From Coleofasciculus chthonoplastes F2-STO-03 (lineage in GTDB: Bacteria > Cyanobacteriota > Cyanobacteriia > Cyanobacteriales > Coleofasciculaceae), in the NCBI GenBank assembly GCA_040222015.1, contig JAVJWO010000069.1, forward strand, positions 1 through 64,000: DNA of 64,000 nucleotides, read 5' to 3'. The position numbers and the translations under genes were made by a program. The stretch's first letter is position 1. Each line of letters starts with the position of its first letter. The notes under the pieces are model-generated. The model was given only the letters and a program-made list of their open reading frames with translations. It searched no databases and had not been told where the DNA came from. Positions 1 through 64,000 of this stretch are shown here, in pieces.

Positions 1-134
1 GGCTAAACTATACCACCACATGGGATAGATAGATAGAAAGAGAGAGATTGAAAATACTTCGGGGATTGACCCCTCGCATTTTCCGCTATCCCCCTACCCC
101 TTACTTCGTTGAAGGGGTAGCCCCTCGCGATTCG
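1..134 (-). mobile_element. IS200/IS605-family end remnant inserted into a sensor kinase gene; element probably continues off-window
   Basis: Hairpin CTACCCCTT-N9-AAGGGGTAG (94-120) whose minus-strand loop region TTCAACGAAGTAAG resembles IS605 subterminal hairpins. The membrane-protein ORF loses protein-like sequence here. Confidence 0.5.
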
Positions 135-386
135 GGTGGGAACTACCAGATTTAAAAGCGTTAGCACAGAGGCTATCAGCGTGACTTGCAGGGTTGCTGA
201 ACGATTTAAGCGGGGGTTCGCCAGCAAAATCGGTCCGGTGTACAGGTAGCCAAACACGTAGTCTGAGAGTGTGGCATACTCCAGGGCAATCACCACAGCA
301 AACGTCCCAGCTATCAGCCAACAGGTTTTGTGGTGCTGCTGTTGAGGGAAAAAAGTCGGTTTTAGAGCCAATAATCGGCGCAACAT
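135..386 (-). pseudogene. N-terminal transmembrane fragment of a kdp-associated sensor histidine kinase, interrupted
   Basis: Hydrophobic helices with LEYAT..YVFGYLYTGPILL motif; divergent from the kdpA fragment; truncated after LVVPT. Confidence 0.5.
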
Positions 387-750
387 TATAATTCGCTTTG
401 TTTATTTTATCCAAGCCTATAGATTACTCCTAATCTAGCCTAAACTTGACGTTTAGATACCAACTATATCTCCAAGTATATATCTTTAATTAAACCCCAA
501 TATTCATCAAATATAAATTCGTATATAATCCGATTAATTTAAGCTATTTTTCAAAAAAGAATAAAATTATACTCGATGGATGATGTACATTTTTTCCTCA
601 TAGTTAATAATTAAAATATTGAAAACCCGATCACCGTTCCCAGAACAGCTATCGAGGCAAAACCATGTTTACATTGTCAATCCACCTGATTCACTATCAA
701 ATTCAATGGCATAGCCGCCGTTAAACTTTATTTTCCCCACCTAATTATTT

Positions 751-930
751 ATGTTACAAGGCTTTTTTCAAATTGCCATAATCTTAGCAATATTAGTGGC
801 AATTGTTCCCTTTTTTTGCACCTATATGGCGAGGATGTTCTTGGGTGAGAGAACCATTCTCGACCCAATTATGATACCGATTGAACGAGTCATTTATAAG
901 CTAATTGGAGTCCGCCCGCAACGGGATATG
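751..930 (+). pseudogene. kdpA: K+-transporting ATPase subunit A, 5' fragment only
   Basis: MLQGFFQIAIILAILVAIVPFF.TYMARMFLGERTILDPI..PIERVIYKLIGV matches the KdpA N-terminus; similarity ends after about 60 aa. Confidence 0.75.
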
Positions 931-1015
931 GTTGAAGTTATTTTAGATGCCGGAATGTTCCCTACCCCCCACCGCTTGCACTTATTCAGCAGTCCCTATT
1001 TGCTACTGTCAGAGT

Positions 1016-1170
1016 TTGACATCCTCACCGCCCTATAAGTGCGGTGATTCCTCACCACGCCATCTTCAAAAAGGTGGTCGCTTTTGGGGGGTTGACAGCT
1101 CTACGCACACCGCCTCACAAGAGGTCTTACACGCACTCCCTGTCCGTTTTAAGTCTCGGATGTTTTTTCC
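1016..1170 (-). ncRNA. Orphan TnpB omega-RNA (reRNA) scaffold / IS605 right end
   Basis: Minus strand reads AAACGGACAGGGAGTGCGTGTAAGACC...GAGCTGTCAACCC...GAATCACCGCACTTATAGGGCGGTGAGGATGTCAA, the typical cyanobacterial tnpB 3' end with terminal hairpin and GTCAA. No tnpB ORF upstream. Confidence 0.7.
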
Positions 1171-1293
1171 GGCAAATCCTCAGTCAGAGGGAACCTTCAA
1201 GCCGGGTTGTCGTTCATAATTTAGTAAGGAGAGAAAATGTCTCCTTGATTTGTACTGCGATACCATCGACGTTTTGTAGAAAGAAGCACTGCC

Positions 1294-1494
1294 ATGGTTC
1301 AATACTCCATTAGTGCCACGAACAATCCCAAAAAGCCGATCAAACTGTGCATCTGGGAACCTGCTGTGCTAACCGACTCTCGCGTTCGCCCTTTTCACTT
1401 CAAAGCGAATTATAGCTGTGAGACTCTACCCGAAGCCATGGAGATTCTCCGACAAGTTGAGACGGAGTCCCAAAAATACGAGGCGGTTGCCTAA
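1294..1494 (+). CDS. Small hypothetical protein
   Basis: 66-aa ATG ORF; no recognised motif. Confidence 0.3.
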   Translation: MVQYSISATNNPKKPIKLCIWEPAVLTDSRVRPFHFKANYSCETLPEAMEILRQVETESQKYEAVA

Positions 1495-1715
1495 TGAACC
1501 AAAGGACAAATGACGAATATAGTATCGCTATCGACTAGCCCTCCGCTACCGATCAATGAATATCAAATTAAATCGCTGAATTTTTGTTAAGGGTAAATCG
1601 ATTAGTTTTGTGGGCGCAAGGATGGTGCCCCTACACCCCCGGTATCGTGATCGAGAAAACCATTAATTTATTCGAGGAATCCTCACCGTTAGTTCACCCG
1701 TGAGAAAGATAACGT

Positions 1716-1784
1716 GGTGGGTTACGGCGGATATATTATGAGATGGTTTGTTTCTCTATTGAGTACCGCCTAACCCACCCTACA
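1716..1784. repeat. REP-like inverted repeat (GGTGGGTTA...TAACCCACCCTAC)
   Basis: Arms GGTGGGTTACGGCGG / CCGCCTAACCCACC, ending CTAC. Confidence 0.65.
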
Positions 1785-1831
1785 GGTTAAGGTTGATCTG
1801 GGTCTATAGGACGCAACTAAGTCAAACAAGC

Positions 1832-2824
1832 GTGAAAGAAATTAATTTATACTGCCAAGAAAACAGTGATCGGCTGGATCGCTATCTGGCTCAACAATTA
1901 CCGGATTTGTCGCGATCGCGTATCCAAAAACTGATTGAAGAGGGCAATGTAAAGCTTAACCATAACCTCTGCACCTCCAAAAAAGCCACCATTCAACCTG
2001 GAGACTCTATCCACCTAACTATCCCTGATGCCAAACCCTTAGACCTAAAACCAGAAGCAATTCCCCTGGATATCCTCTATGAAGATGACCAAATCCTGAT
2101 TGTCAACAAACCCGCCGACTTAGTTGTTCATCCCGCTCCTGGACACGAAAATGGCACACTTGTCAATGCCCTTCTCGCCCATTGTTCTAACTTAGCTGGA
2201 ATTGGTGGCGTACAACGTCCCGGAATTGTCCACCGTTTAGACAAAGATACCACCGGTGCGATCGCGATCGCGAAAACCGACCACGCCCACCACCACCTAC
2301 AAGCCCAACTCAAAGCCAAAACCGCCCGTCGAGACTATCTCGGCGTGGTTTATGGTTCTCCCTCAACCGAGACTGGCACCATTAACCTGCCCATCGGACG
2401 TCATCCGAGCGATCGCAAAAAAATGGCAGTCGTTCCCCTAGAAAAAGGAGGACGCTCAGCGATTACCCATTGGCAGATTAAAGAACGCCTCGGTAACTAT
2501 ACCCTCATCCACTTCCAACTGGAAACCGGACGAACCCATCAAATTCGTGTCCACACCGCCCATATCGGACACCCTATCATCGGTGACCCCGTTTATAGTA
2601 AAGGTCGAGATATCGGCGTCAATCTCCCTGGACAGGCACTTCATGCATGGCGACTGCGGTTACAGCATCCCAATACAATTGCCCGTCCCCTCTCTCCTAA
2701 CCAAGGAGACCAGAGGACGGACAATAAATCTGGGGACTGGATTGAGGTTATTGCCCCACTCCCCCCAGCCTTTAGCACACTCCTAACCGTACTGCGGCGG
2801 CGTGCTTCATCCGCTAATACCTAA
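1832..2824 (+). CDS. rluD: RluA-family 23S rRNA pseudouridine synthase (RluD-like)
   Basis: S4 domain, [19 protein letters not shown] catalytic motif, [15 protein letters not shown] start chosen. Confidence 0.9.
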
Positions 2825-3570
2825 CGCTTAGGTACACGGGACATGTAATCGATATTCTGGGCAGACACGCGGGGCAGCGGATTGGGTTTGGCATTAACTC
2901 CCCGTGCCATATCCAGAAAGTTCGTGGGATCACCGGCTTTAGCCTGCTTGTCTTGCGGGACAAAGCGGCGTACTTCGTTCTGCCAAATAATTTGGGGGAA
3001 GCCCAGTTGAGCGCGGTAGTAGCCGTCGTAGCGGGGTGATTTAATGTTAAAGGGTCTTTCACCTTGACGGCGACCAGGCAATACACGACGCCGTTGATAG
3101 GGAACGGTGTCATAGCCAAAGTTGGTCAGATACTCTTCGCTGTTGAGTAGTTGATCAACGAAGCCTTTAATCCCCTTCGTCGCCACGACGATAGACCAAG
3201 CAATTTTTTCGCGTTCGTTGTAAACATCGCGCCCTAACACCCGTTGCACGCACTGTTCAACAAAGCGATAATTGCTGTTTTTCTCGTAGAAGCTGTTGTA
3301 GAAGGTTTTCGACAGCAGCAATCCACGAATGAAATCCCGCACCGTCAGTTGACCGTTGCGGAGTTGGGATTCTAGGAACCGTTCCCGATCCCAAGCAAAG
3401 GCATGGAAGAAGATCTGACGGTATGCCGCTTCGATCAATTCATCCAAGTCTGTGCCAAACAGGATGTTCTCGGTTGTATAAATCCTTGGTTGCTCATCCC
3501 CCGGTACTTCATAACCAGCGACACGCTGATTTTGACTTACCGGAGTGTAGCCTAATAAAGGTAGCGCCAC
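2821..3570 (-). CDS. cpcG: Phycobilisome rod-core linker
   Basis: [33 protein letters not shown], hydrophilic C-terminus (not CpcL). Confidence 0.93.
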
Positions 3571-3654
3571 GTTTAAATCTCCGTAATCTTAGAAAATCTT
3601 ACAAACCTTAACTTTCAACTATATAACAGATTATGTAACCTTCTTACAAAATTA

Positions 3655-3855
3655 GTCATTGGTCATTGGTCATTGGTCATTGGTCATTGGTCATTCGTCA
3701 TTCGTCATTTGTCATTGGTTATTTGCTCCCCCAGCTTCCCCGGCTTCCCCAGCTCCCCCAGCTTCCCCGGCTTCCCCAGCTTCCCCATCTTCCCCAGCTT
3801 CCCCAGCTTCCCCGGCTTCCCCGGCTTCCCCAGCTTCCCCATCTTCCCTGTTCCC
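3655..3855. repeat. STRR tandem repeats: (GTCATTG/GTCATTC)n then (TTCCCCAGC/TTCCCCGGC)n
   Basis: 7-mer and 9-mer tandem arrays visible directly. Confidence 0.95.
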
Positions 3856-4530
3856 CTAAAAGTAACCCATCCAGAACGCCAAGGGATTTGCTAGGGAACG
3901 ACAGTGGGGCCAATTTCGCAAATAGTTTTCCAAATCAGGCTGCCAAACTGGGGGGCTTAATCCGAGTCCTAAGCAAAGATGAGACAAAACGTCAAAAAAC
4001 CGTCGATCATGACCGGGAGTTCCTAAATGAGCATGGGCATATTCATGGACGACGATACCTAACCAATCTGGCGGTGCTGTTCGTCCCACATCAACAAGGA
4101 TGGTAAACGGATTGAGGAGAATGTTACAAAAGCCATCAATCCCATACTCCTGGGCTAACGGCGCTGCCCCGATCTGGATCGGACGACGTAATTCTGGATG
4201 AAAACAATCATGACAGGCATTGAGACAAGAATTGAGTTCAGCGTTGACTGTATCAATGTTGTAGCCAATCCAGGTACAGATGCGATCGCGTACCCGAGGA
4301 TTATCGCTGATATCAACCATACGTGGCTCTAATGCTAGCTGACGTACAGCTTCTAGGTACTCATAGCCACGTACCAAGGGTTCATTTCTACTCTGGGCTT
4401 TTCTTACCCCATACAAACTCAAATTGTCTCGCTGCTCAAACATGTCATAGATTCTAACTGTTAACGAGGTGACAAGCAAGCTGAAACCACGACTAATCAG
4501 GCTTTCAGGACTGTACCCCGATGGAGACAT
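3856..4530 (-). CDS. Hypothetical protein with zincin HExxH motif (SprT/M48-like)
   Basis: [15 protein letters not shown]; true start uncertain. Confidence 0.65.
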
Positions 4531-4633
4531 TTTGACAGGTTCCCCAAGAACGATAGATAAGCCTGATGAAAATGATAAGCATTAGTTGCTGAAAAAAACT
4601 GCCAAAAAAGATACAAAAAACTCAAAATATATA

Positions 4634-4661
4634 TTTACATTTGTTGACAGTTTGTTAATAT
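4634..4661 (+). promoter_or_regulatory. HLR1-like (RpaB) direct repeats overlapping a TTGACA -35 upstream of ocp
   Basis: TTTACATT-tg-TTGACAGT-tt-GTTAATAT resembles the (G/T)TTACA(T/A)(T/A)-N2 repeat. Confidence 0.45.
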
Positions 4662-4766
4662 TGTTTGTAGTAAATAGATTTTCTGCCTGCCTCCAGAGAG
4701 TCCTAAACGGCTCAGGGCAAGCGCTGACGTAGTATTTCGATAAATTACCTAAACAGGAGATCCTGA

Positions 4767-5726
4767 ATGCCTTTTACCCTTGATTCAGCTCGTAGTATAT
4801 TTCCGGAAACCCTAACGGCTGATGCTGTACCCGCTACGATTGCCCGTTTCAGTCAACTTAGTGCTGAAGATCAATTGGCATTGATCTGGTTTGCTTACCT
4901 GGAAATGGGCAAAACCATCACTATTGCTGCACCAGGAGCCGCCAGTATGGTGCTTGCAGAACCAACCCTGAATCAAATTAAGCAAAAGTCCTTCCAGGAG
5001 CAAACCCAGGTCATGTGTGACTTGGCAAACCGCGCCGATGCGCCGATTAGCCGCACTTATGCCAGTTGGTCGGCTAATATCAAGCTTGGCTTTTGGTATC
5101 AGCTCGGACAATGGATGGAACAGGGAACAGTCGCGCCTATTCCCGAAGGCTATCGCTTATCCGCCAATGCATCCGCCGTGCTACAAGCCATTCGCAACCT
5201 CGATCCGGGACAGCAAATTACGGTGCTGCGGAATGCGGTTGTGGATATGGGGTTTGACCCGAGTAAGCTGGATAGCTACAACAAGGTGACTGAACCGATT
5301 GTTCCGCCTAAGGAAATGTCCCAACGGACGTCGGTGGCGATCAAGGGGGTTGACAACCAGACGGTGTTGAGCTACATGAATTACATGAATGCCAATGACT
5401 TCGACGCCCTGATCAAACTGTTCACTGAAGATGGAGCGCTGCAACCTCCGTTCCAAAGACCGATCATTGGTAAAGACGCCGTTTACCGATTCTTCCGGGA
5501 AGAATGCCAGAACCTGAAGCTGCTGCCGGAACAGGGAGTTTCTGAACCGACAGAAGAGGGGTATACTCAGCTCAAAGTCACAGGTAAAGTTCAAACGCCT
5601 TGGTTCGGTGCCGGAGTGGGAATGAATATGGCGTGGCGATTCTTGCTCAATCCTGAGAACAAGATCTACTTTGTGGCAATTGATTTATTAGCCTCGCCGA
5701 AGGAGTTACTCAACTTGGCTCGCTAA
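4767..5726 (+). CDS. ocp: Orange carotenoid protein (OCP1-type)
   Basis: MPFTLDSARSIFP, EDQLALIWFAY, NTF2-like C-domain KVQTPWFG; followed by frp. Confidence 0.97.
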   Translation: MPFTLDSARSIFPETLTADAVPATIARFSQLSAEDQLALIWFAYLEMGKTITIAAPGAASMVLAEPTLNQIKQKSFQEQTQVMCDLANRADAPISRTYASWSANIKLGFWYQLGQWMEQGTVAPIPEGYRLSANASAVLQAIRNLDPGQQITVLRNAVVDMGFDPSKLDSYNKVTEPIVPPKEMSQRTSVAIKGVDNQTVLSYMNYMNANDFDALIKLFTEDGALQPPFQRPIIGKDAVYRFFREECQNLKLLPEQGVSEPTEEGYTQLKVTGKVQTPWFGAGVGMNMAWRFLLNPENKIYFVAIDLLASPKELLNLAR

Positions 5727-5820
5727 AGCCATCCTGAGTAGGAGTAAACTATAGCAAGTTGTAAATTCGAGCGAACACTCCCTGATCCTATTAATTGGGA
5801 GTGTTCAGCATACTGGGATA

Positions 5821-6147
5821 ATGCAAGTAAACGAAATTATTTGGTCTGAAGTAGAGCAGCAAATCGCCAAAGATGCTTTTGAGAAAGCCTATCAACGAGA
5901 AACGAATGCTTTGATCACACAGGTGCGGGAATACGCCAGTGAAATTACTGAACTCGATCAGGTTTGGCGTCTGCATGATTTTTTGAGTGCAAGGCGGCAC
6001 GATATTGATGGCAAGTACGACTACGACTATTCGGCTCTCCTGTTTCTTTTCGCTAGGTTAGTTAAAGAAGAGTGGCTAAAGCTGGAAGATTTGAGCGGCT
6101 TAGATCAGAGCAAACTGGCTAAAATAAATGCCTTGGCTCAGATGTAA
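5821..6147 (+). CDS. frp: Fluorescence recovery protein
   Basis: WSEVEQQIA, WRLHDFLSARRHDIDGKYDY; directly after ocp. Confidence 0.95.
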   Translation: MQVNEIIWSEVEQQIAKDAFEKAYQRETNALITQVREYASEITELDQVWRLHDFLSARRHDIDGKYDYDYSALLFLFARLVKEEWLKLEDLSGLDQSKLAKINALAQM

Positions 6148-6436
6148 CCTTCCGCACACTGAATCAGGCTCTCTTGTGCTTAGTGTGAAAAATTTTAATG
6201 TTGCTGATTGCTTTCTGAAACTATTGATCTGAAAGACTTGTCCTATACTATTTTCAGCACAAATAAGCTTTGCTTATAAGCCAAGGTGCAAGGGAGCCTT
6301 TTGGGTTAGTAAAAATAATAGCCTTGCAATAATTCTAGAATGGCATCCATTCTGTTGTTTTGTTTACAACCGAACAGCAATTGCGTTGGGTTTTATGATT
6401 TCCCCTCAAACTCCCCGTTTGCTATAATCTTCCTGA

Positions 6437-6823
6437 ATGGTTAAACCCGGAAACCCGTATACCTTAGTTAGCAAACAGAAAGGAATTTTAGTCGTTTTGG
6501 AATTACCACCAGTCAAACCTATCGAGCCGCCAGAAGAACCGCCGCCTATTCACGGTAATTGGTACTTGGTCAATGTTCGCCACAAGAAACGTGATTTATT
6601 TTTGAGATGCCTTAATGTTGTTATCAAACAAAATAATCTGGACGATTTGATTTTAGCGATTGAAACTCCTGATGATTCAGTGTACGAAGATATCGTTTTA
6701 TTGAATTTGGCTAGCTTTAAAGCAGTGCGACCTCACATTCAAACGATTGAGTCTTGTCAGAGAATTGAACCGAAACCATTGTCACAAGCACAAGTAAGTC
6801 TAATGTTGGCAGCTAGCCGCTAG
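6437..6823 (+). CDS. Hypothetical protein resembling a stand-alone NusG N-terminal (NGN) domain
   Basis: WYLVNV..., I.QNNLDDLILAIETP and PKPLS..V..ML mirror NGN motifs; no KOW. Likely TTG start at 6497. Confidence 0.55.
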   Translation: MVKPGNPYTLVSKQKGILVVLELPPVKPIEPPEEPPPIHGNWYLVNVRHKKRDLFLRCLNVVIKQNNLDDLILAIETPDDSVYEDIVLLNLASFKAVRPHIQTIESCQRIEPKPLSQAQVSLMLAASR

Positions 6824-7422
6824 CTGCTGGATTGTAACTGTGCGATCGCGCTATTCAGTCGTGCTTGTACCACCCGATCCGACTCTTGAGTCAACGCCTG
6901 CTGTAAGGGAGGCATAACTTCTGGTTGGGCAATATCTTGTAAGGACGCGATCGCGGCATAACGCAGCGCCCAATCCTCTGGTGTCAATAACGCCCAGGTT
7001 AATTTATCTATGGCTTGACGAATAATGGCTGTATCCTTGGCTAAACTGCCAATCCGCCCTAATCCTCGTGCCGCTACGCGCCGGACATTTCCTTGACAGT
7101 GATTGGCGACGGATGTGCCAATGACTTCCTCTAACAAACTTAGCGCTTTTGGATCACCAATTCGCGCTAAAGCTTGAATGATATGGGCTTGCACCGCTTG
7201 GTCACCAGAGGCTTTAAAGGCGGCAATTAAAGGATTAACGCTAGCTGATGCCAATTCTACTAACCCGTCTACGGCGGCGGCTGGGACAGCCGGATGATGA
7301 TGACTTAATCCCTCAATTAAGGCTGTGATTACGTCATCACTGGCACGCTGCGGGTGAGAGACTAACTCATGAATCGCTTCTATGGCTTCGTTAGGCGTAA
7401 CCGCTTGTTGTAATTTTGTCAT
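6820..7422 (-). CDS. pecF: Phycoerythrocyanin lyase/isomerase subunit F
   Basis: HEAT repeats plus the NHCQGN isomerase motif; downstream of pecE. Confidence 0.9.
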   Translation of the reverse strand: MTKLQQAVTPNEAIEAIHELVSHPQRASDDVITALIEGLSHHHPAVPAAAVDGLVELASASVNPLIAAFKASGDQAVQAHIIQALARIGDPKALSLLEEVIGTSVANHCQGNVRRVAARGLGRIGSLAKDTAIIRQAIDKLTWALLTPEDWALRYAAIASLQDIAQPEVMPPLQQALTQESDRVVQARLNSAIAQLQSSS

Positions 7423-7427
7423 TTTTT

Positions 7428-7490
7428 AGGGAACAGGGAACAGGGAATAGGGAATAGGGAATAGGGAATAGGTAACAGAGAATAGGGAAT
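7428..7490. repeat. STRR (GGGAATA/GGGAACA)n
   Basis: Tandem heptamers between pecE and pecF. Confidence 0.9.
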
Positions 7491-7497
7491 TAATAAT

Positions 7498-8280
7498 TTA
7501 TAGCTGAATTAATAACTGATCAATGGTATCCATCAGAAACTGGCATTTATCCTGCTGATTTGATTCGGCTTCCGGATCACTTTCTAAGATGGCTTCTAAC
7601 ATTCGCTTGATATTCAGCAGCTTTAAACTATTCGGCACCTTCGCCTCAATAATCGCCTGCGCTGCGGCTAAATGACCGATCGCGCCTAGGTCAAACATTG
7701 CCGCCCAGCGCAAATACATATTCGGATGATCCAAATTTTTGATGATCCGCTCAATATATTGCGGCTCTTTTGTCAATAGATATAAATACCGAGCTGCCGC
7801 ACATTGAACCCGTTCCGACTGATGGGTTAAAAAGGGTTCAATCTGGGGACGAGCTTGCCAAACCTCTAACGTGCCTAACGCTTCAATCAAGGCTTCATAG
7901 GGTTGCTCGGCTTCAGCGTTTAGCAGATTCAGCAAGGGGGAGATAGCGCTGCGATCGCCAATCGCGGCTAAAGCCTGAATAATCGCCTCTCGAAGGCTCA
8001 GATCCGGACAATCTAAGGCAGCAATTAACGCAGGTACAGCTTGGGGATTTTTTAACTCACCCAATGCTCGCGCCGCCTGACGTCGCAAGGGATATCCGCC
8101 TGCTTGGGTGCGATAGGCTTCATCTTGGAGGGCTTCACATAGCACTGTCCACGAGTCCTGTACTTTATTCTTACCCAACCACCACGCGGCATAATAGCGC
8201 AACTGATTATCGTCTCCATTTAAAGCCGCGATCGCAGTTTCTGCCGAACTTATGGGTTGGGGAGGAGAAGCAGTAGTCAT
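7498..8280 (-). CDS. pecE: Phycoerythrocyanin lyase subunit E
   Basis: RYYAAWWLG, GGYPLRRQAARALG HEAT lyase; in the pec operon. Confidence 0.9.
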   Translation of the reverse strand: MTTASPPQPISSAETAIAALNGDDNQLRYYAAWWLGKNKVQDSWTVLCEALQDEAYRTQAGGYPLRRQAARALGELKNPQAVPALIAALDCPDLSLREAIIQALAAIGDRSAISPLLNLLNAEAEQPYEALIEALGTLEVWQARPQIEPFLTHQSERVQCAAARYLYLLTKEPQYIERIIKNLDHPNMYLRWAAMFDLGAIGHLAAAQAIIEAKVPNSLKLLNIKRMLEAILESDPEAESNQQDKCQFLMDTIDQLLIQL

Positions 8281-8552
8281 TTATACAAAAAATTGGAGCT
8301 CTAAATCACTTTTTATTTATATTTATTTTAAATCGAAAGGCACTGAAAATTTGCCGTTTTGGAGTGCCGAAACTCTTGATATACCGTAGGGTGGGCATTG
8401 CCCACCAGCATGCCAGCCAATGCCATTTATCTTAAATCAACTTTTTTTATCGCTATTGCCTAAAGGTTAGGACTTTCTTGAACGGCGCAAAAGAGAAAAT
8501 ATCAGTAAAAAACTCCTGGCTTCTGCCTTCTACCTGCTGCTATAACAAGATT

Positions 8553-8601
8553 CGGGTCTGATTGATAGACAAAAACGGCTCATTGCCTATCCCCCAGACC
8601 C
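8553..8601 (-). terminator. Stem-loop downstream of pecA
   Basis: CGGGTCTG...CAGACCCG inverted repeat. Confidence 0.45.
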
Positions 8602-8681
8602 GATACAGGCTAGTACAGGGAAACAAATGGTCTAAAACATCTCGACTGAATCCATGACTTTCCTGGTAGCCGTACTGGTTT

Positions 8682-9170
8682 CTAGCTCAAAGCATTGATG
8701 GCATAGTTGAGGTAAATGTTCGCTTCACCTGCAACATCTCCAGATAAACCATGATTGTCACGGACAAATTCGAGAGCCGCCACGTACCAACTGGACGACA
8801 AACCGAGAGCCGCGTTGAATTCTTTAACGCCAGCAATCACATATTCATCCAGTGGACCCGTTCCACCGACTACGCAGCAGTAGCTGATCACACGCAAGTA
8901 GTTGTTAATATCCCGCACACACTTGGACTTGCCTTCTGGAGTTGAGGCATATTGGGGTCCTTCCATTTGAGTGGTGTAGGGGAATTTCTGATAAACATGA
9001 TTAGCAGCGGCTTCAGACCATCCCTGACCATTATCAGTAAACGCTTTGGCAGCATCCAGACCCGCCTTCGCCCGACTGAAACGACCAAAAATGGCTTGCA
9101 TTTCAGTATTAGTCGGATAAGAACCGCGCACGTCAGCGGCAGCAATCGCTTCAGTAATTGGGGTTTTCAT
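8682..9170 (-). CDS. pecA: Phycoerythrocyanin alpha subunit
   Basis: [37 protein letters not shown]: PecA-type signature. Confidence 0.95.
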
Positions 9171-9252
9171 GAGTATCTTTGTTCTCCTAAATGATTGACT
9201 TAGTTAAGTTGTCAGGTTTATTTAATTGTCAAAAAGCCGTTTAAACTCGACC

Positions 9253-9771
9253 TTAAGCAACGGCGGCTGCTGCTGTATCAAAATAGCCCGCTAACTCAGA
9301 CATCAGAGCGCTGCAATCTCCTTGGGTAATGCCATTGGGGTCGTTGGCAATGGCGATCGCGGCATCTTTCATCTTGCCGATCCCGGATGCTACGGCATCT
9401 CCAGGTGTTCCTAGCGCTTGGTAGGTTTCCCGCAGACCATTGAGACAACGGTCATTCATCACACTGGCATCTCCTGCCACCATGGAGTAGGCGACATAAC
9501 GGAGAATAAAGCCCATATCCCGGATACAAGCGGCATGGTTACGATGATGGTCACAAGCACCACCGGGGGCGAACACTTGGGGACGTTCAGCCACTAATTC
9601 TCGGTACGCATTAGCGACGATCATGGAAGCGTTACTGGTGATACGGTTAACCGTATCTAAACGCTTATTGCTTTCCGACACCATTGCTGAAAGTGCGTTG
9701 ATTTGATCGCCACTCAGATAGGCTCCACTTTTATCGGCTTGCTCTACGACTTTGGAAAACGCATCAAGCAT
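9253..9771 (-). CDS. pecB: Phycoerythrocyanin beta subunit
   Basis: [40 protein letters not shown]. Confidence 0.95.
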
Positions 9772-10387
9772 CTTAGTTAAGATCTCCTAGCTAAACGTTG
9801 TTTGAATCATTGATCTAGGTTTCTTTATACAATAGGCTGAATATTTTTAAGCGTTAAAAAATATTAAGTTGCATGTCATTGTACATAATTTTGCTCAAAC
9901 CTTCTCATAGAAAGGGCTAAGAATGGTTCGTTTGATTAAAAAATTTACATTTTGAAAACTAATCAGCGATTTGAAGTTTACTTTTGTTAAGACTACGACG
10001 CCGAAAACTTACGGGCAATCTCTTATTTCCCAACGCCTTGAGCCTTCTATTCCCGTCTGGCACATCATCTCACTCAACGTAATCTTTCTTAATGGATAAT
10101 GGTGCTAATGAGTAGGAGCTTATTGTAGTTTTATAACATTAAAACCAAATTGCTTTGTAACTACATAAAAGTCAATCAGTAATTTTTAGTAAGTATATTT
10201 GCTTAAGTAATTATTACCAACGTTTTCATAAAGGCGATGAAGAGGGGGATCAAGATCTCCGCCCCTAGACAGAACTGGAGAATGAGGTTGTAGCGGAATC
10301 CGGAAATCTGTAACCCTCTGGCAATGCTAGCTTGAGCAGTTTGGGCATTCTCAGGATTGGCGGGTTTGATCCGTCAAGGATTAAAAA

Positions 10388-10435
10388 CTTAACAATTTGT
10401 AATAAATAAAAACTCAACATCATTGTATAAAAGTA
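10388..10435 (+). promoter_or_regulatory. Probable cpcB promoter
   Basis: AACAATTTGTAATAAA...CATTGTATAAA about 250 nt upstream of cpcB; resembles conserved cpcB promoters with long leaders. Confidence 0.45.
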
Positions 10436-10680
10436 ACCTGAAGGGTAAAGATGACAGGTAAATGTTAACCAAAGCACCAAATAACCGTTATTTGGGTGGT
10501 TCTCATAATCAGCCGGAAATCTTCTCAGGTTTCTTAACGCTCCGTTTACGTTTTCCTTCTGAGAACGTGAGGGGTATCCGTGAGAACAGACCCGATGAGG
10601 TGTTAAGGTTTCACTGTCTCGACCTAATTTGTCTAGATTTATAACCCTAGACTCAACCAAGCAAAGGAGGATTTGAGTTC

Positions 10681-11199
10681 ATGTTTGATGCATTCACCAA
10701 GGTGGTAAGCCAAGCTGATACGCGAGGCGAAATGCTGACCGGCTCTCAGATAGATGCTTTGAATGCAATGGTTGCTGAAAGCAACAAGCGGATGGATTCG
10801 GTTAACCGGATCACCAGCAGTTCGTCCAAAATCGTTGCTGATGCGGCTCGTGCTTTGTTTGCGGAACAGCCTCAGTTAATTGCTCCTGGTGGTAACGCCT
10901 ACACCAGTCGTCGGATGGCGGCTTGCTTGCGGGATATGGAAATCATCCTGCGCTATGTTACCTACGCAATTTTTGCCGGAGATTCCAGTGTACTGAACGA
11001 TCGCTGCCTAAACGGTTTGCGTGAAACCTATGTAGCGCTGGGTGTACCCGGAGCGTCTGTTGCTGCTGGCGTGCAAAAAATGAAGGATGCCGCGATCGCA
11101 CTTGCGAATGACCGTAACAATATCACTCCTGGTGATTGCAGCGCTTTAATGTCCGAAATCGGTAGCTACTTTGACATGGCTGCCAACGCGGTTGCCTAA
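10681..11199 (+). CDS. cpcB: C-phycocyanin beta subunit
   Basis: [29 protein letters not shown]. Confidence 0.97.
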
Positions 11200-11288
11200 A
11201 ACAAGGTAAAAAAAGATTGCCTGTTGAAGTTTAAACTTCATCAACACGTTTGAAAAAGTAAGCAAAAGATTAAGGAGATATCTCGACG

Positions 11289-11777
11289 ATGAAGACGCCA
11301 TTGACAGAAGCAGTCGCCGCTGCCGATTCACAAGGACGTTTCTTAAGCAGCACCGAAATCCAAATTGCCTTTGGTCGGTTTAAGCAAGCTCAAGCCAGCT
11401 TACAGGCAGCTAGAGCCTTAACTGACAAAGCGCAAATGCTGATCGACGGTGCAGCTAACGCGGTGTACCAAAAGTTCCCCTACACCACTCAGATGCAGGG
11501 ACCGAACTATGCTTCTACTCCCGAAGGGAAAGCCAAGTGTTCTCGTGACATTGGTTACTACCTGCGGATGGTAACCTACTGCTTAGTCGCAGGCGGCACC
11601 GGTCCGATGGATGAGTACCTAATTGCTGGGATTGATGAAATCAACAGCACGTTTGAACTGTCTCCTAGCTGGTACATTGAAGCCCTCAAGTACATCAAAG
11701 GTAACCATGGCTTGTCTGGCGATCCTGCCGTTGAAGCCAATTCCTATCTTGACTATGCGATCAACGCCCTGAGCTAG
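11289..11777 (+). CDS. cpcA: C-phycocyanin alpha subunit
   Basis: [31 protein letters not shown]. Confidence 0.97.
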
Positions 11778-11788
11778 ATTGATCGCCT

Positions 11789-11850
11789 TGCCCGGAAAGG
11801 CAAGCAGTTGTTAGCAAAAAGGGTTAGCAATTGTTGGCGTTTCCGGGTAT
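11789..11850 (+). terminator. Stem-loop after cpcA (stability/attenuation)
   Basis: GCCCGGAAA...TTTCCGGGT inverted repeat. Confidence 0.55.
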
Positions 11851-11879
11851 CGTTTTATTCATTTTCAGGGAGGGTTGAG

Positions 11880-12701
11880 ATGACAAGTTTAACGGCAGCA
11901 AGGCGGTTAGGAATTGCCGCATTTGCTGAGTCTCCAAAAGTGGAGCTGCGTCAAAATTGGACGGAAGATGATTTGCAATTGGTGATCCGAGCCGCTTATC
12001 TACAAGTCTTCGGTAACGATAACTTGATGGAGTTTGAGCGGTTAACCAGTGCCGAATCACTGCTGCGTCACGGAGAAATAAGCGTTCGCAATTTTATTAG
12101 AACCCTGGGTCAATCGGAACTATATCGGGAGAAGTTTTTCTACTCCACTCCCCAAGTGCGATTTATCGAACTGAATTATAAGCACTTTTTGGGACGAGCG
12201 CCCTACGACCAGTCAGAGATTGCTTATCATACTGACCTGTATGATCAACAGGGGTATGAGGCGGAGATCAACTCCTACATTGACTCAATGGAGTATCAAG
12301 AGAACTTTGGCGAATCCATTGTTCCCTATCCGATTGGATTTGAAACCCAACGTAATCAGAAAACCGTGGGTTATAGCCGGATCTTCCAACTATTTGGCGG
12401 ATTAGGCAGTAGCGATCGCACTCAGCCGGCGGGGAATCGTTCTCGTCTGTTGCGGGAAGTTGCATTGAATACCTCGTCTCCTATCTACGCTGATCCGCAA
12501 GGACAGGCGATCGTGGGTACTCAGGGCGGAACTCGTGAGCAGATTTATATCGTGCGGGTGATTCAAATCCCCAAACCCGGACGTATGACCCGAATCCGTC
12601 GCAGTCAGATGGAATATTACGTTCCTTACGAGCAGCTTTCACAAAAGTTACAACAAATCAATAAAATGGGCGGTAAGGTGACGAACATCATACCCGCTTA
12701 A
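11880..12701 (+). CDS. cpcC2: Phycocyanin rod linker, CpcC2/CpcH type
   Basis: [33 protein letters not shown]-terminal CpcD-like domain. Confidence 0.85.
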
Positions 12702-12737
12702 GATTTCAAGATTGGCGTTTAATCAGGAGAAATTTAA

Positions 12738-13607
12738 GTGGCTATTACAACAGCAGCGTCCCGATTAGGGACAGAAGCGTATAGTAATCCAACTCCGGTA
12801 GAATTGCGCCCCGATTGGGTTGAATATGATATCCAAGGGGTTATTCGTGCCGTCTACCGTCAACTGTTGGGTAATGACTATGTGATGGCGTCTGAACGCT
12901 TAATCAGTGCCGAGTCATTGCTGCGGAACGGGTATATCAACGTGCGCGAATTTGTGCGTTGTGTTGCCAAATCAGAACTTTATAAAACCAAGTTTTTCTA
13001 CGGCAGTTTTCAAACTCGTGTAATTGAACTCAATTACAAGCACATATTGGGTCGCGCACCTTATGATGAGTCTGAGGTAATTTACCACCTGGATTTGTAC
13101 GAAACCAAAGGGTACGACGCTGATATTGACTCTTACATTGATAGTGAAGAGTATCAAGAAAACTTCGGTGATTATATCGTTCCGTATTATCGCGGTTTTG
13201 CCACTCAACGGGGTCAGAAAACCGTCGGGTTTACCCGTATGTTCCAACTGTATCGCGGTTATGCCAATAGCGATCGCGCTCAGTTGGCAGGAAGTGATTC
13301 GCGTCTGGCGACTGATTTAGCACAGAATTTTGCTTCAGCCGTGGTTGGACCATCGGGTTCCAATCAAGGTTGGGCATATCGCCAGTCTGAGAAGGGTGAA
13401 ACGCCCAGTAAGGCATTAGGTGGTCCTGTCCCTTATGGCACACAAGGCAAAGTTTATCGCGTCGAAGTAGCGGGGATTATTAATCCCAGATATCCTAAAG
13501 TTCGTCGCAGCAGCAAAGCCTTCTTAGTTCCTTATGAAGAACTATCCAACAAACTCCAACAGATTAACCGTCTAGGGGGTAAAGTGGCTAGCATTACACA
13601 GGCTTAG
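12738..13607 (+). CDS. cpcC: Phycocyanin rod linker
   Basis: [20 protein letters not shown]. Confidence 0.92.
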
Positions 13608-13881
13608 TCCAAGCAGGCAGACATTGACTTCCGCTAAACAGAGGAAGATTGAACTGATCTGAACAGATCAGAGGGGACTGGGGACTGAAGAGGTTAGAAC
13701 TAGAGATAAAATAGCGGCAATTGCTGTGTTATTTCTAATCTCCTAACTCTTGAGACTCTAGTCCTCATTGGTATGTTGAGTAAGCAGACAAGTGGAAAAT
13801 TAAGCCGAATAAAGTTTATTTCCACCAACCTACTTTAATAATTACAATAGTGAAAAATACTCAAAAGGAGAATTGATTACT

Positions 13882-14121
13882 ATGCTAGGTCAAGTAGCAG
13901 CAAGCAGTGGGGCTAACAGCCCATCAGGGAGTCGTTTTTTTACCTATGAAGTCACGGGTTTGCGTCAAAATGAAACCAATGACAAAAACGAATACCCTTT
14001 TCGCAAAAGCGGCAGTGTCTTCATTAAAGTGCCTTATAATCGCATGAATGAAGAAATGCGCCGCATTACCCGCATGGGAGGAACAATTGTTAATATTCAT
14101 CCCGTGAATTCTGAAAGTTAA
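13882..14121 (+). CDS. cpcD: Rod-capping linker
   Basis: SRFFTYEVTGL, VPYNRMNEEMRRITRMGG. Confidence 0.92.
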   Translation: MLGQVAASSGANSPSGSRFFTYEVTGLRQNETNDKNEYPFRKSGSVFIKVPYNRMNEEMRRITRMGGTIVNIHPVNSES

Positions 14122-14215
14122 TTAATTGGCGGATTAAACTCAAGGCTGGTAAACGGTCAGGGGTAAGGGGGAATACTATGCTCATTATCTGTTACCGATT
14201 ACCAGCTAAGGAGAA

Positions 14216-14330
14216 ACGGGGAACAGGGAACAGGGGAGATGAGGAAGCAGGGGAAGCAGGGGAAGCAGGGGAAGCAGGGGAAGCCAACCAATGACGAATG
14301 ACGAATGACGAATGACGAATAACAAATGAC
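14216..14330. repeat. Composite STRR (GGGAACA, GGGGAAGCA, AATGACG)
   Basis: Tandem arrays running into the cpcE start. Confidence 0.9.
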
Positions 14331-15135
14331 TAACGGCGGTGAATCCTTTACAGTAGAACAAGCCCTGGCGAACCTCAAACAACGGGATGATTTAAGTCTT
14401 TGCTATTATGCGGCGTGGTGGCTGGGAAAATTTCGGATTCGAGACGCCGCCGTAATCGACGCCTTGATTGTCGCCTTAGAGGAAGAGGCAGATCGCACCG
14501 AGGCGGGCGGATATCCTCTGAAACGCAACGTCGCACGGGCGCTGGGGAAGCTAGGCGATCGCAAAGCTGTTGCGCCACTGATAAACTGTCTAGACTGTTC
14601 CGATTTCTATGTGCGAGAAGCCGCCGCGCAGTCGTTAGGGAGGTTAGGTGATCCCGTTTGTGTTCCTCAGTTAATGCAATTATTAGAGGGTGGGATAGAA
14701 GCGGGATTACCTGTACCCGGATCACCGCACTTGGCACAACCTTATAATGCAGTCATAGAAGCGTTAGGCAGTTTAGGGGCAAAAGATGCGATCGCATTAA
14801 TCGAACCCTTCCTAGAGCATAATCAAGAACGGATACAGTACGCCGCCACACGAGCGATGTATCAGTTAACCGGGAATCCCGCCTATGGCGATCGTTTAGT
14901 GCAAGCGTTAAAAGGGGAAAAGTTACAATTACGACGGGCTGTATTAGCTGATTTAGGGGCGATTGGGTACTTAAAGGCAGCGGATGCGATCGCTCAAACC
15001 TTAGCTGAAAATAGTTTAAAGCTCATTTCCCTCAAAGGGGTATTAGAGCATGAAGTAAAAAACTCCGCCAGCGAATCGGTTCAGCCTTCAGAAGCAGCCA
15101 TTCATGTGATGAAGCTGATGGATAACTTGCTGTAG
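14326..15135 (+). CDS. cpcE: Phycocyanin alpha-84 lyase subunit E
   Basis: YYAAWWLGKFR, GGYPLKRN, AENSLKLISLKG. Confidence 0.93.
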   Translation: MTNGGESFTVEQALANLKQRDDLSLCYYAAWWLGKFRIRDAAVIDALIVALEEEADRTEAGGYPLKRNVARALGKLGDRKAVAPLINCLDCSDFYVREAAAQSLGRLGDPVCVPQLMQLLEGGIEAGLPVPGSPHLAQPYNAVIEALGSLGAKDAIALIEPFLEHNQERIQYAATRAMYQLTGNPAYGDRLVQALKGEKLQLRRAVLADLGAIGYLKAADAIAQTLAENSLKLISLKGVLEHEVKNSASESVQPSEAAIHVMKLMDNLL

Positions 15136-15165
15136 CCTTGTAAATTGATTCTCGCCTTGCGAGTG

Positions 15166-15275
15166 TGACAAATGACAAATGACGAATGACAAATGACGAA
15201 TGACAAATGACAAATGACAAATGACAAATGACAAATGACAAATGACGAATGACAAATGACGAATGACAAATGACC
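15166..15275. repeat. STRR (AATGACA/AATGACG)n
   Basis: About 15 tandem heptamers overlapping the cpcF start. Confidence 0.95.
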
Positions 15276-15910
15276 AAAGCCTGATTCAAGCCGTTGAACA
15301 AGCTGATTCTGCCCCTCGCTTACTCGCCGCCGTGCGAACCCTAGCCAACGCCAAGATAGAAGCGGGGATTCCCACATTAATTGCCGTTCTCAGTTATAAC
15401 AACCCCGGTGCAGCCGTCGCTGCCGTCGATGGATTAGTGCAATTAGGAGACATAGCGGTAGAACCATTACTCAACCTGCTTGATGAATATAACTATGGAG
15501 GAAGGGCTTGGGCGATTCGAGCGTTAGCCCAACTTGCTGATCCCAGAGCCTTAGACACCTTATTGAATGCGGCTGAAACCGACTTTGCTCTAAGCGTGCG
15601 TCGTGCGGCGGCGAAGGGGTTAGGAGATATACAATGGTTAAAACTATCTCCTAAAGAGATTCCCTTAGCCCAAGGGCGAGTGCTGAAAACGTTACAGATA
15701 ACCTCTCATGATCCCGAATGGGTGGTGCGTTATGCTTCGGTGGTAGGATTGCAAGGGTTAGCCACGGCGGTAGCCGAAACCCAACCGGATTATTGGCAAC
15801 AGATTATCGCTCATTTTGAGCAACTGATGAAGGATGAGTCAGATTTAGCCGTTCGCACCCGTGTACAATTCGCCTTAGCGCAACTGCAACTGGTGCAAGA
15901 TATCAGTTAA
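15263..15910 (+). CDS. cpcF: Phycocyanin alpha-84 lyase subunit F
   Basis: YNNPGAAVAAVDGL, YNYGGRAWA, DFALSVRRAAAKGLG. Confidence 0.93.
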   Translation: MTNDQSLIQAVEQADSAPRLLAAVRTLANAKIEAGIPTLIAVLSYNNPGAAVAAVDGLVQLGDIAVEPLLNLLDEYNYGGRAWAIRALAQLADPRALDTLLNAAETDFALSVRRAAAKGLGDIQWLKLSPKEIPLAQGRVLKTLQITSHDPEWVVRYASVVGLQGLATAVAETQPDYWQQIIAHFEQLMKDESDLAVRTRVQFALAQLQLVQDIS

Positions 15911-15954
15911 AACGGGTTCAAAGACTTACCCAGTAAGCTTTAGTTACTAAACCT

Positions 15955-16791
15955 ATGTTTCCGTTCAAATATCCCGTACCGCAAACTGATCCACCCTTGT
16001 CGCCGAGAGAAACACTGCCGACGATGTATGATCTCAAGAGTGAAGATCCGGAGGAGCCTGGATTGCCTGATGAATTCCATGATTGGCAGGCACAATTGTT
16101 GAGTCTGACATTTCGTCCGCCTCATTATCCGCCACAGCAGGTATTTTGTGCCAGTGACATGAACCTTTACTACGACGTGCGTCATCCAGGATGGTACAAG
16201 CGACCCGATTGGTTTGGGGTGGTGGGTGTACCTCGACTTTATGAGCAAGTCGATATGCGCCTATCTTACGTGGTGTGGCAAGAGGGCGTGAATCCTTATG
16301 TGGTGGTAGAATTGCTCTCTCCAGGGACAGAGAAGGAAGATTTAGGGGAAACGGAAGCGGAAATGCGACCCGTTGAGTCGAGGGACGTTGCCGGAAATGG
16401 GCAAGCAATTGAGCCTCAAGTTGAGCATAAACCGCCGCGAAAATGGCAAGTCTATGAGCGGATTCTACGGATTCCTTATTATGTCGTTTTTAGTCGTTAT
16501 ACGAATCAGTTACGAGTCTTTACATTAGCAGGGGGACATTACCAAGAATTAGAGTTACAGGAGTGGCGAGTGTGGATTCCTGAGTTGCATTTAGGTTTGG
16601 GATTGTGGCAAGGGGAATTTCAAGGAATTGAGCGTTTGTGGTTGCGTTGGTATGATGCTCAAGGGAATTGGATTTTGACTGAGGCAGAACAGGAGAGACA
16701 ACGAGCAGAAGCGGCGGAAGCTCAGTTACAGTCTTTGCTGGAGCGATTGCGGGAATCGGGAATTGATCCTGATACATTGTTGGGTGGTTAG
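15955..16791 (+). CDS. Uma2-family (DUF820) PD-(D/E)XK protein
   Basis: LPTMYDL.SEDPEEPGLPDEFH, RPDWFGV, VELLSPGT, ERQRAE tail. Confidence 0.88.
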   Translation: MFPFKYPVPQTDPPLSPRETLPTMYDLKSEDPEEPGLPDEFHDWQAQLLSLTFRPPHYPPQQVFCASDMNLYYDVRHPGWYKRPDWFGVVGVPRLYEQVDMRLSYVVWQEGVNPYVVVELLSPGTEKEDLGETEAEMRPVESRDVAGNGQAIEPQVEHKPPRKWQVYERILRIPYYVVFSRYTNQLRVFTLAGGHYQELELQEWRVWIPELHLGLGLWQGEFQGIERLWLRWYDAQGNWILTEAEQERQRAEAAEAQLQSLLERLRESGIDPDTLLGG

Positions 16792-16881
16792 AGTGGAATC
16801 GAATGGTGCGATCGCGGCTTCGTGTTACCTTGGCTGTAGGCTAGACTCTATTGGCATCAGTTTTAGGGTAAGCCGATTTTA

Positions 16882-16950
16882 TGTAGGGTGGGCAAGAGTT
16901 ATAAAGAAAGGAAACGCTATATATTCTCGTTCGTTGTTCTTGCCCACCTC
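16882..16950. repeat. REP-like inverted repeat (GTAGGGTGGGCA...TGCCCACC)
   Basis: A shorter relative occurs at 8387-8407. Confidence 0.65.
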
Positions 16951-17060
16951 ACGGTAATTTCATATAAAAGCCATAATGTCAAGCAGGGGGAGTGAGTTTA
17001 CAATAAGAAGTCCCGGAACATCGGCACCCCTGGCTCTATCAGCAGATAAAATAGCACTTC

Positions 17061-17999
17061 ATGGTGGAACAAACTACGCTCCCTTTACCAGAAATCGATA
17101 ATCACGTTCCTGCGGTTAATCCTGTCTTTGCCCGCCACGAGACGTTTCATCCTCGGTTTGGCTGGCTGAAGAAGGGTTTTGACAAGGCAACTGAAGATCC
17201 AGGAATTTTTTTGAGCCAGGATGCACCTGTACGTTTGGGCGTGGGTAAGAATATGGTGCGCTCGATTCGTTACTGGTGTTCGGCGTTCAAAGTGCTGGAT
17301 AATGATACTCCCTCAGAGTTTGGCAAACAATTGTTGGCGGATAACGCTTGGGATGAGTTTTTAGAAGATCCGGCATCTCTGTGGCTACTCCATTGGCATC
17401 TCCTCACACCCACCTGCTTGGCGACGGCTTGGTATTTTGCGTTTCATGTCTTTCGTCCAGTTGAATTTTCAGCCGATGATTTATTTGAGGCGCTTTGTGA
17501 CTATAGGGATAGTCTGGGTAGTCGTATTGTTGATGCCTCACTAAAAAAAGACATCACCTGCATCTTGCGGATGTATGTAGAACCCGATACCAAGACAGGC
17601 GTAAGTGAGGATTCCATTGACTGTCCTTTTGCTGAACTCGGCATTATCCAAACCCTAGGGAACTCCAAGCACTACAGGTTTCAAATGGGTGCAAAAACTA
17701 ATCTCCCCGCCGAGGTTGTCGTTGCGGCTTGTTTGGAGTTTGCCGCGTTTAAAGGGAGTCAGAAAACCATATCGATTGCCAGTCTTACCTTTGATCCAGG
17801 TAGCCCGGGTTTGGCGTTCAAGCTGAATGAAAGTGCTGTCTGTGATGCTATCGAACAGGTTGGGCGGTTCTCAAAGGATCTCACTCTCTCTGACTCGGCG
17901 GGATTGATTCAGTTTTCCTTTAAAAAGCAGGCAAATGAGCTAGCACACGATATCCTAGACAGGTACTACAGTACTAGAAGACGCGGTGGGGCAAAGTAA
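17061..17999 (+). CDS. DUF4007 family protein (SspB-like)
   Basis: FARHETFHPRFGWLKKG, LGVGKNMVRSIRYW, LEDPASLWLLHW; stop overlaps the next start. Confidence 0.85.
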   Translation: MVEQTTLPLPEIDNHVPAVNPVFARHETFHPRFGWLKKGFDKATEDPGIFLSQDAPVRLGVGKNMVRSIRYWCSAFKVLDNDTPSEFGKQLLADNAWDEFLEDPASLWLLHWHLLTPTCLATAWYFAFHVFRPVEFSADDLFEALCDYRDSLGSRIVDASLKKDITCILRMYVEPDTKTGVSEDSIDCPFAELGIIQTLGNSKHYRFQMGAKTNLPAEVVVAACLEFAAFKGSQKTISIASLTFDPGSPGLAFKLNESAVCDAIEQVGRFSKDLTLSDSAGLIQFSFKKQANELAHDILDRYYSTRRRGGAK

Positions 18000-20900
18000 T
18001 GAAACGAGCATTATCTGACTATTTCAGCCTCAATCGGCGCTATTCTCGCTCGATTAATTTAGAGCGGGATTTGCAGCAACTCGATGCCCTGGAGGGGTAT
18101 GTTCCCACCACTCGCTCCGTTGATGCCCTCAGACGAATTTTAGCGGGTTGGCAAGACTCCCAATCCCAGCGGGCTTGGACGCTAACCAGTGTCTATGGCA
18201 CGGGGAAGTCGGCGTTTGCTCACTTTTTATCGGCTCTATGTGCCAAAGACAACGAGAAAATAAAGCAGCAGGCGCAGGAGATTGCCCGAAACGCTTTAGG
18301 CGCTGACAGTACAGAGTATTGTCGTCTCAGGGAAACGCTACCGCCGCAAGGTTTAGTCAGAGCCGTGGCTACAGCACAGCGAGAACCAATTGGTAACACG
18401 GTGATTCGGGCTTTAGCCAGAGGTATTAGGCTATTTTGGTCATCAGCAGAGAGAGAAAAAATTGCTATCGCGGGTCAACTTTTAGACTGGGAAGCAGCAA
18501 TTGCCAATGGAGAAACCGTTGACAGCCGAGGGCTTCCTCAGATGGTGCAAGAACTCGCTCAGGCGGCTCAAACGGGTGTCTTTTTAATTATCGATGAGTT
18601 AGGCAAAAATCTGGAATTTGCTGCCTATAACGAAGGGGCGGAAGATTTATATTTGTTGCAGCAGTTAACTGAACTGCCTAGAGTTGGGCATTATCCTGTG
18701 TATATACTGGGGATACTTCACCAAGCATTTACCGAGTATGGTCAGAGATTAGCCTCTGTTCAACGGAACGAATGGGCAAAGATTCAAGGGCGGTTTGAAG
18801 ATATCCCCTTTACAGAATCAGCGGGACAAATGGTGCGGTTGATGGGTCAAGTTATTGATCAATCCCAGGCAGAAAGTTTTCATTGTGCGATCAATAACCA
18901 AGCAGAGGAATGGTTAGATGAGCGCTGGAAAGATATCGCCATGGCGGAAGAACTGACGCCACAAGTTCTGGGAGCGGTGTATCCGTTACATCCTCTCTCG
19001 GCGTTAGTGTTGCCTATGCTATGCGCTAAGTATGGACAAAATGACCGCTCACTCTTTACGTTTCTCACCAGTTCTGAACCCTATTCATTTAAGAAGTTTC
19101 TAGATGAAACAACGGTGCAGGGTGAACCATTGCCCACCCTGAAATTGGATCGGGTTTATGATTACTTCGTTGAAGCCACCGGATTGGGTTTAGGTTCTCG
19201 ATTGGGTTTGCAACGGTGGGTAGAGATTCAGAATTTAATTGCCGATGCCAAACATCTGGATACGGATTCTCTCAGAGTTTTAAAGACAATTGGCTTGCTT
19301 AACTTAGTAACAACAACAGGTGCGGTGAAAGCCACTCACGAACTGGTGACGTTGGCAATGTGCGATTCACCTTATGAGGAACAAGATCAGCAGTATTGGG
19401 ATGATATTATTGATCGTTTATTACGACGAAATGTGATTACCCATCGTCGGTTGCTGGATGAACTGCGGCTTTGGGAAGGCTCTGATTTTAATGTCGAGGG
19501 CGAAGTGGCGGCGTTGATTGAGCAAGAGCGATCGCCTCTGTTTAGTCTTTTGTCACAAACCTATCCCCTGAAGCCATTAGTGGCTGGGCGGCATAGTTAT
19601 AAAACGGGTACGTTGCGGTATTTTGAGCGCCGCTATGTTAATGCAACACAGGATTTAGCGCAACTGCTTTGTGAGAGTAAAGATAGTGATGGATTAATTG
19701 CTTGTTGGGTGGATGAGGAATTACCGAGTCAACCCCCAGCTTTGACAGCCGATGGGAAGCCGTTAATTGTTTTGTGTGCCAAAAAACTGGGTATCCTGCG
19801 AATTAGGGCGCTAGAATTTGCCGCACTTGATAAAATCCAGAGTAGTGCGGCTCAACTCCAGACGGATGCTGTGGCGAGACGGGAAGTCCAATATCGGTTA
19901 TTTGAGACGAAACGATTGCTTGATGAAAGTTTGAGCAGGTCCTTTGATGTAGCCGTTAATCAGAATGTTTGTTGGATTCAGGGGGAACCAGAAACCATCA
20001 GCCACGCGACAGAGTTTAATGCTAAGTTATCAGAGGTTTGTGACAGGGTTTATCTAAAAACGCCGATTCTTTGGAATGAGTTGATTAATCGCCGCGAACT
20101 GACATCTCAAGGCGCTAAGGCGAGACGGGAACTGATTGAGGCGATGTTGGAAAATGCCGAGGTAGAAAGATTAGGATTAGAAGGGTATGGTCCAGAAGTC
20201 GCCATGTATTATTCCCTGCTAGGTGAGACAGGAATTCATCGACAGGAGGAGGACGGTTGGGGATTCTATCCACCGGATAAAAACTCCAATGTATGGACGG
20301 TTTGGCAGGCAATTGAAGCGTTTCAAAAAGCTGCTAACGATAAACAAAAGCCGTTAGACAAACTCTACCAACAATTAGAAGCACCACCATTCGGCGTCAA
20401 GCAAGGGTCGATTCCGGTGCTGTTAGCGGCAGTTTTGCTGTATCATACCGATGATGTCGGGATTTATAAAGATGGGACATTTATCCCGATTTTGGGTTCA
20501 GAACATTTTGAGCTATTGGTGAAAGATCCCTCCCGCTTTGCGGTTAAATATTTTGAAGTCGTGGGGTTGCGATCGCGAGTCTTTCAGGAACTCGAAGCGG
20601 TGTTGAAATCGCCTCAGTCTCGAATGCCTACGGGAGTCAGGAATGTAACTCTGTTGGCGGTGGCTAAACCGCTATTTCAGTTTGTGAAAAAGCTACCTGC
20701 GTACACGCTGAAAACCAAGCGCCTCAGTTCAGAAGCACAAGCGGTTTTACAAACCTTGAAGCAAGCCCAGGAACCCGATGTATTACTGTTTAAATCCTTA
20801 CCTGAAGCTTGCGGATTGCCAGCCATTGGTACGAATGAAGTTGACGATGGTAAGACAGCGAAAACCTTACGGAAAAAGTTAGTGCAAGCGCTGCACGAGA

Positions 20901-21514
20901 TTCAGACGGCTTATGACTGCTTACTGAGTGACTGTAAATCACGATTGCACGATGCCTTTGGGATTAGCAGCAATGAAGCTAAATTGCGGGAAGATTTAAG
21001 AGTGCGAGCCAGTCGTCTAGCGGGACAATGCGTTGAGAGTATGCTGAAACGTTTCATCGGAGCGGCAGTTGATGAAACCAAAACAGATACCGAATGGTTA
21101 GAAGCCCTAGTGATGATTGTGGCAGATAAGCCGGCTGAGTCTTGGAGTGATGAAGATATGACTCAGTTTGAAATTAACCTCTCAGATGTGGCTAGGCGGT
21201 TCAAGAATTTGGAAGCGTTGCGGGCAGACGTTGATGCCAAAGGTGGGGGATTTGAGGCACTTAGAATCACAGTAACTCGTCAGAATGGACAAGAAATTAA
21301 TCAAATTGTGGGAATTGATTACGACTTACAGACCCAAGCAGAGGAACTGGTAGAAAATATGCAGAAAACGCTGCCTAATAATAACACACAACTGCGGCAA
21401 TTTGCCATTTCCCTACTGGTGGAGAGAGAGTTTGATTTAGCGTCGGAAATATTGCCTCAAATTGGGGATGGGCGTCAAAATCGAGGGGACGGGCAAAAAC
21501 AAGATTATGCCTAG
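17999..21514 (+). CDS. Large P-loop ATPase (SspC/BrxC-like)
   Basis: RYSRSINLERD, Walker A VYGTGKS, Walker B LIIDELGK, EWAKIQGRF, YPLHP, QNDRSLFTFL. Confidence 0.8.
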   Translation: MKRALSDYFSLNRRYSRSINLERDLQQLDALEGYVPTTRSVDALRRILAGWQDSQSQRAWTLTSVYGTGKSAFAHFLSALCAKDNEKIKQQAQEIARNALGADSTEYCRLRETLPPQGLVRAVATAQREPIGNTVIRALARGIRLFWSSAEREKIAIAGQLLDWEAAIANGETVDSRGLPQMVQELAQAAQTGVFLIIDELGKNLEFAAYNEGAEDLYLLQQLTELPRVGHYPVYILGILHQAFTEYGQRLASVQRNEWAKIQGRFEDIPFTESAGQMVRLMGQVIDQSQAESFHCAINNQAEEWLDERWKDIAMAEELTPQVLGAVYPLHPLSALVLPMLCAKYGQNDRSLFTFLTSSEPYSFKKFLDETTVQGEPLPTLKLDRVYDYFVEATGLGLGSRLGLQRWVEIQNLIADAKHLDTDSLRVLKTIGLLNLVTTTGAVKATHELVTLAMCDSPYEEQDQQYWDDIIDRLLRRNVITHRRLLDELRLWEGSDFNVEGEVAALIEQERSPLFSLLSQTYPLKPLVAGRHSYKTGTLRYFERRYVNATQDLAQLLCESKDSDGLIACWVDEELPSQPPALTADGKPLIVLCAKKLGILRIRALEFAALDKIQSSAAQLQTDAVARREVQYRLFETKRLLDESLSRSFDVAVNQNVCWIQGEPETISHATEFNAKLSEVCDRVYLKTPILWNELINRRELTSQGAKARRELIEAMLENAEVERLGLEGYGPEVAMYYSLLGETGIHRQEEDGWGFYPPDKNSNVWTVWQAIEAFQKAANDKQKPLDKLYQQLEAPPFGVKQGSIPVLLAAVLLYHTDDVGIYKDGTFIPILGSEHFELLVKDPSRFAVKYFEVVGLRSRVFQELEAVLKSPQSRMPTGVRNVTLLAVAKPLFQFVKKLPAYTLKTKRLSSEAQAVLQTLKQAQEPDVLLFKSLPEACGLPAIGTNEVDDGKTAKTLRKKLVQALHEIQTAYDCLLSDCKSRLHDAFGISSNEAKLREDLRVRASRLAGQCVESMLKRFIGAAVDETKTDTEWLEALVMIVADKPAESWSDEDMTQFEINLSDVARRFKNLEALRADVDAKGGGFEALRITVTRQNGQEINQIVGIDYDLQTQAEELVENMQKTLPNNNTQLRQFAISLLVEREFDLASEILPQIGDGRQNRGDGQKQDYA

Positions 21515-21577
21515 CTTGTCGTTTATCATCCGATAATAATTGTCAACATAAGGGAACAGCAGGCAAGGATTAGTGCT

Positions 21578-22180
21578 ATGACTACAGTAACAACTCCAGT
21601 AGAAAATTCTCCGTTGGTGTTGCACCTGCATCCAGTTATTAATCTGACCGATGAGCAGTTTTTTGAGTTCTGTCAAATTAATCGCGACTTGCGAATTGAA
21701 CGCACGGCGACAGGAGAATTACTAATTATGCCTCCCACGGGTTCGGAAACAGGTGGACGAAATTTTAGGCTGAATGGACAATTGTACAATTGGACGGAAC
21801 AGAATGGGACTGGTGTTGGCTTTGACTCCAGCACTGGCTTTACACTTCCCAATGGTGCAAAGGTTTCCCCTGATGCGGCTTGGGTAAAATTAGAACGGTG
21901 GAAGACTTTAACCCCTGAACAGCAGCAAACCTTTGCTCCCATCTGTCCTGATTTTGTGGTGGAATTGCGATCAGTTTCTGATAATTTGATATTGCTCAAA
22001 ACCAAGATGCAGGAGTACATTGATAATGGTGCGTTGTTAGGTTGGCTGATTGACCGCAAAAAACGACAGGTTTATATTTATCGCTCAGGAGTAGCGGTAG
22101 AATGTTTGGATAATCCGGCAACTGTAAGTGGTGAGTCGGTATTACCCGGATTTGTGCTGGATTTAAGCAAAATCTGGTGA
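21578..22180 (+). CDS. Uma2-family endonuclease-like protein, copy 1
   Basis: FDSSTGF.LPNGA..SPDAAW, CPDFVVELRS. Confidence 0.9.
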   Translation: MTTVTTPVENSPLVLHLHPVINLTDEQFFEFCQINRDLRIERTATGELLIMPPTGSETGGRNFRLNGQLYNWTEQNGTGVGFDSSTGFTLPNGAKVSPDAAWVKLERWKTLTPEQQQTFAPICPDFVVELRSVSDNLILLKTKMQEYIDNGALLGWLIDRKKRQVYIYRSGVAVECLDNPATVSGESVLPGFVLDLSKIW

Positions 22181-22235
22181 GGGTAGCTAGGGAGGGTGCT
22201 GTACTATTTCACAACAGCCACCAAGGATTTGTGCC

Positions 22236-22844
22236 ATGACAATGACTGAAGCAACGACTCAAGTAGAAAATTCTCCGTTGGTGTTGCACCTGCATCCAGT
22301 TATTAATCTTACCGATGAGCAGTTTTTTGAGTTCTGCCAAATTAATCGCGACTTACGCATTGAACGCACGGCTACGGGAGAATTGCTAATTATGTCCCCC
22401 ACCGGATCAGACACAGGAAATCGCAATGCTAAGTTGATTGTACAGTTGGGAGTTTGGGCAGAGCGTGACGGAACGGGGATTTATTTCGATTCGAGTACAG
22501 GCTTTACGCTTCCCAATGGTGCAAAGGTTTCCCCTGATGCGGCTTGGGTGAAATTGGAACGGTGGAACGCCCTGACTCCTGAACAACAGAACACGTTTGC
22601 TCCCATCTGTCCTGATTTTGTGGTGGAACTGCGATCAGTTTCTGATAATTTGGCACCGCTCAAAACTAAGATGCAGGAGTACATTGATAATGGTGCGCTG
22701 TTAGGTTGGCTGATTGACCGCAAAAAGCGACGGGTTTATATCTATCGCTCAGGAGTAGCGGTGGAATGTCTAGATAATCCAGCTACGATTAGCGGTGAGT
22801 CGGTATTACCCGGATTTGTGCTGGATTTAAGCAAAATCTGGTGA
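22236..22844 (+). CDS. Uma2-family endonuclease-like protein, copy 2
   Basis: Near-identical to copy 1 except one central segment. Confidence 0.9.
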   Translation: MTMTEATTQVENSPLVLHLHPVINLTDEQFFEFCQINRDLRIERTATGELLIMSPTGSDTGNRNAKLIVQLGVWAERDGTGIYFDSSTGFTLPNGAKVSPDAAWVKLERWNALTPEQQNTFAPICPDFVVELRSVSDNLAPLKTKMQEYIDNGALLGWLIDRKKRRVYIYRSGVAVECLDNPATISGESVLPGFVLDLSKIW

Positions 22845-22862
22845 ATTTCCAGGGTGCGATCG

Positions 22863-23089
22863 TAGAAGCAAGGATTTCCACATTATAGCAACCGCCATAG
22901 CCCATAGCGGTTAGGACACATTATTTATGTAGAGACCAAACATGGACGGTCTCTACAATGGTGACGAAAGTCCTAATCGATGTGTCTACTGCTATAATTG
23001 CTGTCCTCAGTTATAACAACCCAGGTGCAGCCGTCGCCACCATAGATAGATTAGTGCAATTAGGAGACATGGCGGTAGAACTATTGCTC
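22863..23089 (+). pseudogene. Duplicated cpcF fragment interrupted by a MITE
   Basis: Matches cpcF 15357-15472 (CAGTTATAACAACCC.GGTGCAGCCGTCGC...TTAGTGCAATTAGGAGACAT). Confidence 0.85.
22884..22996. mobile_element. MITE with TATAGCA...TGCTATA ends and an internal GTAGAGAC hairpin
   Basis: Inserted at a TA that is single in cpcF (CACATTAATTG) and duplicated here; other copies at 30545-30617 and 46542-46625. Confidence 0.85.
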
Positions 23090-23292
23090 TTTGGAGCAAC
23101 TGCAACCGGAGATGGCAGAAGCTGGGTAGGCAATCGGTTCTTAGCACCACTCGCTGTCTTCCCGTCCTTGGTTCCAACCCAAGGAACCAAAAGCTCAAGT
23201 CAGCTAATTTTCCATGGGAGGAGTATGAGTCTTGGCAAATCGACAGTAACTAGGTTACAACTGATTAAGACATCTACCAACAACAGGACTGT

Positions 23293-23709
23293 ATGGAACC
23301 CACTTCACTGACAGCTACTGCAATTGCTACTCTAGCTTTTACAAAGTTTTTTGAAACTTCTGTTGAGAAATTTACAGAAGCAACCCTTAGTAAAATAGAT
23401 CATTTACGCCAGAAGCTCTGGGACAAGTTTCGGGGAAACGTTAAAGCTGAAACTGCTCTTAATGCAGCAGAGAACGGTTCAAAACCAGATTTAGACCGGG
23501 TTGTTGCAGAATTGCAGATAGCTCTTGATGACGATGAAGCTTTTGCCAAAGAAGTTCAAACGCTTGCCCAAGAGATTATTCGTATTGGTGAAGTTCAAAG
23601 TGAAAATGTTTGGCATGTTTCAGGGGGAGAAGTCAATTACTCTAAAGATAATAAAGCACCAGTGATTCAAGGTGGCAGTGGTCATAGTATCACATTTACT
23701 ACTATTTGA
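23293..23709 (+). CDS. Small helical protein (Bell-domain-like) with a G/N/V-rich C-terminal tail
   Basis: MEPTSLTATAIATLAF N-terminal helix, DDEAFAKEV..LA, tail VSGGEVNYSKDNKAPVIQGGSGHSITF. Confidence 0.65.
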   Translation: MEPTSLTATAIATLAFTKFFETSVEKFTEATLSKIDHLRQKLWDKFRGNVKAETALNAAENGSKPDLDRVVAELQIALDDDEAFAKEVQTLAQEIIRIGEVQSENVWHVSGGEVNYSKDNKAPVIQGGSGHSITFTTI

Positions 23710-24123
23710 CTGCAGCCATCCAACCAAGGGGCGAAGTTCAAACCAAATCTAGATAGCTTTGGCGGTCTCATTGAGTGGATTAAAGTAAAATCTAATAACC
23801 TAGGCTTACAGGAACTAAATTCTCCTCTGAGAAATCGGCTTTTAAAAGCTGTAGATAATGTTCGGAAAGAAAAGTTAGATTTTGAAGATTCTGAAATCGA
23901 TCTTCTTGAATTAGTTGTTCATTACAGTTTTTACTGTCTTGAAGAACGTTACTCACCTAAGTTTGGTAGAATACAAAAGAAAGACTACTATTATCGAGTG
24001 CAACAGTTACTTGATGCAAAAAAAACTATAAGATCTACCGAGATACTTTTGAGTTCGCTTATTAACGAATCAAAAATGTCTAAATTAGTAAAAAAAATAG
24101 AATGTATTAATGAGCTTAAATGA
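23710..24123 (+). other. 137-codon open frame, in frame after the TGA of the previous ORF, with no early start codon
   Basis: Hand translation LQPSNQGAKFKPNLDSFGGLIEWIK...INELK* has no stop in AT-rich DNA; its end overlaps the next ATG. Confidence 0.6.
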
Positions 24124-25714
24124 ATTCAAGGGACAGCGCAGTCCAACTATAATTAGAGAATATTTTGAGTTGCTTAGATGGAAAAATAAAGGGTGTCCAT
24201 TAGAGTTATCTCATGAACGTATAGAATCTGATGAAATATTATTGTCAATTAAACAAGGACAAAAATCTCATGAAACCTTAATAAGCTATACTATTAATTC
24301 AATAAAATCTGTCAGAACTGAAATATTATCAGATCAAGAACAGATAGAATCAGTTGAAAAAGAAATTTATTCTTTAATTAAATCAATTTTTTCCTTAAGA
24401 GAATCCTTATTGTCGTTATCATCAAAAAGATATACTGAAGAAAAGTTTTCATCAGGAGATTACTCAAAAATACCTGATCTATCTTTGCGAAAAATCCTTA
24501 TTTATTTGCTAAAGCAGGTTTTAGCAGATATAAAACAAGCTTTCTTATATATAATTAACTACTATCTAGAAAAACCTATTATAACAGCTATAACATTAAT
24601 ATTGGTTATTCCCATTTCGTTATTTTTGAGTTGGAAATTTAATAGCTTTTCAACTATTAGTTTACTGGTTATTGCATTGGTATATTTTTTGAAAAAAATA
24701 AATTATATTCATAAAAGGCATCAGCGAACCGGGAAAGAACATTTGGCTAAAGTTGAAATAGATCGGCAACAAAAATTAAAACAAGAGTTTGAGAATCGTA
24801 TTCAGGAAGAACGAAAGAAAATAGAGACATCTTTACAAGAGTTTGAGGTACGCTTACAAGAACGTAGAATAGATTCTCAAATACTTAGAGAACGTAAACA
24901 AACACTTGAAGCGTACTTGTTACAGAAGGAACAAAAACTTACTGAACTTGAACAAGTACGTCAACAAAAGTTGGATGAATATCAACAAAAAATTGATGAA
25001 TTAGTCGGGCAAGAGAAAAGCCGTAGAAATGAGTACCTATTCAATCTAGAAAAACAAGTTCAAAAATGGCTGGATCACGATATAGAACGCCTTACTGATA
25101 AAGGCATGAAAAAATTAAAGATAATTAGCGATGGTAACTATGATCAAGTTAATGTTTTACAAAATGAACCAATTAGGGTAGTTATTGGTATTACCGAAAA
25201 AACTAAAAGCTTTGAAAATATTCTTGTTGATAGTGATGTTAACCTTTTCATGGAATCTTCTGAAAGTAAAGAAATATATATAGATCAAAATGATTTTGAA
25301 AGTGAAAAAAGTTTTGATGAAAAGAGTAAAAAATACGGAGTATATGGGTTTGTAGTTATATTCCTATGTGCGAATTTTTTTAGTTATTATAAATGTTATT
25401 ATAATTTTATAAGAGGCAGATCTGTAGATGAAGAAATTGCTGAATATATGTATGATAGTATTGTTTCTATAAAAATCCAAGAAAAATCTTCTGTAAGATT
25501 AAAAAATGAACAGCAAAAGAATGTATATAGGAAACGATTATTGATCACAACAAATGACGGAAAAGTTGTATGCTTTAATTTATCAAGAAATAGGGGAGAA
25601 AAAAATTATTCTATACGTTTTTATCAGATCGAAGAAGCAGCCATAGCTATTCGAGATATGTTAAGGCAAAGACGCATAGATAAAACATTGACTGAAGATT
25701 TAGATCTAACCTAG
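24110..25714 (+). CDS. Hypothetical membrane/coiled-coil protein
   Basis: Two hydrophobic helices, long E/Q/K coiled coil, globular C-domain; very AT-rich. Confidence 0.75.
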   Translation: MSLNEFKGQRSPTIIREYFELLRWKNKGCPLELSHERIESDEILLSIKQGQKSHETLISYTINSIKSVRTEILSDQEQIESVEKEIYSLIKSIFSLRESLLSLSSKRYTEEKFSSGDYSKIPDLSLRKILIYLLKQVLADIKQAFLYIINYYLEKPIITAITLILVIPISLFLSWKFNSFSTISLLVIALVYFLKKINYIHKRHQRTGKEHLAKVEIDRQQKLKQEFENRIQEERKKIETSLQEFEVRLQERRIDSQILRERKQTLEAYLLQKEQKLTELEQVRQQKLDEYQQKIDELVGQEKSRRNEYLFNLEKQVQKWLDHDIERLTDKGMKKLKIISDGNYDQVNVLQNEPIRVVIGITEKTKSFENILVDSDVNLFMESSESKEIYIDQNDFESEKSFDEKSKKYGVYGFVVIFLCANFFSYYKCYYNFIRGRSVDEEIAEYMYDSIVSIKIQEKSSVRLKNEQQKNVYRKRLLITTNDGKVVCFNLSRNRGEKNYSIRFYQIEEAAIAIRDMLRQRRIDKTLTEDLDLT

Positions 25715-25750
25715 GAATGGAAATTAAATAATATTCAGTCTTGGGTATCA

Positions 25751-25872
25751 CTATCGTCCAGGAGTAGCGGTGGAATGTTTAGATAATCCCGCAACAGTAA
25801 GTGGCGATCCGGTATTATCCGGATTTGTGTTGGATTTAAGCAAAATCTGGTGAATTTCCAGGGTGCGATCGC
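25751..25872 (+). repeat. Direct repeat of the Uma2 3' end plus downstream HIP1 site
   Basis: Matches 22742-22862 (..GATTTAAGCAAAATCTGGTGAATTTCCAGGGTGCGATCG). Confidence 0.9.
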
Positions 25873-25883
25873 GAACAGATTTC

Positions 25884-26231
25884 TCAAGTTCTCAATTTTA
25901 AAACTGACAATCTTTGTTGAAAGATAGTATCGAGTCGAGAAAACGCTGCTTCTGTATATCGATAAGCTTCCTGAAGAATGCTTTGCCAAAGGGAATTAAG
26001 AGCTTGCAAGTTTGGGCAAAAGCGTATCAAAGTACTACAAGCAGCAATCCATTGTTCGAGTTGGCGGTAACTAATAAAATAACCACCGAGTCCCTGGATA
26101 TGCACCCAGAGGACGTTATACCATTTTTGCCAATTCAGGATACGCTCTGGCTTGATTTTCAAGTATTTAGCAATTTGGCGGAGAGTAATGACAAAAGTTT
26201 TGGGGTTGATGCGATGACGTAGCGGTTGCAT
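25884..26231 (-). CDS. Hypothetical protein (cyanobacterial)
   Basis: 115-aa ATG ORF, W..VLWVHI.G.GG.FISYR. Confidence 0.65.
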   Translation of the reverse strand: MQPLRHRINPKTFVITLRQIAKYLKIKPERILNWQKWYNVLWVHIQGLGGYFISYRQLEQWIAACSTLIRFCPNLQALNSLWQSILQEAYRYTEAAFSRLDTIFQQRLSVLKLRT

Positions 26232-26359
26232 AGTTATTAAAGATTTTTCAGGTTTGCTGTGTAAGAATCCTTAGCCAAAATTCCTGGCTTCCCCCCAAAA
26301 TGGGGGGACTTAAACGAGTTTCTCAGGGGTTTAACTCACCTGAGAAAGCCAGAATCACC

Positions 26360-26572
26360 TTAGACATCAGACTTGTTAACCAGAATTTTCTCAACCACAG
26401 GATCGAAGATTAGCTCGAATACTGCTGCTGGAATGAAACGCCGCAACAGCCTGAGAGAGTCATCCGCGTCTTGACGATTGTAGTAACGGGCGACAACGCA
26501 ACGCTGAAACTTGGGCAAAATCCGAACAACCGCCCAAGGGCAATCCTGTAGATGGCTTGAACGTTCTATCAT
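26360..26572 (-). CDS. Small hypothetical protein (70 aa)
   Basis: CPWAVVRILP..QR.VVARY.NRQDAD..LR.LRR.IP...FELIFD; RBS AAGGAG upstream of ATG at 26572. Confidence 0.7.
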   Translation of the reverse strand: MIERSSHLQDCPWAVVRILPKFQRCVVARYYNRQDADDSLRLLRRFIPAAVFELIFDPVVEKILVNKSDV

Positions 26573-26733
26573 GGTTGAAGGTCTCCTTTTCAATACGGAA
26601 TGGAACCCAAAAGGCAGCGACGATCTGTAGGAGGTGAAGCGCTGCCTTTTATCTTGCAAGCCCTGCATTCAGGGGAATCGGGCTTTGTATCAGGGTCGAA
26701 ACCCTGAGCAGTATAGTTATCATATATGCTAAT
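26573..26733 (-). promoter_or_regulatory. Structured 5' leader/ncRNA with three hairpins, -10 box and operator-like palindrome
   Basis: TATACT (26710-15); TCAGGGT-TTCG-ACCCTGA; AAGCCC..GGGCTT; AAAAGGCAGCG..CGCTGCCTTTT with CACCTCCT in the loop. Confidence 0.6.
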
Positions 26734-26803
26734 CATTTATCTGTAAAGTGTTATTATTAAAGTAAACAAATCTAACTTACGCTTTTTTGACGTAATCAAA
26801 CCT

Positions 26804-28210
26804 ATGGGACAGGCAGGCAAAGCACTTCGACACGTACTAGAAACATACGGCATCAGTCAAAGCAGTCTGGCAAGTGCATTGGGAGTTGACCGCCCTGTGG
26901 TATTTCGCTGGTTCCATGAACAAACCGATCCGACTGCTGAGACTGTCGCCAGTATTGTCAGAGTGCTTCGAGAACTCAATCCAACCGCCGCCAAGGACTT
27001 TATCCAGTTTTATCTAGTTGACCCAACTCAGGCTGGAGAAATGGATCTAATGGCTACTCCCATCCAGGAATTGCCCAAATCTGACACAGTAGATGTGTCG
27101 GCACTCTCTAGGCTATTAAAAAAAAAGACAAATTCCTATAAATATCTTTTTTTAATTTCAATTTTGGATATTGTACAAAGGCGACAGTTTGATGTTTTAT
27201 CACCAATTAGTTTCCCAGAAATCATCATTGAAATGCTGGCGAATGCTTGGTATCCACATACTTATTTCAAGCTATCTTTTGGTTTACAAGATAAAATATC
27301 GGATAAATTAGACTCTCTTTGTATTGACATTTCGGATACAAAAATAATTTTTAACGATACAGACAAAAAATACTTGCGGAGAATAATTAGCGCTCAACCC
27401 ATAGAATATATTGTTTCAAGTCTGAAACGATATGTACCATTTCTCTTGATCCGACCATTTTTTGAACAAGAAATAAAAGCAAGCAAGGCGGGTAGAAAAA
27501 AGCGAACGAATCCGGGTGATGACGAACAAGAAATTGTCAACCTAGCCGCTGCACTATTTGATAGTAAAAAACCGTTATACCGCTTTGATACGAGTCTCTA
27601 TAAGGATTGCAGTTCGATCACGTTACATCCAGCATGGGTATCATACCTAGAAAATAACTATTTAATCGTTCGGGCTTGGGCATCTTGGGAATGGCTCAAG
27701 TATATGCAGCAACGTAACCCTAATGTGCCTGCTATTGCGAACAAGCTATTCCCACCTCAAGAAAGAGGTTCTCTGAATCATCAAAAAGCTTACTGGAAAT
27801 TGATTTTAAAACAAACTAATCTACAGTGCATTTACTCCAAGCGAACTCTGCCTTCTTCCGGTTTTTCCCTGGATCATTATTTGCCTTGGTCATTTGTCGC
27901 TCACGATCAGCCTTGGAACTTAATCCCAACGTTTCCAGAGGTGAATTCATCAAAATCCAATTATCTCCCTAATGAGGAATACTTTGATGAATTTGTGAAT
28001 CTACAGCATTTAGGGCTTTCTATAGCAAATAAAAGCCTGGGACAAACCCAATGGAGTAACTATATTGAACCTTACCTAACTGACTTAAAAATTGGGGATA
28101 AAAATAATATTCTGGATTTACATATTCTTAAAGCTGCTTATGAATCTACTCTTAGTCCTTTACTGTCTATAGCTACAAGGCAAGGGTTTGCTAGATGGTC
28201 TTACAGATAA
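26804..28210 (+). CDS. XRE-HTH fused to an HNH endonuclease
   Basis: N-terminal ISQSSLASALGVDRPVVFRW HTH; C-terminal CIYS...DHYLPWS...WNLIP...VNSSKSN. Confidence 0.85.
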   Translation: MGQAGKALRHVLETYGISQSSLASALGVDRPVVFRWFHEQTDPTAETVASIVRVLRELNPTAAKDFIQFYLVDPTQAGEMDLMATPIQELPKSDTVDVSALSRLLKKKTNSYKYLFLISILDIVQRRQFDVLSPISFPEIIIEMLANAWYPHTYFKLSFGLQDKISDKLDSLCIDISDTKIIFNDTDKKYLRRIISAQPIEYIVSSLKRYVPFLLIRPFFEQEIKASKAGRKKRTNPGDDEQEIVNLAAALFDSKKPLYRFDTSLYKDCSSITLHPAWVSYLENNYLIVRAWASWEWLKYMQQRNPNVPAIANKLFPPQERGSLNHQKAYWKLILKQTNLQCIYSKRTLPSSGFSLDHYLPWSFVAHDQPWNLIPTFPEVNSSKSNYLPNEEYFDEFVNLQHLGLSIANKSLGQTQWSNYIEPYLTDLKIGDKNNILDLHILKAAYESTLSPLLSIATRQGFARWSYR

Positions 28211-28303
28211 TCATGTCTAAGCAATAAAAAAAGCCGATGAAACTGAAGGAGGAATCTTAAATGAATAACTTTAAACTGGAGTTTAGACTACGATGGTGAT
28301 AAG

Positions 28304-28379
28304 AGGACACGGCAATGCCGTGTCCCTACCACAGCTTAGGGATAATTGATTGGGTAGGGGCACGATATTATCGTGCCCT
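28304..28379. repeat. Pair of REP-like palindromes
   Basis: GGACACGGCAATGCCGTGTCCCTAC and GTAGGGGCACGATATTATCGTGCCCT. Confidence 0.75.
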
Positions 28380-28427
28380 GATCTAGTTTCCTCCCAGGTT
28401 CCCAGGCATCATTTATCATGGGTTAGT

Positions 28428-28961
28428 CTAAACACCAGCAAAATTACGGATATTTTTCAGCACAAAGCCGCTATCTTCTTTAACTAAATCTCCTGTACAG
28501 ACAATAGGCAGCCGTTCTTGATAGGCTTTTATAGCAAGAATGTACTCATGGTTAAACAACTCCATCTGAATTTCCCGAAGTTGATCACATACTACACCCA
28601 AAATCACAATCGTTCCGCTTAATTGGTCAGCATTAGGAGCATGAATTTGCCTAACGAATCCCGGAATATTTATATTATGGGCTTTAGTAATAAGTTCGCT
28701 AATAATCTCAAGTTGAGAACGATTTTCTATTGTTTCCAGTGTTTCCAAAATAACACTCATAGAAACTGGAAAACCCGGTATGTCCTGATTCAGGGGTAAC
28801 AGAATAGTTACCGACTCTCCTGACTTATTTGCTTGCATCCAAATTGAGGCTTTATCCTGCAAATGGTTCTGTTTATGCCAACCGTGATTTTGCAAGTAGT
28901 TGGCTACTTGTTGAGGTTGGATTGATTGCAGAATATTGATATCCTTTACAGTAACATTCAT
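28428..28961 (-). CDS. Hypothetical protein coupled to the DUF4365 gene
   Basis: VANYLQNHGW N-domain and OB-like C-terminus (Y.LAIKAY....I.C.G.L); ATG overlaps the upstream stop. Confidence 0.7.
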   Translation of the reverse strand: MNVTVKDINILQSIQPQQVANYLQNHGWHKQNHLQDKASIWMQANKSGESVTILLPLNQDIPGFPVSMSVILETLETIENRSQLEIISELITKAHNINIPGFVRQIHAPNADQLSGTIVILGVVCDQLREIQMELFNHEYILAIKAYQERLPIVCTGDLVKEDSGFVLKNIRNFAGV

Positions 28962-29299
28962 AGAGCTTCTCCTCTGGCGATACATTGCATAAGACTTGTT
29001 AGGGAATTCACCGTAAATCTATTTACTCTAGGAATAGATACAGTTACAGTTTCCTGATTCTCTGTCGATGTTTCTCCAGCTAGGGATATCCAGTAACCAC
29101 AACGTTTAAGACAGAGTTCCTCTTCTGATTGATATAACCAGTCATTAATGTTATCAGGTACTACAACAACCACGAGGATTAGAGGTGGATATTGCTGGGG
29201 AACTCTCAGTTCTTCATAATTCTTAACTTTGAGTGGATACTTCAGATAATTCTTATCTAGAATTGCTCTTGAAGTACATTTGAGTTTGTTAATATTCAC
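28958..29299 (-). pseudogene. DUF4365-like protein, N-terminally truncated
   Basis: KLKCTS..YPLKVKNY..LR, P.ILVVV.VP, L..CGYWISL; the N-terminal catalytic half is absent. Confidence 0.6.
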
Positions 29300-29338
29300 C
29301 CTGATTAAACCTTCTACCCAGTTATCGCAAATTAAATC

Positions 29339-30532
29339 ATGCCCCTATCCCAGCAGTCTAGCCAATCCCGCCCCATATACCTCGACTACCACTCCACCAC
29401 TCCCACTGACCCCAGAGTGGCAAATCAAATGCTACACTACATGACTACCGCCTTTGGTAACGCTAGCAGCATTGACCACACCTATGGGGATGAAGCCGAA
29501 CAAGCCGTCTCCCAAGCCGCAACTCATATCGCTAACTTAATCAGTTCATCCGCCAAACAAATTATCTTCACCTCTGGAGCAACCGAAAGCATTAACCTCG
29601 CCCTGCAAGGATTCGTCAGATTCTACCATAGTAATACCTCAAAAATCCCCCGCTTTGCTGTCTCCCCAGTGGAACATAAAGCCGTTTTAGACACCTGCAA
29701 TACCCTCGCAAAAAAAGGATTCGCCGAAATTATTAATCTCCAGGTTGACTCCAAAGGTAGACTCGACTTTGATTATCTAGAAAATGTCTGTAAAAACGGC
29801 ATTTCCTTGCTGTGTGTTATGGCAGCCAATAACGAAATTGGCACAATTTATCCAATATCAAAAATAGGACAAATTGCCCAAACTTACAGAATTCCTTTCC
29901 TCTGTGATGCATCCCAATCTGTCGGCAAAATCCCGATCAATTTTCAAGACTGGGGGATAACATACCTCGCCATCTCCGCCCATAAACTCTATGGACCAAA
30001 AGGTTCCGGCGCATTAGTGGTGCGAAAAAAATATCCCCTAGAACCGATTCTCTGGGGTGGGGGTCATCAAAAAGGTATGCGATCGGGTACGCTTAATGTT
30101 CCGGGTATTGTCGGTTTAGGCGAAGCCTGTCGCCTGCGTCAGTTAGAAATGACCGAAGATGAAACCGCGATCGCATCCTCTAGAGACAAACTCCAAACCC
30201 TGTTGCAAGACAGCATTCCCGGCGTTGTTATTAATGGCGATACCACGAACCGCCTTGCTGGGAATCTGCATATTTCCATTCCCGATATTCCCAATAGTGC
30301 AGTGATTGCCAGAATCCGTTCCCAACTCGCCATCTCCACAGGTTCCGCCTGTACGTCGGGGGTAGAAACACCCTCTCATGTGCTGCGATCAATCAAGTTA
30401 TCAGATAATTTAATAGAGGGGGCATTGCGTATCGGTTTGGGCAAATTTACCACAGATACAGAAATTAGTCAAGCCGCTGAAATTTTGTCAACAGCCGTTA
30501 GCAAAATTCGTCAAGCTATTGATGGAAATTAA
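29339..30532 (+). CDS. Cysteine desulfurase (IscS/DndA/SspA-like)
   Basis: IYLDYHSTTP, FTSGATES, SAHKLYGPKG, STGSACTSG. Confidence 0.92.
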   Translation: MPLSQQSSQSRPIYLDYHSTTPTDPRVANQMLHYMTTAFGNASSIDHTYGDEAEQAVSQAATHIANLISSSAKQIIFTSGATESINLALQGFVRFYHSNTSKIPRFAVSPVEHKAVLDTCNTLAKKGFAEIINLQVDSKGRLDFDYLENVCKNGISLLCVMAANNEIGTIYPISKIGQIAQTYRIPFLCDASQSVGKIPINFQDWGITYLAISAHKLYGPKGSGALVVRKKYPLEPILWGGGHQKGMRSGTLNVPGIVGLGEACRLRQLEMTEDETAIASSRDKLQTLLQDSIPGVVINGDTTNRLAGNLHISIPDIPNSAVIARIRSQLAISTGSACTSGVETPSHVLRSIKLSDNLIEGALRIGLGKFTTDTEISQAAEILSTAVSKIRQAIDGN

Positions 30533-30544
30533 ACAAAAACCAAG

Positions 30545-30617
30545 CACCATTGTAGAGACGCGCCATGGCGCGTCTCTACATAAATGATGTGTCCTAACCG
30601 CTATGGCGGTTGCTATA
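30545..30617. mobile_element. Partial MITE copy (TGCTATA end, GTAGAGACG hairpin)
   Basis: Reverse-orientation match to 22884-22996. Confidence 0.8.
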
Positions 30618-30626
30618 CTTAGATCA

Positions 30627-33600
30627 CTAACTTGGTAATTCGATCGCGAATTCCGTTCCTTGACCGGGAATCGAATCGCAACGCAACTCACCCCCATGGC
30701 GTTCCACGACAATCTGATAACTGATGGATAACCCTAAACCCGTTCCCTTACCTACAGGTTTGGTGGTAAAGAATGGATCAAATATACGTTGGTCAACCTC
30801 GGTCGGTATTTCTGCACCATTGTTTCCTATATATATTACCACCTTTGAACCACCCTGACTCTCGCTATCCTTAGACCCTTCCTCACCGGAAATCACAGCC
30901 GTGCGAACCCAAATTTTGGGTTCAAAGTCTAGGTCAGTTTCCAGTTTCTCCTCTAGCGCATCAATGGCATTACTGAGGATATTCATAAACACCTGATTAA
31001 GCTGACCTGGATAACATTTAACCTTAGGGAGTTGACGATACTCTTTAATCAAATGAATCTGAGGACGGGACGATTGTTGTTTGAGTCGGTGCTGTAATAA
31101 CATCAGGGTATTATCAATCCCTTCATGAATATCGACCCGCTTATACTCCGCTTCATCTAGACGCGAAAAATTGCGTAAGGATTGCACTATCTTAGTGATG
31201 CGCTTCGCCCCCTCTTGCATCGATGCCAGTAATTTGGGAAAATCGTAAGCAATAAAATCGAGGTCAATGCTATCTAGTTCTGCCGCGATCGCGCTGACAG
31301 GTTCCGGATAGTGCTGTCGATAAAGCTGGACTAAGTGGAGTAGGGTTTGAGCATACTCCGTCGCTGGCTCGATATTCCCATAGATAAAACTGGTGGGATT
31401 ATTAATCTCGTGGGCAATTCCCGCCACCATTTGTCCCAACGACGACATTTTTTCGGCTTGAATCAGTTGGGTTTGGGTGCGTTTTAATTCGTTGAGAGTG
31501 AATTCTAACTCCCGTGTTTTTTCCCGTTCTCGTTCCTCCGCTTGTTTGCGTTCGGTGATATCGGTAATTGAACCAACAGCGCGGACGGAATTACCTAAAT
31601 CGTCCCAATGTGCCTGTCCCCGCACCAACATCCATTTATAGCTCCCATCTTGACAGCGCATCTGATACTCTAGGGAATAATCAGGTGTTTCTCGCTTAAG
31701 ATGGCGCTCAAAGGTGTCCTGAACTAAGGAGACATGATCCGGATGAATATAACTCATCCATTTGTCAAACGTATTGATATTCTCATAGTCATATCCGAGT
31801 ATTTCCAGACAACGGGGCGATAAGAAATGCTCATTGGTAATCAGGTTATAATCCCAAATCCCATCATTATTGCCCTTAAGCGCTAATTGCCAGCGTTCCT
31901 CACTCTTTCTCAGTTTGATTTCTGCCCGTTTGCGATCGGTAATATCTTGCCCAATGCCAATACTGGTGCCATCACTGAGGCGAATATTTGCCCACGAGGT
32001 TTCCAGAATTTGACTGTTTTTAGTCCGCAGGCTAAAATCTTGCCATTTTCCGGAAGCATTGAACATAAAATCCAAAACCTGATGGCGCTCCGTTGGATTG
32101 GGATAACATTGAGTTAACAAATCAATCGTATCTAGTTCTGCTTTCGACCACCCTAAAACCCGTTCCACTTCTCGGTTCACTAATCGAATATGACCCGTGG
32201 CATCATAAAAACAAATCATCACCGGAATATGGTCAAAGATGGTTTGTAGAAGTTCTTTCTGATAGCGGAGTTGATCTTCAGCTTGTTTGCGATCGGTGAT
32301 ATCGCGGGTAGAACCCACCATTCGCACCGGATGTCCGGCGTCATCCCAGAGGGCTTGGGCGCGAGAGTGCAGCCACTTGTAGGTTCCATCCTGACAGCGC
32401 AAACGATACTCGATCGCGTAATGGGGTATTTTTTGGGCTAGGTAATCTTGTAGACTCTGATTCACCAAGGGAATATCATCGGTATGCAGATGGTTTTGCC
32501 ATCCCTGAAAATCCAGTTCAAATTGATCGGTATCGTATTCCAGGATTTCGCGGTAGCGATCAGAAATTAAGGCTTTACCTGTGGTGATATTCCAATCCCA
32601 AATCCCATCCTGATTCCCCTGAAGCGCTAATTGCCAACGTTCTTCACTTTCCCGGAGGGCGGCTTCAGCTTGTTTGCGATCGCTAATATCGGTGGCTGTG
32701 CCTAAAATTTGCTCCGGCTTCCCCTCTTGGTTCCAGGTAAAGACTGTCTCCCGACTAGACAGCCAGCGCCATTCCCCATTTTTGTGCTTAATTCGATATT
32801 CTAAATCAAACACCTGGTCAGTTTGGGCGATTTCCAAGTGCTGAAAATGGTGAAGAATTCCCGGTAAATCATCGGGGTGCATCAGCGTCACCAGAATATC
32901 ATCCTCCATCTGGATCACGTCTTCCGGTGTATAGCCAAGTAGGTTCTGGATTTTGCGATTAAAGTAAAGAATCTGCTTATTGATGCGGTCATAAATATAC
33001 AAGATACTGGGATTTGCCTGAGTAATCGCCCGCAGCAACCGTTGGTTTCCTTGCAGGGCTTCTTCAATCTGTTTTCGCTCGCTAATATCTTGCATTTGAG
33101 CAAGAGCATACAACGGGTTACCATGACTATCTCGCACCAGAGAAACGCTCAAGATAATCCAGATACTATGTCCCTGTTTATGAATATATCGCTTTTCTAA
33201 ATGGTAGTAACGAATTTCACCGTTGAGAAGTTGACGGGTATAATCACGTTCCGCTTCTAGATCACTAGGATGGGTGATTTCTGGGCAATTCTTGGCTAAT
33301 AATTCTGCTTCGGAATAGCCAACCATTTCACACAAGTAACGATTCGCTTTCAGGAAATAACCATCGAGGGCGACTAACGCCATCCCACTAGCCGCGTAAT
33401 TAAACGCCTTACGGAAACAGTCTTCACTCTCTCGCAGTTCAGCTTCCATCCGTTTGCGATCGCTAATATCCCGCGCCACCCAGACAACCGAGTGTTCCGC
33501 GATCGGGGAAATACTGGCACTAAACCAAACCTCTTGCCCCTGTAGCCAAAGACAGTAATCTAGAGTCAGCGTTTGTTGAGTTGCGATCGCCTGTTGAATC

Positions 33601-34844
33601 GTTTCTACCCATACTGAATCCGTTTCTGTGGGATCTCCTAACAATCGCTGGATTATCTGATCTATAAATGTTCCATCCTCATACAGACAACTTGAAGACG
33701 TGGGAATAACTTCAATCTCTTGAATCTGGTGATCATGAGTATTAATAACCAGGACGATATCCGTCATTGCCTCAAATACAGCCCGGATCTTGGCTTCAGA
33801 GGATTGAAATTTCGCTTGCAGTAATTCACGCTTACTAATTTCCTGTCGCAGTTGCTGATTTAACTGGCGTAATTGATAGGTTTGCTGATCTAACAAATGT
33901 TCTAAGGTATCCACGGTTTGATAGATATCAATGGGATTAATCGTGTTCAGGATCTGCGTCTGAGTAATTAAACCCACCAATTCTCCGGCTTCACTCGACA
34001 CAACTAACCGTCGCACGCGATGCTGCTGCATGAGTTGATGGGCTGTCCAAATCGAGTCAGTCGGTTGAATGAGTAATAAAGGCGTACTCATTACGGTGCT
34101 AACGGGGATGTTCCCCAGATCCAATCCCAAGTTGCCAAACTGGACAATATCTCGTTCGGTGACAATACCCACTGGGCGAAGCAAGTTTTGATTGTGTAGG
34201 GGCGGGTTTAGGGAATTTGGTTGCGCTATTGATGGTAACGTTTCTGCAAAACCCGCCCTGACTGAATTTTGCGTTGAAACAGGGAACTCAGCCTCCTCAA
34301 CAATCACCACACAACTGACTCGCTGTGCATTCATCACTTGTGCCAATTCCAGAATAGAAATGTCCATGGCGTGAATCACACGGGTAGCCATCACCTCAGA
34401 GACTTTTTTGTGGTTAAGTAAATCAACGGGTTGGAGAACATGGCGAATCGTTTGCGGGGTGATTACACCGATTAAATTTCCCGTCTCTCCCACCACCGGA
34501 AGATGACGAATTTTATATTGACGCAATCGATTAATCACGGTAACAATATTTTGGGCTTCAGTTTCGGTGATCGTCATCACTGAAGTCGTCATTACCGACG
34601 CTAGAGATAAGGTTCGCCAGTCAACACCGGAAGCAATTAGTTGTACGGTATCTCGTTCCGTAAAAATACCTACAACCGGATTATTCGGTTGATGATTTGC
34701 TAGTACAAGTAGACAACTGCTGTGAGTCTGAGTCATCCGCGCCAAAGCCTCCTCCACCGAGATATCGGGTGTCGCGGTGAGAGGATAGCGATTGATCGCT
34801 AAACCATTGTTATGATTCAGTTTAAAAGCAGTAGCAATGCTCAT
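30627..34844 (-). CDS. CBS-CBS / multi-PAS sensor histidine kinase
   Basis: GIFTERD CBS pairs, repeated PAS/PAC (DISDRK), AHEINNP H-box, FTTKPVGKGTGLGL. Confidence 0.93.
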   Translation of the reverse strand: MSIATAFKLNHNNGLAINRYPLTATPDISVEEALARMTQTHSSCLLVLANHQPNNPVVGIFTERDTVQLIASGVDWRTLSLASVMTTSVMTITETEAQNIVTVINRLRQYKIRHLPVVGETGNLIGVITPQTIRHVLQPVDLLNHKKVSEVMATRVIHAMDISILELAQVMNAQRVSCVVIVEEAEFPVSTQNSVRAGFAETLPSIAQPNSLNPPLHNQNLLRPVGIVTERDIVQFGNLGLDLGNIPVSTVMSTPLLLIQPTDSIWTAHQLMQQHRVRRLVVSSEAGELVGLITQTQILNTINPIDIYQTVDTLEHLLDQQTYQLRQLNQQLRQEISKRELLQAKFQSSEAKIRAVFEAMTDIVLVINTHDHQIQEIEVIPTSSSCLYEDGTFIDQIIQRLLGDPTETDSVWVETIQQAIATQQTLTLDYCLWLQGQEVWFSASISPIAEHSVVWVARDISDRKRMEAELRESEDCFRKAFNYAASGMALVALDGYFLKANRYLCEMVGYSEAELLAKNCPEITHPSDLEAERDYTRQLLNGEIRYYHLEKRYIHKQGHSIWIILSVSLVRDSHGNPLYALAQMQDISERKQIEEALQGNQRLLRAITQANPSILYIYDRINKQILYFNRKIQNLLGYTPEDVIQMEDDILVTLMHPDDLPGILHHFQHLEIAQTDQVFDLEYRIKHKNGEWRWLSSRETVFTWNQEGKPEQILGTATDISDRKQAEAALRESEERWQLALQGNQDGIWDWNITTGKALISDRYREILEYDTDQFELDFQGWQNHLHTDDIPLVNQSLQDYLAQKIPHYAIEYRLRCQDGTYKWLHSRAQALWDDAGHPVRMVGSTRDITDRKQAEDQLRYQKELLQTIFDHIPVMICFYDATGHIRLVNREVERVLGWSKAELDTIDLLTQCYPNPTERHQVLDFMFNASGKWQDFSLRTKNSQILETSWANIRLSDGTSIGIGQDITDRKRAEIKLRKSEERWQLALKGNNDGIWDYNLITNEHFLSPRCLEILGYDYENINTFDKWMSYIHPDHVSLVQDTFERHLKRETPDYSLEYQMRCQDGSYKWMLVRGQAHWDDLGNSVRAVGSITDITERKQAEEREREKTRELEFTLNELKRTQTQLIQAEKMSSLGQMVAGIAHEINNPTSFIYGNIEPATEYAQTLLHLVQLYRQHYPEPVSAIAAELDSIDLDFIAYDFPKLLASMQEGAKRITKIVQSLRNFSRLDEAEYKRVDIHEGIDNTLMLLQHRLKQQSSRPQIHLIKEYRQLPKVKCYPGQLNQVFMNILSNAIDALEEKLETDLDFEPKIWVRTAVISGEEGSKDSESQGGSKVVIYIGNNGAEIPTEVDQRIFDPFFTTKPVGKGTGLGLSISYQIVVERHGGELRCDSIPGQGTEFAIELPS

Positions 34845-35085
34845 GGAGAAGCGCTCCTGAAACCAACGGTTTTTCTGTCTTCCTATTTAATTCAAGATTT
34901 CTAGACTTGTTTCAGGGTTTTATCTAATTTTTTCTTTCGATACTTCATACTGGCTGGCTGGGGCGATGATTTTTTTCTGCGATCGCCACGAAATGACTTA
35001 GGATTAAACCTGTCAAGTCCAATGAGTAAACCTTAAGTATAGACGACTTTTGGGGATATCTCTATTTTTTGGTCAGAGAAATACT

Positions 35086-36294
35086 ATGGAACGCTTAATT
35101 TCTGCCTTAGGGCTGCTGGTATTCATCGGCTTAGGTTACGTTTTATCCGTCAATCGGCGGGCGATTCGCTGGCAACCTGTATTATGGGGTATTGCCTTGC
35201 AGTTAATTCTGGCGGTGTTAATTCTCAGGACAGCACCAGGGTTGGTTGTCTTTAAGTTTTTAGGGCAGTTAGTGACTCAGTTTCTGGATTTCTCTGATGC
35301 TGGGGCAAAGTTTGTCTTGGGTGAAAATTTAGAGGAACGTTTCATTGCGTTCAAAGTCTTACCGACGATTATCTTTTTCTCGTCTTTCATCACGATTCTT
35401 TATCACTATAAAATTTTGCCGCAGGTGGTTAAGGCAGTCGCTTGGGTAATGTTCAAAACCTTGAAAACATCGGGCGCAGAAACCCTGAGTGCAGCAGCGA
35501 ATATCTTTGTCGGTTCAACGGAAGCCCCGCTATTAGTCAAACCGTATGTATCCACAATGACGCTTTCTGAGTTGCACGCGGTAATGACAGGAGGATTTGC
35601 CACCGTAGCTGGGGGTGTCTTGGCGGCTTATATTTCCTTTGGAATTCCCGCCGAACACCTCATCGCTGCTTCGGTGATGTCTGCACCAGCCGCTTTAGCC
35701 ATTTCTAAACTCTTGTATCCGGAAACAGAATACTCGAAAACCGCCGGTAAAATTACCCTGGAGGTAAAGCCGACAACGGTTAATGGGATTGATGCGGCGG
35801 CGACAGGGGCGCTGGATGGGTTGAAATTAGCCGCCAATGTAGCGGCGATGTTGATTGCATTCTTGGGACTGTTAGCTATGGTGAACGGTATTCTGGGGTG
35901 GTTGGGTGGATTAGTGGGATTACCACAGCTCACGCTAGAATCAATTTTAGCGATTATTTTGGCTCCCGTGGCGTGGTTGATGGGCGTTCCTTGGTCAGAC
36001 TGTGGTCAGGTAGCGGTTTTGTTAGGAAAAAAGACGATTTTGAGTGAGTTTATTGCTTATCTGGATCTTAAAGCATTGATTGAACAATCTCAGTTATCAG
36101 AACGGTCGATTATTATTGCTACTTACGCTTTGTGTGGCTTTTCCAATATCGGTTCAATTGGAATTCAACTGGGTGGAATTGGCGGAATCGCACCGAATCG
36201 GCAACCTGATTTAGCAAGATTAGGGGTGAGAGCTTTAATTGGGGGAACACTCGCTTGTTTTATGACCGCTTGTATTGCTGGAATGTTACTCTAG
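35086..36294 (+). CDS. NupC/CNT nucleoside transporter
   Basis: FKVLPTIIFFS, GGFATVAGGV, YALCGFSN. Confidence 0.92.
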   Translation: MERLISALGLLVFIGLGYVLSVNRRAIRWQPVLWGIALQLILAVLILRTAPGLVVFKFLGQLVTQFLDFSDAGAKFVLGENLEERFIAFKVLPTIIFFSSFITILYHYKILPQVVKAVAWVMFKTLKTSGAETLSAAANIFVGSTEAPLLVKPYVSTMTLSELHAVMTGGFATVAGGVLAAYISFGIPAEHLIAASVMSAPAALAISKLLYPETEYSKTAGKITLEVKPTTVNGIDAAATGALDGLKLAANVAAMLIAFLGLLAMVNGILGWLGGLVGLPQLTLESILAIILAPVAWLMGVPWSDCGQVAVLLGKKTILSEFIAYLDLKALIEQSQLSERSIIIATYALCGFSNIGSIGIQLGGIGGIAPNRQPDLARLGVRALIGGTLACFMTACIAGMLL

Positions 36295-36326
36295 AAACTA
36301 GAAAATAACCTGGCACGTCTTTCCTT

Positions 36327-36455
36327 AAAACCTGCCCTACCCACCAATAATTGAATAAGCCACTGTAGGGGCGGATTTAGAGAAAATTTGTAGGGGCGGG
36401 TTTAGGGACTAAATTCGGATATTCACCGATAAATGAACAACAAAACCCGCCCTCC
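36327..36455. repeat. REP-like cluster (GTAGGGGCGGGTTT...AAACCCGCCCT)
   Basis: Same family as the in-gene copy at 34196-34262. Confidence 0.75.
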
Positions 36456-36488
36456 TCACCGATAATTGAACAAAACGATTTAACAGCT

Positions 36489-36836
36489 ATGTCTAAACGC
36501 AAATCCTCTAACTCCTCCCAAAAGCGCGTAGCTTACCAAGAATTTGGTAGTAATTCTGCGGCTACGGAACGGGCGGTTCAAGAACTTCCGCCCAATCAGC
36601 AAAACTTGCGCGTTCAAGCCTCTCGCAAGGGGCGCAAGGGGAAAACTGTTACGGTGATTAGTGGTTTTCAATGTAAGCCAGATACCTTAACTCAACTTCT
36701 CAAACAGCTTAAAACTAAATGTGGTAGTGGTGGTACGGTTAAAGATGATACCTTAGAAATTCAAGGGGATCATGCTCAAAAAATGCTGGAAATTTTGACG
36801 CAGTTGGGGTATAAAGCCAAAATTAGTGGCGGTTAG
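36489..36836 (+). CDS. SUI1/YciH translation initiation factor
   Basis: RKGRKGKTVTVI, LKTKCGSGGTVK, IQGDH. Confidence 0.92.
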   Translation: MSKRKSSNSSQKRVAYQEFGSNSAATERAVQELPPNQQNLRVQASRKGRKGKTVTVISGFQCKPDTLTQLLKQLKTKCGSGGTVKDDTLEIQGDHAQKMLEILTQLGYKAKISGG

Positions 36837-36942
36837 CGCCTTTTGAAAAATGTTGTAGTCAGTGTATCTAATTCGGTGTGGGCGCAAGCCTTGCGCCCCT
36901 ACATTTGCTATACTATGGAAAACCTTTTATAACAAAACTACG

Positions 36943-37509
36943 ATGATTGCTTCTCCTCGACATCCTTATCTTACACCTGACCAATACCTGAAAATGGAGG
37001 AACAGAGTCCGATAAAACATGAATATATTGATGGGCAAATCTATGCTATGGCGGGAGCAAGTGACCCTCATGTTACGATTGCTGGAAACCTTTTTGCTCT
37101 ACTCCGTAGTCATGTTCGAGGTTCGGGTTGTCGAGTCTATATTTCCGATATGAAAGCCCGCATAGAATCGTTAAATCGGTTCTATTATCCTGATGTTATG
37201 GTCACTTGTGACCCACTGGATCAAGAAACCTCGACTTATAAACGATTTCCGACTCTGATTGTCGAAGTTTTATCGGATTCGACTGAAGCGTTTGACCGAG
37301 GTGATAAATTTGCTGACTATCAGGAATTGGAAAGTCTCCGTGAATATGTATTAATTAATACCAAACGGCAACGAGTTGATTGCTTCCGCCGCAATGATGA
37401 AGGGCTATGGGTGTTGCAGTTTTATACTCCTATACAGCAAGAATTTAAACTCGAAAGTATTGGTTTTACAGGAGAGTTGGTAGCGCTTTATGAAGATGTA
37501 GATTTTTAA
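36943..37509 (+). CDS. Uma2-family protein
   Basis: KHEYIDGQIYAMAG, YYPDVMV, VEVLSDST..FDRGDKF. Confidence 0.9.
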   Translation: MIASPRHPYLTPDQYLKMEEQSPIKHEYIDGQIYAMAGASDPHVTIAGNLFALLRSHVRGSGCRVYISDMKARIESLNRFYYPDVMVTCDPLDQETSTYKRFPTLIVEVLSDSTEAFDRGDKFADYQELESLREYVLINTKRQRVDCFRRNDEGLWVLQFYTPIQQEFKLESIGFTGELVALYEDVDF

Positions 37510-37579
37510 TGGAAATTTTAGTGTTGGGTAAGTCAGATTATTACTATACATTTCTATTTTCAACACAGCTTAACTACGA

Positions 37580-38383
37580 TTAGTAATTCTTGATAAATAA
37601 CTCACTCCCTTTTGCTGCACTCTTTTTTTTATAATTATTCATACCGTACTGGAGTTTCCATTCGACTATTTCCGCAAAACTGAATAGTTTCCTAATTTCA
37701 GGTGAGTCATCATAGGTGATTAACCATCTATAATTGCACTTTTGCATAATATTAGCAAATCGCTGATGATCAAACGAAGTATGTAAATTACCTCTAACAC
37801 CATATAACTTAGACTTTTGTGCTTGATAGTAAGGCGGATCAAGAAATATAAATACATTTTCACCGTCTTGAAAAATTAACTTTTCATAATCTCCATGGGT
37901 AATCGTTACGGATGAAAGAAATGGGGCTACATTAATTAGTCTATCTATAGAAGACTCTGTGAATCTCTGTTCAAAAGCTTTTTGAGAATATCCTCCTGAA
38001 TCTACTGTTCCTGAAAAGGTAATTCTATTCAATATGAAAAATCTAGAAGCCAATTCTAGCTCAGATAGATGAGTTTTTTTTGCTTTCAATAAGTTGTACA
38101 ATTCTCTACCATTTGGATAGATGTATCGAAGCTCTTTTATATTTTTTACAAGTTCTTCGTTATTGATTTTTGCCATCTTCCAGAAGCAGTATAAATCATG
38201 ATTTAAATCATTGATCCAATAACGTATAGGAAATAATATCCTACTATTTTCTAAGCCTAGGAATACAGAACCTCCTCCGACAAATGGTTCTCTAAATTCT
38301 TGAATGTCCCAAGGTATATGCGGTAATATTTGATCCAATGCCTTGGACTTGCCGCCGGGATATCGTAGGGGACTTTTGCTCAT
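37580..38383 (-). CDS. Dam-like (alpha class) N6-adenine DNA methyltransferase
   Basis: SPLRYPGGKS, EPFVGGGSV, FLDPPY. Confidence 0.92.
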   Translation of the reverse strand: MSKSPLRYPGGKSKALDQILPHIPWDIQEFREPFVGGGSVFLGLENSRILFPIRYWINDLNHDLYCFWKMAKINNEELVKNIKELRYIYPNGRELYNLLKAKKTHLSELELASRFFILNRITFSGTVDSGGYSQKAFEQRFTESSIDRLINVAPFLSSVTITHGDYEKLIFQDGENVFIFLDPPYYQAQKSKLYGVRGNLHTSFDHQRFANIMQKCNYRWLITYDDSPEIRKLFSFAEIVEWKLQYGMNNYKKKSAAKGSELFIKNY

Positions 38384-38384
38384 T

Positions 38385-39512
38385 TTAATTTGCCGAGGTT
38401 ATTAATATGGACAGCTTATGATTTACAGTACACTCTTGAGCAAGTGTCATAATAGTCTGTGACTGTATACGACTAAATCGATTTCTTTTACAAAATTCTC
38501 CGATGAGAGCATCATCTGCTGGCAGTGATAAAGAACCAACTATCTGTCCTGTTATTTTGAGGCAGACGATAAAGCTGATTTCGCATTCGTCAAGTAATAG
38601 TCTTTCTAGATTAGCGAACAGTATTAGTTTAAATAATCCATCTTTAATGTCAGCTTTTGCTGGAAATTTTCGGCTAGTATTTTTTGATTCTTGTAGAATG
38701 TAAGTATCGTATTCTTGGTAAACTTCATCAACGGTGAGGTAGTACTCTCCTCCTAAATAATTAGAAATTTCAAATATTCCCTTGTCTCCGTCTGCCAAAT
38801 ATTCTAACGCATGACTTGTAATAACTTCTCGTTGAGCGGCTTTTAGAGAATTCGGTAAAGTATATTGTTTAAAATTTTCTAAACTAAAATAATTGTTTAC
38901 ATTAAACTGTTCGAGAACATTCAGTTGAAGAGCTCTAGGATGGACTGCAACGCCCTGATGTTGAGAAATAGTTTGATAACTATCTACTGCACGTCTATAT
39001 ACCTTGTTAAACTCTTGTTGGAAATGGGTCGTGTTCCAGTGTAAAGCAGTTAACTGATAGTTGGCTATTTCTTGAATTTTTTCTTTAACGTAATCAGGAT
39101 TGAATTGTTGCTTTGTCAACTTGGCTGAGTTTCCCTTAAGCATTTCTGCTTTTTCATACCAAGCTAATATTATGTATACATTCATTAAGCTCATCCAAGA
39201 AAAGGTGATAAAGTTGATTCGATCATTATCACCTGCCAAGCCCTCATCCTTAATAATTGGAATAATCGTAACTTTTTTGGTATTTAAATAATAAGTATTG
39301 TATATTCTAGCAAAAGGATAAGAGCGAGTTCTTTTCGGTGAAACCCACTTGGAGAATGCCAAGGTATTTTCGGGACTGTCTAATTCAATTATTCCACAGG
39401 CACTTGAGGTATTAATATCAAATGAATTTAGAGGATAAACTTTTAATTTAGAACGTAACTGAGGATTATAGCGAATATCTCTAATAAATCCCTTGAAAAA
39501 TAATGATGTCAT
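38385..39512 (-). CDS. Putative type II restriction endonuclease
   Basis: Abuts the MTase; AT-rich; C-terminal TVDEV...ESK PD-(D/E)XK-like motif. Confidence 0.6.
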   Translation of the reverse strand: MTSLFFKGFIRDIRYNPQLRSKLKVYPLNSFDINTSSACGIIELDSPENTLAFSKWVSPKRTRSYPFARIYNTYYLNTKKVTIIPIIKDEGLAGDNDRINFITFSWMSLMNVYIILAWYEKAEMLKGNSAKLTKQQFNPDYVKEKIQEIANYQLTALHWNTTHFQQEFNKVYRRAVDSYQTISQHQGVAVHPRALQLNVLEQFNVNNYFSLENFKQYTLPNSLKAAQREVITSHALEYLADGDKGIFEISNYLGGEYYLTVDEVYQEYDTYILQESKNTSRKFPAKADIKDGLFKLILFANLERLLLDECEISFIVCLKITGQIVGSLSLPADDALIGEFCKRNRFSRIQSQTIMTLAQECTVNHKLSILITSAN

Positions 39513-39596
39513 AATTAAAGTAAATGTCGCTTAATTGAGCGTTTATAGTGAGTGTTTTAACGATGAGGGCGAAGACAGCGCAACGACGAACCTAGT

Positions 39597-41312
39597 TTAA
39601 AAGCCTAAATCGGCTTTGGCAGAATCGGCGGCGGCAAAAACTTCTTCATCTGACTTTTCATCCCAAGAGGGTTCGCCAATTTCTGTGTAGAATGTTTGAT
39701 CGTAGGGACGAGTTCGCACCACAACGGGCATGGGTACGGCATGTCCTAAAATTAATGCTTGTTGTTTGGAGTCTAGCTTGGCTAAAACCGATCGCAAACT
39801 TTGTCCCCCAGAAACTCCGGTGAAGATCGCCTCGATGTCTTTGTCATCATTCAGTAAACAGGTAATCCGGGTGCCAACCTGGGACATAACCTCATTATCA
39901 ATCCCCGATGGACGCTGATCGACAATCAGTAATGTAACGAAATATTTCCGCATCTCCCGGGCGATAATGCCAAAGATGGTTTGACGTACTGTGGCTGAAT
40001 CCATGAAACGGTGGGCTTCTTCAATCGTAATCACCAATGGGCGTGGGCGATCGCAGGGATTTTTGCTTTGCAGAAACTTCTCCGCCTTCCGCACATATTT
40101 ACCATGAATGCGGCGTGTCATCACATTCGTTGCCAACATATAGGACAACATATTCGATTGCGAACCAAACTCTACCACCACATGCTTCCCCGCATCTAAG
40201 GATTGTAAAATCTGGTCAATATAATTTTGAGGACAAGCACTTCGTATGTACTTTAACTCATCTAAACGCAGTAACTTGCGCTGTAATGCCATAATTGAGG
40301 ACTTATTTCCCCGCTTCTCATCGCAAAATATCTGAATATCTTCATTCGTCATATTCAGGAGTTGCGTAATCCAGGTTTTGCCAAACTCGTTGCGAAGAAT
40401 AATCGCATTTTCCAGACTCGCTTCAGATAGGTTTAACTCGCCTCGCACTAGGGAGATATCTTCGACTTCAATTTGATCGAAACCAAGATACAATTCCTGG
40501 GCGTCTCGAATCCCTCGGCGTTGGGTGGATTCGGGGTCAAGAGTGTACACTTGGACTTGATTGGGAAACAGTTGGCGTAATCCTTTGACGGTACTAAATT
40601 GTTTTCCCTCCGATACCGCTTCCCATCCATATTCGGAGTGCATATCGAAGATTAAATTAACCGCCGCTTGCTTGCGAATAATCCCGGATAATAATACGCG
40701 AGTCAGAAAGGATTTCCCGGTTCCCGATTTGCCAAACACGCCATTACTGCGTTCTACAAACCGATCCAGGTCTAAGCATATTGGCACCTCCATGTCAAGG
40801 GGTTGCCCCACAGAAAAATTCCGTCGATGGGGATCATCTTCCCAGCCAAAAACCGCCCGGAAATCCCGTTCACTGGCATCATAGACTTGGGAGAAATGAC
40901 TGGGAATTGTTTTCACCGGAAGTAATTCATCGTCACTGCTACTTTGAGGTTGAAATGACGCTAAAGGACTTTTGCCATTCAGGTTCAGGTTGGGTGTCTC
41001 CCGTTTTCCCTGGGTTGGCGTAAACATCAGCATCGGGGTTAAATTCACCGTCCCAAATGTGCCACTTCCGGCGAGAACCTCACGCAAAAAGTCATCATCG
41101 GGATGGGGGGGATTCGCCCAAATCCGCTGACTAGAGGTTCCTAGCGCCACATCCGTCAGCATACAGAAAAAGCGCGATCGCACCCCTTGAACCACCAGAA
41201 ACTTACCCACGCGCATATCTTCCACGGAGACATCCGCATTTAATCGCACTTCCAATCCGCCGGAAAGAGAACCTTGAATGACTGAACCTAAGGGTTTATC
41301 TACATCCATCAC
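39597..41312 (-). CDS. HerA-family ATPase (HAS barrel + DUF87)
   Basis: GKSGTGKS, IFDMHSEY, IEEAH, REMRKY, DQRPS. Confidence 0.88.
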   Translation of the reverse strand: MMDVDKPLGSVIQGSLSGGLEVRLNADVSVEDMRVGKFLVVQGVRSRFFCMLTDVALGTSSQRIWANPPHPDDDFLREVLAGSGTFGTVNLTPMLMFTPTQGKRETPNLNLNGKSPLASFQPQSSSDDELLPVKTIPSHFSQVYDASERDFRAVFGWEDDPHRRNFSVGQPLDMEVPICLDLDRFVERSNGVFGKSGTGKSFLTRVLLSGIIRKQAAVNLIFDMHSEYGWEAVSEGKQFSTVKGLRQLFPNQVQVYTLDPESTQRRGIRDAQELYLGFDQIEVEDISLVRGELNLSEASLENAIILRNEFGKTWITQLLNMTNEDIQIFCDEKRGNKSSIMALQRKLLRLDELKYIRSACPQNYIDQILQSLDAGKHVVVEFGSQSNMLSYMLATNVMTRRIHGKYVRKAEKFLQSKNPCDRPRPLVITIEEAHRFMDSATVRQTIFGIIAREMRKYFVTLLIVDQRPSGIDNEVMSQVGTRITCLLNDDKDIEAIFTGVSGGQSLRSVLAKLDSKQQALILGHAVPMPVVVRTRPYDQTFYTEIGEPSWDEKSDEEVFAAADSAKADLGF

Positions 41313-41537
41313 TGCTAGGGTTTGAACGAAGCCAAGCCTATCTTATCGTTCTCTTCTGGGTTATTGGGCATTTTGCCTCGATTCAAGTGTTCAATTAGCC
41401 ATTGATGAGGGCTTAATTGTTGGCTTCACCCTCATTGCCAAGTGCTAGATTATCTACTCATTCCCTAATTAAAACAAATCTAATGAATCAGTAATATTTG
41501 TGATCGATTGGGAAAATCAGCGCTGATAAAATTCCCA

Positions 41538-42875
41538 CTATCGGGATTGATGATGAGAGTTTAACTGCAAACCCATCCCTTCTCTACGACTGCGGATATC
41601 GTAGTACATAGCCGCTTTAATGGTTTGCCCTAAAGGAAGAAAAAGCGCACTGCTAGCCAAGTTTAATCCTAAAACCACAATAGTGTATAGAAACTCAGGT
41701 AGAATATTTCCCAGCGTCCATTCAAGGAGTAACCTGATCATTCCAACACCTAAGTATAGGGGGATGAAGAGCAAAAAGGCAACAAAGCAAATCAGAATTA
41801 TTCGCCCGACATATCCTTGAGTTAATTGACAACTTCGACCAATGGATGACCCCGCATTCACATTATCTTCAATGGCTATGGGCATTTCAGTAATTGATAA
41901 GCGTACACTCAGCCAAATGTAGGCTACGGGAAATACTAATCCCAGCAAAACGCCCACCAAAATACCTAACTCTCCGAGCACGCAGGTCAGGATCAAGAAG
42001 ATCAAGAAAAGGATACAAGCGCCGAGGACTGTCCTCCCTAACACGATCAGAAACACTAAGACAGAAACCCCTAAAAAACTCCACATTCGAGGATTGATAT
42101 AGCGACGTGCCTGAGTAACTGTTTCCGGGCGTTCAATTATTTCATGGAAGGCAAGACGTGATAGTAATCCTGTCATAGCTGAGAATTTAGCCCAACCATA
42201 AATAGGAATGATTATCCATGGATAACCCTTAAGCGCAATCAGATAATAGACCTGAAAATGATCGAGGTAAACACGCAACCCTGCTCTGATAATGTTACCC
42301 ACACTCAAGGGTTTCATGGGTTGGCGAGGTTGGGAACGGATGGAGTGAGTGCTACGGTGTGAGGCATGATCCCTTGGTTGTTGAGTCTTTGAGGATGTAT
42401 ATCCTCCAGCAACATGACGAGGAACTTGGGCAAAATTTGAACCTGGTGGTGGTTCTGAAACAGAGGGTTTAATATCATCAACATCCGAGGATATATCGTT
42501 TTCCACCGCAACATCTTCAGGAGTTTGATGTAGATTGAAATCGGGATCTGAATGGTGAACGTCTGCGACTTGAGGAGGTGAGGATTCTATATCAAAGCTT
42601 TGATTCCAAGCAAAAGAGTCTTGTCCTTTCTGACGCCCATAAACTTGCACCGTTTTAATCGTCTCAACGCCTAGCTTGGTTAAACCCTGACGAATAAAAG
42701 AAACCATCGCCTTTTGGTTGGGAACTTGCGCTGATTCCACAAAGACTTGCAAACAATCGTCTTTGCGATTAACCTGGGCGATGATGTGCTTGGCTCGCAG
42801 CGAGCGGTTAATCATTGCCGCAATTGCTTTAGGATTACCTTGTTTAGCGAGCTTTAACGTGTTTGGCTCAGCCAT
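41538..42875 (-). CDS. Membrane protein with cyanobacterial LAKQGNPKAIA N-domain
   Basis: Soluble N-domain, disordered linker, multi-TM C-domain ending YYDIRSRREG. Confidence 0.75.
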   Translation of the reverse strand: MAEPNTLKLAKQGNPKAIAAMINRSLRAKHIIAQVNRKDDCLQVFVESAQVPNQKAMVSFIRQGLTKLGVETIKTVQVYGRQKGQDSFAWNQSFDIESSPPQVADVHHSDPDFNLHQTPEDVAVENDISSDVDDIKPSVSEPPPGSNFAQVPRHVAGGYTSSKTQQPRDHASHRSTHSIRSQPRQPMKPLSVGNIIRAGLRVYLDHFQVYYLIALKGYPWIIIPIYGWAKFSAMTGLLSRLAFHEIIERPETVTQARRYINPRMWSFLGVSVLVFLIVLGRTVLGACILFLIFLILTCVLGELGILVGVLLGLVFPVAYIWLSVRLSITEMPIAIEDNVNAGSSIGRSCQLTQGYVGRIILICFVAFLLFIPLYLGVGMIRLLLEWTLGNILPEFLYTIVVLGLNLASSALFLPLGQTIKAAMYYDIRSRREGMGLQLNSHHQSR

Positions 42876-43170
42876 AGCCCTGTCTCCAATTGGGGTACGT
42901 TCAGATTAGAGCGAAGTTATCAGCAGACACCAAATAACCTTCACAAGTGACTCTAAAATTCGCGGCTGCTTTTACGCAAAATACCCCGTTTTGTGAGATT
43001 TATTTACATTTCCCAATAAAACGTCAGGTAAATAGACTTGCCGATTTCTGGCTACAGATGTTAATGAAACAGGAAATCTGGACTTCAAGATTAGAATTGA
43101 AATCCGAGTAAATTCCAGTACGCCAACACCCCACCGTAATGGTTTGAACGCTCAAACCCCTCAAAAATCC

Positions 43171-43311
43171 TACATAAGTAGCACTTGCAAAAATACCGCG
43201 TTGGCGGAGCCTGTTCCGGAGAGAACGTATCGCGGTATTTTTGCAATATGACAATCTTATCGGTTGAAACCCACGCTCTCATCTTGGTTGAGCACGATTT
43301 TACATAAGTAG
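43171..43311. repeat. 16-bp inverted repeat between TACATAAGTAG direct repeats (MITE-like)
   Basis: TTGCAAAAATACCGCG...CGCGGTATTTTTGCAA. Confidence 0.55.
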
Positions 43312-43394
43312 GGCGCGTCAAAAATCGCGCCAAGCCGCACGGTGAGGCAGTGCAAGTTTTTGGCTGGGGGAACTTCCGTTTAAGCTTGTCAGCC

Positions 43395-43504
43395 TACTGG
43401 CGTGGCACACCTTCATTGGTGGATTTGCATTGTAGGGGCGCACGGCGTGCGCCCGGTTTAAAGCTCAAATCTATTCCACAATTTTAGCTGTGTCACGCCA
43501 CTAC
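43395..43504. mobile_element. MITE with TACTGGCGTGGCACA / TGTGTCACGCCACTA ends, carrying a REP
   Basis: Imperfect TIRs; internal GTAGGGGCGCACGGCGTGCGCCC. Confidence 0.65.
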
Positions 43505-43527
43505 TACGGTATATCAAAGGGAGAATG

Positions 43528-43749
43528 TCAAACCACTTCTAACTCATCTTCCCGGAAGTGACCGCGAAACTTTTTATCAAATTTAACCTGAATCGGTAAG
43601 TTAGCGCTCACGGGTCGCCCTTGCCATTCTGTAACGATAGCAATGACTTCGCCTTCGATACCCTTGATATCAAACGCCTCATTGCGGTGGGCAGGATTGT
43701 GGTAAACAATAACAGATGTCTTAACTCGAACGCGATCGCCAACTTTCAT
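43528..43749 (-). CDS. ftrV: Ferredoxin-thioredoxin reductase variable chain
   Basis: MKVGDRVRVK.SV.VYH.P.HR, WQGRPVSANLP. Confidence 0.92.
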   Translation of the reverse strand: MKVGDRVRVKTSVIVYHNPAHRNEAFDIKGIEGEVIAIVTEWQGRPVSANLPIQVKFDKKFRGHFREDELEVV

Positions 43750-43932
43750 AAAAAGATCGTTTTCTCTCCAACAGCCTACATCTTGCCAGAAATTACTCTG
43801 GCAATCCTAAACCATTCTTACACAGCAAGGTTCTTTCCTAGAGATTAGTTTGGCAACTGATCAAAAACGGTGCTGATTTTCCAACACCGTTTCCAGACCT
43901 GTAGCCACCTCAACCGCAGCCAATTCTTATGT

Positions 43933-45012
43933 TTACGCCGCCACAGATGCTTGAGGACGAGCAAAAATCATCCGTCCAGCAGATGTCTGTAAAGCCGAAG
44001 TGACCACAACTCGCATTTCAGCGCCAAGGTGGTTACGTCCTTCTTCCACAACCACCATCGTGCCATCGTCTAGATAACCTACGCCTTGAGAGGGTTCTTT
44101 CCCCTCCTTGAGGATTTTCAGTTCCAGGCTATCACCCGGCAGATAAATTGGACGTACAGCGTGAGCTAGGTCATTGACATTGAGTACCGGGACTTTTTGC
44201 AAATTAGCCACTTTACTCAGATTGTAGTCATTCGTCAAAAGCGTGCCATTAATTTCCTGAGTCAACCGAACCAATTTGGCATCCACCGTCTGAATATCCT
44301 CATAATCAGCCGGGTGAATAATCAGGCGTTCCGGATAAGCGGTTTGCATGGCTTTGAGAATATCCAACCCACGCCGTCCCCGAATCCGCTTTTGATCATT
44401 CGCTGCATCGGCTAACTGCTGTAACTCTTGCAATACAAACTGGGGGATGAGGAGTTGACCCTCGACAAACCCTGTATTCAACAGTTCCTCAATGCGACCA
44501 TCGATAATACAACTCGTGTCCAGTACCTTACTCGCCGCTGGTTTGAGCGTCCCTTCTGCTACCAACATCGTGTCCAAGCTGTTTGGATTAATCAGTCGCA
44601 AAAAAGTCCGACCGTGGGTATCTGCCAGACTGATTCCCAGAAAGGCAAACATCACACTGCCCAAAATTGCCGCCAGGGGCTTGATAAAGGCAAACTCAGA
44701 GGGAAAAGGTAGGAAGAAAATCGGGGCTAGCATTAAATTCGCTAACAGCAGCCCCAACACCAAACCGACTGCCCGGGTTAAAATTACCTCAATTGGCAGT
44801 TGGCGTACCTGCTTTTCCAAACGACGGTAGGTCACCTGCACCGTTAACCCAACCGCAAAACCGATAATGGCGGTAAAACTGGCTAAAATCCAGCGCAGCG
44901 CCTCCAGATTGGTAATCTGTTCTTGCACGGAAGGCGGAAGCAGTTCAACAATGTCGAACCCTACACCTGCTCCTCCTAGGATGAATAAAAGAATAATGAC
45001 AAAATCAAGCAT
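43933..45012 (-). CDS. PIN/TRAM domain membrane protein
   Basis: LDTSCIIDGRI, RGRRGLDIL, GVGYLDDGTMVVVE. Confidence 0.92.
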   Translation of the reverse strand: MLDFVIILLFILGGAGVGFDIVELLPPSVQEQITNLEALRWILASFTAIIGFAVGLTVQVTYRRLEKQVRQLPIEVILTRAVGLVLGLLLANLMLAPIFFLPFPSEFAFIKPLAAILGSVMFAFLGISLADTHGRTFLRLINPNSLDTMLVAEGTLKPAASKVLDTSCIIDGRIEELLNTGFVEGQLLIPQFVLQELQQLADAANDQKRIRGRRGLDILKAMQTAYPERLIIHPADYEDIQTVDAKLVRLTQEINGTLLTNDYNLSKVANLQKVPVLNVNDLAHAVRPIYLPGDSLELKILKEGKEPSQGVGYLDDGTMVVVEEGRNHLGAEMRVVVTSALQTSAGRMIFARPQASVAA

Positions 45013-45225
45013 GGTTCCAATCCAAGTGGTTTATCTGGCAAATCTTTCGATTCTATTCAAGATTTATAATGATAGAGGTTAATCACGTTTATTATATCTT
45101 TCCCTCCATTTTGTTTTCCTATACCTATCGGCTTAGCTCAAAACGTAATCTTGTTGAGTTTATTTCCATTAATCTACTACTTGTTAATCAAATGTTAAGA
45201 ATTATTCCCTAATTTTCCGCCTATT

Positions 45226-46488
45226 ATGTTAAATTTTTCAAACAAATCTGAGAAAATCATCGAGATGGGAATTGCCCATTCCGCCTACATCCATATCCCC
45301 TTCTGCCGACGCCGCTGCTACTACTGTGACTTTCCTGTATCTGTAGTCGGCGATAAAGCCAGGGGTAGCACGTCCGGCACGATTGAGGAATATGTTGAGG
45401 TCTTAGCTCAAGAAATTCAAACAACACCAGCCTCGACTTGTTCTCTCTCAACCATTTTCTTTGGTGGTGGCACCCCCTCTCTGTTATCCACTCAACAGTT
45501 AAACCGCATTCTGGATACCTTAGCACAGCAGTTTGGCATAGCTACCGATGCTGAGATTTCCATGGAAATAGACCCAGGCACATTCGACCTGTCGCAGATC
45601 AAAGGATACCAGGATGCGGGCGTGAATCGAGTGAGCCTGGGAGTTCAAGCCTTTCAGGATGAACTGTTGGGCATTTGTGGGCGATCGCACCAGCTTAATC
45701 ATATCTTCACCGCTGTCGAGTTGCTCCGCCAAGTAGAGGTTCCCGACTGGAGTTTAGATTTGATTTCTGGATTGCCAACTCAAACCTTAGAACAGTGGCA
45801 GGAATCCTTGAGATCCGCCATTCAGCTTACCCCTACCCATATCTCATGCTATGACCTGACTATAGAACCCGTTACCGCCTTTGGACGACAGTACAGCCCC
45901 GGAATTTCTCCCTTACCGACTGACGAGACAACCGCTCAAATGTACCGCCTTGCCCAGACGCTCCTCACTGATGCCGGGTATGAACATTATGAGATATCCA
46001 ACTATGCTTTACCCACTCACCAATGCCGACATAATCGGGTGTATTGGGAAAACCATCCTTTTTATGGGTTTGGTATGGGGGCTGCTAGTTATGTCCAGGG
46101 GCGGCGGTTTACTCGCCCCCGCACTCGGCGAGAGTATTATACTTGGGTACAACAGTTCATTGAAGCGAATGGGATCTGGGAAAGTCCAGAACTCTCGGAC
46201 GTGGATATTTTGTTAGAAACTCTGATGCTAGGACTACGCTTGGCAGAAGGTGTGAGTCTATCTACACTGGTGCGGCAGTTTGGCGAGAAGACTCTCGAAC
46301 AGATTGGGACAACGTTGCAGCCCTACTACCAGCAAGGTTGGGTAGAAGTTGTAGAACGAGATGGAAAAGTCTGGGATTGGCACAATGCCCAGAAACTACC
46401 GATGACTGGGCGGCTGAGATTAAGTGATCCAGACGGGTTTTTGTTTTCTAATCAGATTCTGGCTGATTTGTTTAGTCGCTGTATGTGA
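45226..46488 (+). CDS. hemW: Radical SAM heme chaperone
   Basis: YIHIPFCRRRCYYCDF, GGGTPS, HYEISNY, HN..YW; start may be 45265. Confidence 0.88.
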   Translation: MLNFSNKSEKIIEMGIAHSAYIHIPFCRRRCYYCDFPVSVVGDKARGSTSGTIEEYVEVLAQEIQTTPASTCSLSTIFFGGGTPSLLSTQQLNRILDTLAQQFGIATDAEISMEIDPGTFDLSQIKGYQDAGVNRVSLGVQAFQDELLGICGRSHQLNHIFTAVELLRQVEVPDWSLDLISGLPTQTLEQWQESLRSAIQLTPTHISCYDLTIEPVTAFGRQYSPGISPLPTDETTAQMYRLAQTLLTDAGYEHYEISNYALPTHQCRHNRVYWENHPFYGFGMGAASYVQGRRFTRPRTRREYYTWVQQFIEANGIWESPELSDVDILLETLMLGLRLAEGVSLSTLVRQFGEKTLEQIGTTLQPYYQQGWVEVVERDGKVWDWHNAQKLPMTGRLRLSDPDGFLFSNQILADLFSRCM

Positions 46489-46541
46489 CCCAAATGCTCA
46501 ACGTTAAACGCCCGACTGTCAATCCTCCCCAATAGAGAGAA

Positions 46542-46625
46542 AGGACACATTATTTATGTAGAGACGCGCCATGGCGCGTCTCTACAATGGTGCCGAACGT
46601 CCTAATCGATGTGTCTATTGCTATA
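46542..46625. mobile_element. Partial MITE copy
   Basis: Matches 22913-22996, ends TGCTATA. Confidence 0.8.
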
Positions 46626-46659
46626 AGCGCCACTCCAGGTACCGATCGCACTCTCTAAT

Positions 46660-47716
46660 CCTTACCCGAAAGCGCCACAATTACAGGCTTGTGGCTTGGG
46701 GACACCGATAAGCGATCGCAAAGTTTTCCATTTAAAGTTTCACCACGGGGGGCGGCGCAAAAGGTTTACAATTCTCAGGTGAGGCGATCGCGACCCGTTG
46801 ATCCAGCGTTACTCGAACAGGTGGGACCCCGCCTTTATCGCCTCAGAGCCTTCCCAGTTCCGCCCAAATTATCATTTCGGGAACAAAGAAATTCAACGGA
46901 ACGACCCACGCAAATGCATCTGTGGTTAACTTATAACGTGATGCGACAAGCACAGGGATGGGCGCTGCCTCGATTAGCAGAGAAACGGAATATCTTCTGG
47001 ACAAAGGACACCCAACGCTTGGGAAATGGAGGCGCGATCGCAACGTCTGAAGATGAGTGGCTTATGATGGTATTTTACTGGTAACGGATGAGGGGAGTTA
47101 TGAATTATCCGAGGACAGTAAAGATGGGCTAGACATGCCTGCACCGTTATGGATGGTGCATCTGGGGGCATTACCACCCGCTTATGATGATGCGACCTTA
47201 CAAGCGATTCAAGATAGTGGGGGTGGTGTGTCTACAGAACTTCCAGAGGTCTTGCAGCGACTGGCAACAAAGGCAGCATTAGCCCCATCGGTGGTGAGTG
47301 TTGTGGATGGCTATGCTTGGTCGATGGTAAAAACTCCCAGTGAAATCACGACTAACAAAGGTTTTGAGCCATTAGCCGCCAGACAACTCGTCAAAGGATT
47401 GAGTCAACAGATAAAGGGAGATCAACTGGCTCAACTGGATGCCATTCATGCGATCGCCAAAACCCATAAATTGGTGACGCCCTATTCGTCAATGATTGTC
47501 CTCGTCAATGATGAGCAGCGAGAGGCACTCAAGAAAGCCGAAGCCGAAAATGATCGTTTTGACCGTAAGGTGGAAGACGGAAAAGAACAGCTCCCTCAGC
47601 CGAACAATGCTAATTCCGTCAGCGTGTCCGAACCTGGTATGGTCATGGATCTGTTAGCGATCGCGCTGATCCTATGCCTCAAACGTCAGCAAGGATTCAA
47701 TCAGAGGGCATCCTAA
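46660..47716 (+). pseudogene. 3' remnant of a PEP-CTERM integral membrane protein (TIGR02921-like), in two frames
   Basis: LPESATITGLWLG, SPRGAAQKVY, DPALLEQVGP, then VTPYSSMIVLVN and a degenerate VSEP-TM-KR tail. Confidence 0.7.
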
Positions 47717-47877
47717 AGGTTCAACATCAATCACTTGATAGGTGGCGGCAAATTTTCTCTCCTCACCTAGAAATCCGGAGTCATTGGCGATATTGGCGTA
47801 TCCAGTATATAGTTTTAGCGATCAGCTTACCTTCATGCGGACATACCAGGGAGCTGAGAATCAAACTCGTGACGCAG

Positions 47878-48273
47878 ATGGATCAAGATGAAATTAAACG
47901 ATTAGGAGCTTCCCTCAGACAGATCGATCCAGGGATATTAAGCCCAGCGAAAGAGGGGATTACCAAAGTTTGGTATCAAGGAGGCGAACCTTATTTTGAC
48001 GTAGTGGTAGAACTTCGCCACGGCGAAATTGAGTGGTTTCAATTTACCTTGCGGGGTAAATCGCTCTCCTGGAAACCGGGGTTTTCGGGTTTACAAACGG
48101 GAAAAACGAATGAGTTAGACACTAATGACCTGACGTTTCATCCAGCTACTAAACTGGTTGAACAAAACAACAAACAAGATCATAAGTTTATTGAATTAGC
48201 TCACGCTATTCTAAAAAATCGCGCCAATGAATCTCTGTTCAAGCAAATTCTGACATTGTTCAATTCGGCTTAA
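47878..48273 (+). CDS. Hypothetical protein
   Basis: WYQGGEPYFD, WFQFTLRG; ATG start chosen. Confidence 0.65.
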   Translation: MDQDEIKRLGASLRQIDPGILSPAKEGITKVWYQGGEPYFDVVVELRHGEIEWFQFTLRGKSLSWKPGFSGLQTGKTNELDTNDLTFHPATKLVEQNNKQDHKFIELAHAILKNRANESLFKQILTLFNSA

Positions 48274-48395
48274 AGCGTTGGCTAAAGTGGAATCAGCTAA
48301 AGTTTAACACTGACATCCTCCCATTGCCTGTTGTCGATTGCTTATTTCTGTAATAATGACGATCTGTGTAATGTAATTAGGAAGGAGGGGGCTGT

Positions 48396-49352
48396 ATGGC
48401 TGGTAGTCAGGTTGATGCCGATTTGTGGATAAGCGAATATATCACGCCTTGGGATATCTATTGTCACGGGATTACCAAGGTTTTGGCTTACAAAAAAACA
48501 GCCTATCAGGAAATGTATATTGTGGAAACAGGAGCCTATGGTAAAGCCTTGGTTTTAGACGGCAAATGGCAGTCCTGTACAGGGGATGAGTTTATTTATC
48601 ATGAAACCCTGGTTCATCCGGCGATGATTATTCATCCTAATCCGCGCAAGGTTCTGGTATTGGGCGGGGGTGAAGGGGCAACAGTGCGGGAAATCCTACG
48701 TTGGAAAACCGTTGAGCAGGTAATGATGGTGGATATTGATGGTGAGGTTGTGGAGGCTTGCCGACAACACTTGCCAGAAATGCATCAAAATGCCTTTGAT
48801 GATCCTCGAACTCAACTGGTGATTGGTGACGCTCTAGACATTTTAGACAACATGGAGCAACAGTGGGATATTGTCATCTCCGATCTGTCTGATCCGATTG
48901 AAGAAGGACCATCTTATAAACTGTTTACCAAAGAGTTTTTTGAGAAAGTTCAGCGCCTTCTCACACCCAATGGGTTTTTAGTCCTGCAAGCTGGACCTGT
49001 TGCACCTGTTACCGTCAAAGCCCATGCTCGTCTAGTTAACACTCTAAACTCCGTTTTTCCCCATATACATTCCTATTGTTGCTTTACCCCTACCTACGGT
49101 GAACCCTGGGGATTTGCGATCGCGTCTGCCCAAGCCATTGATTCTCAACCCAATCCGGCTACCGTTGACCAACACCTGCAAGACAAGACAACGGGCGGCT
49201 TGCGCCTAATCGACGGTGTGGCGTTATTAGGACTGTTACAAACCCCTGCCTATGTCCGTCGTGCGATCGCAAAGGAAACTCAAGTCTATACCTTAAACGA
49301 ACCGCCAAAATTCTTTGGCAAGGGGGCATTGAATCAATCCCCTCAATCGTGA
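48396..49352 (+). CDS. speE: Spermidine synthase / polyamine aminopropyltransferase
   Basis: LVLDGKWQS, DEFIYHE, LGGGEGA, VDIDGEVV, DLSDP. Confidence 0.92.
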   Translation: MAGSQVDADLWISEYITPWDIYCHGITKVLAYKKTAYQEMYIVETGAYGKALVLDGKWQSCTGDEFIYHETLVHPAMIIHPNPRKVLVLGGGEGATVREILRWKTVEQVMMVDIDGEVVEACRQHLPEMHQNAFDDPRTQLVIGDALDILDNMEQQWDIVISDLSDPIEEGPSYKLFTKEFFEKVQRLLTPNGFLVLQAGPVAPVTVKAHARLVNTLNSVFPHIHSYCCFTPTYGEPWGFAIASAQAIDSQPNPATVDQHLQDKTTGGLRLIDGVALLGLLQTPAYVRRAIAKETQVYTLNEPPKFFGKGALNQSPQS

Positions 49353-49845
49353 TCGACTGCCTGAGAATACCGACCTGATACCGAGTTGCGCTTAAACGTA
49401 GTGGATAGCAAGAGCTGGGGAAACTAGGGGAGTGGGTGAAGCGGGGGGAGAGAATGTTATATCTTTGGTCGCAACTTGGCATGACTCACGAGAGCATGAT
49501 GTAACAATTTGTTACAATAAATGTAACGATTTATTGCAGTCTTAAAAAAAATAGACAGAAAAAAGGAAGACAACAGCGTAAAATTGCCAGTAAAACCAAG
49601 TAACTGAAGTTCTCAAGACTTCCAGGGTGCGACTCTCATAAAAATTCCTCCGTTGCGGGAAACCCCCTGTATGCGAGACCGGGGAGTGTCAAATTTACTA
49701 GCTGATGCTCCTCCTTGGTAGGTGGATAGCTGTCATAGCTATCGAATAGCCAAATATCATAACCAAGCCAACCTGTCAAGCCTGATTGAATCAGTAACCA
49801 TCCCCGTAATTCTGCCCAGCTACGCCGATCTTCACCCCAGAGACA

Positions 49846-52107
49846 TTGCTCATGCAGCCTAGTGGTCTGCCGTTTCATTCCTTAGCTCTAGAACCAGCAA
49901 TTGATGCTCATTTTTTGACCGTCGCACCAGATACCCCCCTGGTGGATGTCTTGGCGCTAATGAGTCGATTTCGCAGTTGTCGATTACCCAGCCAAGCGTT
50001 AGGAACTGACATGAGTCACATCCCAGCGAATCTCCCACAAATTTCCTGCCTGTCTCAGGAAGAAGACGCCGTGTTTGGTGTGGCGAATACGGCGGCGGGT
50101 TGTGTATTGGTGATGGAGGAAGGGCGACTGGTGGGCGTATTCACCGAGCGCGATATCGTTAGGTTAGCTGCGGCTGGTCTTCCCTTAAGCCAGGTCAATA
50201 TTTCCGAAATCATGACCCGACCCGCGATTACGCTGCAACCGTCACCGTCTCACGATATCTTTACCGCATTGGGACTCTTACGCCAGCATCGGATTCGTCA
50301 CCTACCGATTGTCAATGAGCAAGGGCAACCTATGGGAATTGTCACCCATGAGAGTATTCGCAAAGCCCTGCAACCCGTTAACCTACTGACGCGATTGCGC
50401 TGTGTGCAAGATGTAATGACCACAGCGGTGATTCATGCACCCGTAACTACAGCGGTGCTACAGTTAGCCCAGCTCATGACAGAGCATCAAGTCAGTTGCG
50501 TGGTGATTACTCAAGTCAGAGATTCGGAAATTCAGCCTGGAGAACAAGACGCCCTCACGCCAGCCGGATGTTCTGCTCCTTTGACTAAAGCCTCTTGCTC
50601 ATGTCCAATCCTTTATTCTCAGTCCCTGATTCCCGTGGGTATTGTCACGGAACGCGATATTGTACAGTTTCAGGCACTAGAACTAGATTTATCCCGCCTG
50701 AAGGCTCAAGAGGTGATGAGTACACCCTTATTTTGTCTGAGTCCCTCGGATTCCTTGTGGCTCGCCCATGAACAAATGCAGCAGCATCGGGTGCGACGGT
50801 TGGTCGTTCGCGGCAATCAGGGAGAATTAGTGGGGATTGTTTCCCAAACCAGCCTGCTGCAAGTGCTTAACCCCGTGGAAATGTATGGGGTAATCGAACT
50901 ACTGCAACAGGCGGTGGAAGAACGAACCTCGGAATTAGCCCAGACGAATGAACGGCTACGCCATGAAATTGGGGAGCGTCAGCGAGCGGAGTTAGCCCTG
51001 CAAAAATCTCATGACCAATTGAAAATTCAAGTTGAACAACGCACAGCACAGCTTACTCAAGCCAATGTCCAGCTTCAACAGGATATTCTAGAACGCCAAC
51101 GGGTAGAAACAGCCCTGCGGCAAAGTGAAGCCCAGTTGAAAAAACAAACCCGCGAACTCACACGCATGATCCAGCAACTGCATTCTTATCAAAGTCAGTT
51201 GATTCAGAGCGAAAAAATGTCGTCTTTGGGACAACTGGTTGCGGGGGTGGCTCACGAAATTAATAATCCGATTAATTTTATTTACGGGAATATTGCTTAC
51301 GCTTCTCAGTATGTTCAGGACGTGATGGGTCTGCTGGAACTCTATGAGCAGTATTATCCCCAGCCTGTATCCGAAATTCAAGAAACGACCGAGGACATTG
51401 ACTTAGAGTTTGTCAAAACGGACTTGCCTAAACTGATTAACTCCATGAAACTGGGTGCCGATCGCATTCGCAATTTGGTGTTGTCTTTGCGGAATTTCTC
51501 CCGCTTGGATCAAGCGGAGATGAAATGGGTGGATCTCCATGAGGGGTTGGATAACACCCTATTGATCCTGCAAAATCAACTCAAAGCCACGTCACATTTG
51601 GTTCAAGTAGAGTTGATGAAGGAGTATGGGGATTTACCCTTAGTGGAATGTTATCCAGGGCAACTCAATCAGGTCTTTATGAATCTATTGAGTAATGCGA
51701 TTGATGCGCTGGAAGAGTTGAGACGGGTCAATGCTCAAGCTCAGTTATCTAATGGAGAATCCTCTAATCCTTATCCCACGATTGTGATTCAGACCGCGAT
51801 TAAAGAGGTGAAGCGTCCTAAATCCCAGGCAAAATCATTGTTGGTGAATCAATGGGTGGTGGTTCGCATTGCGGATAATGGATCGGGGATGAGTGAGGTC
51901 GTGCGTCAACGTCTATTTGATCCGTTTTTTACCACGAAACCAGTCGGGAAAGGTACGGGTTTAGGGTTATCGATTAGCTATCAGATTGTCGTGGAAAAAC
52001 ATGGGGGATATATTCAGTGTAATTCTGAACCGGGGCAAGGGAGTGAGTTTGTGATTGAAATTCCGCTGCGACAACATACTCAGGTCTCAATGATCTCTCC
52101 CCAGTAG
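49846..52107 (+). CDS. CBS-domain sensor histidine kinase
   Basis: GVFTERD CBS pairs, coiled coil, AHEINNP, IADNGSG, GTGLGL. Confidence 0.92.
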   Translation: MLMQPSGLPFHSLALEPAIDAHFLTVAPDTPLVDVLALMSRFRSCRLPSQALGTDMSHIPANLPQISCLSQEEDAVFGVANTAAGCVLVMEEGRLVGVFTERDIVRLAAAGLPLSQVNISEIMTRPAITLQPSPSHDIFTALGLLRQHRIRHLPIVNEQGQPMGIVTHESIRKALQPVNLLTRLRCVQDVMTTAVIHAPVTTAVLQLAQLMTEHQVSCVVITQVRDSEIQPGEQDALTPAGCSAPLTKASCSCPILYSQSLIPVGIVTERDIVQFQALELDLSRLKAQEVMSTPLFCLSPSDSLWLAHEQMQQHRVRRLVVRGNQGELVGIVSQTSLLQVLNPVEMYGVIELLQQAVEERTSELAQTNERLRHEIGERQRAELALQKSHDQLKIQVEQRTAQLTQANVQLQQDILERQRVETALRQSEAQLKKQTRELTRMIQQLHSYQSQLIQSEKMSSLGQLVAGVAHEINNPINFIYGNIAYASQYVQDVMGLLELYEQYYPQPVSEIQETTEDIDLEFVKTDLPKLINSMKLGADRIRNLVLSLRNFSRLDQAEMKWVDLHEGLDNTLLILQNQLKATSHLVQVELMKEYGDLPLVECYPGQLNQVFMNLLSNAIDALEELRRVNAQAQLSNGESSNPYPTIVIQTAIKEVKRPKSQAKSLLVNQWVVVRIADNGSGMSEVVRQRLFDPFFTTKPVGKGTGLGLSISYQIVVEKHGGYIQCNSEPGQGSEFVIEIPLRQHTQVSMISPQ

Positions 52108-52253
52108 TAGCGACGTGCCATGGCACGTCTGGAAGCGGAAGGTAGAGGCACTCTTTAGAGGAAGGTTGTACAATTGGAGGCAGCAACTTGGCACAAATGG
52201 TGAGTTGCGATCGCGCTTGTCAGCCCCTGCAAAAACTACCCGTTTCCAAGACC

Positions 52254-53456
52254 ATGAGTTTATCATTAAAGCAGCTAACCGTTTATCTGACCTTGCTAGG
52301 CTTAGGCGGTGGTGCAGGGGTTTTAGGTAGTCGCTACCTTATGGCTGAACCCCAAGGAGTCAATCCCCCAGAAGCAGTGCCGGCGGTATTGGAACCCTTA
52401 TCCCCAACTCGGCGCTCCAATCGTCCCGCTCCCGCCAATCTTAATTTTATTGCCCAAGCGGTAGAGAAAGTTGGACCGGCGGTGGTGAGGATTGATGCGG
52501 CACGTCAGATCAGCCAAGATGTTCCCGAACCGTTTAGAAATCCCTTCTTCCGCCGCTTTTTTGGCAATGAGATGCCAGTTCCTGAACCTCGCGTGGAACG
52601 GGGAACCGGATCGGGTTTTATTCTGGAGTCAGATGGGCGGATTATTACCAATGCTCATGTGATCGACGGGGCAGATACCGTCAAGGTTACACTGAAAGAT
52701 GGACGGACGTTAGAGGGTCGGGTATTAGGGGCAGACCCAGTAACCGATGTGGCGATCATTAAAATTGAGGCAGAAAATTTGCCCACCGTGCGCTTGGGTA
52801 AAGCCGATGAGTTGATTCCTGGGGAGTGGGCGATCGCGATCGGGAATCCTCTGGGTTTAGATAATACAGTAACCGTTGGCATCATTAGCGCTTTGGGGCG
52901 ATCGAGTTCTCAGGTTGGTGTTCCGGAAAAACGAGTTAGCTTTATCCAAACCGATGCGGCGATTAATCCGGGAAATTCCGGCGGACCCTTATTAAACGCC
53001 AATGGTGAAGTCATTGGGATTAATACGGCGATTCGCGCCAACGCTCAAGGATTAGGCTTTGCTATCCCCATTGAAACCGCTCAACGCATTGCTGAACAGC
53101 TTTTTGAAAAAGGTCGGGTTGACCATCCTTATCTGGGAATTCAGATGGTAACATTAACCCCAGAGTTACGCAAAGAAATTAATCAGGAGCGAGATGTGGG
53201 TTTAAAAGTGACTCAAGACCAAGGTGTCTTAATCGTCCGCGTCGTTCCTAATTCCCCAGCTCAACAAGCAGGTCTTGAACCGGGTGATATTATTCAAAAA
53301 GTTGGCGGAAAAGCGATTAAAACTGCCTCGGATGTACAAGAAGAAGTAGAAGCGAGTGCAGTTGGAGCGAATCTTGATATTGAAGTGAATCGTCAGGGGA
53401 AAACGAAAACGATTCTCGTGAAACCGGGAGCGTTTCCGGTCAATCAATTAGATTGA
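52254..53456 (+). CDS. HtrA/HhoA/HhoB serine protease
   Basis: TNAHV, IQTDAAINPGNSGGP, PDZ domain. Confidence 0.95.
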   Translation: MSLSLKQLTVYLTLLGLGGGAGVLGSRYLMAEPQGVNPPEAVPAVLEPLSPTRRSNRPAPANLNFIAQAVEKVGPAVVRIDAARQISQDVPEPFRNPFFRRFFGNEMPVPEPRVERGTGSGFILESDGRIITNAHVIDGADTVKVTLKDGRTLEGRVLGADPVTDVAIIKIEAENLPTVRLGKADELIPGEWAIAIGNPLGLDNTVTVGIISALGRSSSQVGVPEKRVSFIQTDAAINPGNSGGPLLNANGEVIGINTAIRANAQGLGFAIPIETAQRIAEQLFEKGRVDHPYLGIQMVTLTPELRKEINQERDVGLKVTQDQGVLIVRVVPNSPAQQAGLEPGDIIQKVGGKAIKTASDVQEEVEASAVGANLDIEVNRQGKTKTILVKPGAFPVNQLD

Positions 53457-54011
53457 CTCCGACAAGAGTTGCACCACAAACTCAGCCGCCGTCAGATAAC
53501 GTCGCCATTCTCCCCCATTCTTAACTGGTTGCACCCACCACCCTTGACAGCTATCCGGCTTTTCCCATAACGTTAGATGTTCCACTGGGGGGTCAGCATA
53601 AAAACGACTGTCACCACTTCCCAATAAGGCGGAACTCCAGTGGGTAAAAAAATCATGACTCAGCCGATGAATGGGAAACGTTCCATATAAGGGTACACCC
53701 CACCCATCCAACGCCACCAGCGCTTTCACCGTTCCCCCCATCATCTGCCATCCCCATGCTGCACCAATCGCACCGACTACTCCAGCGCTAAAACTGATAA
53801 AAGTAAGGGAGGTGTTCACGGGGATGATCTGACGCCGCAAATAGTTCAAAATATGAATCGCTGAATAAGCAGGATACTCGTGGCTGGGAAAAATTAACAT
53901 TTGCTGAACAGGCCCTACATTGCCAGAGTCACAGCGTTGTAACCCAGCTAAAAACTCTTGTGTCAACTGTGAATTGTGAATACCAGGACAAATGATAACT
54001 GCTTTCTGCAT
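53448..54011 (-). CDS. Hypothetical alpha/beta-hydrolase-like protein
   Basis: ICPGIH, SFSAG, DGWGVPL. Confidence 0.7.
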   Translation of the reverse strand: MQKAVIICPGIHNSQLTQEFLAGLQRCDSGNVGPVQQMLIFPSHEYPAYSAIHILNYLRRQIIPVNTSLTFISFSAGVVGAIGAAWGWQMMGGTVKALVALDGWGVPLYGTFPIHRLSHDFFTHWSSALLGSGDSRFYADPPVEHLTLWEKPDSCQGWWVQPVKNGGEWRRYLTAAEFVVQLLSESI

Positions 54012-54498
54012 GATAGTGACGTAGTTTTATTTCTGCCTTCTTGCACTAGACCTAGGCGGCAGAAGTTTTCCACCAGTTGGTATGTGGGTATATCAGCACT
54101 CGGAGCACCGTTTTTAGCTGCTCAAGTATTTCTGCCGCGCTGCACTAGCGTAAAATATTATGATTGGAAATCAAGGTGCTAAATCACGTCTTTTTAGCAT
54201 ACAGCTTTAATGCTGAACCACCGTCCTCCACAAATCCTCCTCATACAAGGTGGCTGCAAATACTAATCTATTAGGATTTCCGTTGGTTTCTGATCCCCAT
54301 GGGTTTCTGCTTAACGATTAGAGGCGATCCATCAATTATTTTGTTTAGATAGTAAAATAGAAGATAATAATAAAAACCTCTAATCTTAGAGCTTTAACAT
54401 AACTTTACATTAGTGTATTATTTCTGTGAAGACAAGCCATAGAGCTTGAAATCAACCAGACGACTGTGCAACTATTTTCCTTGAAGGAGGAAAAAACA

Positions 54499-55545
54499 AT
54501 GGGGCTTCTACCAATCAAGACGACAATGACCACTATTGCAACAACAGCTCTTCTGAGCTTCGGGGGACTGCCAGCGATGGCATTTACAATTATGCCCGGT
54601 GGCAATGCTCAAGATTTACTTGATGTGTTGTTAGGGGATACGACTGGACTGAGTAATTTCGGTTTGACGGTTTACGATGATCTGGGAAACGTCAACAATG
54701 AAGCCTTTGGTCTTTTCAGCGACGATCCCTTTGGTCTGGGTGAGGGCATCGTTTTAAGTACTGGTAAAGTTGACCAACTACCCGGACTCAATACGAAAGA
54801 TGGAGGGATAGTTCCTAACTTTAAAGATCCTCAGGCGGACTTAAGCACGGATTTTTATCCCCAAGGACCTTTTAATGAGACAGGCTTTGCCGGATTTGAA
54901 GGAGACTCCATTACACTCGAATTGAGCTTTGATGCTGATAGCACAGTAGATAAGGTATTTTTTGAATACGTCTTTGGCTCGGAAGAATTTGTCGAATTTG
55001 GGGGGACGGAGTACAACGACTCGTTTAAGATGTTTCTGAATGGAGAGTCATTGGCGCGGTTAAGCGATGGTCAACCTGTTACGATCAACAATTTAGTTCC
55101 TGATCCCAACGACCCGACCTCATATCATCCTGACTTTATGTATAATCCTGTAGGGTCTGGTGTGAATACGAAGCTGGATGGGTATACCAAAAATTTGACC
55201 TTTGAGGGTCAGCTGATTAAAAATGACAGAAATACGATAAGGGTTAATGTTGCTGATTGGGGTGATGGTATATTAGACGCTGCTGTACTAATCAAGGGCA
55301 AGTCTCTCGGAACAAAACCACCACAACTAAATCCTCAACCTGAACCGAATGACGATCCCTCTGATGAACCCCAATTCCCCTCAGACGGCCCGGGAACTGA
55401 TCCGGGAACTTTATTTCCCCCAGATGACCCAGAACCCCAGAGTGTGCCAGAACCATCCGGATTACTCGGATTGCTGGGAGTGGCAACCTTAGGGGTTCGG
55501 ACAATGCTTAGACGCAAACAACAAGTTCACTTACAAAAACACTGA
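54499..55545 (+). CDS. PEP-CTERM surface protein (choice-of-anchor L-like domain)
   Basis: AAGGAGG RBS, signal peptide, GIVLSTG, YVFGSEEF..YND, VPEP-TM-RRK. Confidence 0.85.
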   Translation: MGLLPIKTTMTTIATTALLSFGGLPAMAFTIMPGGNAQDLLDVLLGDTTGLSNFGLTVYDDLGNVNNEAFGLFSDDPFGLGEGIVLSTGKVDQLPGLNTKDGGIVPNFKDPQADLSTDFYPQGPFNETGFAGFEGDSITLELSFDADSTVDKVFFEYVFGSEEFVEFGGTEYNDSFKMFLNGESLARLSDGQPVTINNLVPDPNDPTSYHPDFMYNPVGSGVNTKLDGYTKNLTFEGQLIKNDRNTIRVNVADWGDGILDAAVLIKGKSLGTKPPQLNPQPEPNDDPSDEPQFPSDGPGTDPGTLFPPDDPEPQSVPEPSGLLGLLGVATLGVRTMLRRKQQVHLQKH

Positions 55546-55668
55546 ATGTGATTAGCTAATTCCTCACGGGCTACTAGGTTTGCGATACCCATAAGTGGTA
55601 ATCTAGAGAGCGGTATTGTTAAGCTCTTAAGCTGTGACAACTCCACACACTGACTCGATGGAGTATAG

Positions 55669-57210
<1,542 letters not shown>

Positions 57211-57325
57211 TCCCTTACGAGTTTTGAGTCATTAGTCATGAGGCTGTTCTAAGCTGATGACTAATGACCCATGAGGTAGCTTGATTAGCGCTTCTTTGAG
57301 TATGACAAAAGACTAATAACACATT

Positions 57326-57736
57326 ATGAGCTTAACTGTTCGAGTTGTTTCTCCCGACAAAATTGTCTGGGATTCTGAGGCTGAAGAAGTAATTTTGCCC
57401 AGCACGACGGGTCAACTGGGTATATTGAAAGGTCACGCCCCCCTGTTGTCAGCACTGGATATTGGTGTGATGCGAGTTCGTCCGGGTAAAGACTGGATAC
57501 CCATTGCCCTGATGGGCGGATTTGCCGAAGTTGAAAATGATGAAGTAACCATTCTGGTTAATGGGGCAGAACAGGGAGAGACGATTGATAAGGAAGCCGC
57601 ACGAGAAGCTTTCTCTCAAGCCCAAGAACGTCTCAACCAAGTCCAAACCAGTGAGAATCGGCAAGAAAAAATTCAAGCCACGCAAGCTTTAAAGAGAGCA
57701 AGGGCACGCTTTCAAGCGGCGGGTGGTATGGTTTGA
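57326..57736 (+). CDS. atpC: F1 ATP synthase epsilon subunit
   Basis: [23 protein letters not shown]. Confidence 0.96.
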
Positions 57737-57741
57737 TGTTA

Positions 57742-57870
57742 TGTAGAGACGTAGCATGCTGCGTCTCTACTAGTCGGGTAATCGAAATCGATGCCGGAAT
57801 TTCTCAAAAACTGTAACACAAACGACAAAATTATCCCGGTTGTAGAGACGTTCCGCCGGAACGTCTCTAC
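57742..57870. repeat. Two GTAGAGACG...CGTCTCTAC REP palindromes
   Basis: At 57742-57770 and 57842-57870, between convergent genes. Confidence 0.8.
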
Positions 57871-57892
57871 GAACTATGACTGAACCGACACT

Positions 57893-58192
57893 CTAGGCGC
57901 TACCTGTAAAGGTGACTTCTGGAAATTTTGTCTGAGCTTCATTCATGGGACGATTTTTCCCTTCTTCTTGCCAGTAGTTAATCACTTCAGTGGCTTGGTT
58001 GAGCAACTCAACGCGATCCATTTCGTTAATCCAATGTTTGGCTTCCAGCTCGTTTTTGATTTGTTCCCAAGCATCGTTTCGGGGCCAGAAAAAGTAGGAT
58101 GTCAGCGGGCTAGTTCCTTTACCCACGACTTGATCGACGGCGAGTGCCACATTCTCTTCTAACCAGAGAACTTTTAAGATAAATTTAGACAA
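57893..58192 (-). CDS. ycf65: 30S ribosomal protein PSRP-3 (Ycf65)
   Basis: [27 protein letters not shown] start after GGAGG. Confidence 0.92.
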
Positions 58193-58324
58193 ACAGACCT
58201 CCAACAATAGATCGGGTATCTTATACTTAATGTACAATCAATCATTCTACAGGATAGCGTTGGTGAAAGCCCTCGTGATTTATCCGGGGGATAAAACTGC
58301 ACGGCTTAAGCAACTGAGTTAGTC

Positions 58325-59155
58325 GTGGGAGTATTTACATTGACAAATTTAAAATCAAGAACAAAATCAGGGTCTAGACTAGCGATTGTCGTTTTCGATA
58401 TTGATGGTGTCATCCGGGATGTGAGTGGATCTTACCGGAGAGCGATCGCGGATACAGTCGAGCATTTTACCGCTGGCGTGTATCGCCCGTCTTCTGTTGA
58501 GATTGACCACCTCAAATCCGAAGGCTTATGGAACAACGATTGGCAAGCCTCACGAGAGCTCATCTATCGCCACTTTGAGCAGCAAGGTCAGGCGCGATCG
58601 CAGGTTGCCCTAGATTATGATAACCTAATTACCTTTTTTAATGCTCGCTACCGAGGCGCTGATCCAAATCATTGGACAGGATACATCTGTGATGAACCAT
58701 TACTCCTCAACCCCAACTATCTCGAATATCTCACCTCAGCCGATATTTTATGGGGCTTTTTTAGTGGGGCGACGCGAAATGAAGCACTTTATGCTCTTTC
58801 AACACGTCTCGGTTTGCCAGCCCCCGTACTCGTGGCGATGGAAGATGCCCCCGGTAAACCTGATCCAACAGGATTATTGGCAGTAATTAACCAGCTTCAG
58901 CAACAGCACCAAATTGAGCAACCATTGCCTACTATCTATGTGGGAGATACTGTGGCAGATATGTACACAGTTAAAGCAGCCAAAACCCTTCATCCAGACA
59001 GAACCTGGGTTGGTGTTGGTGTTCTCCCGCCCCATGTTCAGGAAACAGCAGAACGCCGTGAGGCTTATCAACAAACCTTAAAAAAAGCAGGGGCGGCTCA
59101 AGTTTTTAGCAATGTTGAGCAGATCACCCCAGAACAAATTCAGAAATTAGTGTAA
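58325..59155 (+). CDS. HAD-superfamily hydrolase (TIGR01548-like)
   Basis: FDIDGV, NNDW, KPDP, YVGDTVAD. Confidence 0.88.
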   Translation: MGVFTLTNLKSRTKSGSRLAIVVFDIDGVIRDVSGSYRRAIADTVEHFTAGVYRPSSVEIDHLKSEGLWNNDWQASRELIYRHFEQQGQARSQVALDYDNLITFFNARYRGADPNHWTGYICDEPLLLNPNYLEYLTSADILWGFFSGATRNEALYALSTRLGLPAPVLVAMEDAPGKPDPTGLLAVINQLQQQHQIEQPLPTIYVGDTVADMYTVKAAKTLHPDRTWVGVGVLPPHVQETAERREAYQQTLKKAGAAQVFSNVEQITPEQIQKLV

Positions 59156-59158
59156 GCT

Positions 59159-59261
59159 AAGCTGTTCGGCATTTAAACCTGAATGTCAATAATGACGAAA
59201 TCACGTTCAATGTGAGCCATAAAGCTCGCTACTAATACCCAATTTAAATGCATGACAGCTT
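59159..59261. mobile_element. MITE with AAGCTGT..GCATTTAAA / TTTAAATGCATGACAGCTT ends
   Basis: Imperfect 19-bp TIRs, starting at the stop of the HAD gene. Confidence 0.7.
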
Positions 59262-59430
59262 TCAACTAGAGTTCAAGTTGCTTGTCATCCCATCAGGAGA
59301 TTTTTCCCACACCCTCCACCCTCGACCCAATCTCCTGACACCAAGGAAAACCGTAAGCTATATTAGTATTGCTATATTAGTATTAGCAATTTAGACGCCA
59401 AAAATAGCATGGTGTATCCACATAAAAGCA

Positions 59431-59586
59431 ATGAATTTAGACTATGATACTGCTGTGATCATGCTAGCCATAACGTTTCCTTTAGTGATGACTTGGTTGC
59501 TAGTTAGTGGTGAATTAGAACTTTGGGCTTATTTAGGTATATATGGTATCTGTTTGTGGGGACTAGGAGCTTTAAAAAAAGAATAG
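59431..59586 (+). CDS. 51-aa two-helix membrane peptide
   Basis: MNLDYDTAVIMLAITFPLVMTWLLVSGELELWAYLGIYGICLWGLGALKKE. Confidence 0.4.
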   Translation: MNLDYDTAVIMLAITFPLVMTWLLVSGELELWAYLGIYGICLWGLGALKKE

Positions 59587-59896
59587 TGATAACGGGGTCA
59601 TTTTTCAGCGTTAGTCTGACAAAAAAGGAGTGATAAGTAGTCGGACAAAAGAAAACCGCACTGTATTAAGTTTTGCAGATAGCTCTCAAAACCTTTCTCA
59701 GTCTACTTTCGCCTCAGCCTTACCTATCAAATCAAAAGCATGACAGCTTGCTGTAGGGCGTAAATTCATCATCCATTTAAAAACGCTGAAATCCTCATAA
59801 AAAGGGACGTTTACCCCCCGAAACCGTACCAGACTCAATTAGAGCAGAGTAAAATATTAACTAGAGTTAATTGTTCCAAAAGGGCTAAACAAAACT

Positions 59897-61090
59897 ATGG
59901 ACTTTCGCCTCAAGACACTCTTACCTGACTACGAAAAAGCCTTCCTGACCTGTAACTTACAAAAAGAAAAAGAATCCGAAGTTCAGCAAATTGTTGAGCG
60001 AATGAAGGATCTGCGACAACACTATGAAACCGTTGAACAAGCGACAGGCATTCCGTGGTGGTTTGCAGCGGTTCTTCACTACAGTGAGTGGAACCTCCGC
60101 GAACCTGACTTATTTGTGAAAAAAGTGACAGAAATTTTATTGGCTAAGGAGTTCCACAAAGCCCGAACTCGCAGTCTCGGTGCCTATCTGTGGGGGTTTG
60201 ACTTGTGGAATGGATTCAGACATGGAGTTGGAGATCAATCGGAGTGGGTTTGGGGTGGTACCACTGTTCTGAAGCATCCATCTAACAGCATTGGCGCAGC
60301 GGCGATTGTTTACTATCTCCAGTCCCAGAAAATCATTGATATCCCTAAACCGGGAACAGGCATTAAAATCAAGGTCTTATCTGATACAGTATTTAAAGCG
60401 CGACCGGATCAATCATTTCGGCTGAAGCCGGAAGAGAAAATCACGGTAAAAGGGGGTACTCGCCTGGAAATTATCGAGGATGAACCCTCTGAGGGAGGAC
60501 ACGTCAAAGTCCTGTTACCGGATGGGGTTTTGTTAGGGCAAAATAATCAGAGTGATTGGTACGTTTTCAAAGAACATATTGAAATTCAGGGAACGGAATC
60601 GAATAATCGCCCCAGCGATAAAGCAGAAGAACCCGAAACTAAAATTGCTTCACCCAATAAAGGACGTCCCATCACCGTACCCAAATTAGGAACAGTCTAT
60701 CTGGGAAATCCCATTCTCGAAGGTGGACATTTTAGTTGGGCGGAAGCGACAATGAATGGTTCAAGGATTCCCGTTAATAATGAGGTGGTTGAGGGGATTT
60801 TGAGAGTGGCTCATGTGATGGAAGAAGTGAGAGAATATTTAGACGCTCGTCCGATTACCATAAATTCTTGGTATCGTGACCCAGTAACTAATCGTAAAGT
60901 CGGAGGGGCAACAAAATCCAGGCATTTAGTTGGTGATGCTGTGGATTTTGTGGTTCAAGGAATCTCCCCACCCCAAGTTAATCAGCGCCTAGAATCCTGG
61001 TGGGGAAGTCGGGGTGGATTAGCCAGTGCTAGCTGTTTTACCCATATTGATGTGAGAGGGTATCGCGCTCGGTGGAGCTACGGATTTTGA
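59897..61090 (+). CDS. Peptidoglycan hydrolase: lysozyme-like N-domain plus peptidase M15
   Basis: YETVEQATGIPWWF; INSWYR, SRH..GDAVD, FTHID. Confidence 0.8.
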   Translation: MDFRLKTLLPDYEKAFLTCNLQKEKESEVQQIVERMKDLRQHYETVEQATGIPWWFAAVLHYSEWNLREPDLFVKKVTEILLAKEFHKARTRSLGAYLWGFDLWNGFRHGVGDQSEWVWGGTTVLKHPSNSIGAAAIVYYLQSQKIIDIPKPGTGIKIKVLSDTVFKARPDQSFRLKPEEKITVKGGTRLEIIEDEPSEGGHVKVLLPDGVLLGQNNQSDWYVFKEHIEIQGTESNNRPSDKAEEPETKIASPNKGRPITVPKLGTVYLGNPILEGGHFSWAEATMNGSRIPVNNEVVEGILRVAHVMEEVREYLDARPITINSWYRDPVTNRKVGGATKSRHLVGDAVDFVVQGISPPQVNQRLESWWGSRGGLASASCFTHIDVRGYRARWSYGF

Positions 61091-61139
61091 GCTAATGCGT
61101 GTCTTGGTAGGTTTTTGAGCCTCTTCAACAATTTCATAG

Positions 61140-61727
61140 CTACACCCTACACCCTGACTCCAGAATCTGACGGATTTGTGCCGTTTGCTGGCTATAGTTG
61201 GCATCATTAACAACGGGTACAGCACCTTCTAGAGAAATGGGTTCAGCTACATTAATCCAAGAACGACAGCCGCCGTATTCAGAACGATAGGGTAGACGTT
61301 GAACCGAGGGGAGCTTGTAGATTCGTAGTAGGAGGACATATAACGATTGACGTGGCTTCCATTTAAAACGCCCACTGGCAAATTGTTCGTTCCAGATGTG
61401 GTAGGGTAGCAGGGCGTCTACTGCGGCTTGAGTGCTGATTTGAAAGATATCAGTAATGGTTGCCCAACTGCCAATCTGTACCGTTTGTGGATGCCAACCT
61501 GAGGCAACAGGTGTTACCTGAGAGGCATAATCGGGTTTGAGTAAATGAGGCTGTTGATGTTCGTAGGTAGGATAAAGTAAAACCGGATTGTAAGTGACGT
61601 GGAAGCGATTGTTTTCTTCCCGAATGCCGCCTTTACGCAGTAGCATAATCGTCTTACCCTGTTCTAAGGTATCAACGGCAACCGCCCATTCTTTGAGTGC
61701 GTTTGTGGTTGTCAATGGCATTGTCAA
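61140..61727 (-). CDS. DUF1802 family protein
   Basis: ALKEWAVAV, LLRKGGIRE, YGGCRSW. Confidence 0.85.
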   Translation of the reverse strand: MTMPLTTTNALKEWAVAVDTLEQGKTIMLLRKGGIREENNRFHVTYNPVLLYPTYEHQQPHLLKPDYASQVTPVASGWHPQTVQIGSWATITDIFQISTQAAVDALLPYHIWNEQFASGRFKWKPRQSLYVLLLRIYKLPSVQRLPYRSEYGGCRSWINVAEPISLEGAVPVVNDANYSQQTAQIRQILESGCRV

Positions 61728-61782
61728 GGATTAAAACTAATTTTTTAAATAGATTGTCTTATCTTGATTCATAATTTAGATC

Positions 61783-62676
61783 ATGTCCAGCCAGATTGTT
61801 CGTAAAGCCGTAATTCCCGCCGCCGGATTTGGTACTCGCCTGTTTCCAGCCACAAAGGTGGTGAAAAAAGAACTATTTCCAATTATCGATCGCGATGGGC
61901 GGACGAAGCCAGTGATTTTGGCGATTGTGGAGGAAGCAAGGCGTGGCGGTATCGAAGAAATTGGGATTGTGGTGCAACCGAGCGATCGCGCAATTTTTGA
62001 GGCGTTCTTTAAAACTCCCCCGAAACAGGCACTCTGGGACAAACTCTCTGGTTCAAATCAGGACTATTGTCAGTATCTGCAAGAGTTAGGAGAGCGGATT
62101 ACTATTTTAACCCAGGATGAGCAAGAAGGCTATGGTCATGCGGTGTTCTGTGCCAAAGATTGGGTGAATCAAGAGCCTTTTTTGCTGTTACTTGGCGATC
62201 ATGTTTATACTTCAGATACCGAAATTCCTTGTACTCGTCAGGTGCTAGAAATTTATGAAAAAACGGGTCAAAGTGTGATTGGTTTGACAGAAATGTCTGC
62301 CGATATTATCCATAAAGCCGGTTGTGTGACTGGGGTTTGGCAGGAGATGAATTCTATTTTAACGGTGACACAAGTCTGTGAAAAACCGGATCTGGACTAT
62401 GCGCGATCGCACTTACGTGTGGAGGGGATGGCGGAGGATAAGTTTTTAGGGATTTTTGGCATATATGTCCTCAAGCCGAAAATCTTTGATATTCTGGCTG
62501 ACAGTATTAATCAGAATCAACGATATAAGGGTGAATTTCAGTTAACCACAAGTCTTGATACATTACGTCAAGAAGAGGGATTGTTCGGATATTGGGTCAA
62601 AGGGCAGTATTTTGATACCGGAATGCCAGAGTTTTATCGACAAACCCTGATCCATTTTGCTCAAGATTATCGCTGA
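61783..62676 (+). CDS. UTP-glucose-1-phosphate uridylyltransferase-like nucleotidyltransferase
   Basis: KAVIPAAGFGTRLFPATK, GYGHAV, EKP. Confidence 0.88.
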   Translation: MSSQIVRKAVIPAAGFGTRLFPATKVVKKELFPIIDRDGRTKPVILAIVEEARRGGIEEIGIVVQPSDRAIFEAFFKTPPKQALWDKLSGSNQDYCQYLQELGERITILTQDEQEGYGHAVFCAKDWVNQEPFLLLLGDHVYTSDTEIPCTRQVLEIYEKTGQSVIGLTEMSADIIHKAGCVTGVWQEMNSILTVTQVCEKPDLDYARSHLRVEGMAEDKFLGIFGIYVLKPKIFDILADSINQNQRYKGEFQLTTSLDTLRQEEGLFGYWVKGQYFDTGMPEFYRQTLIHFAQDYR

Positions 62677-62757
62677 TACATTTCATGGTTCGTAGTCAGG
62701 GCTTTAGCCCTTCATTCGGTTAGCTTTCCTTGTTTGAGCCTTTAATTTTAATCCCTG

Positions 62758-64000
62758 ATGGAATTAGATTTTTTGAGATTCTTTGACGCCTGTGATCCGA
62801 GTAAAACCCTCGCGATCGCGAATCCTGAAGATCGTCAGTATTATATTGATTTTGCCTCAGTTCGGGGTGGTAAGATTATTGAGGCATTGGCACGAACGAT
62901 TAGTTTACGTTCGCGTCTTAATCAACCGACTTGTCAGTTGTTTACGGGACATATTGGCTGTGGTAAATCTACGGAGTTACGCCGCTTACAAGCCGACTTA
63001 GAGGCACAAGGCTTTCATATTGTCTATTTTGAGTCTACTCAAGACTTGGATATGGCAGATGTGGATATTAGTGATATTTTATTGGCAATTATCCGTCAGG
63101 TGACGGAAAGTTTGGCAGACGTAGGAATTCAGCTTAGACCGAGGTATTTTGCCGATCGCTGGCAAGAAATGGTTGATTTTTTGCAGACACCACTGGAATT
63201 ATCTGCCGAAGGGAATTTGCCCCTACCAATGAAATTGGGCAAAATTACCGCTAAAACGAAAGCAAGTCCGAGTTTACGAAGTCGTTTACGTCAGTATCTA
63301 GAACCGCGCACCAGTGGAATTTTAGAGTCGTTAAACGAAGAAATTTTGGCACGGGCAAATCAAGAGTTGCAACGCCAAGGGAAGAAAGGATTAGTGGTAA
63401 TTGTTGATAATTTGGATCGGGTGGAAGATCGACGTAATGAGGGTGGACGCACGCAACCGGAATACTTATTTGTGGATCGTGGTGAACAGTTACGTCGGCT
63501 GAATTGTCATCTTGTCTATACTATTCCTTTAACGTTGATGTTCTCCAATGATTATCAGGCTTTAACGAATCGATTTGGCGGTGGGGTAGCGCCGAGAGTC
63601 TTACCCATGGTATCAGTGCGATCGCGCGATGGTAAGGATAATCTAGCCGGGATGGCTTTATTTCGGCAATTGGTATTAGCTAGGGCGTTTCCAGAGATAG
63701 AACCTGAAGCGCGACTCGATTTAGTCACACAGGTATTTGATAGTCCAGAAACCTTAGATCGATTATGTCGAATGAGTGGCGGTCATGTGCGAAACTTATT
63801 GGGGATAATTTATACCTGTCTCCAAGAAGAAGATACACCCTTATCACGAAATACAATAGAACGGGCGATTCGTAACTATCGGGATCGTTTAGTCTCGGCA
63901 ATTACTGATAATGAATGGGAATTACTAGCAGACGTGGTGAAACAACAAAATGTGAGTGGGGAGGAAGGACATGATACGCTTTTACGGAGTTTGTTTGTGT
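62758..64000 (+). CDS. P-loop ATPase, runs off the window end (missing from the ORF track)
   Basis: MELDFLRFF...YYIDFASVRG, GHIGCGKSTEL, VIVDNLDR, SGGHVR. Confidence 0.85.
   Translation, partial: MELDFLRFFDACDPSKTLAIANPEDRQYYIDFASVRGGKIIEALARTISLRSRLNQPTCQLFTGHIGCGKSTELRRLQADLEAQGFHIVYFESTQDLDMADVDISDILLAIIRQVTESLADVGIQLRPRYFADRWQEMVDFLQTPLELSAEGNLPLPMKLGKITAKTKASPSLRSRLRQYLEPRTSGILESLNEEILARANQELQRQGKKGLVVIVDNLDRVEDRRNEGGRTQPEYLFVDRGEQLRRLNCHLVYTIPLTLMFSNDYQALTNRFGGGVAPRVLPMVSVRSRDGKDNLAGMALFRQLVLARAFPEIEPEARLDLVTQVFDSPETLDRLCRMSGGHVRNLLGIIYTCLQEEDTPLSRNTIERAIRNYRDRLVSAITDNEWELLADVVKQQNVSGEEGHDTLLRSLFV

Follow-up and report, generated by a model that had tools for sequence, protein, structure and literature searches.

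An HTH-HNH nuclease in the place of sspD: a candidate writer-or-restriction exchange at a cyanobacterial ssp phosphorothioation locus

What can a DNA phosphorothioation (PT) locus do when its sspD is absent and a nuclease gene stands in the vacant slot? The question is raised by the window, the whole stretch of 64,000 nucleotides of Coleofasciculus chthonoplastes analysed here. An intact sspB, encoding a DUF4007 protein of 312 aa (17061..17999, + strand; Pfam E 5e-100, PADLOC SspB E 6.5e-121), overlaps with its 3' end, at 17999, the start of an intact sspC (17999..21514, +; PADLOC SspC, 1560 bits), which encodes an AAA+ ATPase of 1171 aa with Walker A at residue 64 and Walker B at residue 196. 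On the same strand as sspC, 7.8 kb downstream, lies an intact sspA cysteine desulfurase gene (29339..30532, +), assigned by tree and congener comparison. The first-pass annotation had described coupled DUF4007 and ATPase genes with a desulfurase about 8 kb further on, together with an HTH-HNH gene, a DUF4365 pair and Uma2 genes, all of which are confirmed.

The interval between sspC and sspA begins with two tandem Uma2 genes (21578..22844, +), a family represented by 21 Uma2-like ORFs in this genome. They are followed by a low-GC insertion (22863..25750, +; GC 0.30-0.35) that contains a cpcF fragment, a 138-aa ORF and a 534-aa ORF, and that is missing by blastn from the related loci L009 and L010; the 534-aa ORF was assigned to no family. 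Directly after the insertion, the 3' end of Uma2 is repeated (25751..25872, +), this copy terminating in GCGATCGC (25865-25872), the sequence named HIP1. Two small divergent ORFs of 115 and 102 aa (25884..26668, −), the latter having homologues ahead of many related nuclease genes, precede the HTH-HNH nuclease gene (468 aa; 26804..28210, +; HTH_3, HNH_4). A PDC-M02B-like ORF and a DUF4365 (PDC-M02A-like) gene (28428..29299, −) complete the interval, the DUF4365 gene carrying a 5' deletion relative to the copy in the congener G401.

The missing writer component was sought throughout the genome, a draft of 219 contigs with 99.99% completeness. No sspD was found by PF01507, SspD protein search or motif scan: the two PF01507 matches are a CysH-type protein and DndC (contig C184), and the SGGKDS motif occurs genome-wide in a single ORF, the DndC of a separate dnd cluster. 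A weak SspD-like match on C204 was rejected as GMP synthase. By tblastn, sspE, sspF and sspG gave zero matches and SspH a partial C-terminal match only, on C169; the four DUF262 matches are all proteins of 370-399 aa on other contigs, and neither an SspE nor an SspFGH effector is present in the genome by these two checks. The earlier observations that the window lacks an SGGKDS PAPS reductase and a DUF262/DUF1524 gene, and that the locus lacks sspD and sspE, therefore stand and extend to the genome. In the absence of sspD, sspE, sspF and sspG from the genome, the locus is unable to write PT by itself. The alternative offered in the first-pass annotation, a working variant sulfur system with SspD supplied in trans and HNH, DUF4365 and Uma2 effectors, is not supported, no SspD having been found in this genome.

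Comparison within the genus reveals what the slot holds elsewhere. At the orthologous site of G401 (contig C41), an intact sspD cassette lies exactly at the position of the window's nuclease. This shows directly that sspD was displaced from a locus that kept its sspB, sspC and desulfurase whole, the second option of the first-pass annotation. A 68-bp sspC remnant at the G401 site is 98.5% identical to the window's sspC. The two sequences part ways right after GCGATCGC, one into the HNH cassette and the other into sspD, and the tandem Uma2 genes are the likely crossover zone. Since the Uma2 and DUF4365 genes flank the sspD and HNH haplotypes alike, they are passengers and not the effectors they had been proposed to be. 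A second swap is found in the genus, where G401 (C52) carries sspBCD-sspE-BREX-sspA and G403 and G405 carry sspB-sspC-HNH-sspA; a haplotype joining window-like intact sspBC to sspD was not seen within the genus. In the window, the slot that holds sspD and effectors in relatives is thus occupied by an autonomous HTH-wHTH-HNH nuclease. The SspC tree intermixes the sspD and HNH states, with 12-13 changes and clustering no greater than in shuffles, and the four-taxon signals of SspC (91/16/21) and HNH (18/41/4) are discordant. Along this tree, one cassette state has given way to the other many times. In the literature searched, neither the nuclease family nor the sspD/HNH swap is described, though both may be listed in the neighbourhood tables that supplement PMC10853773, PMC12839542 and PMC12914056.

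The genes that remain are not plain debris. Among four sspD-less congeners (dS 0.14-0.22), dN/dS is 0.07-0.15 for sspB and 0.13-0.20 for sspC, and both genes are intact and conserved in all four, as well as in G445 and G441. Because dN/dS for sspB, sspC and the nuclease together spans 0.07-0.31, the locus is not simply dead. The first-pass annotation had tied a dead locus to the absence of sspD elsewhere, an absence borne out by the searches, and to relaxed dN/dS on sspBC, in place of which purifying values were obtained. In a quick tree, the desulfurase (29339-30532) shares a single clade with 28 desulfurases of ssp loci (SH-aLRT 100), separate from housekeeping IscS/NifS/SufS, which answers the earlier doubt that it might group with IscS. 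Its orthologue is broken in three of the four sspD-less congeners (G402, G404 and G407), which argues against a working sulfur system. Another role considered for it was that of DndA for the genome's dnd cluster; this is possible in the window's own genome (G000) but dispensable in the congeners, where dndC is intact despite a broken desulfurase.

That sspBC stay under purifying selection where sspD is lacking might be read as a sign that SspB and SspC serve the nuclease as a sensing or translocating module, or form a variant defence system with DndC in trans, a view close to the first option of the first-pass annotation. The low dN/dS of the two genes in the four sspD-less congeners speaks for this, and the sspD-less layout sspB-sspC-HNH-sspA recurs with intact sspC in G403, G163, G327, G445, L137, L151 and L160, nearly all genomes with that layout having an intact DndC. 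However, many loci with an intact nuclease have lost sspC or sspB or carry it in truncated form (G002, G299, G295, G074, G129, G359, G405, G415, G412, G261, G127 and G251), the sspD-less state is not a clade, and sspA is broken in most of the congeners, all of which render such a module or variant system quite improbable.

Nuclease and writer are anticorrelated. In cyanobacteria whose sspB is full-length, an intact sspBCD was counted in 2 of the 21 nuclease-bearing (HNH+) genomes against 16 of the 20 without the nuclease. Excluded from this count are G121, whose nuclease is truncated, the BrxP-type G118, G134 and G172, and genomes showing nothing but fragments or second-type DUF4007 matches; the contig-limited G019 and G406 are scored as not intact. 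Independent pairs (n=7) gave none in the opposite direction, with a borderline median p of 0.0625 (range 0.016-0.25). In a second, family-level set, searched once the idea had already been formed, SspD was found in 0/6 HNH+ and 4/4 HNH− genomes with full sspB. Where both genes share one locus, a broken writer is the usual picture (L012, G173, G044, G032, G077, G181, G213, L147 and L168), the damage to sspD or sspC beside the nuclease including point lesions, truncation and frameshift; several such nuclease loci still retain SspFGH or BREX-like cassettes (L018, L033, L069, L151 and L220). The exceptions are G059 and G279, in which sspBCD and the nuclease are both intact, and L172 and L141 may also combine them in intact form. 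Part of the anticorrelation is explicable by cassette insertion replacing sspD, with no need for toxicity.

These counts bear on the proposal that PT activates the nuclease as a partner of SspABCD, in the manner of SspE, and that it is idle in writer-less loci. Its position inside ssp operons, the two exceptions with intact sspBCD alongside and the self/non-self role that Rakesh et al. proposed, in the extracts of PMC10853773, for wHTH-SAD-HNH proteins in dnd neighbourhoods all favour a partnership. Nevertheless, a partner should be found preferentially with intact sspBCD, the opposite of what is observed, and idle copies are expected to decay while writer-less copies show purifying selection, so that a partner of this kind is very improbable. 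The nuclease is under purifying selection with or without sspBC: solo copies have dN/dS of 0.15-0.23, and an open copy persists in G129, where SspD and DndC were both not found in the genome. A homologue (SGL_RS00075) resides on pSYSM of Synechocystis PCC 6803. Among metagenome loci of at least 10 kb, 16 of 23 place the nuclease with ssp, BREX or sspA genes (12) or dnd genes (4).

The autonomy of the solo copies gives substance to another explanation, in which the enzyme is a stand-alone defence nuclease whose winged helix reads a non-PT signal, such as a modified base or some phage structure, and which inserts at ssp hot spots, deletes sspD and leaves an orphan writer to decay by relaxed selection. 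In seven loci the nuclease is closely preceded by a LAGLIDADG ORF, which in six of them follows a 3'-shortened sspC, an arrangement resembling insertion with deletion, and the two genomes with both genes intact are also in its favour. It leaves unexplained, however, the place of the family beside dnd clusters, the point lesions in sspD or sspC where both genes are present and the retention of sspBCD in 16 of 20 loci with other cassettes, and on this balance it is rather unlikely.

The nuclease comprises an HTH (XRE) domain, a winged helix (aa 88-316) resembling the sulfur-binding domain (SBD) of PT-dependent restriction enzymes, and an HNH domain that retains the catalytic-motif residues D357, H358, N381 and N386. 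This HNH domain can be aligned with that of Cas9, and Cas9-type HNH and HTH domains were the only matches in a PDB sequence search. The winged-helix model (pLDDT 95) aligns with the solved SBDs of Hga (Z 7.0, rmsd 3.4, 121/146), ScoMcrA (Z 5.9, rmsd 3.4, 128/158) and SprMcrA (Z 5.3, rmsd 3.6, 130/169), and solved SBDs occupy 5 of the 11 top fold-search rows with alignments spanning most of the SBD length, though Cdc6/ORC winged helices equal them (Z 7.2), making this a middling, generic-fold score. Foldseek returned nothing at E 0.001 for the whole nuclease or the domain alone, and ESM Atlas returned unnamed clusters only. NF045808 matched none of 134 family members, G000 has no match, and PF26340 is listed for 0/120 nuclease homologues against 120/120 for a canonical SBD-HNH query. 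This generic fold and the silence of the SBD family HMMs again suit a non-PT signal. Against SBD profiles, hhalign gave E 0.03 by default and E 5.7e-5 with relaxed gap penalties, a relaxation under which the control profiles were not run and which moved the second motif to Y150-P151; stripping insertion columns made the match no better.

Candidate sulfur-pocket residues are Y112 and K113, the YK pair aligning to HK in hhalign, together with V211-P212 (or Y150-P151). Of 134 homologues, 133 retain Y112 and K113, 127 retain V211 and 113 retain P212, and Y112-K113 and V211-P212 resemble the HR/HK and YP pocket motifs given in extracts of PMC7461809 and PMC10602919. In SBDs the sulfur cavity is built from HR/HK on helix A2 together with YP/LP on helix A4. 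From model and alignment, we infer that the winged-helix domain may be a divergent sulfur-binding domain reading Ssp-type (single-strand) PT. A predicted complex of the nuclease with SspB scored 0.00 and counts neither way. The pocket substitution P212S of G059 is also found in the writer-less G163 and G044, and pocket substitutions do not neatly account for the exception genomes.

Taken as a whole, the recurrent swap suggests that the nuclease destroys DNA bearing sulfur marks and that nuclease and writer are hard to maintain in one cell. The nuclease resembles an opponent of the Ssp writer rather than a partner. The preferred reading, that the nuclease represents a new PT-dependent restriction family trading places with the Ssp writer in the style of the DpnI/DpnII cassettes, and that the locus is a cyanobacterial Ssp PT locus of the form sspB-sspC-[exchangeable cassette]-sspA in a writer-off state, has about an even chance of being correct. 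The winged helix would bind Ssp-type single-strand PT sites and the HNH domain would cut nearby, restricting phage or plasmid DNA arriving from Ssp-positive cells while tolerating both DNA without modification and the Dnd-type PT of the host, and the XRE-HTH domain would probably limit expression. In cells with their own active SspBCD the nuclease would be harmful, which could lead to the repeated loss, truncation and frameshift of sspD and sspC beside it. Recombination in the shared flanks may exchange sspD and HNH cassettes between haplotypes, which could explain why sspB and sspC are conserved, as in the pneumococcal DpnI/DpnII case; the preferred reading does not fully account for purifying selection on sspBC without sspD. 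A stronger form, in which a nuclease family reading Ssp-PT alternates with sspD as a balanced writer-or-killer switch through cassette exchange, sspC poly-C frameshifts and possibly LAGLIDADG-driven spread, tolerating Dnd-type PT, is advanced tentatively, its chance falling somewhat short of even. The sspC poly-C tract is also present in loci without the nuclease (C8 in L013), which makes phase variation only a lead.

If the preferred reading is true, a family aimed at the Ssp mark extends the modification arms race to single-strand PT, offers a mapping reagent for Ssp sites, explains the broken look of many cyanobacterial ssp loci and provides a DpnI/DpnII-style either/or cassette for backbone modification; sspBC loci without sspD should be annotated as neither working systems nor plain debris.

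Known systems resemble the locus in part. BREX type 4 (BrxP, BrxC, PglZ, BrxL) shares DUF4007, a BrxC-like ATPase and desulfurase homologues, but the genome has no PglZ or BrxL match by tblastn and no PAPS-reductase-DUF4007 fusion (BrxP). SspABCD-SspE and SspABCD-SspFGH (Xiong 2020; Wang 2021, as cited in extracts of PMC12914056, PMC10853773 and PMC12707154) share orthologous sspB, sspC and sspA in the usual order, and the window differs in that the sspD slot holds a nuclease anticorrelated with the writer. The SBD-HNH type IV nucleases (ScoMcrA, SprMcrA, EcoWI, Hga; NF045808, PF26340) resemble it in a C-terminal HNH domain, in a winged helix of possibly similar fold and candidate pocket motifs, and in a comparable scarcity next to a working writer, less than 3.6% of their homologues lying near dnd clusters according to extracts of PMC7461809; in the sources as excerpted, the targets of the characterised PT-dependent members are Dnd-type sites. 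The window's nuclease lies outside their sequence families, has about 80 extra residues in the winged-helix domain, is HNH_4/Cas9-like rather than HNH_2, and carries an N-terminal XRE-HTH and a tie to ssp loci. At the Streptococcus pneumoniae DpnI/DpnII/DpnIII locus (extracts of PMC12707154), the mark is methyladenine, whereas here it is backbone sulfur, cutting of marked DNA by the nuclease is predicted and other writer subunits remain in the flanks; the likeness lies in alternative cassettes at one site, a mark writer in one and a predicted cutter in the other.

The host is a filamentous cyanobacterium, and the closest named relatives of the window SspC (92-95%) are Coleofasciculus records. 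Everything that the first-pass annotation had listed for the locus was recovered in the window: sspB (17061-17999) lies downstream of cpcE/cpcF and is followed by sspC (17999-21514), two Uma2 genes, a low-GC insertion, the HTH-HNH nuclease gene (26804-28210), a PDC-M02-like/DUF4365 pair on the reverse strand and, on the forward strand, the desulfurase gene (29339-30532). The insertion (22863-25750) includes part of cpcF and two ORFs: one of 138 aa, after whose stop codon about 137 further codons remain open in frame, and one of 534 aa, encoding a coiled-coil protein from an unnamed cyanobacterial family. A type II restriction-modification pair (37580-39512; Dam-like methyltransferase and endonuclease, GC about 0.36) adjoins a HerA gene (39597-41312). 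The phycobiliprotein genes at 7498-15910 form two divergent operons that also include lyases and linkers; these are ordinary and served as the synteny anchor.

Cyanobacterial ssp loci share a common frame, sspB-sspC-(sspD)-(variable cassette)-sspA, whose variable slot contains SspE, SspFGH, BREX-like, DGQHR or helicase-HATPase-PLD cassettes. The orthologous site of the congener G401 shares with the window cpcE, cpcF, Uma2 genes, DUF4365 pairs, a 94% identical desulfurase and the same kinase, and its slot carries an intact sspD (PADLOC SspD, E 2e-113), a 227-aa ORF and a DGQHR gene; deletion has left only 68 bp of sspBC at this site, which are 98.5% identical to window sspC. Divergence between the two haplotypes begins directly past the stop codon of the last Uma2 gene, where the window has a GCGATCGC palindrome. 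At a second locus, G401 has sspBCD-sspE-BREX-sspA, whereas the congeners G403 and G405 have sspB-sspC-HTH-HNH-sspA. The swap of sspD for the nuclease is a real feature, and the earlier suggestion that sspD had been displaced while sspB, sspC and the desulfurase stayed intact was right, since G401 holds sspD in the orthologous slot. Uma2 and DUF4365 genes border both the sspD and the HNH haplotypes, and the window DUF4365 gene is 5'-deleted; both are therefore passengers, not the effectors initially proposed. Congeners carry the PDC-M02-like DUF4365 pair as tandem repeats ahead of sspA (L130:14485-17430; L126:7834-9336), with a short B subunit (180-190 aa) lacking the middle of the PADLOC model.

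A search for sspD and sspE throughout the 7.7-Mb host assembly (219 contigs, 99.99% complete) found neither; SspD, SspE, SspF, SspG, PglZ and BrxL queries gave no match in the whole genome, and SspH gave a partial match only. PF01507 has just two matches in the genome, a CysH-type protein and, on contig C184, a DndC of 539 aa, the latter being the one ORF with SGGKDS. On this contig dndC and dndD are intact and dndB is frameshifted (L003:4653-6153; 280 aa plus an 88-aa tail in a different frame), dndA is absent, and a second DGQHR gene occupies the opposite strand. A 'DNA phosphorothioation-associated putative methyltransferase' flanks plasmid ssp loci (L134; L137), and its host homologue is in two pieces (C31:12550-13989).

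A quick IQ-TREE of 48 proteins groups the window desulfurase with 28 ssp-locus desulfurases (SH-aLRT 100), and the five other host paralogues included in the tree fall apart from it, so that the housekeeping grouping considered earlier was not borne out; the desulfurase is a true SspA. Its orthologue is broken in three congeners (G402, G404, G407), all without sspD and all with dndC, and sspA behaves like a gene whose partner has been lost.

Among 401 genomes of the phylum, 42 match DUF4007 and 26 match the nuclease; SspD, SspC and DndC were then searched for in 59 genomes. The nuclease and an intact writer, SspBCD, are anticorrelated: of 41 pooled genomes whose sspB is full-length, 2/21 with the nuclease have all of sspBCD intact vs 16/20 without it (Fisher p 6e-6, a value inflated by kinship). 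The pooled count omits G121, whose nuclease is truncated, the BrxP-type G118, G134 and G172, and genomes where the DUF4007 hits are fragments or of the second type only; the contig-limited G019 and G406 are scored as not intact. When the comparison was restricted to independent pairs on well-supported branches, the seven pairs gave a mean of 5.1 in the predicted direction, 0 opposite and 1.9 ties (sign test, median p 0.0625). In a family-level set of 44 genomes, a test done once the idea was already formed, SspD occurs in 0/6 new nuclease-positive genomes and in 4/4 nuclease-negative genomes that have full sspB; in one of these four, sspC is broken. As a neighbour of the nuclease, sspD is broken in five cases (L012, G173, G044, G032, L168); where both are neighbours, sspC is broken in four (G077, G181, G213, L147), three at a poly-C tract. 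The writer is intact beside the nuclease in G059 and G279, and perhaps also at the contig-limited loci L172 and L141. According to the SspC tree, sspD and nuclease states are interleaved, with 12-13 changes, like shuffles, and therefore reflect repeated switching, not a single sspD-free lineage. DndC exceeds the cut-off in 44/59 genomes, regardless of the nuclease. The poly-C tract lies within an inserted loop near residue 750 of SspC (L016:10740-11150, L018:7980-8220, L019:11710-12130, L028:7440-7660, L013); it is C8 and in frame in G279 and L013, and C9 and frameshifted in G181, G213 and G077, a possible phase variation of the phosphorothioation (PT) writer.

In four sspD-less congeners (dS about 0.2), dN/dS is 0.07-0.15 for sspB and 0.13-0.20 for sspC, and both are conserved to the same degree as neighbouring genes; the relaxed selection that the first-pass annotation had named as the sign of a dead locus was not seen. 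At this dS a neutral gene 3.5 kb long would probably have been broken already, and SspBC may possibly function without SspD. A system of SspBC with the nuclease, or one with DndC acting in trans, appears unlikely. Cassette exchange can account for the conservation, because the G401 remnant places a window-like sspC recently at the same site as sspD, the SspC and HNH trees of the four congeners disagree, and the sspD-bearing G424 nests among nuclease-bearing relatives in the SspC tree.

Among the best 80 metagenome loci, 23 span at least 10 kb, and 16 of these are PT-linked, with ssp, BREX or sspA genes in 12 and dnd genes in 4; two of them probably duplicate genome loci, and the dnd-linked copies are distant homologues (34-40% identity). 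Plasmid matches are cyanobacterial in 11/16 cases, four being the same Synechocystis plasmid; the pSYSM locus of Synechocystis runs from sspB and a truncated sspC through a LAGLIDADG gene and the nuclease to sspA, and lacks sspD. A Leptolyngbya plasmid has the layout of the window. PT genes are absent near the Allochromatium and Sinorhizobium copies. A stand-alone nuclease reading something other than PT, beside a passively decaying writer, is a doubtful but tenable reading. Purifying selection acts on solo copies (dN/dS 0.15-0.23), and the G129 copy is open in a genome where neither SspD nor DndC was found. The enzyme therefore does not depend on sspBC or on host PT for protection; this speaks against its being the restriction component of a classical restriction-modification pair. 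The nuclease is autonomous, and that it is an idle SspE-like partner seems very improbable. A reverse-strand LAGLIDADG ORF lies directly upstream of the nuclease, mostly past a 3'-shortened sspC, at seven loci (L033, L038, L062, L068, L134, L157, L220) and is absent from the window; it may mobilise the nuclease cassette.

The nuclease combines an XRE-HTH with a middle domain of 229 residues and a Cas9-like HNH, in which D357, H358, N381 and N386 are present. Its family is large (1721 representatives at 50% identity, E up to 0.001), and NCBIfam and PADLOC offer no name for it beyond HNH. The middle domain is predicted to be a winged helix (pLDDT 95, pTM 0.92). Compared with 48,161 chains, the model best matches Cdc6 (Z 7.2, rmsd 3.2, 111 aligned), with the sulfur-binding domain (SBD) of Hga at Z 7.0 (rmsd 3.4, 121 of 146 aligned), ORC2 at Z 6.4, three ScoMcrA entries at Z 5.8-6.0 and the SprMcrA SBD at Z 5.3 (rmsd 3.6, 130 of 169 aligned); these values are middling and no proof of function. 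According to PMC10853773, the SBD is a winged helix and wHTH-SAD-HNH proteins occur in dnd neighbourhoods; PMC10602919 and PMC7461809 describe a sulfur cavity to which helix A2 contributes H/K or H/R and helix A4 contributes L/Y-P. Y112-K113 of the nuclease open the matching helix and align to HK (hhalign), and Y at the first pocket position also occurs in SprMcrA and cyanobacterial NF045808-like proteins. The candidate second motif is R-Y-V211-P212-F, read from topology (cf. ScoMcrA RYPFWAL), or Y150-P151 (relaxed hhalign). Family-profile and domain searches did not assign the nuclease to the SBD family by sequence. ORFs of 219-231 aa span the winged-helix domain without HNH (L017, L070, L073, L074); that of L070 runs on past stop codons, and the remaining three may be natural forms with a reader only. 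In several cyanobacteria (L081, L088, L096, L100, L102), SBD-HNH genes that resemble NF045808 but score below the cut-off lie at most about 2 kb from intact dndC, against their usual exclusion from dnd clusters; the host has none.

In the most likely mechanism, about as probable as not, the enzyme is a type IV nuclease that depends on PT and recognises the Ssp mark specifically. Such an enzyme would guard against DNA coming from Ssp-positive neighbours and could not comfortably share a cell with an active writer of its own, so that the locus would flip between writer and killer cassettes; we infer PT binding, specificity and toxicity of the nuclease, as well as balancing selection. A literature search, with supplements and subscription papers outside its coverage, returned no account of the nuclease family or the swap. 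In the background papers (among them PMC8569181), dndCD and sspBCD co-occur in cyanobacteria including Coleofasciculus (PMC12914056), HNH effectors are found near BREX (PMC12839542), and Dpn cassettes are described (PMC12707154). The locus combines known kinds: an Ssp locus, an SBD-like HNH and an either/or cassette.
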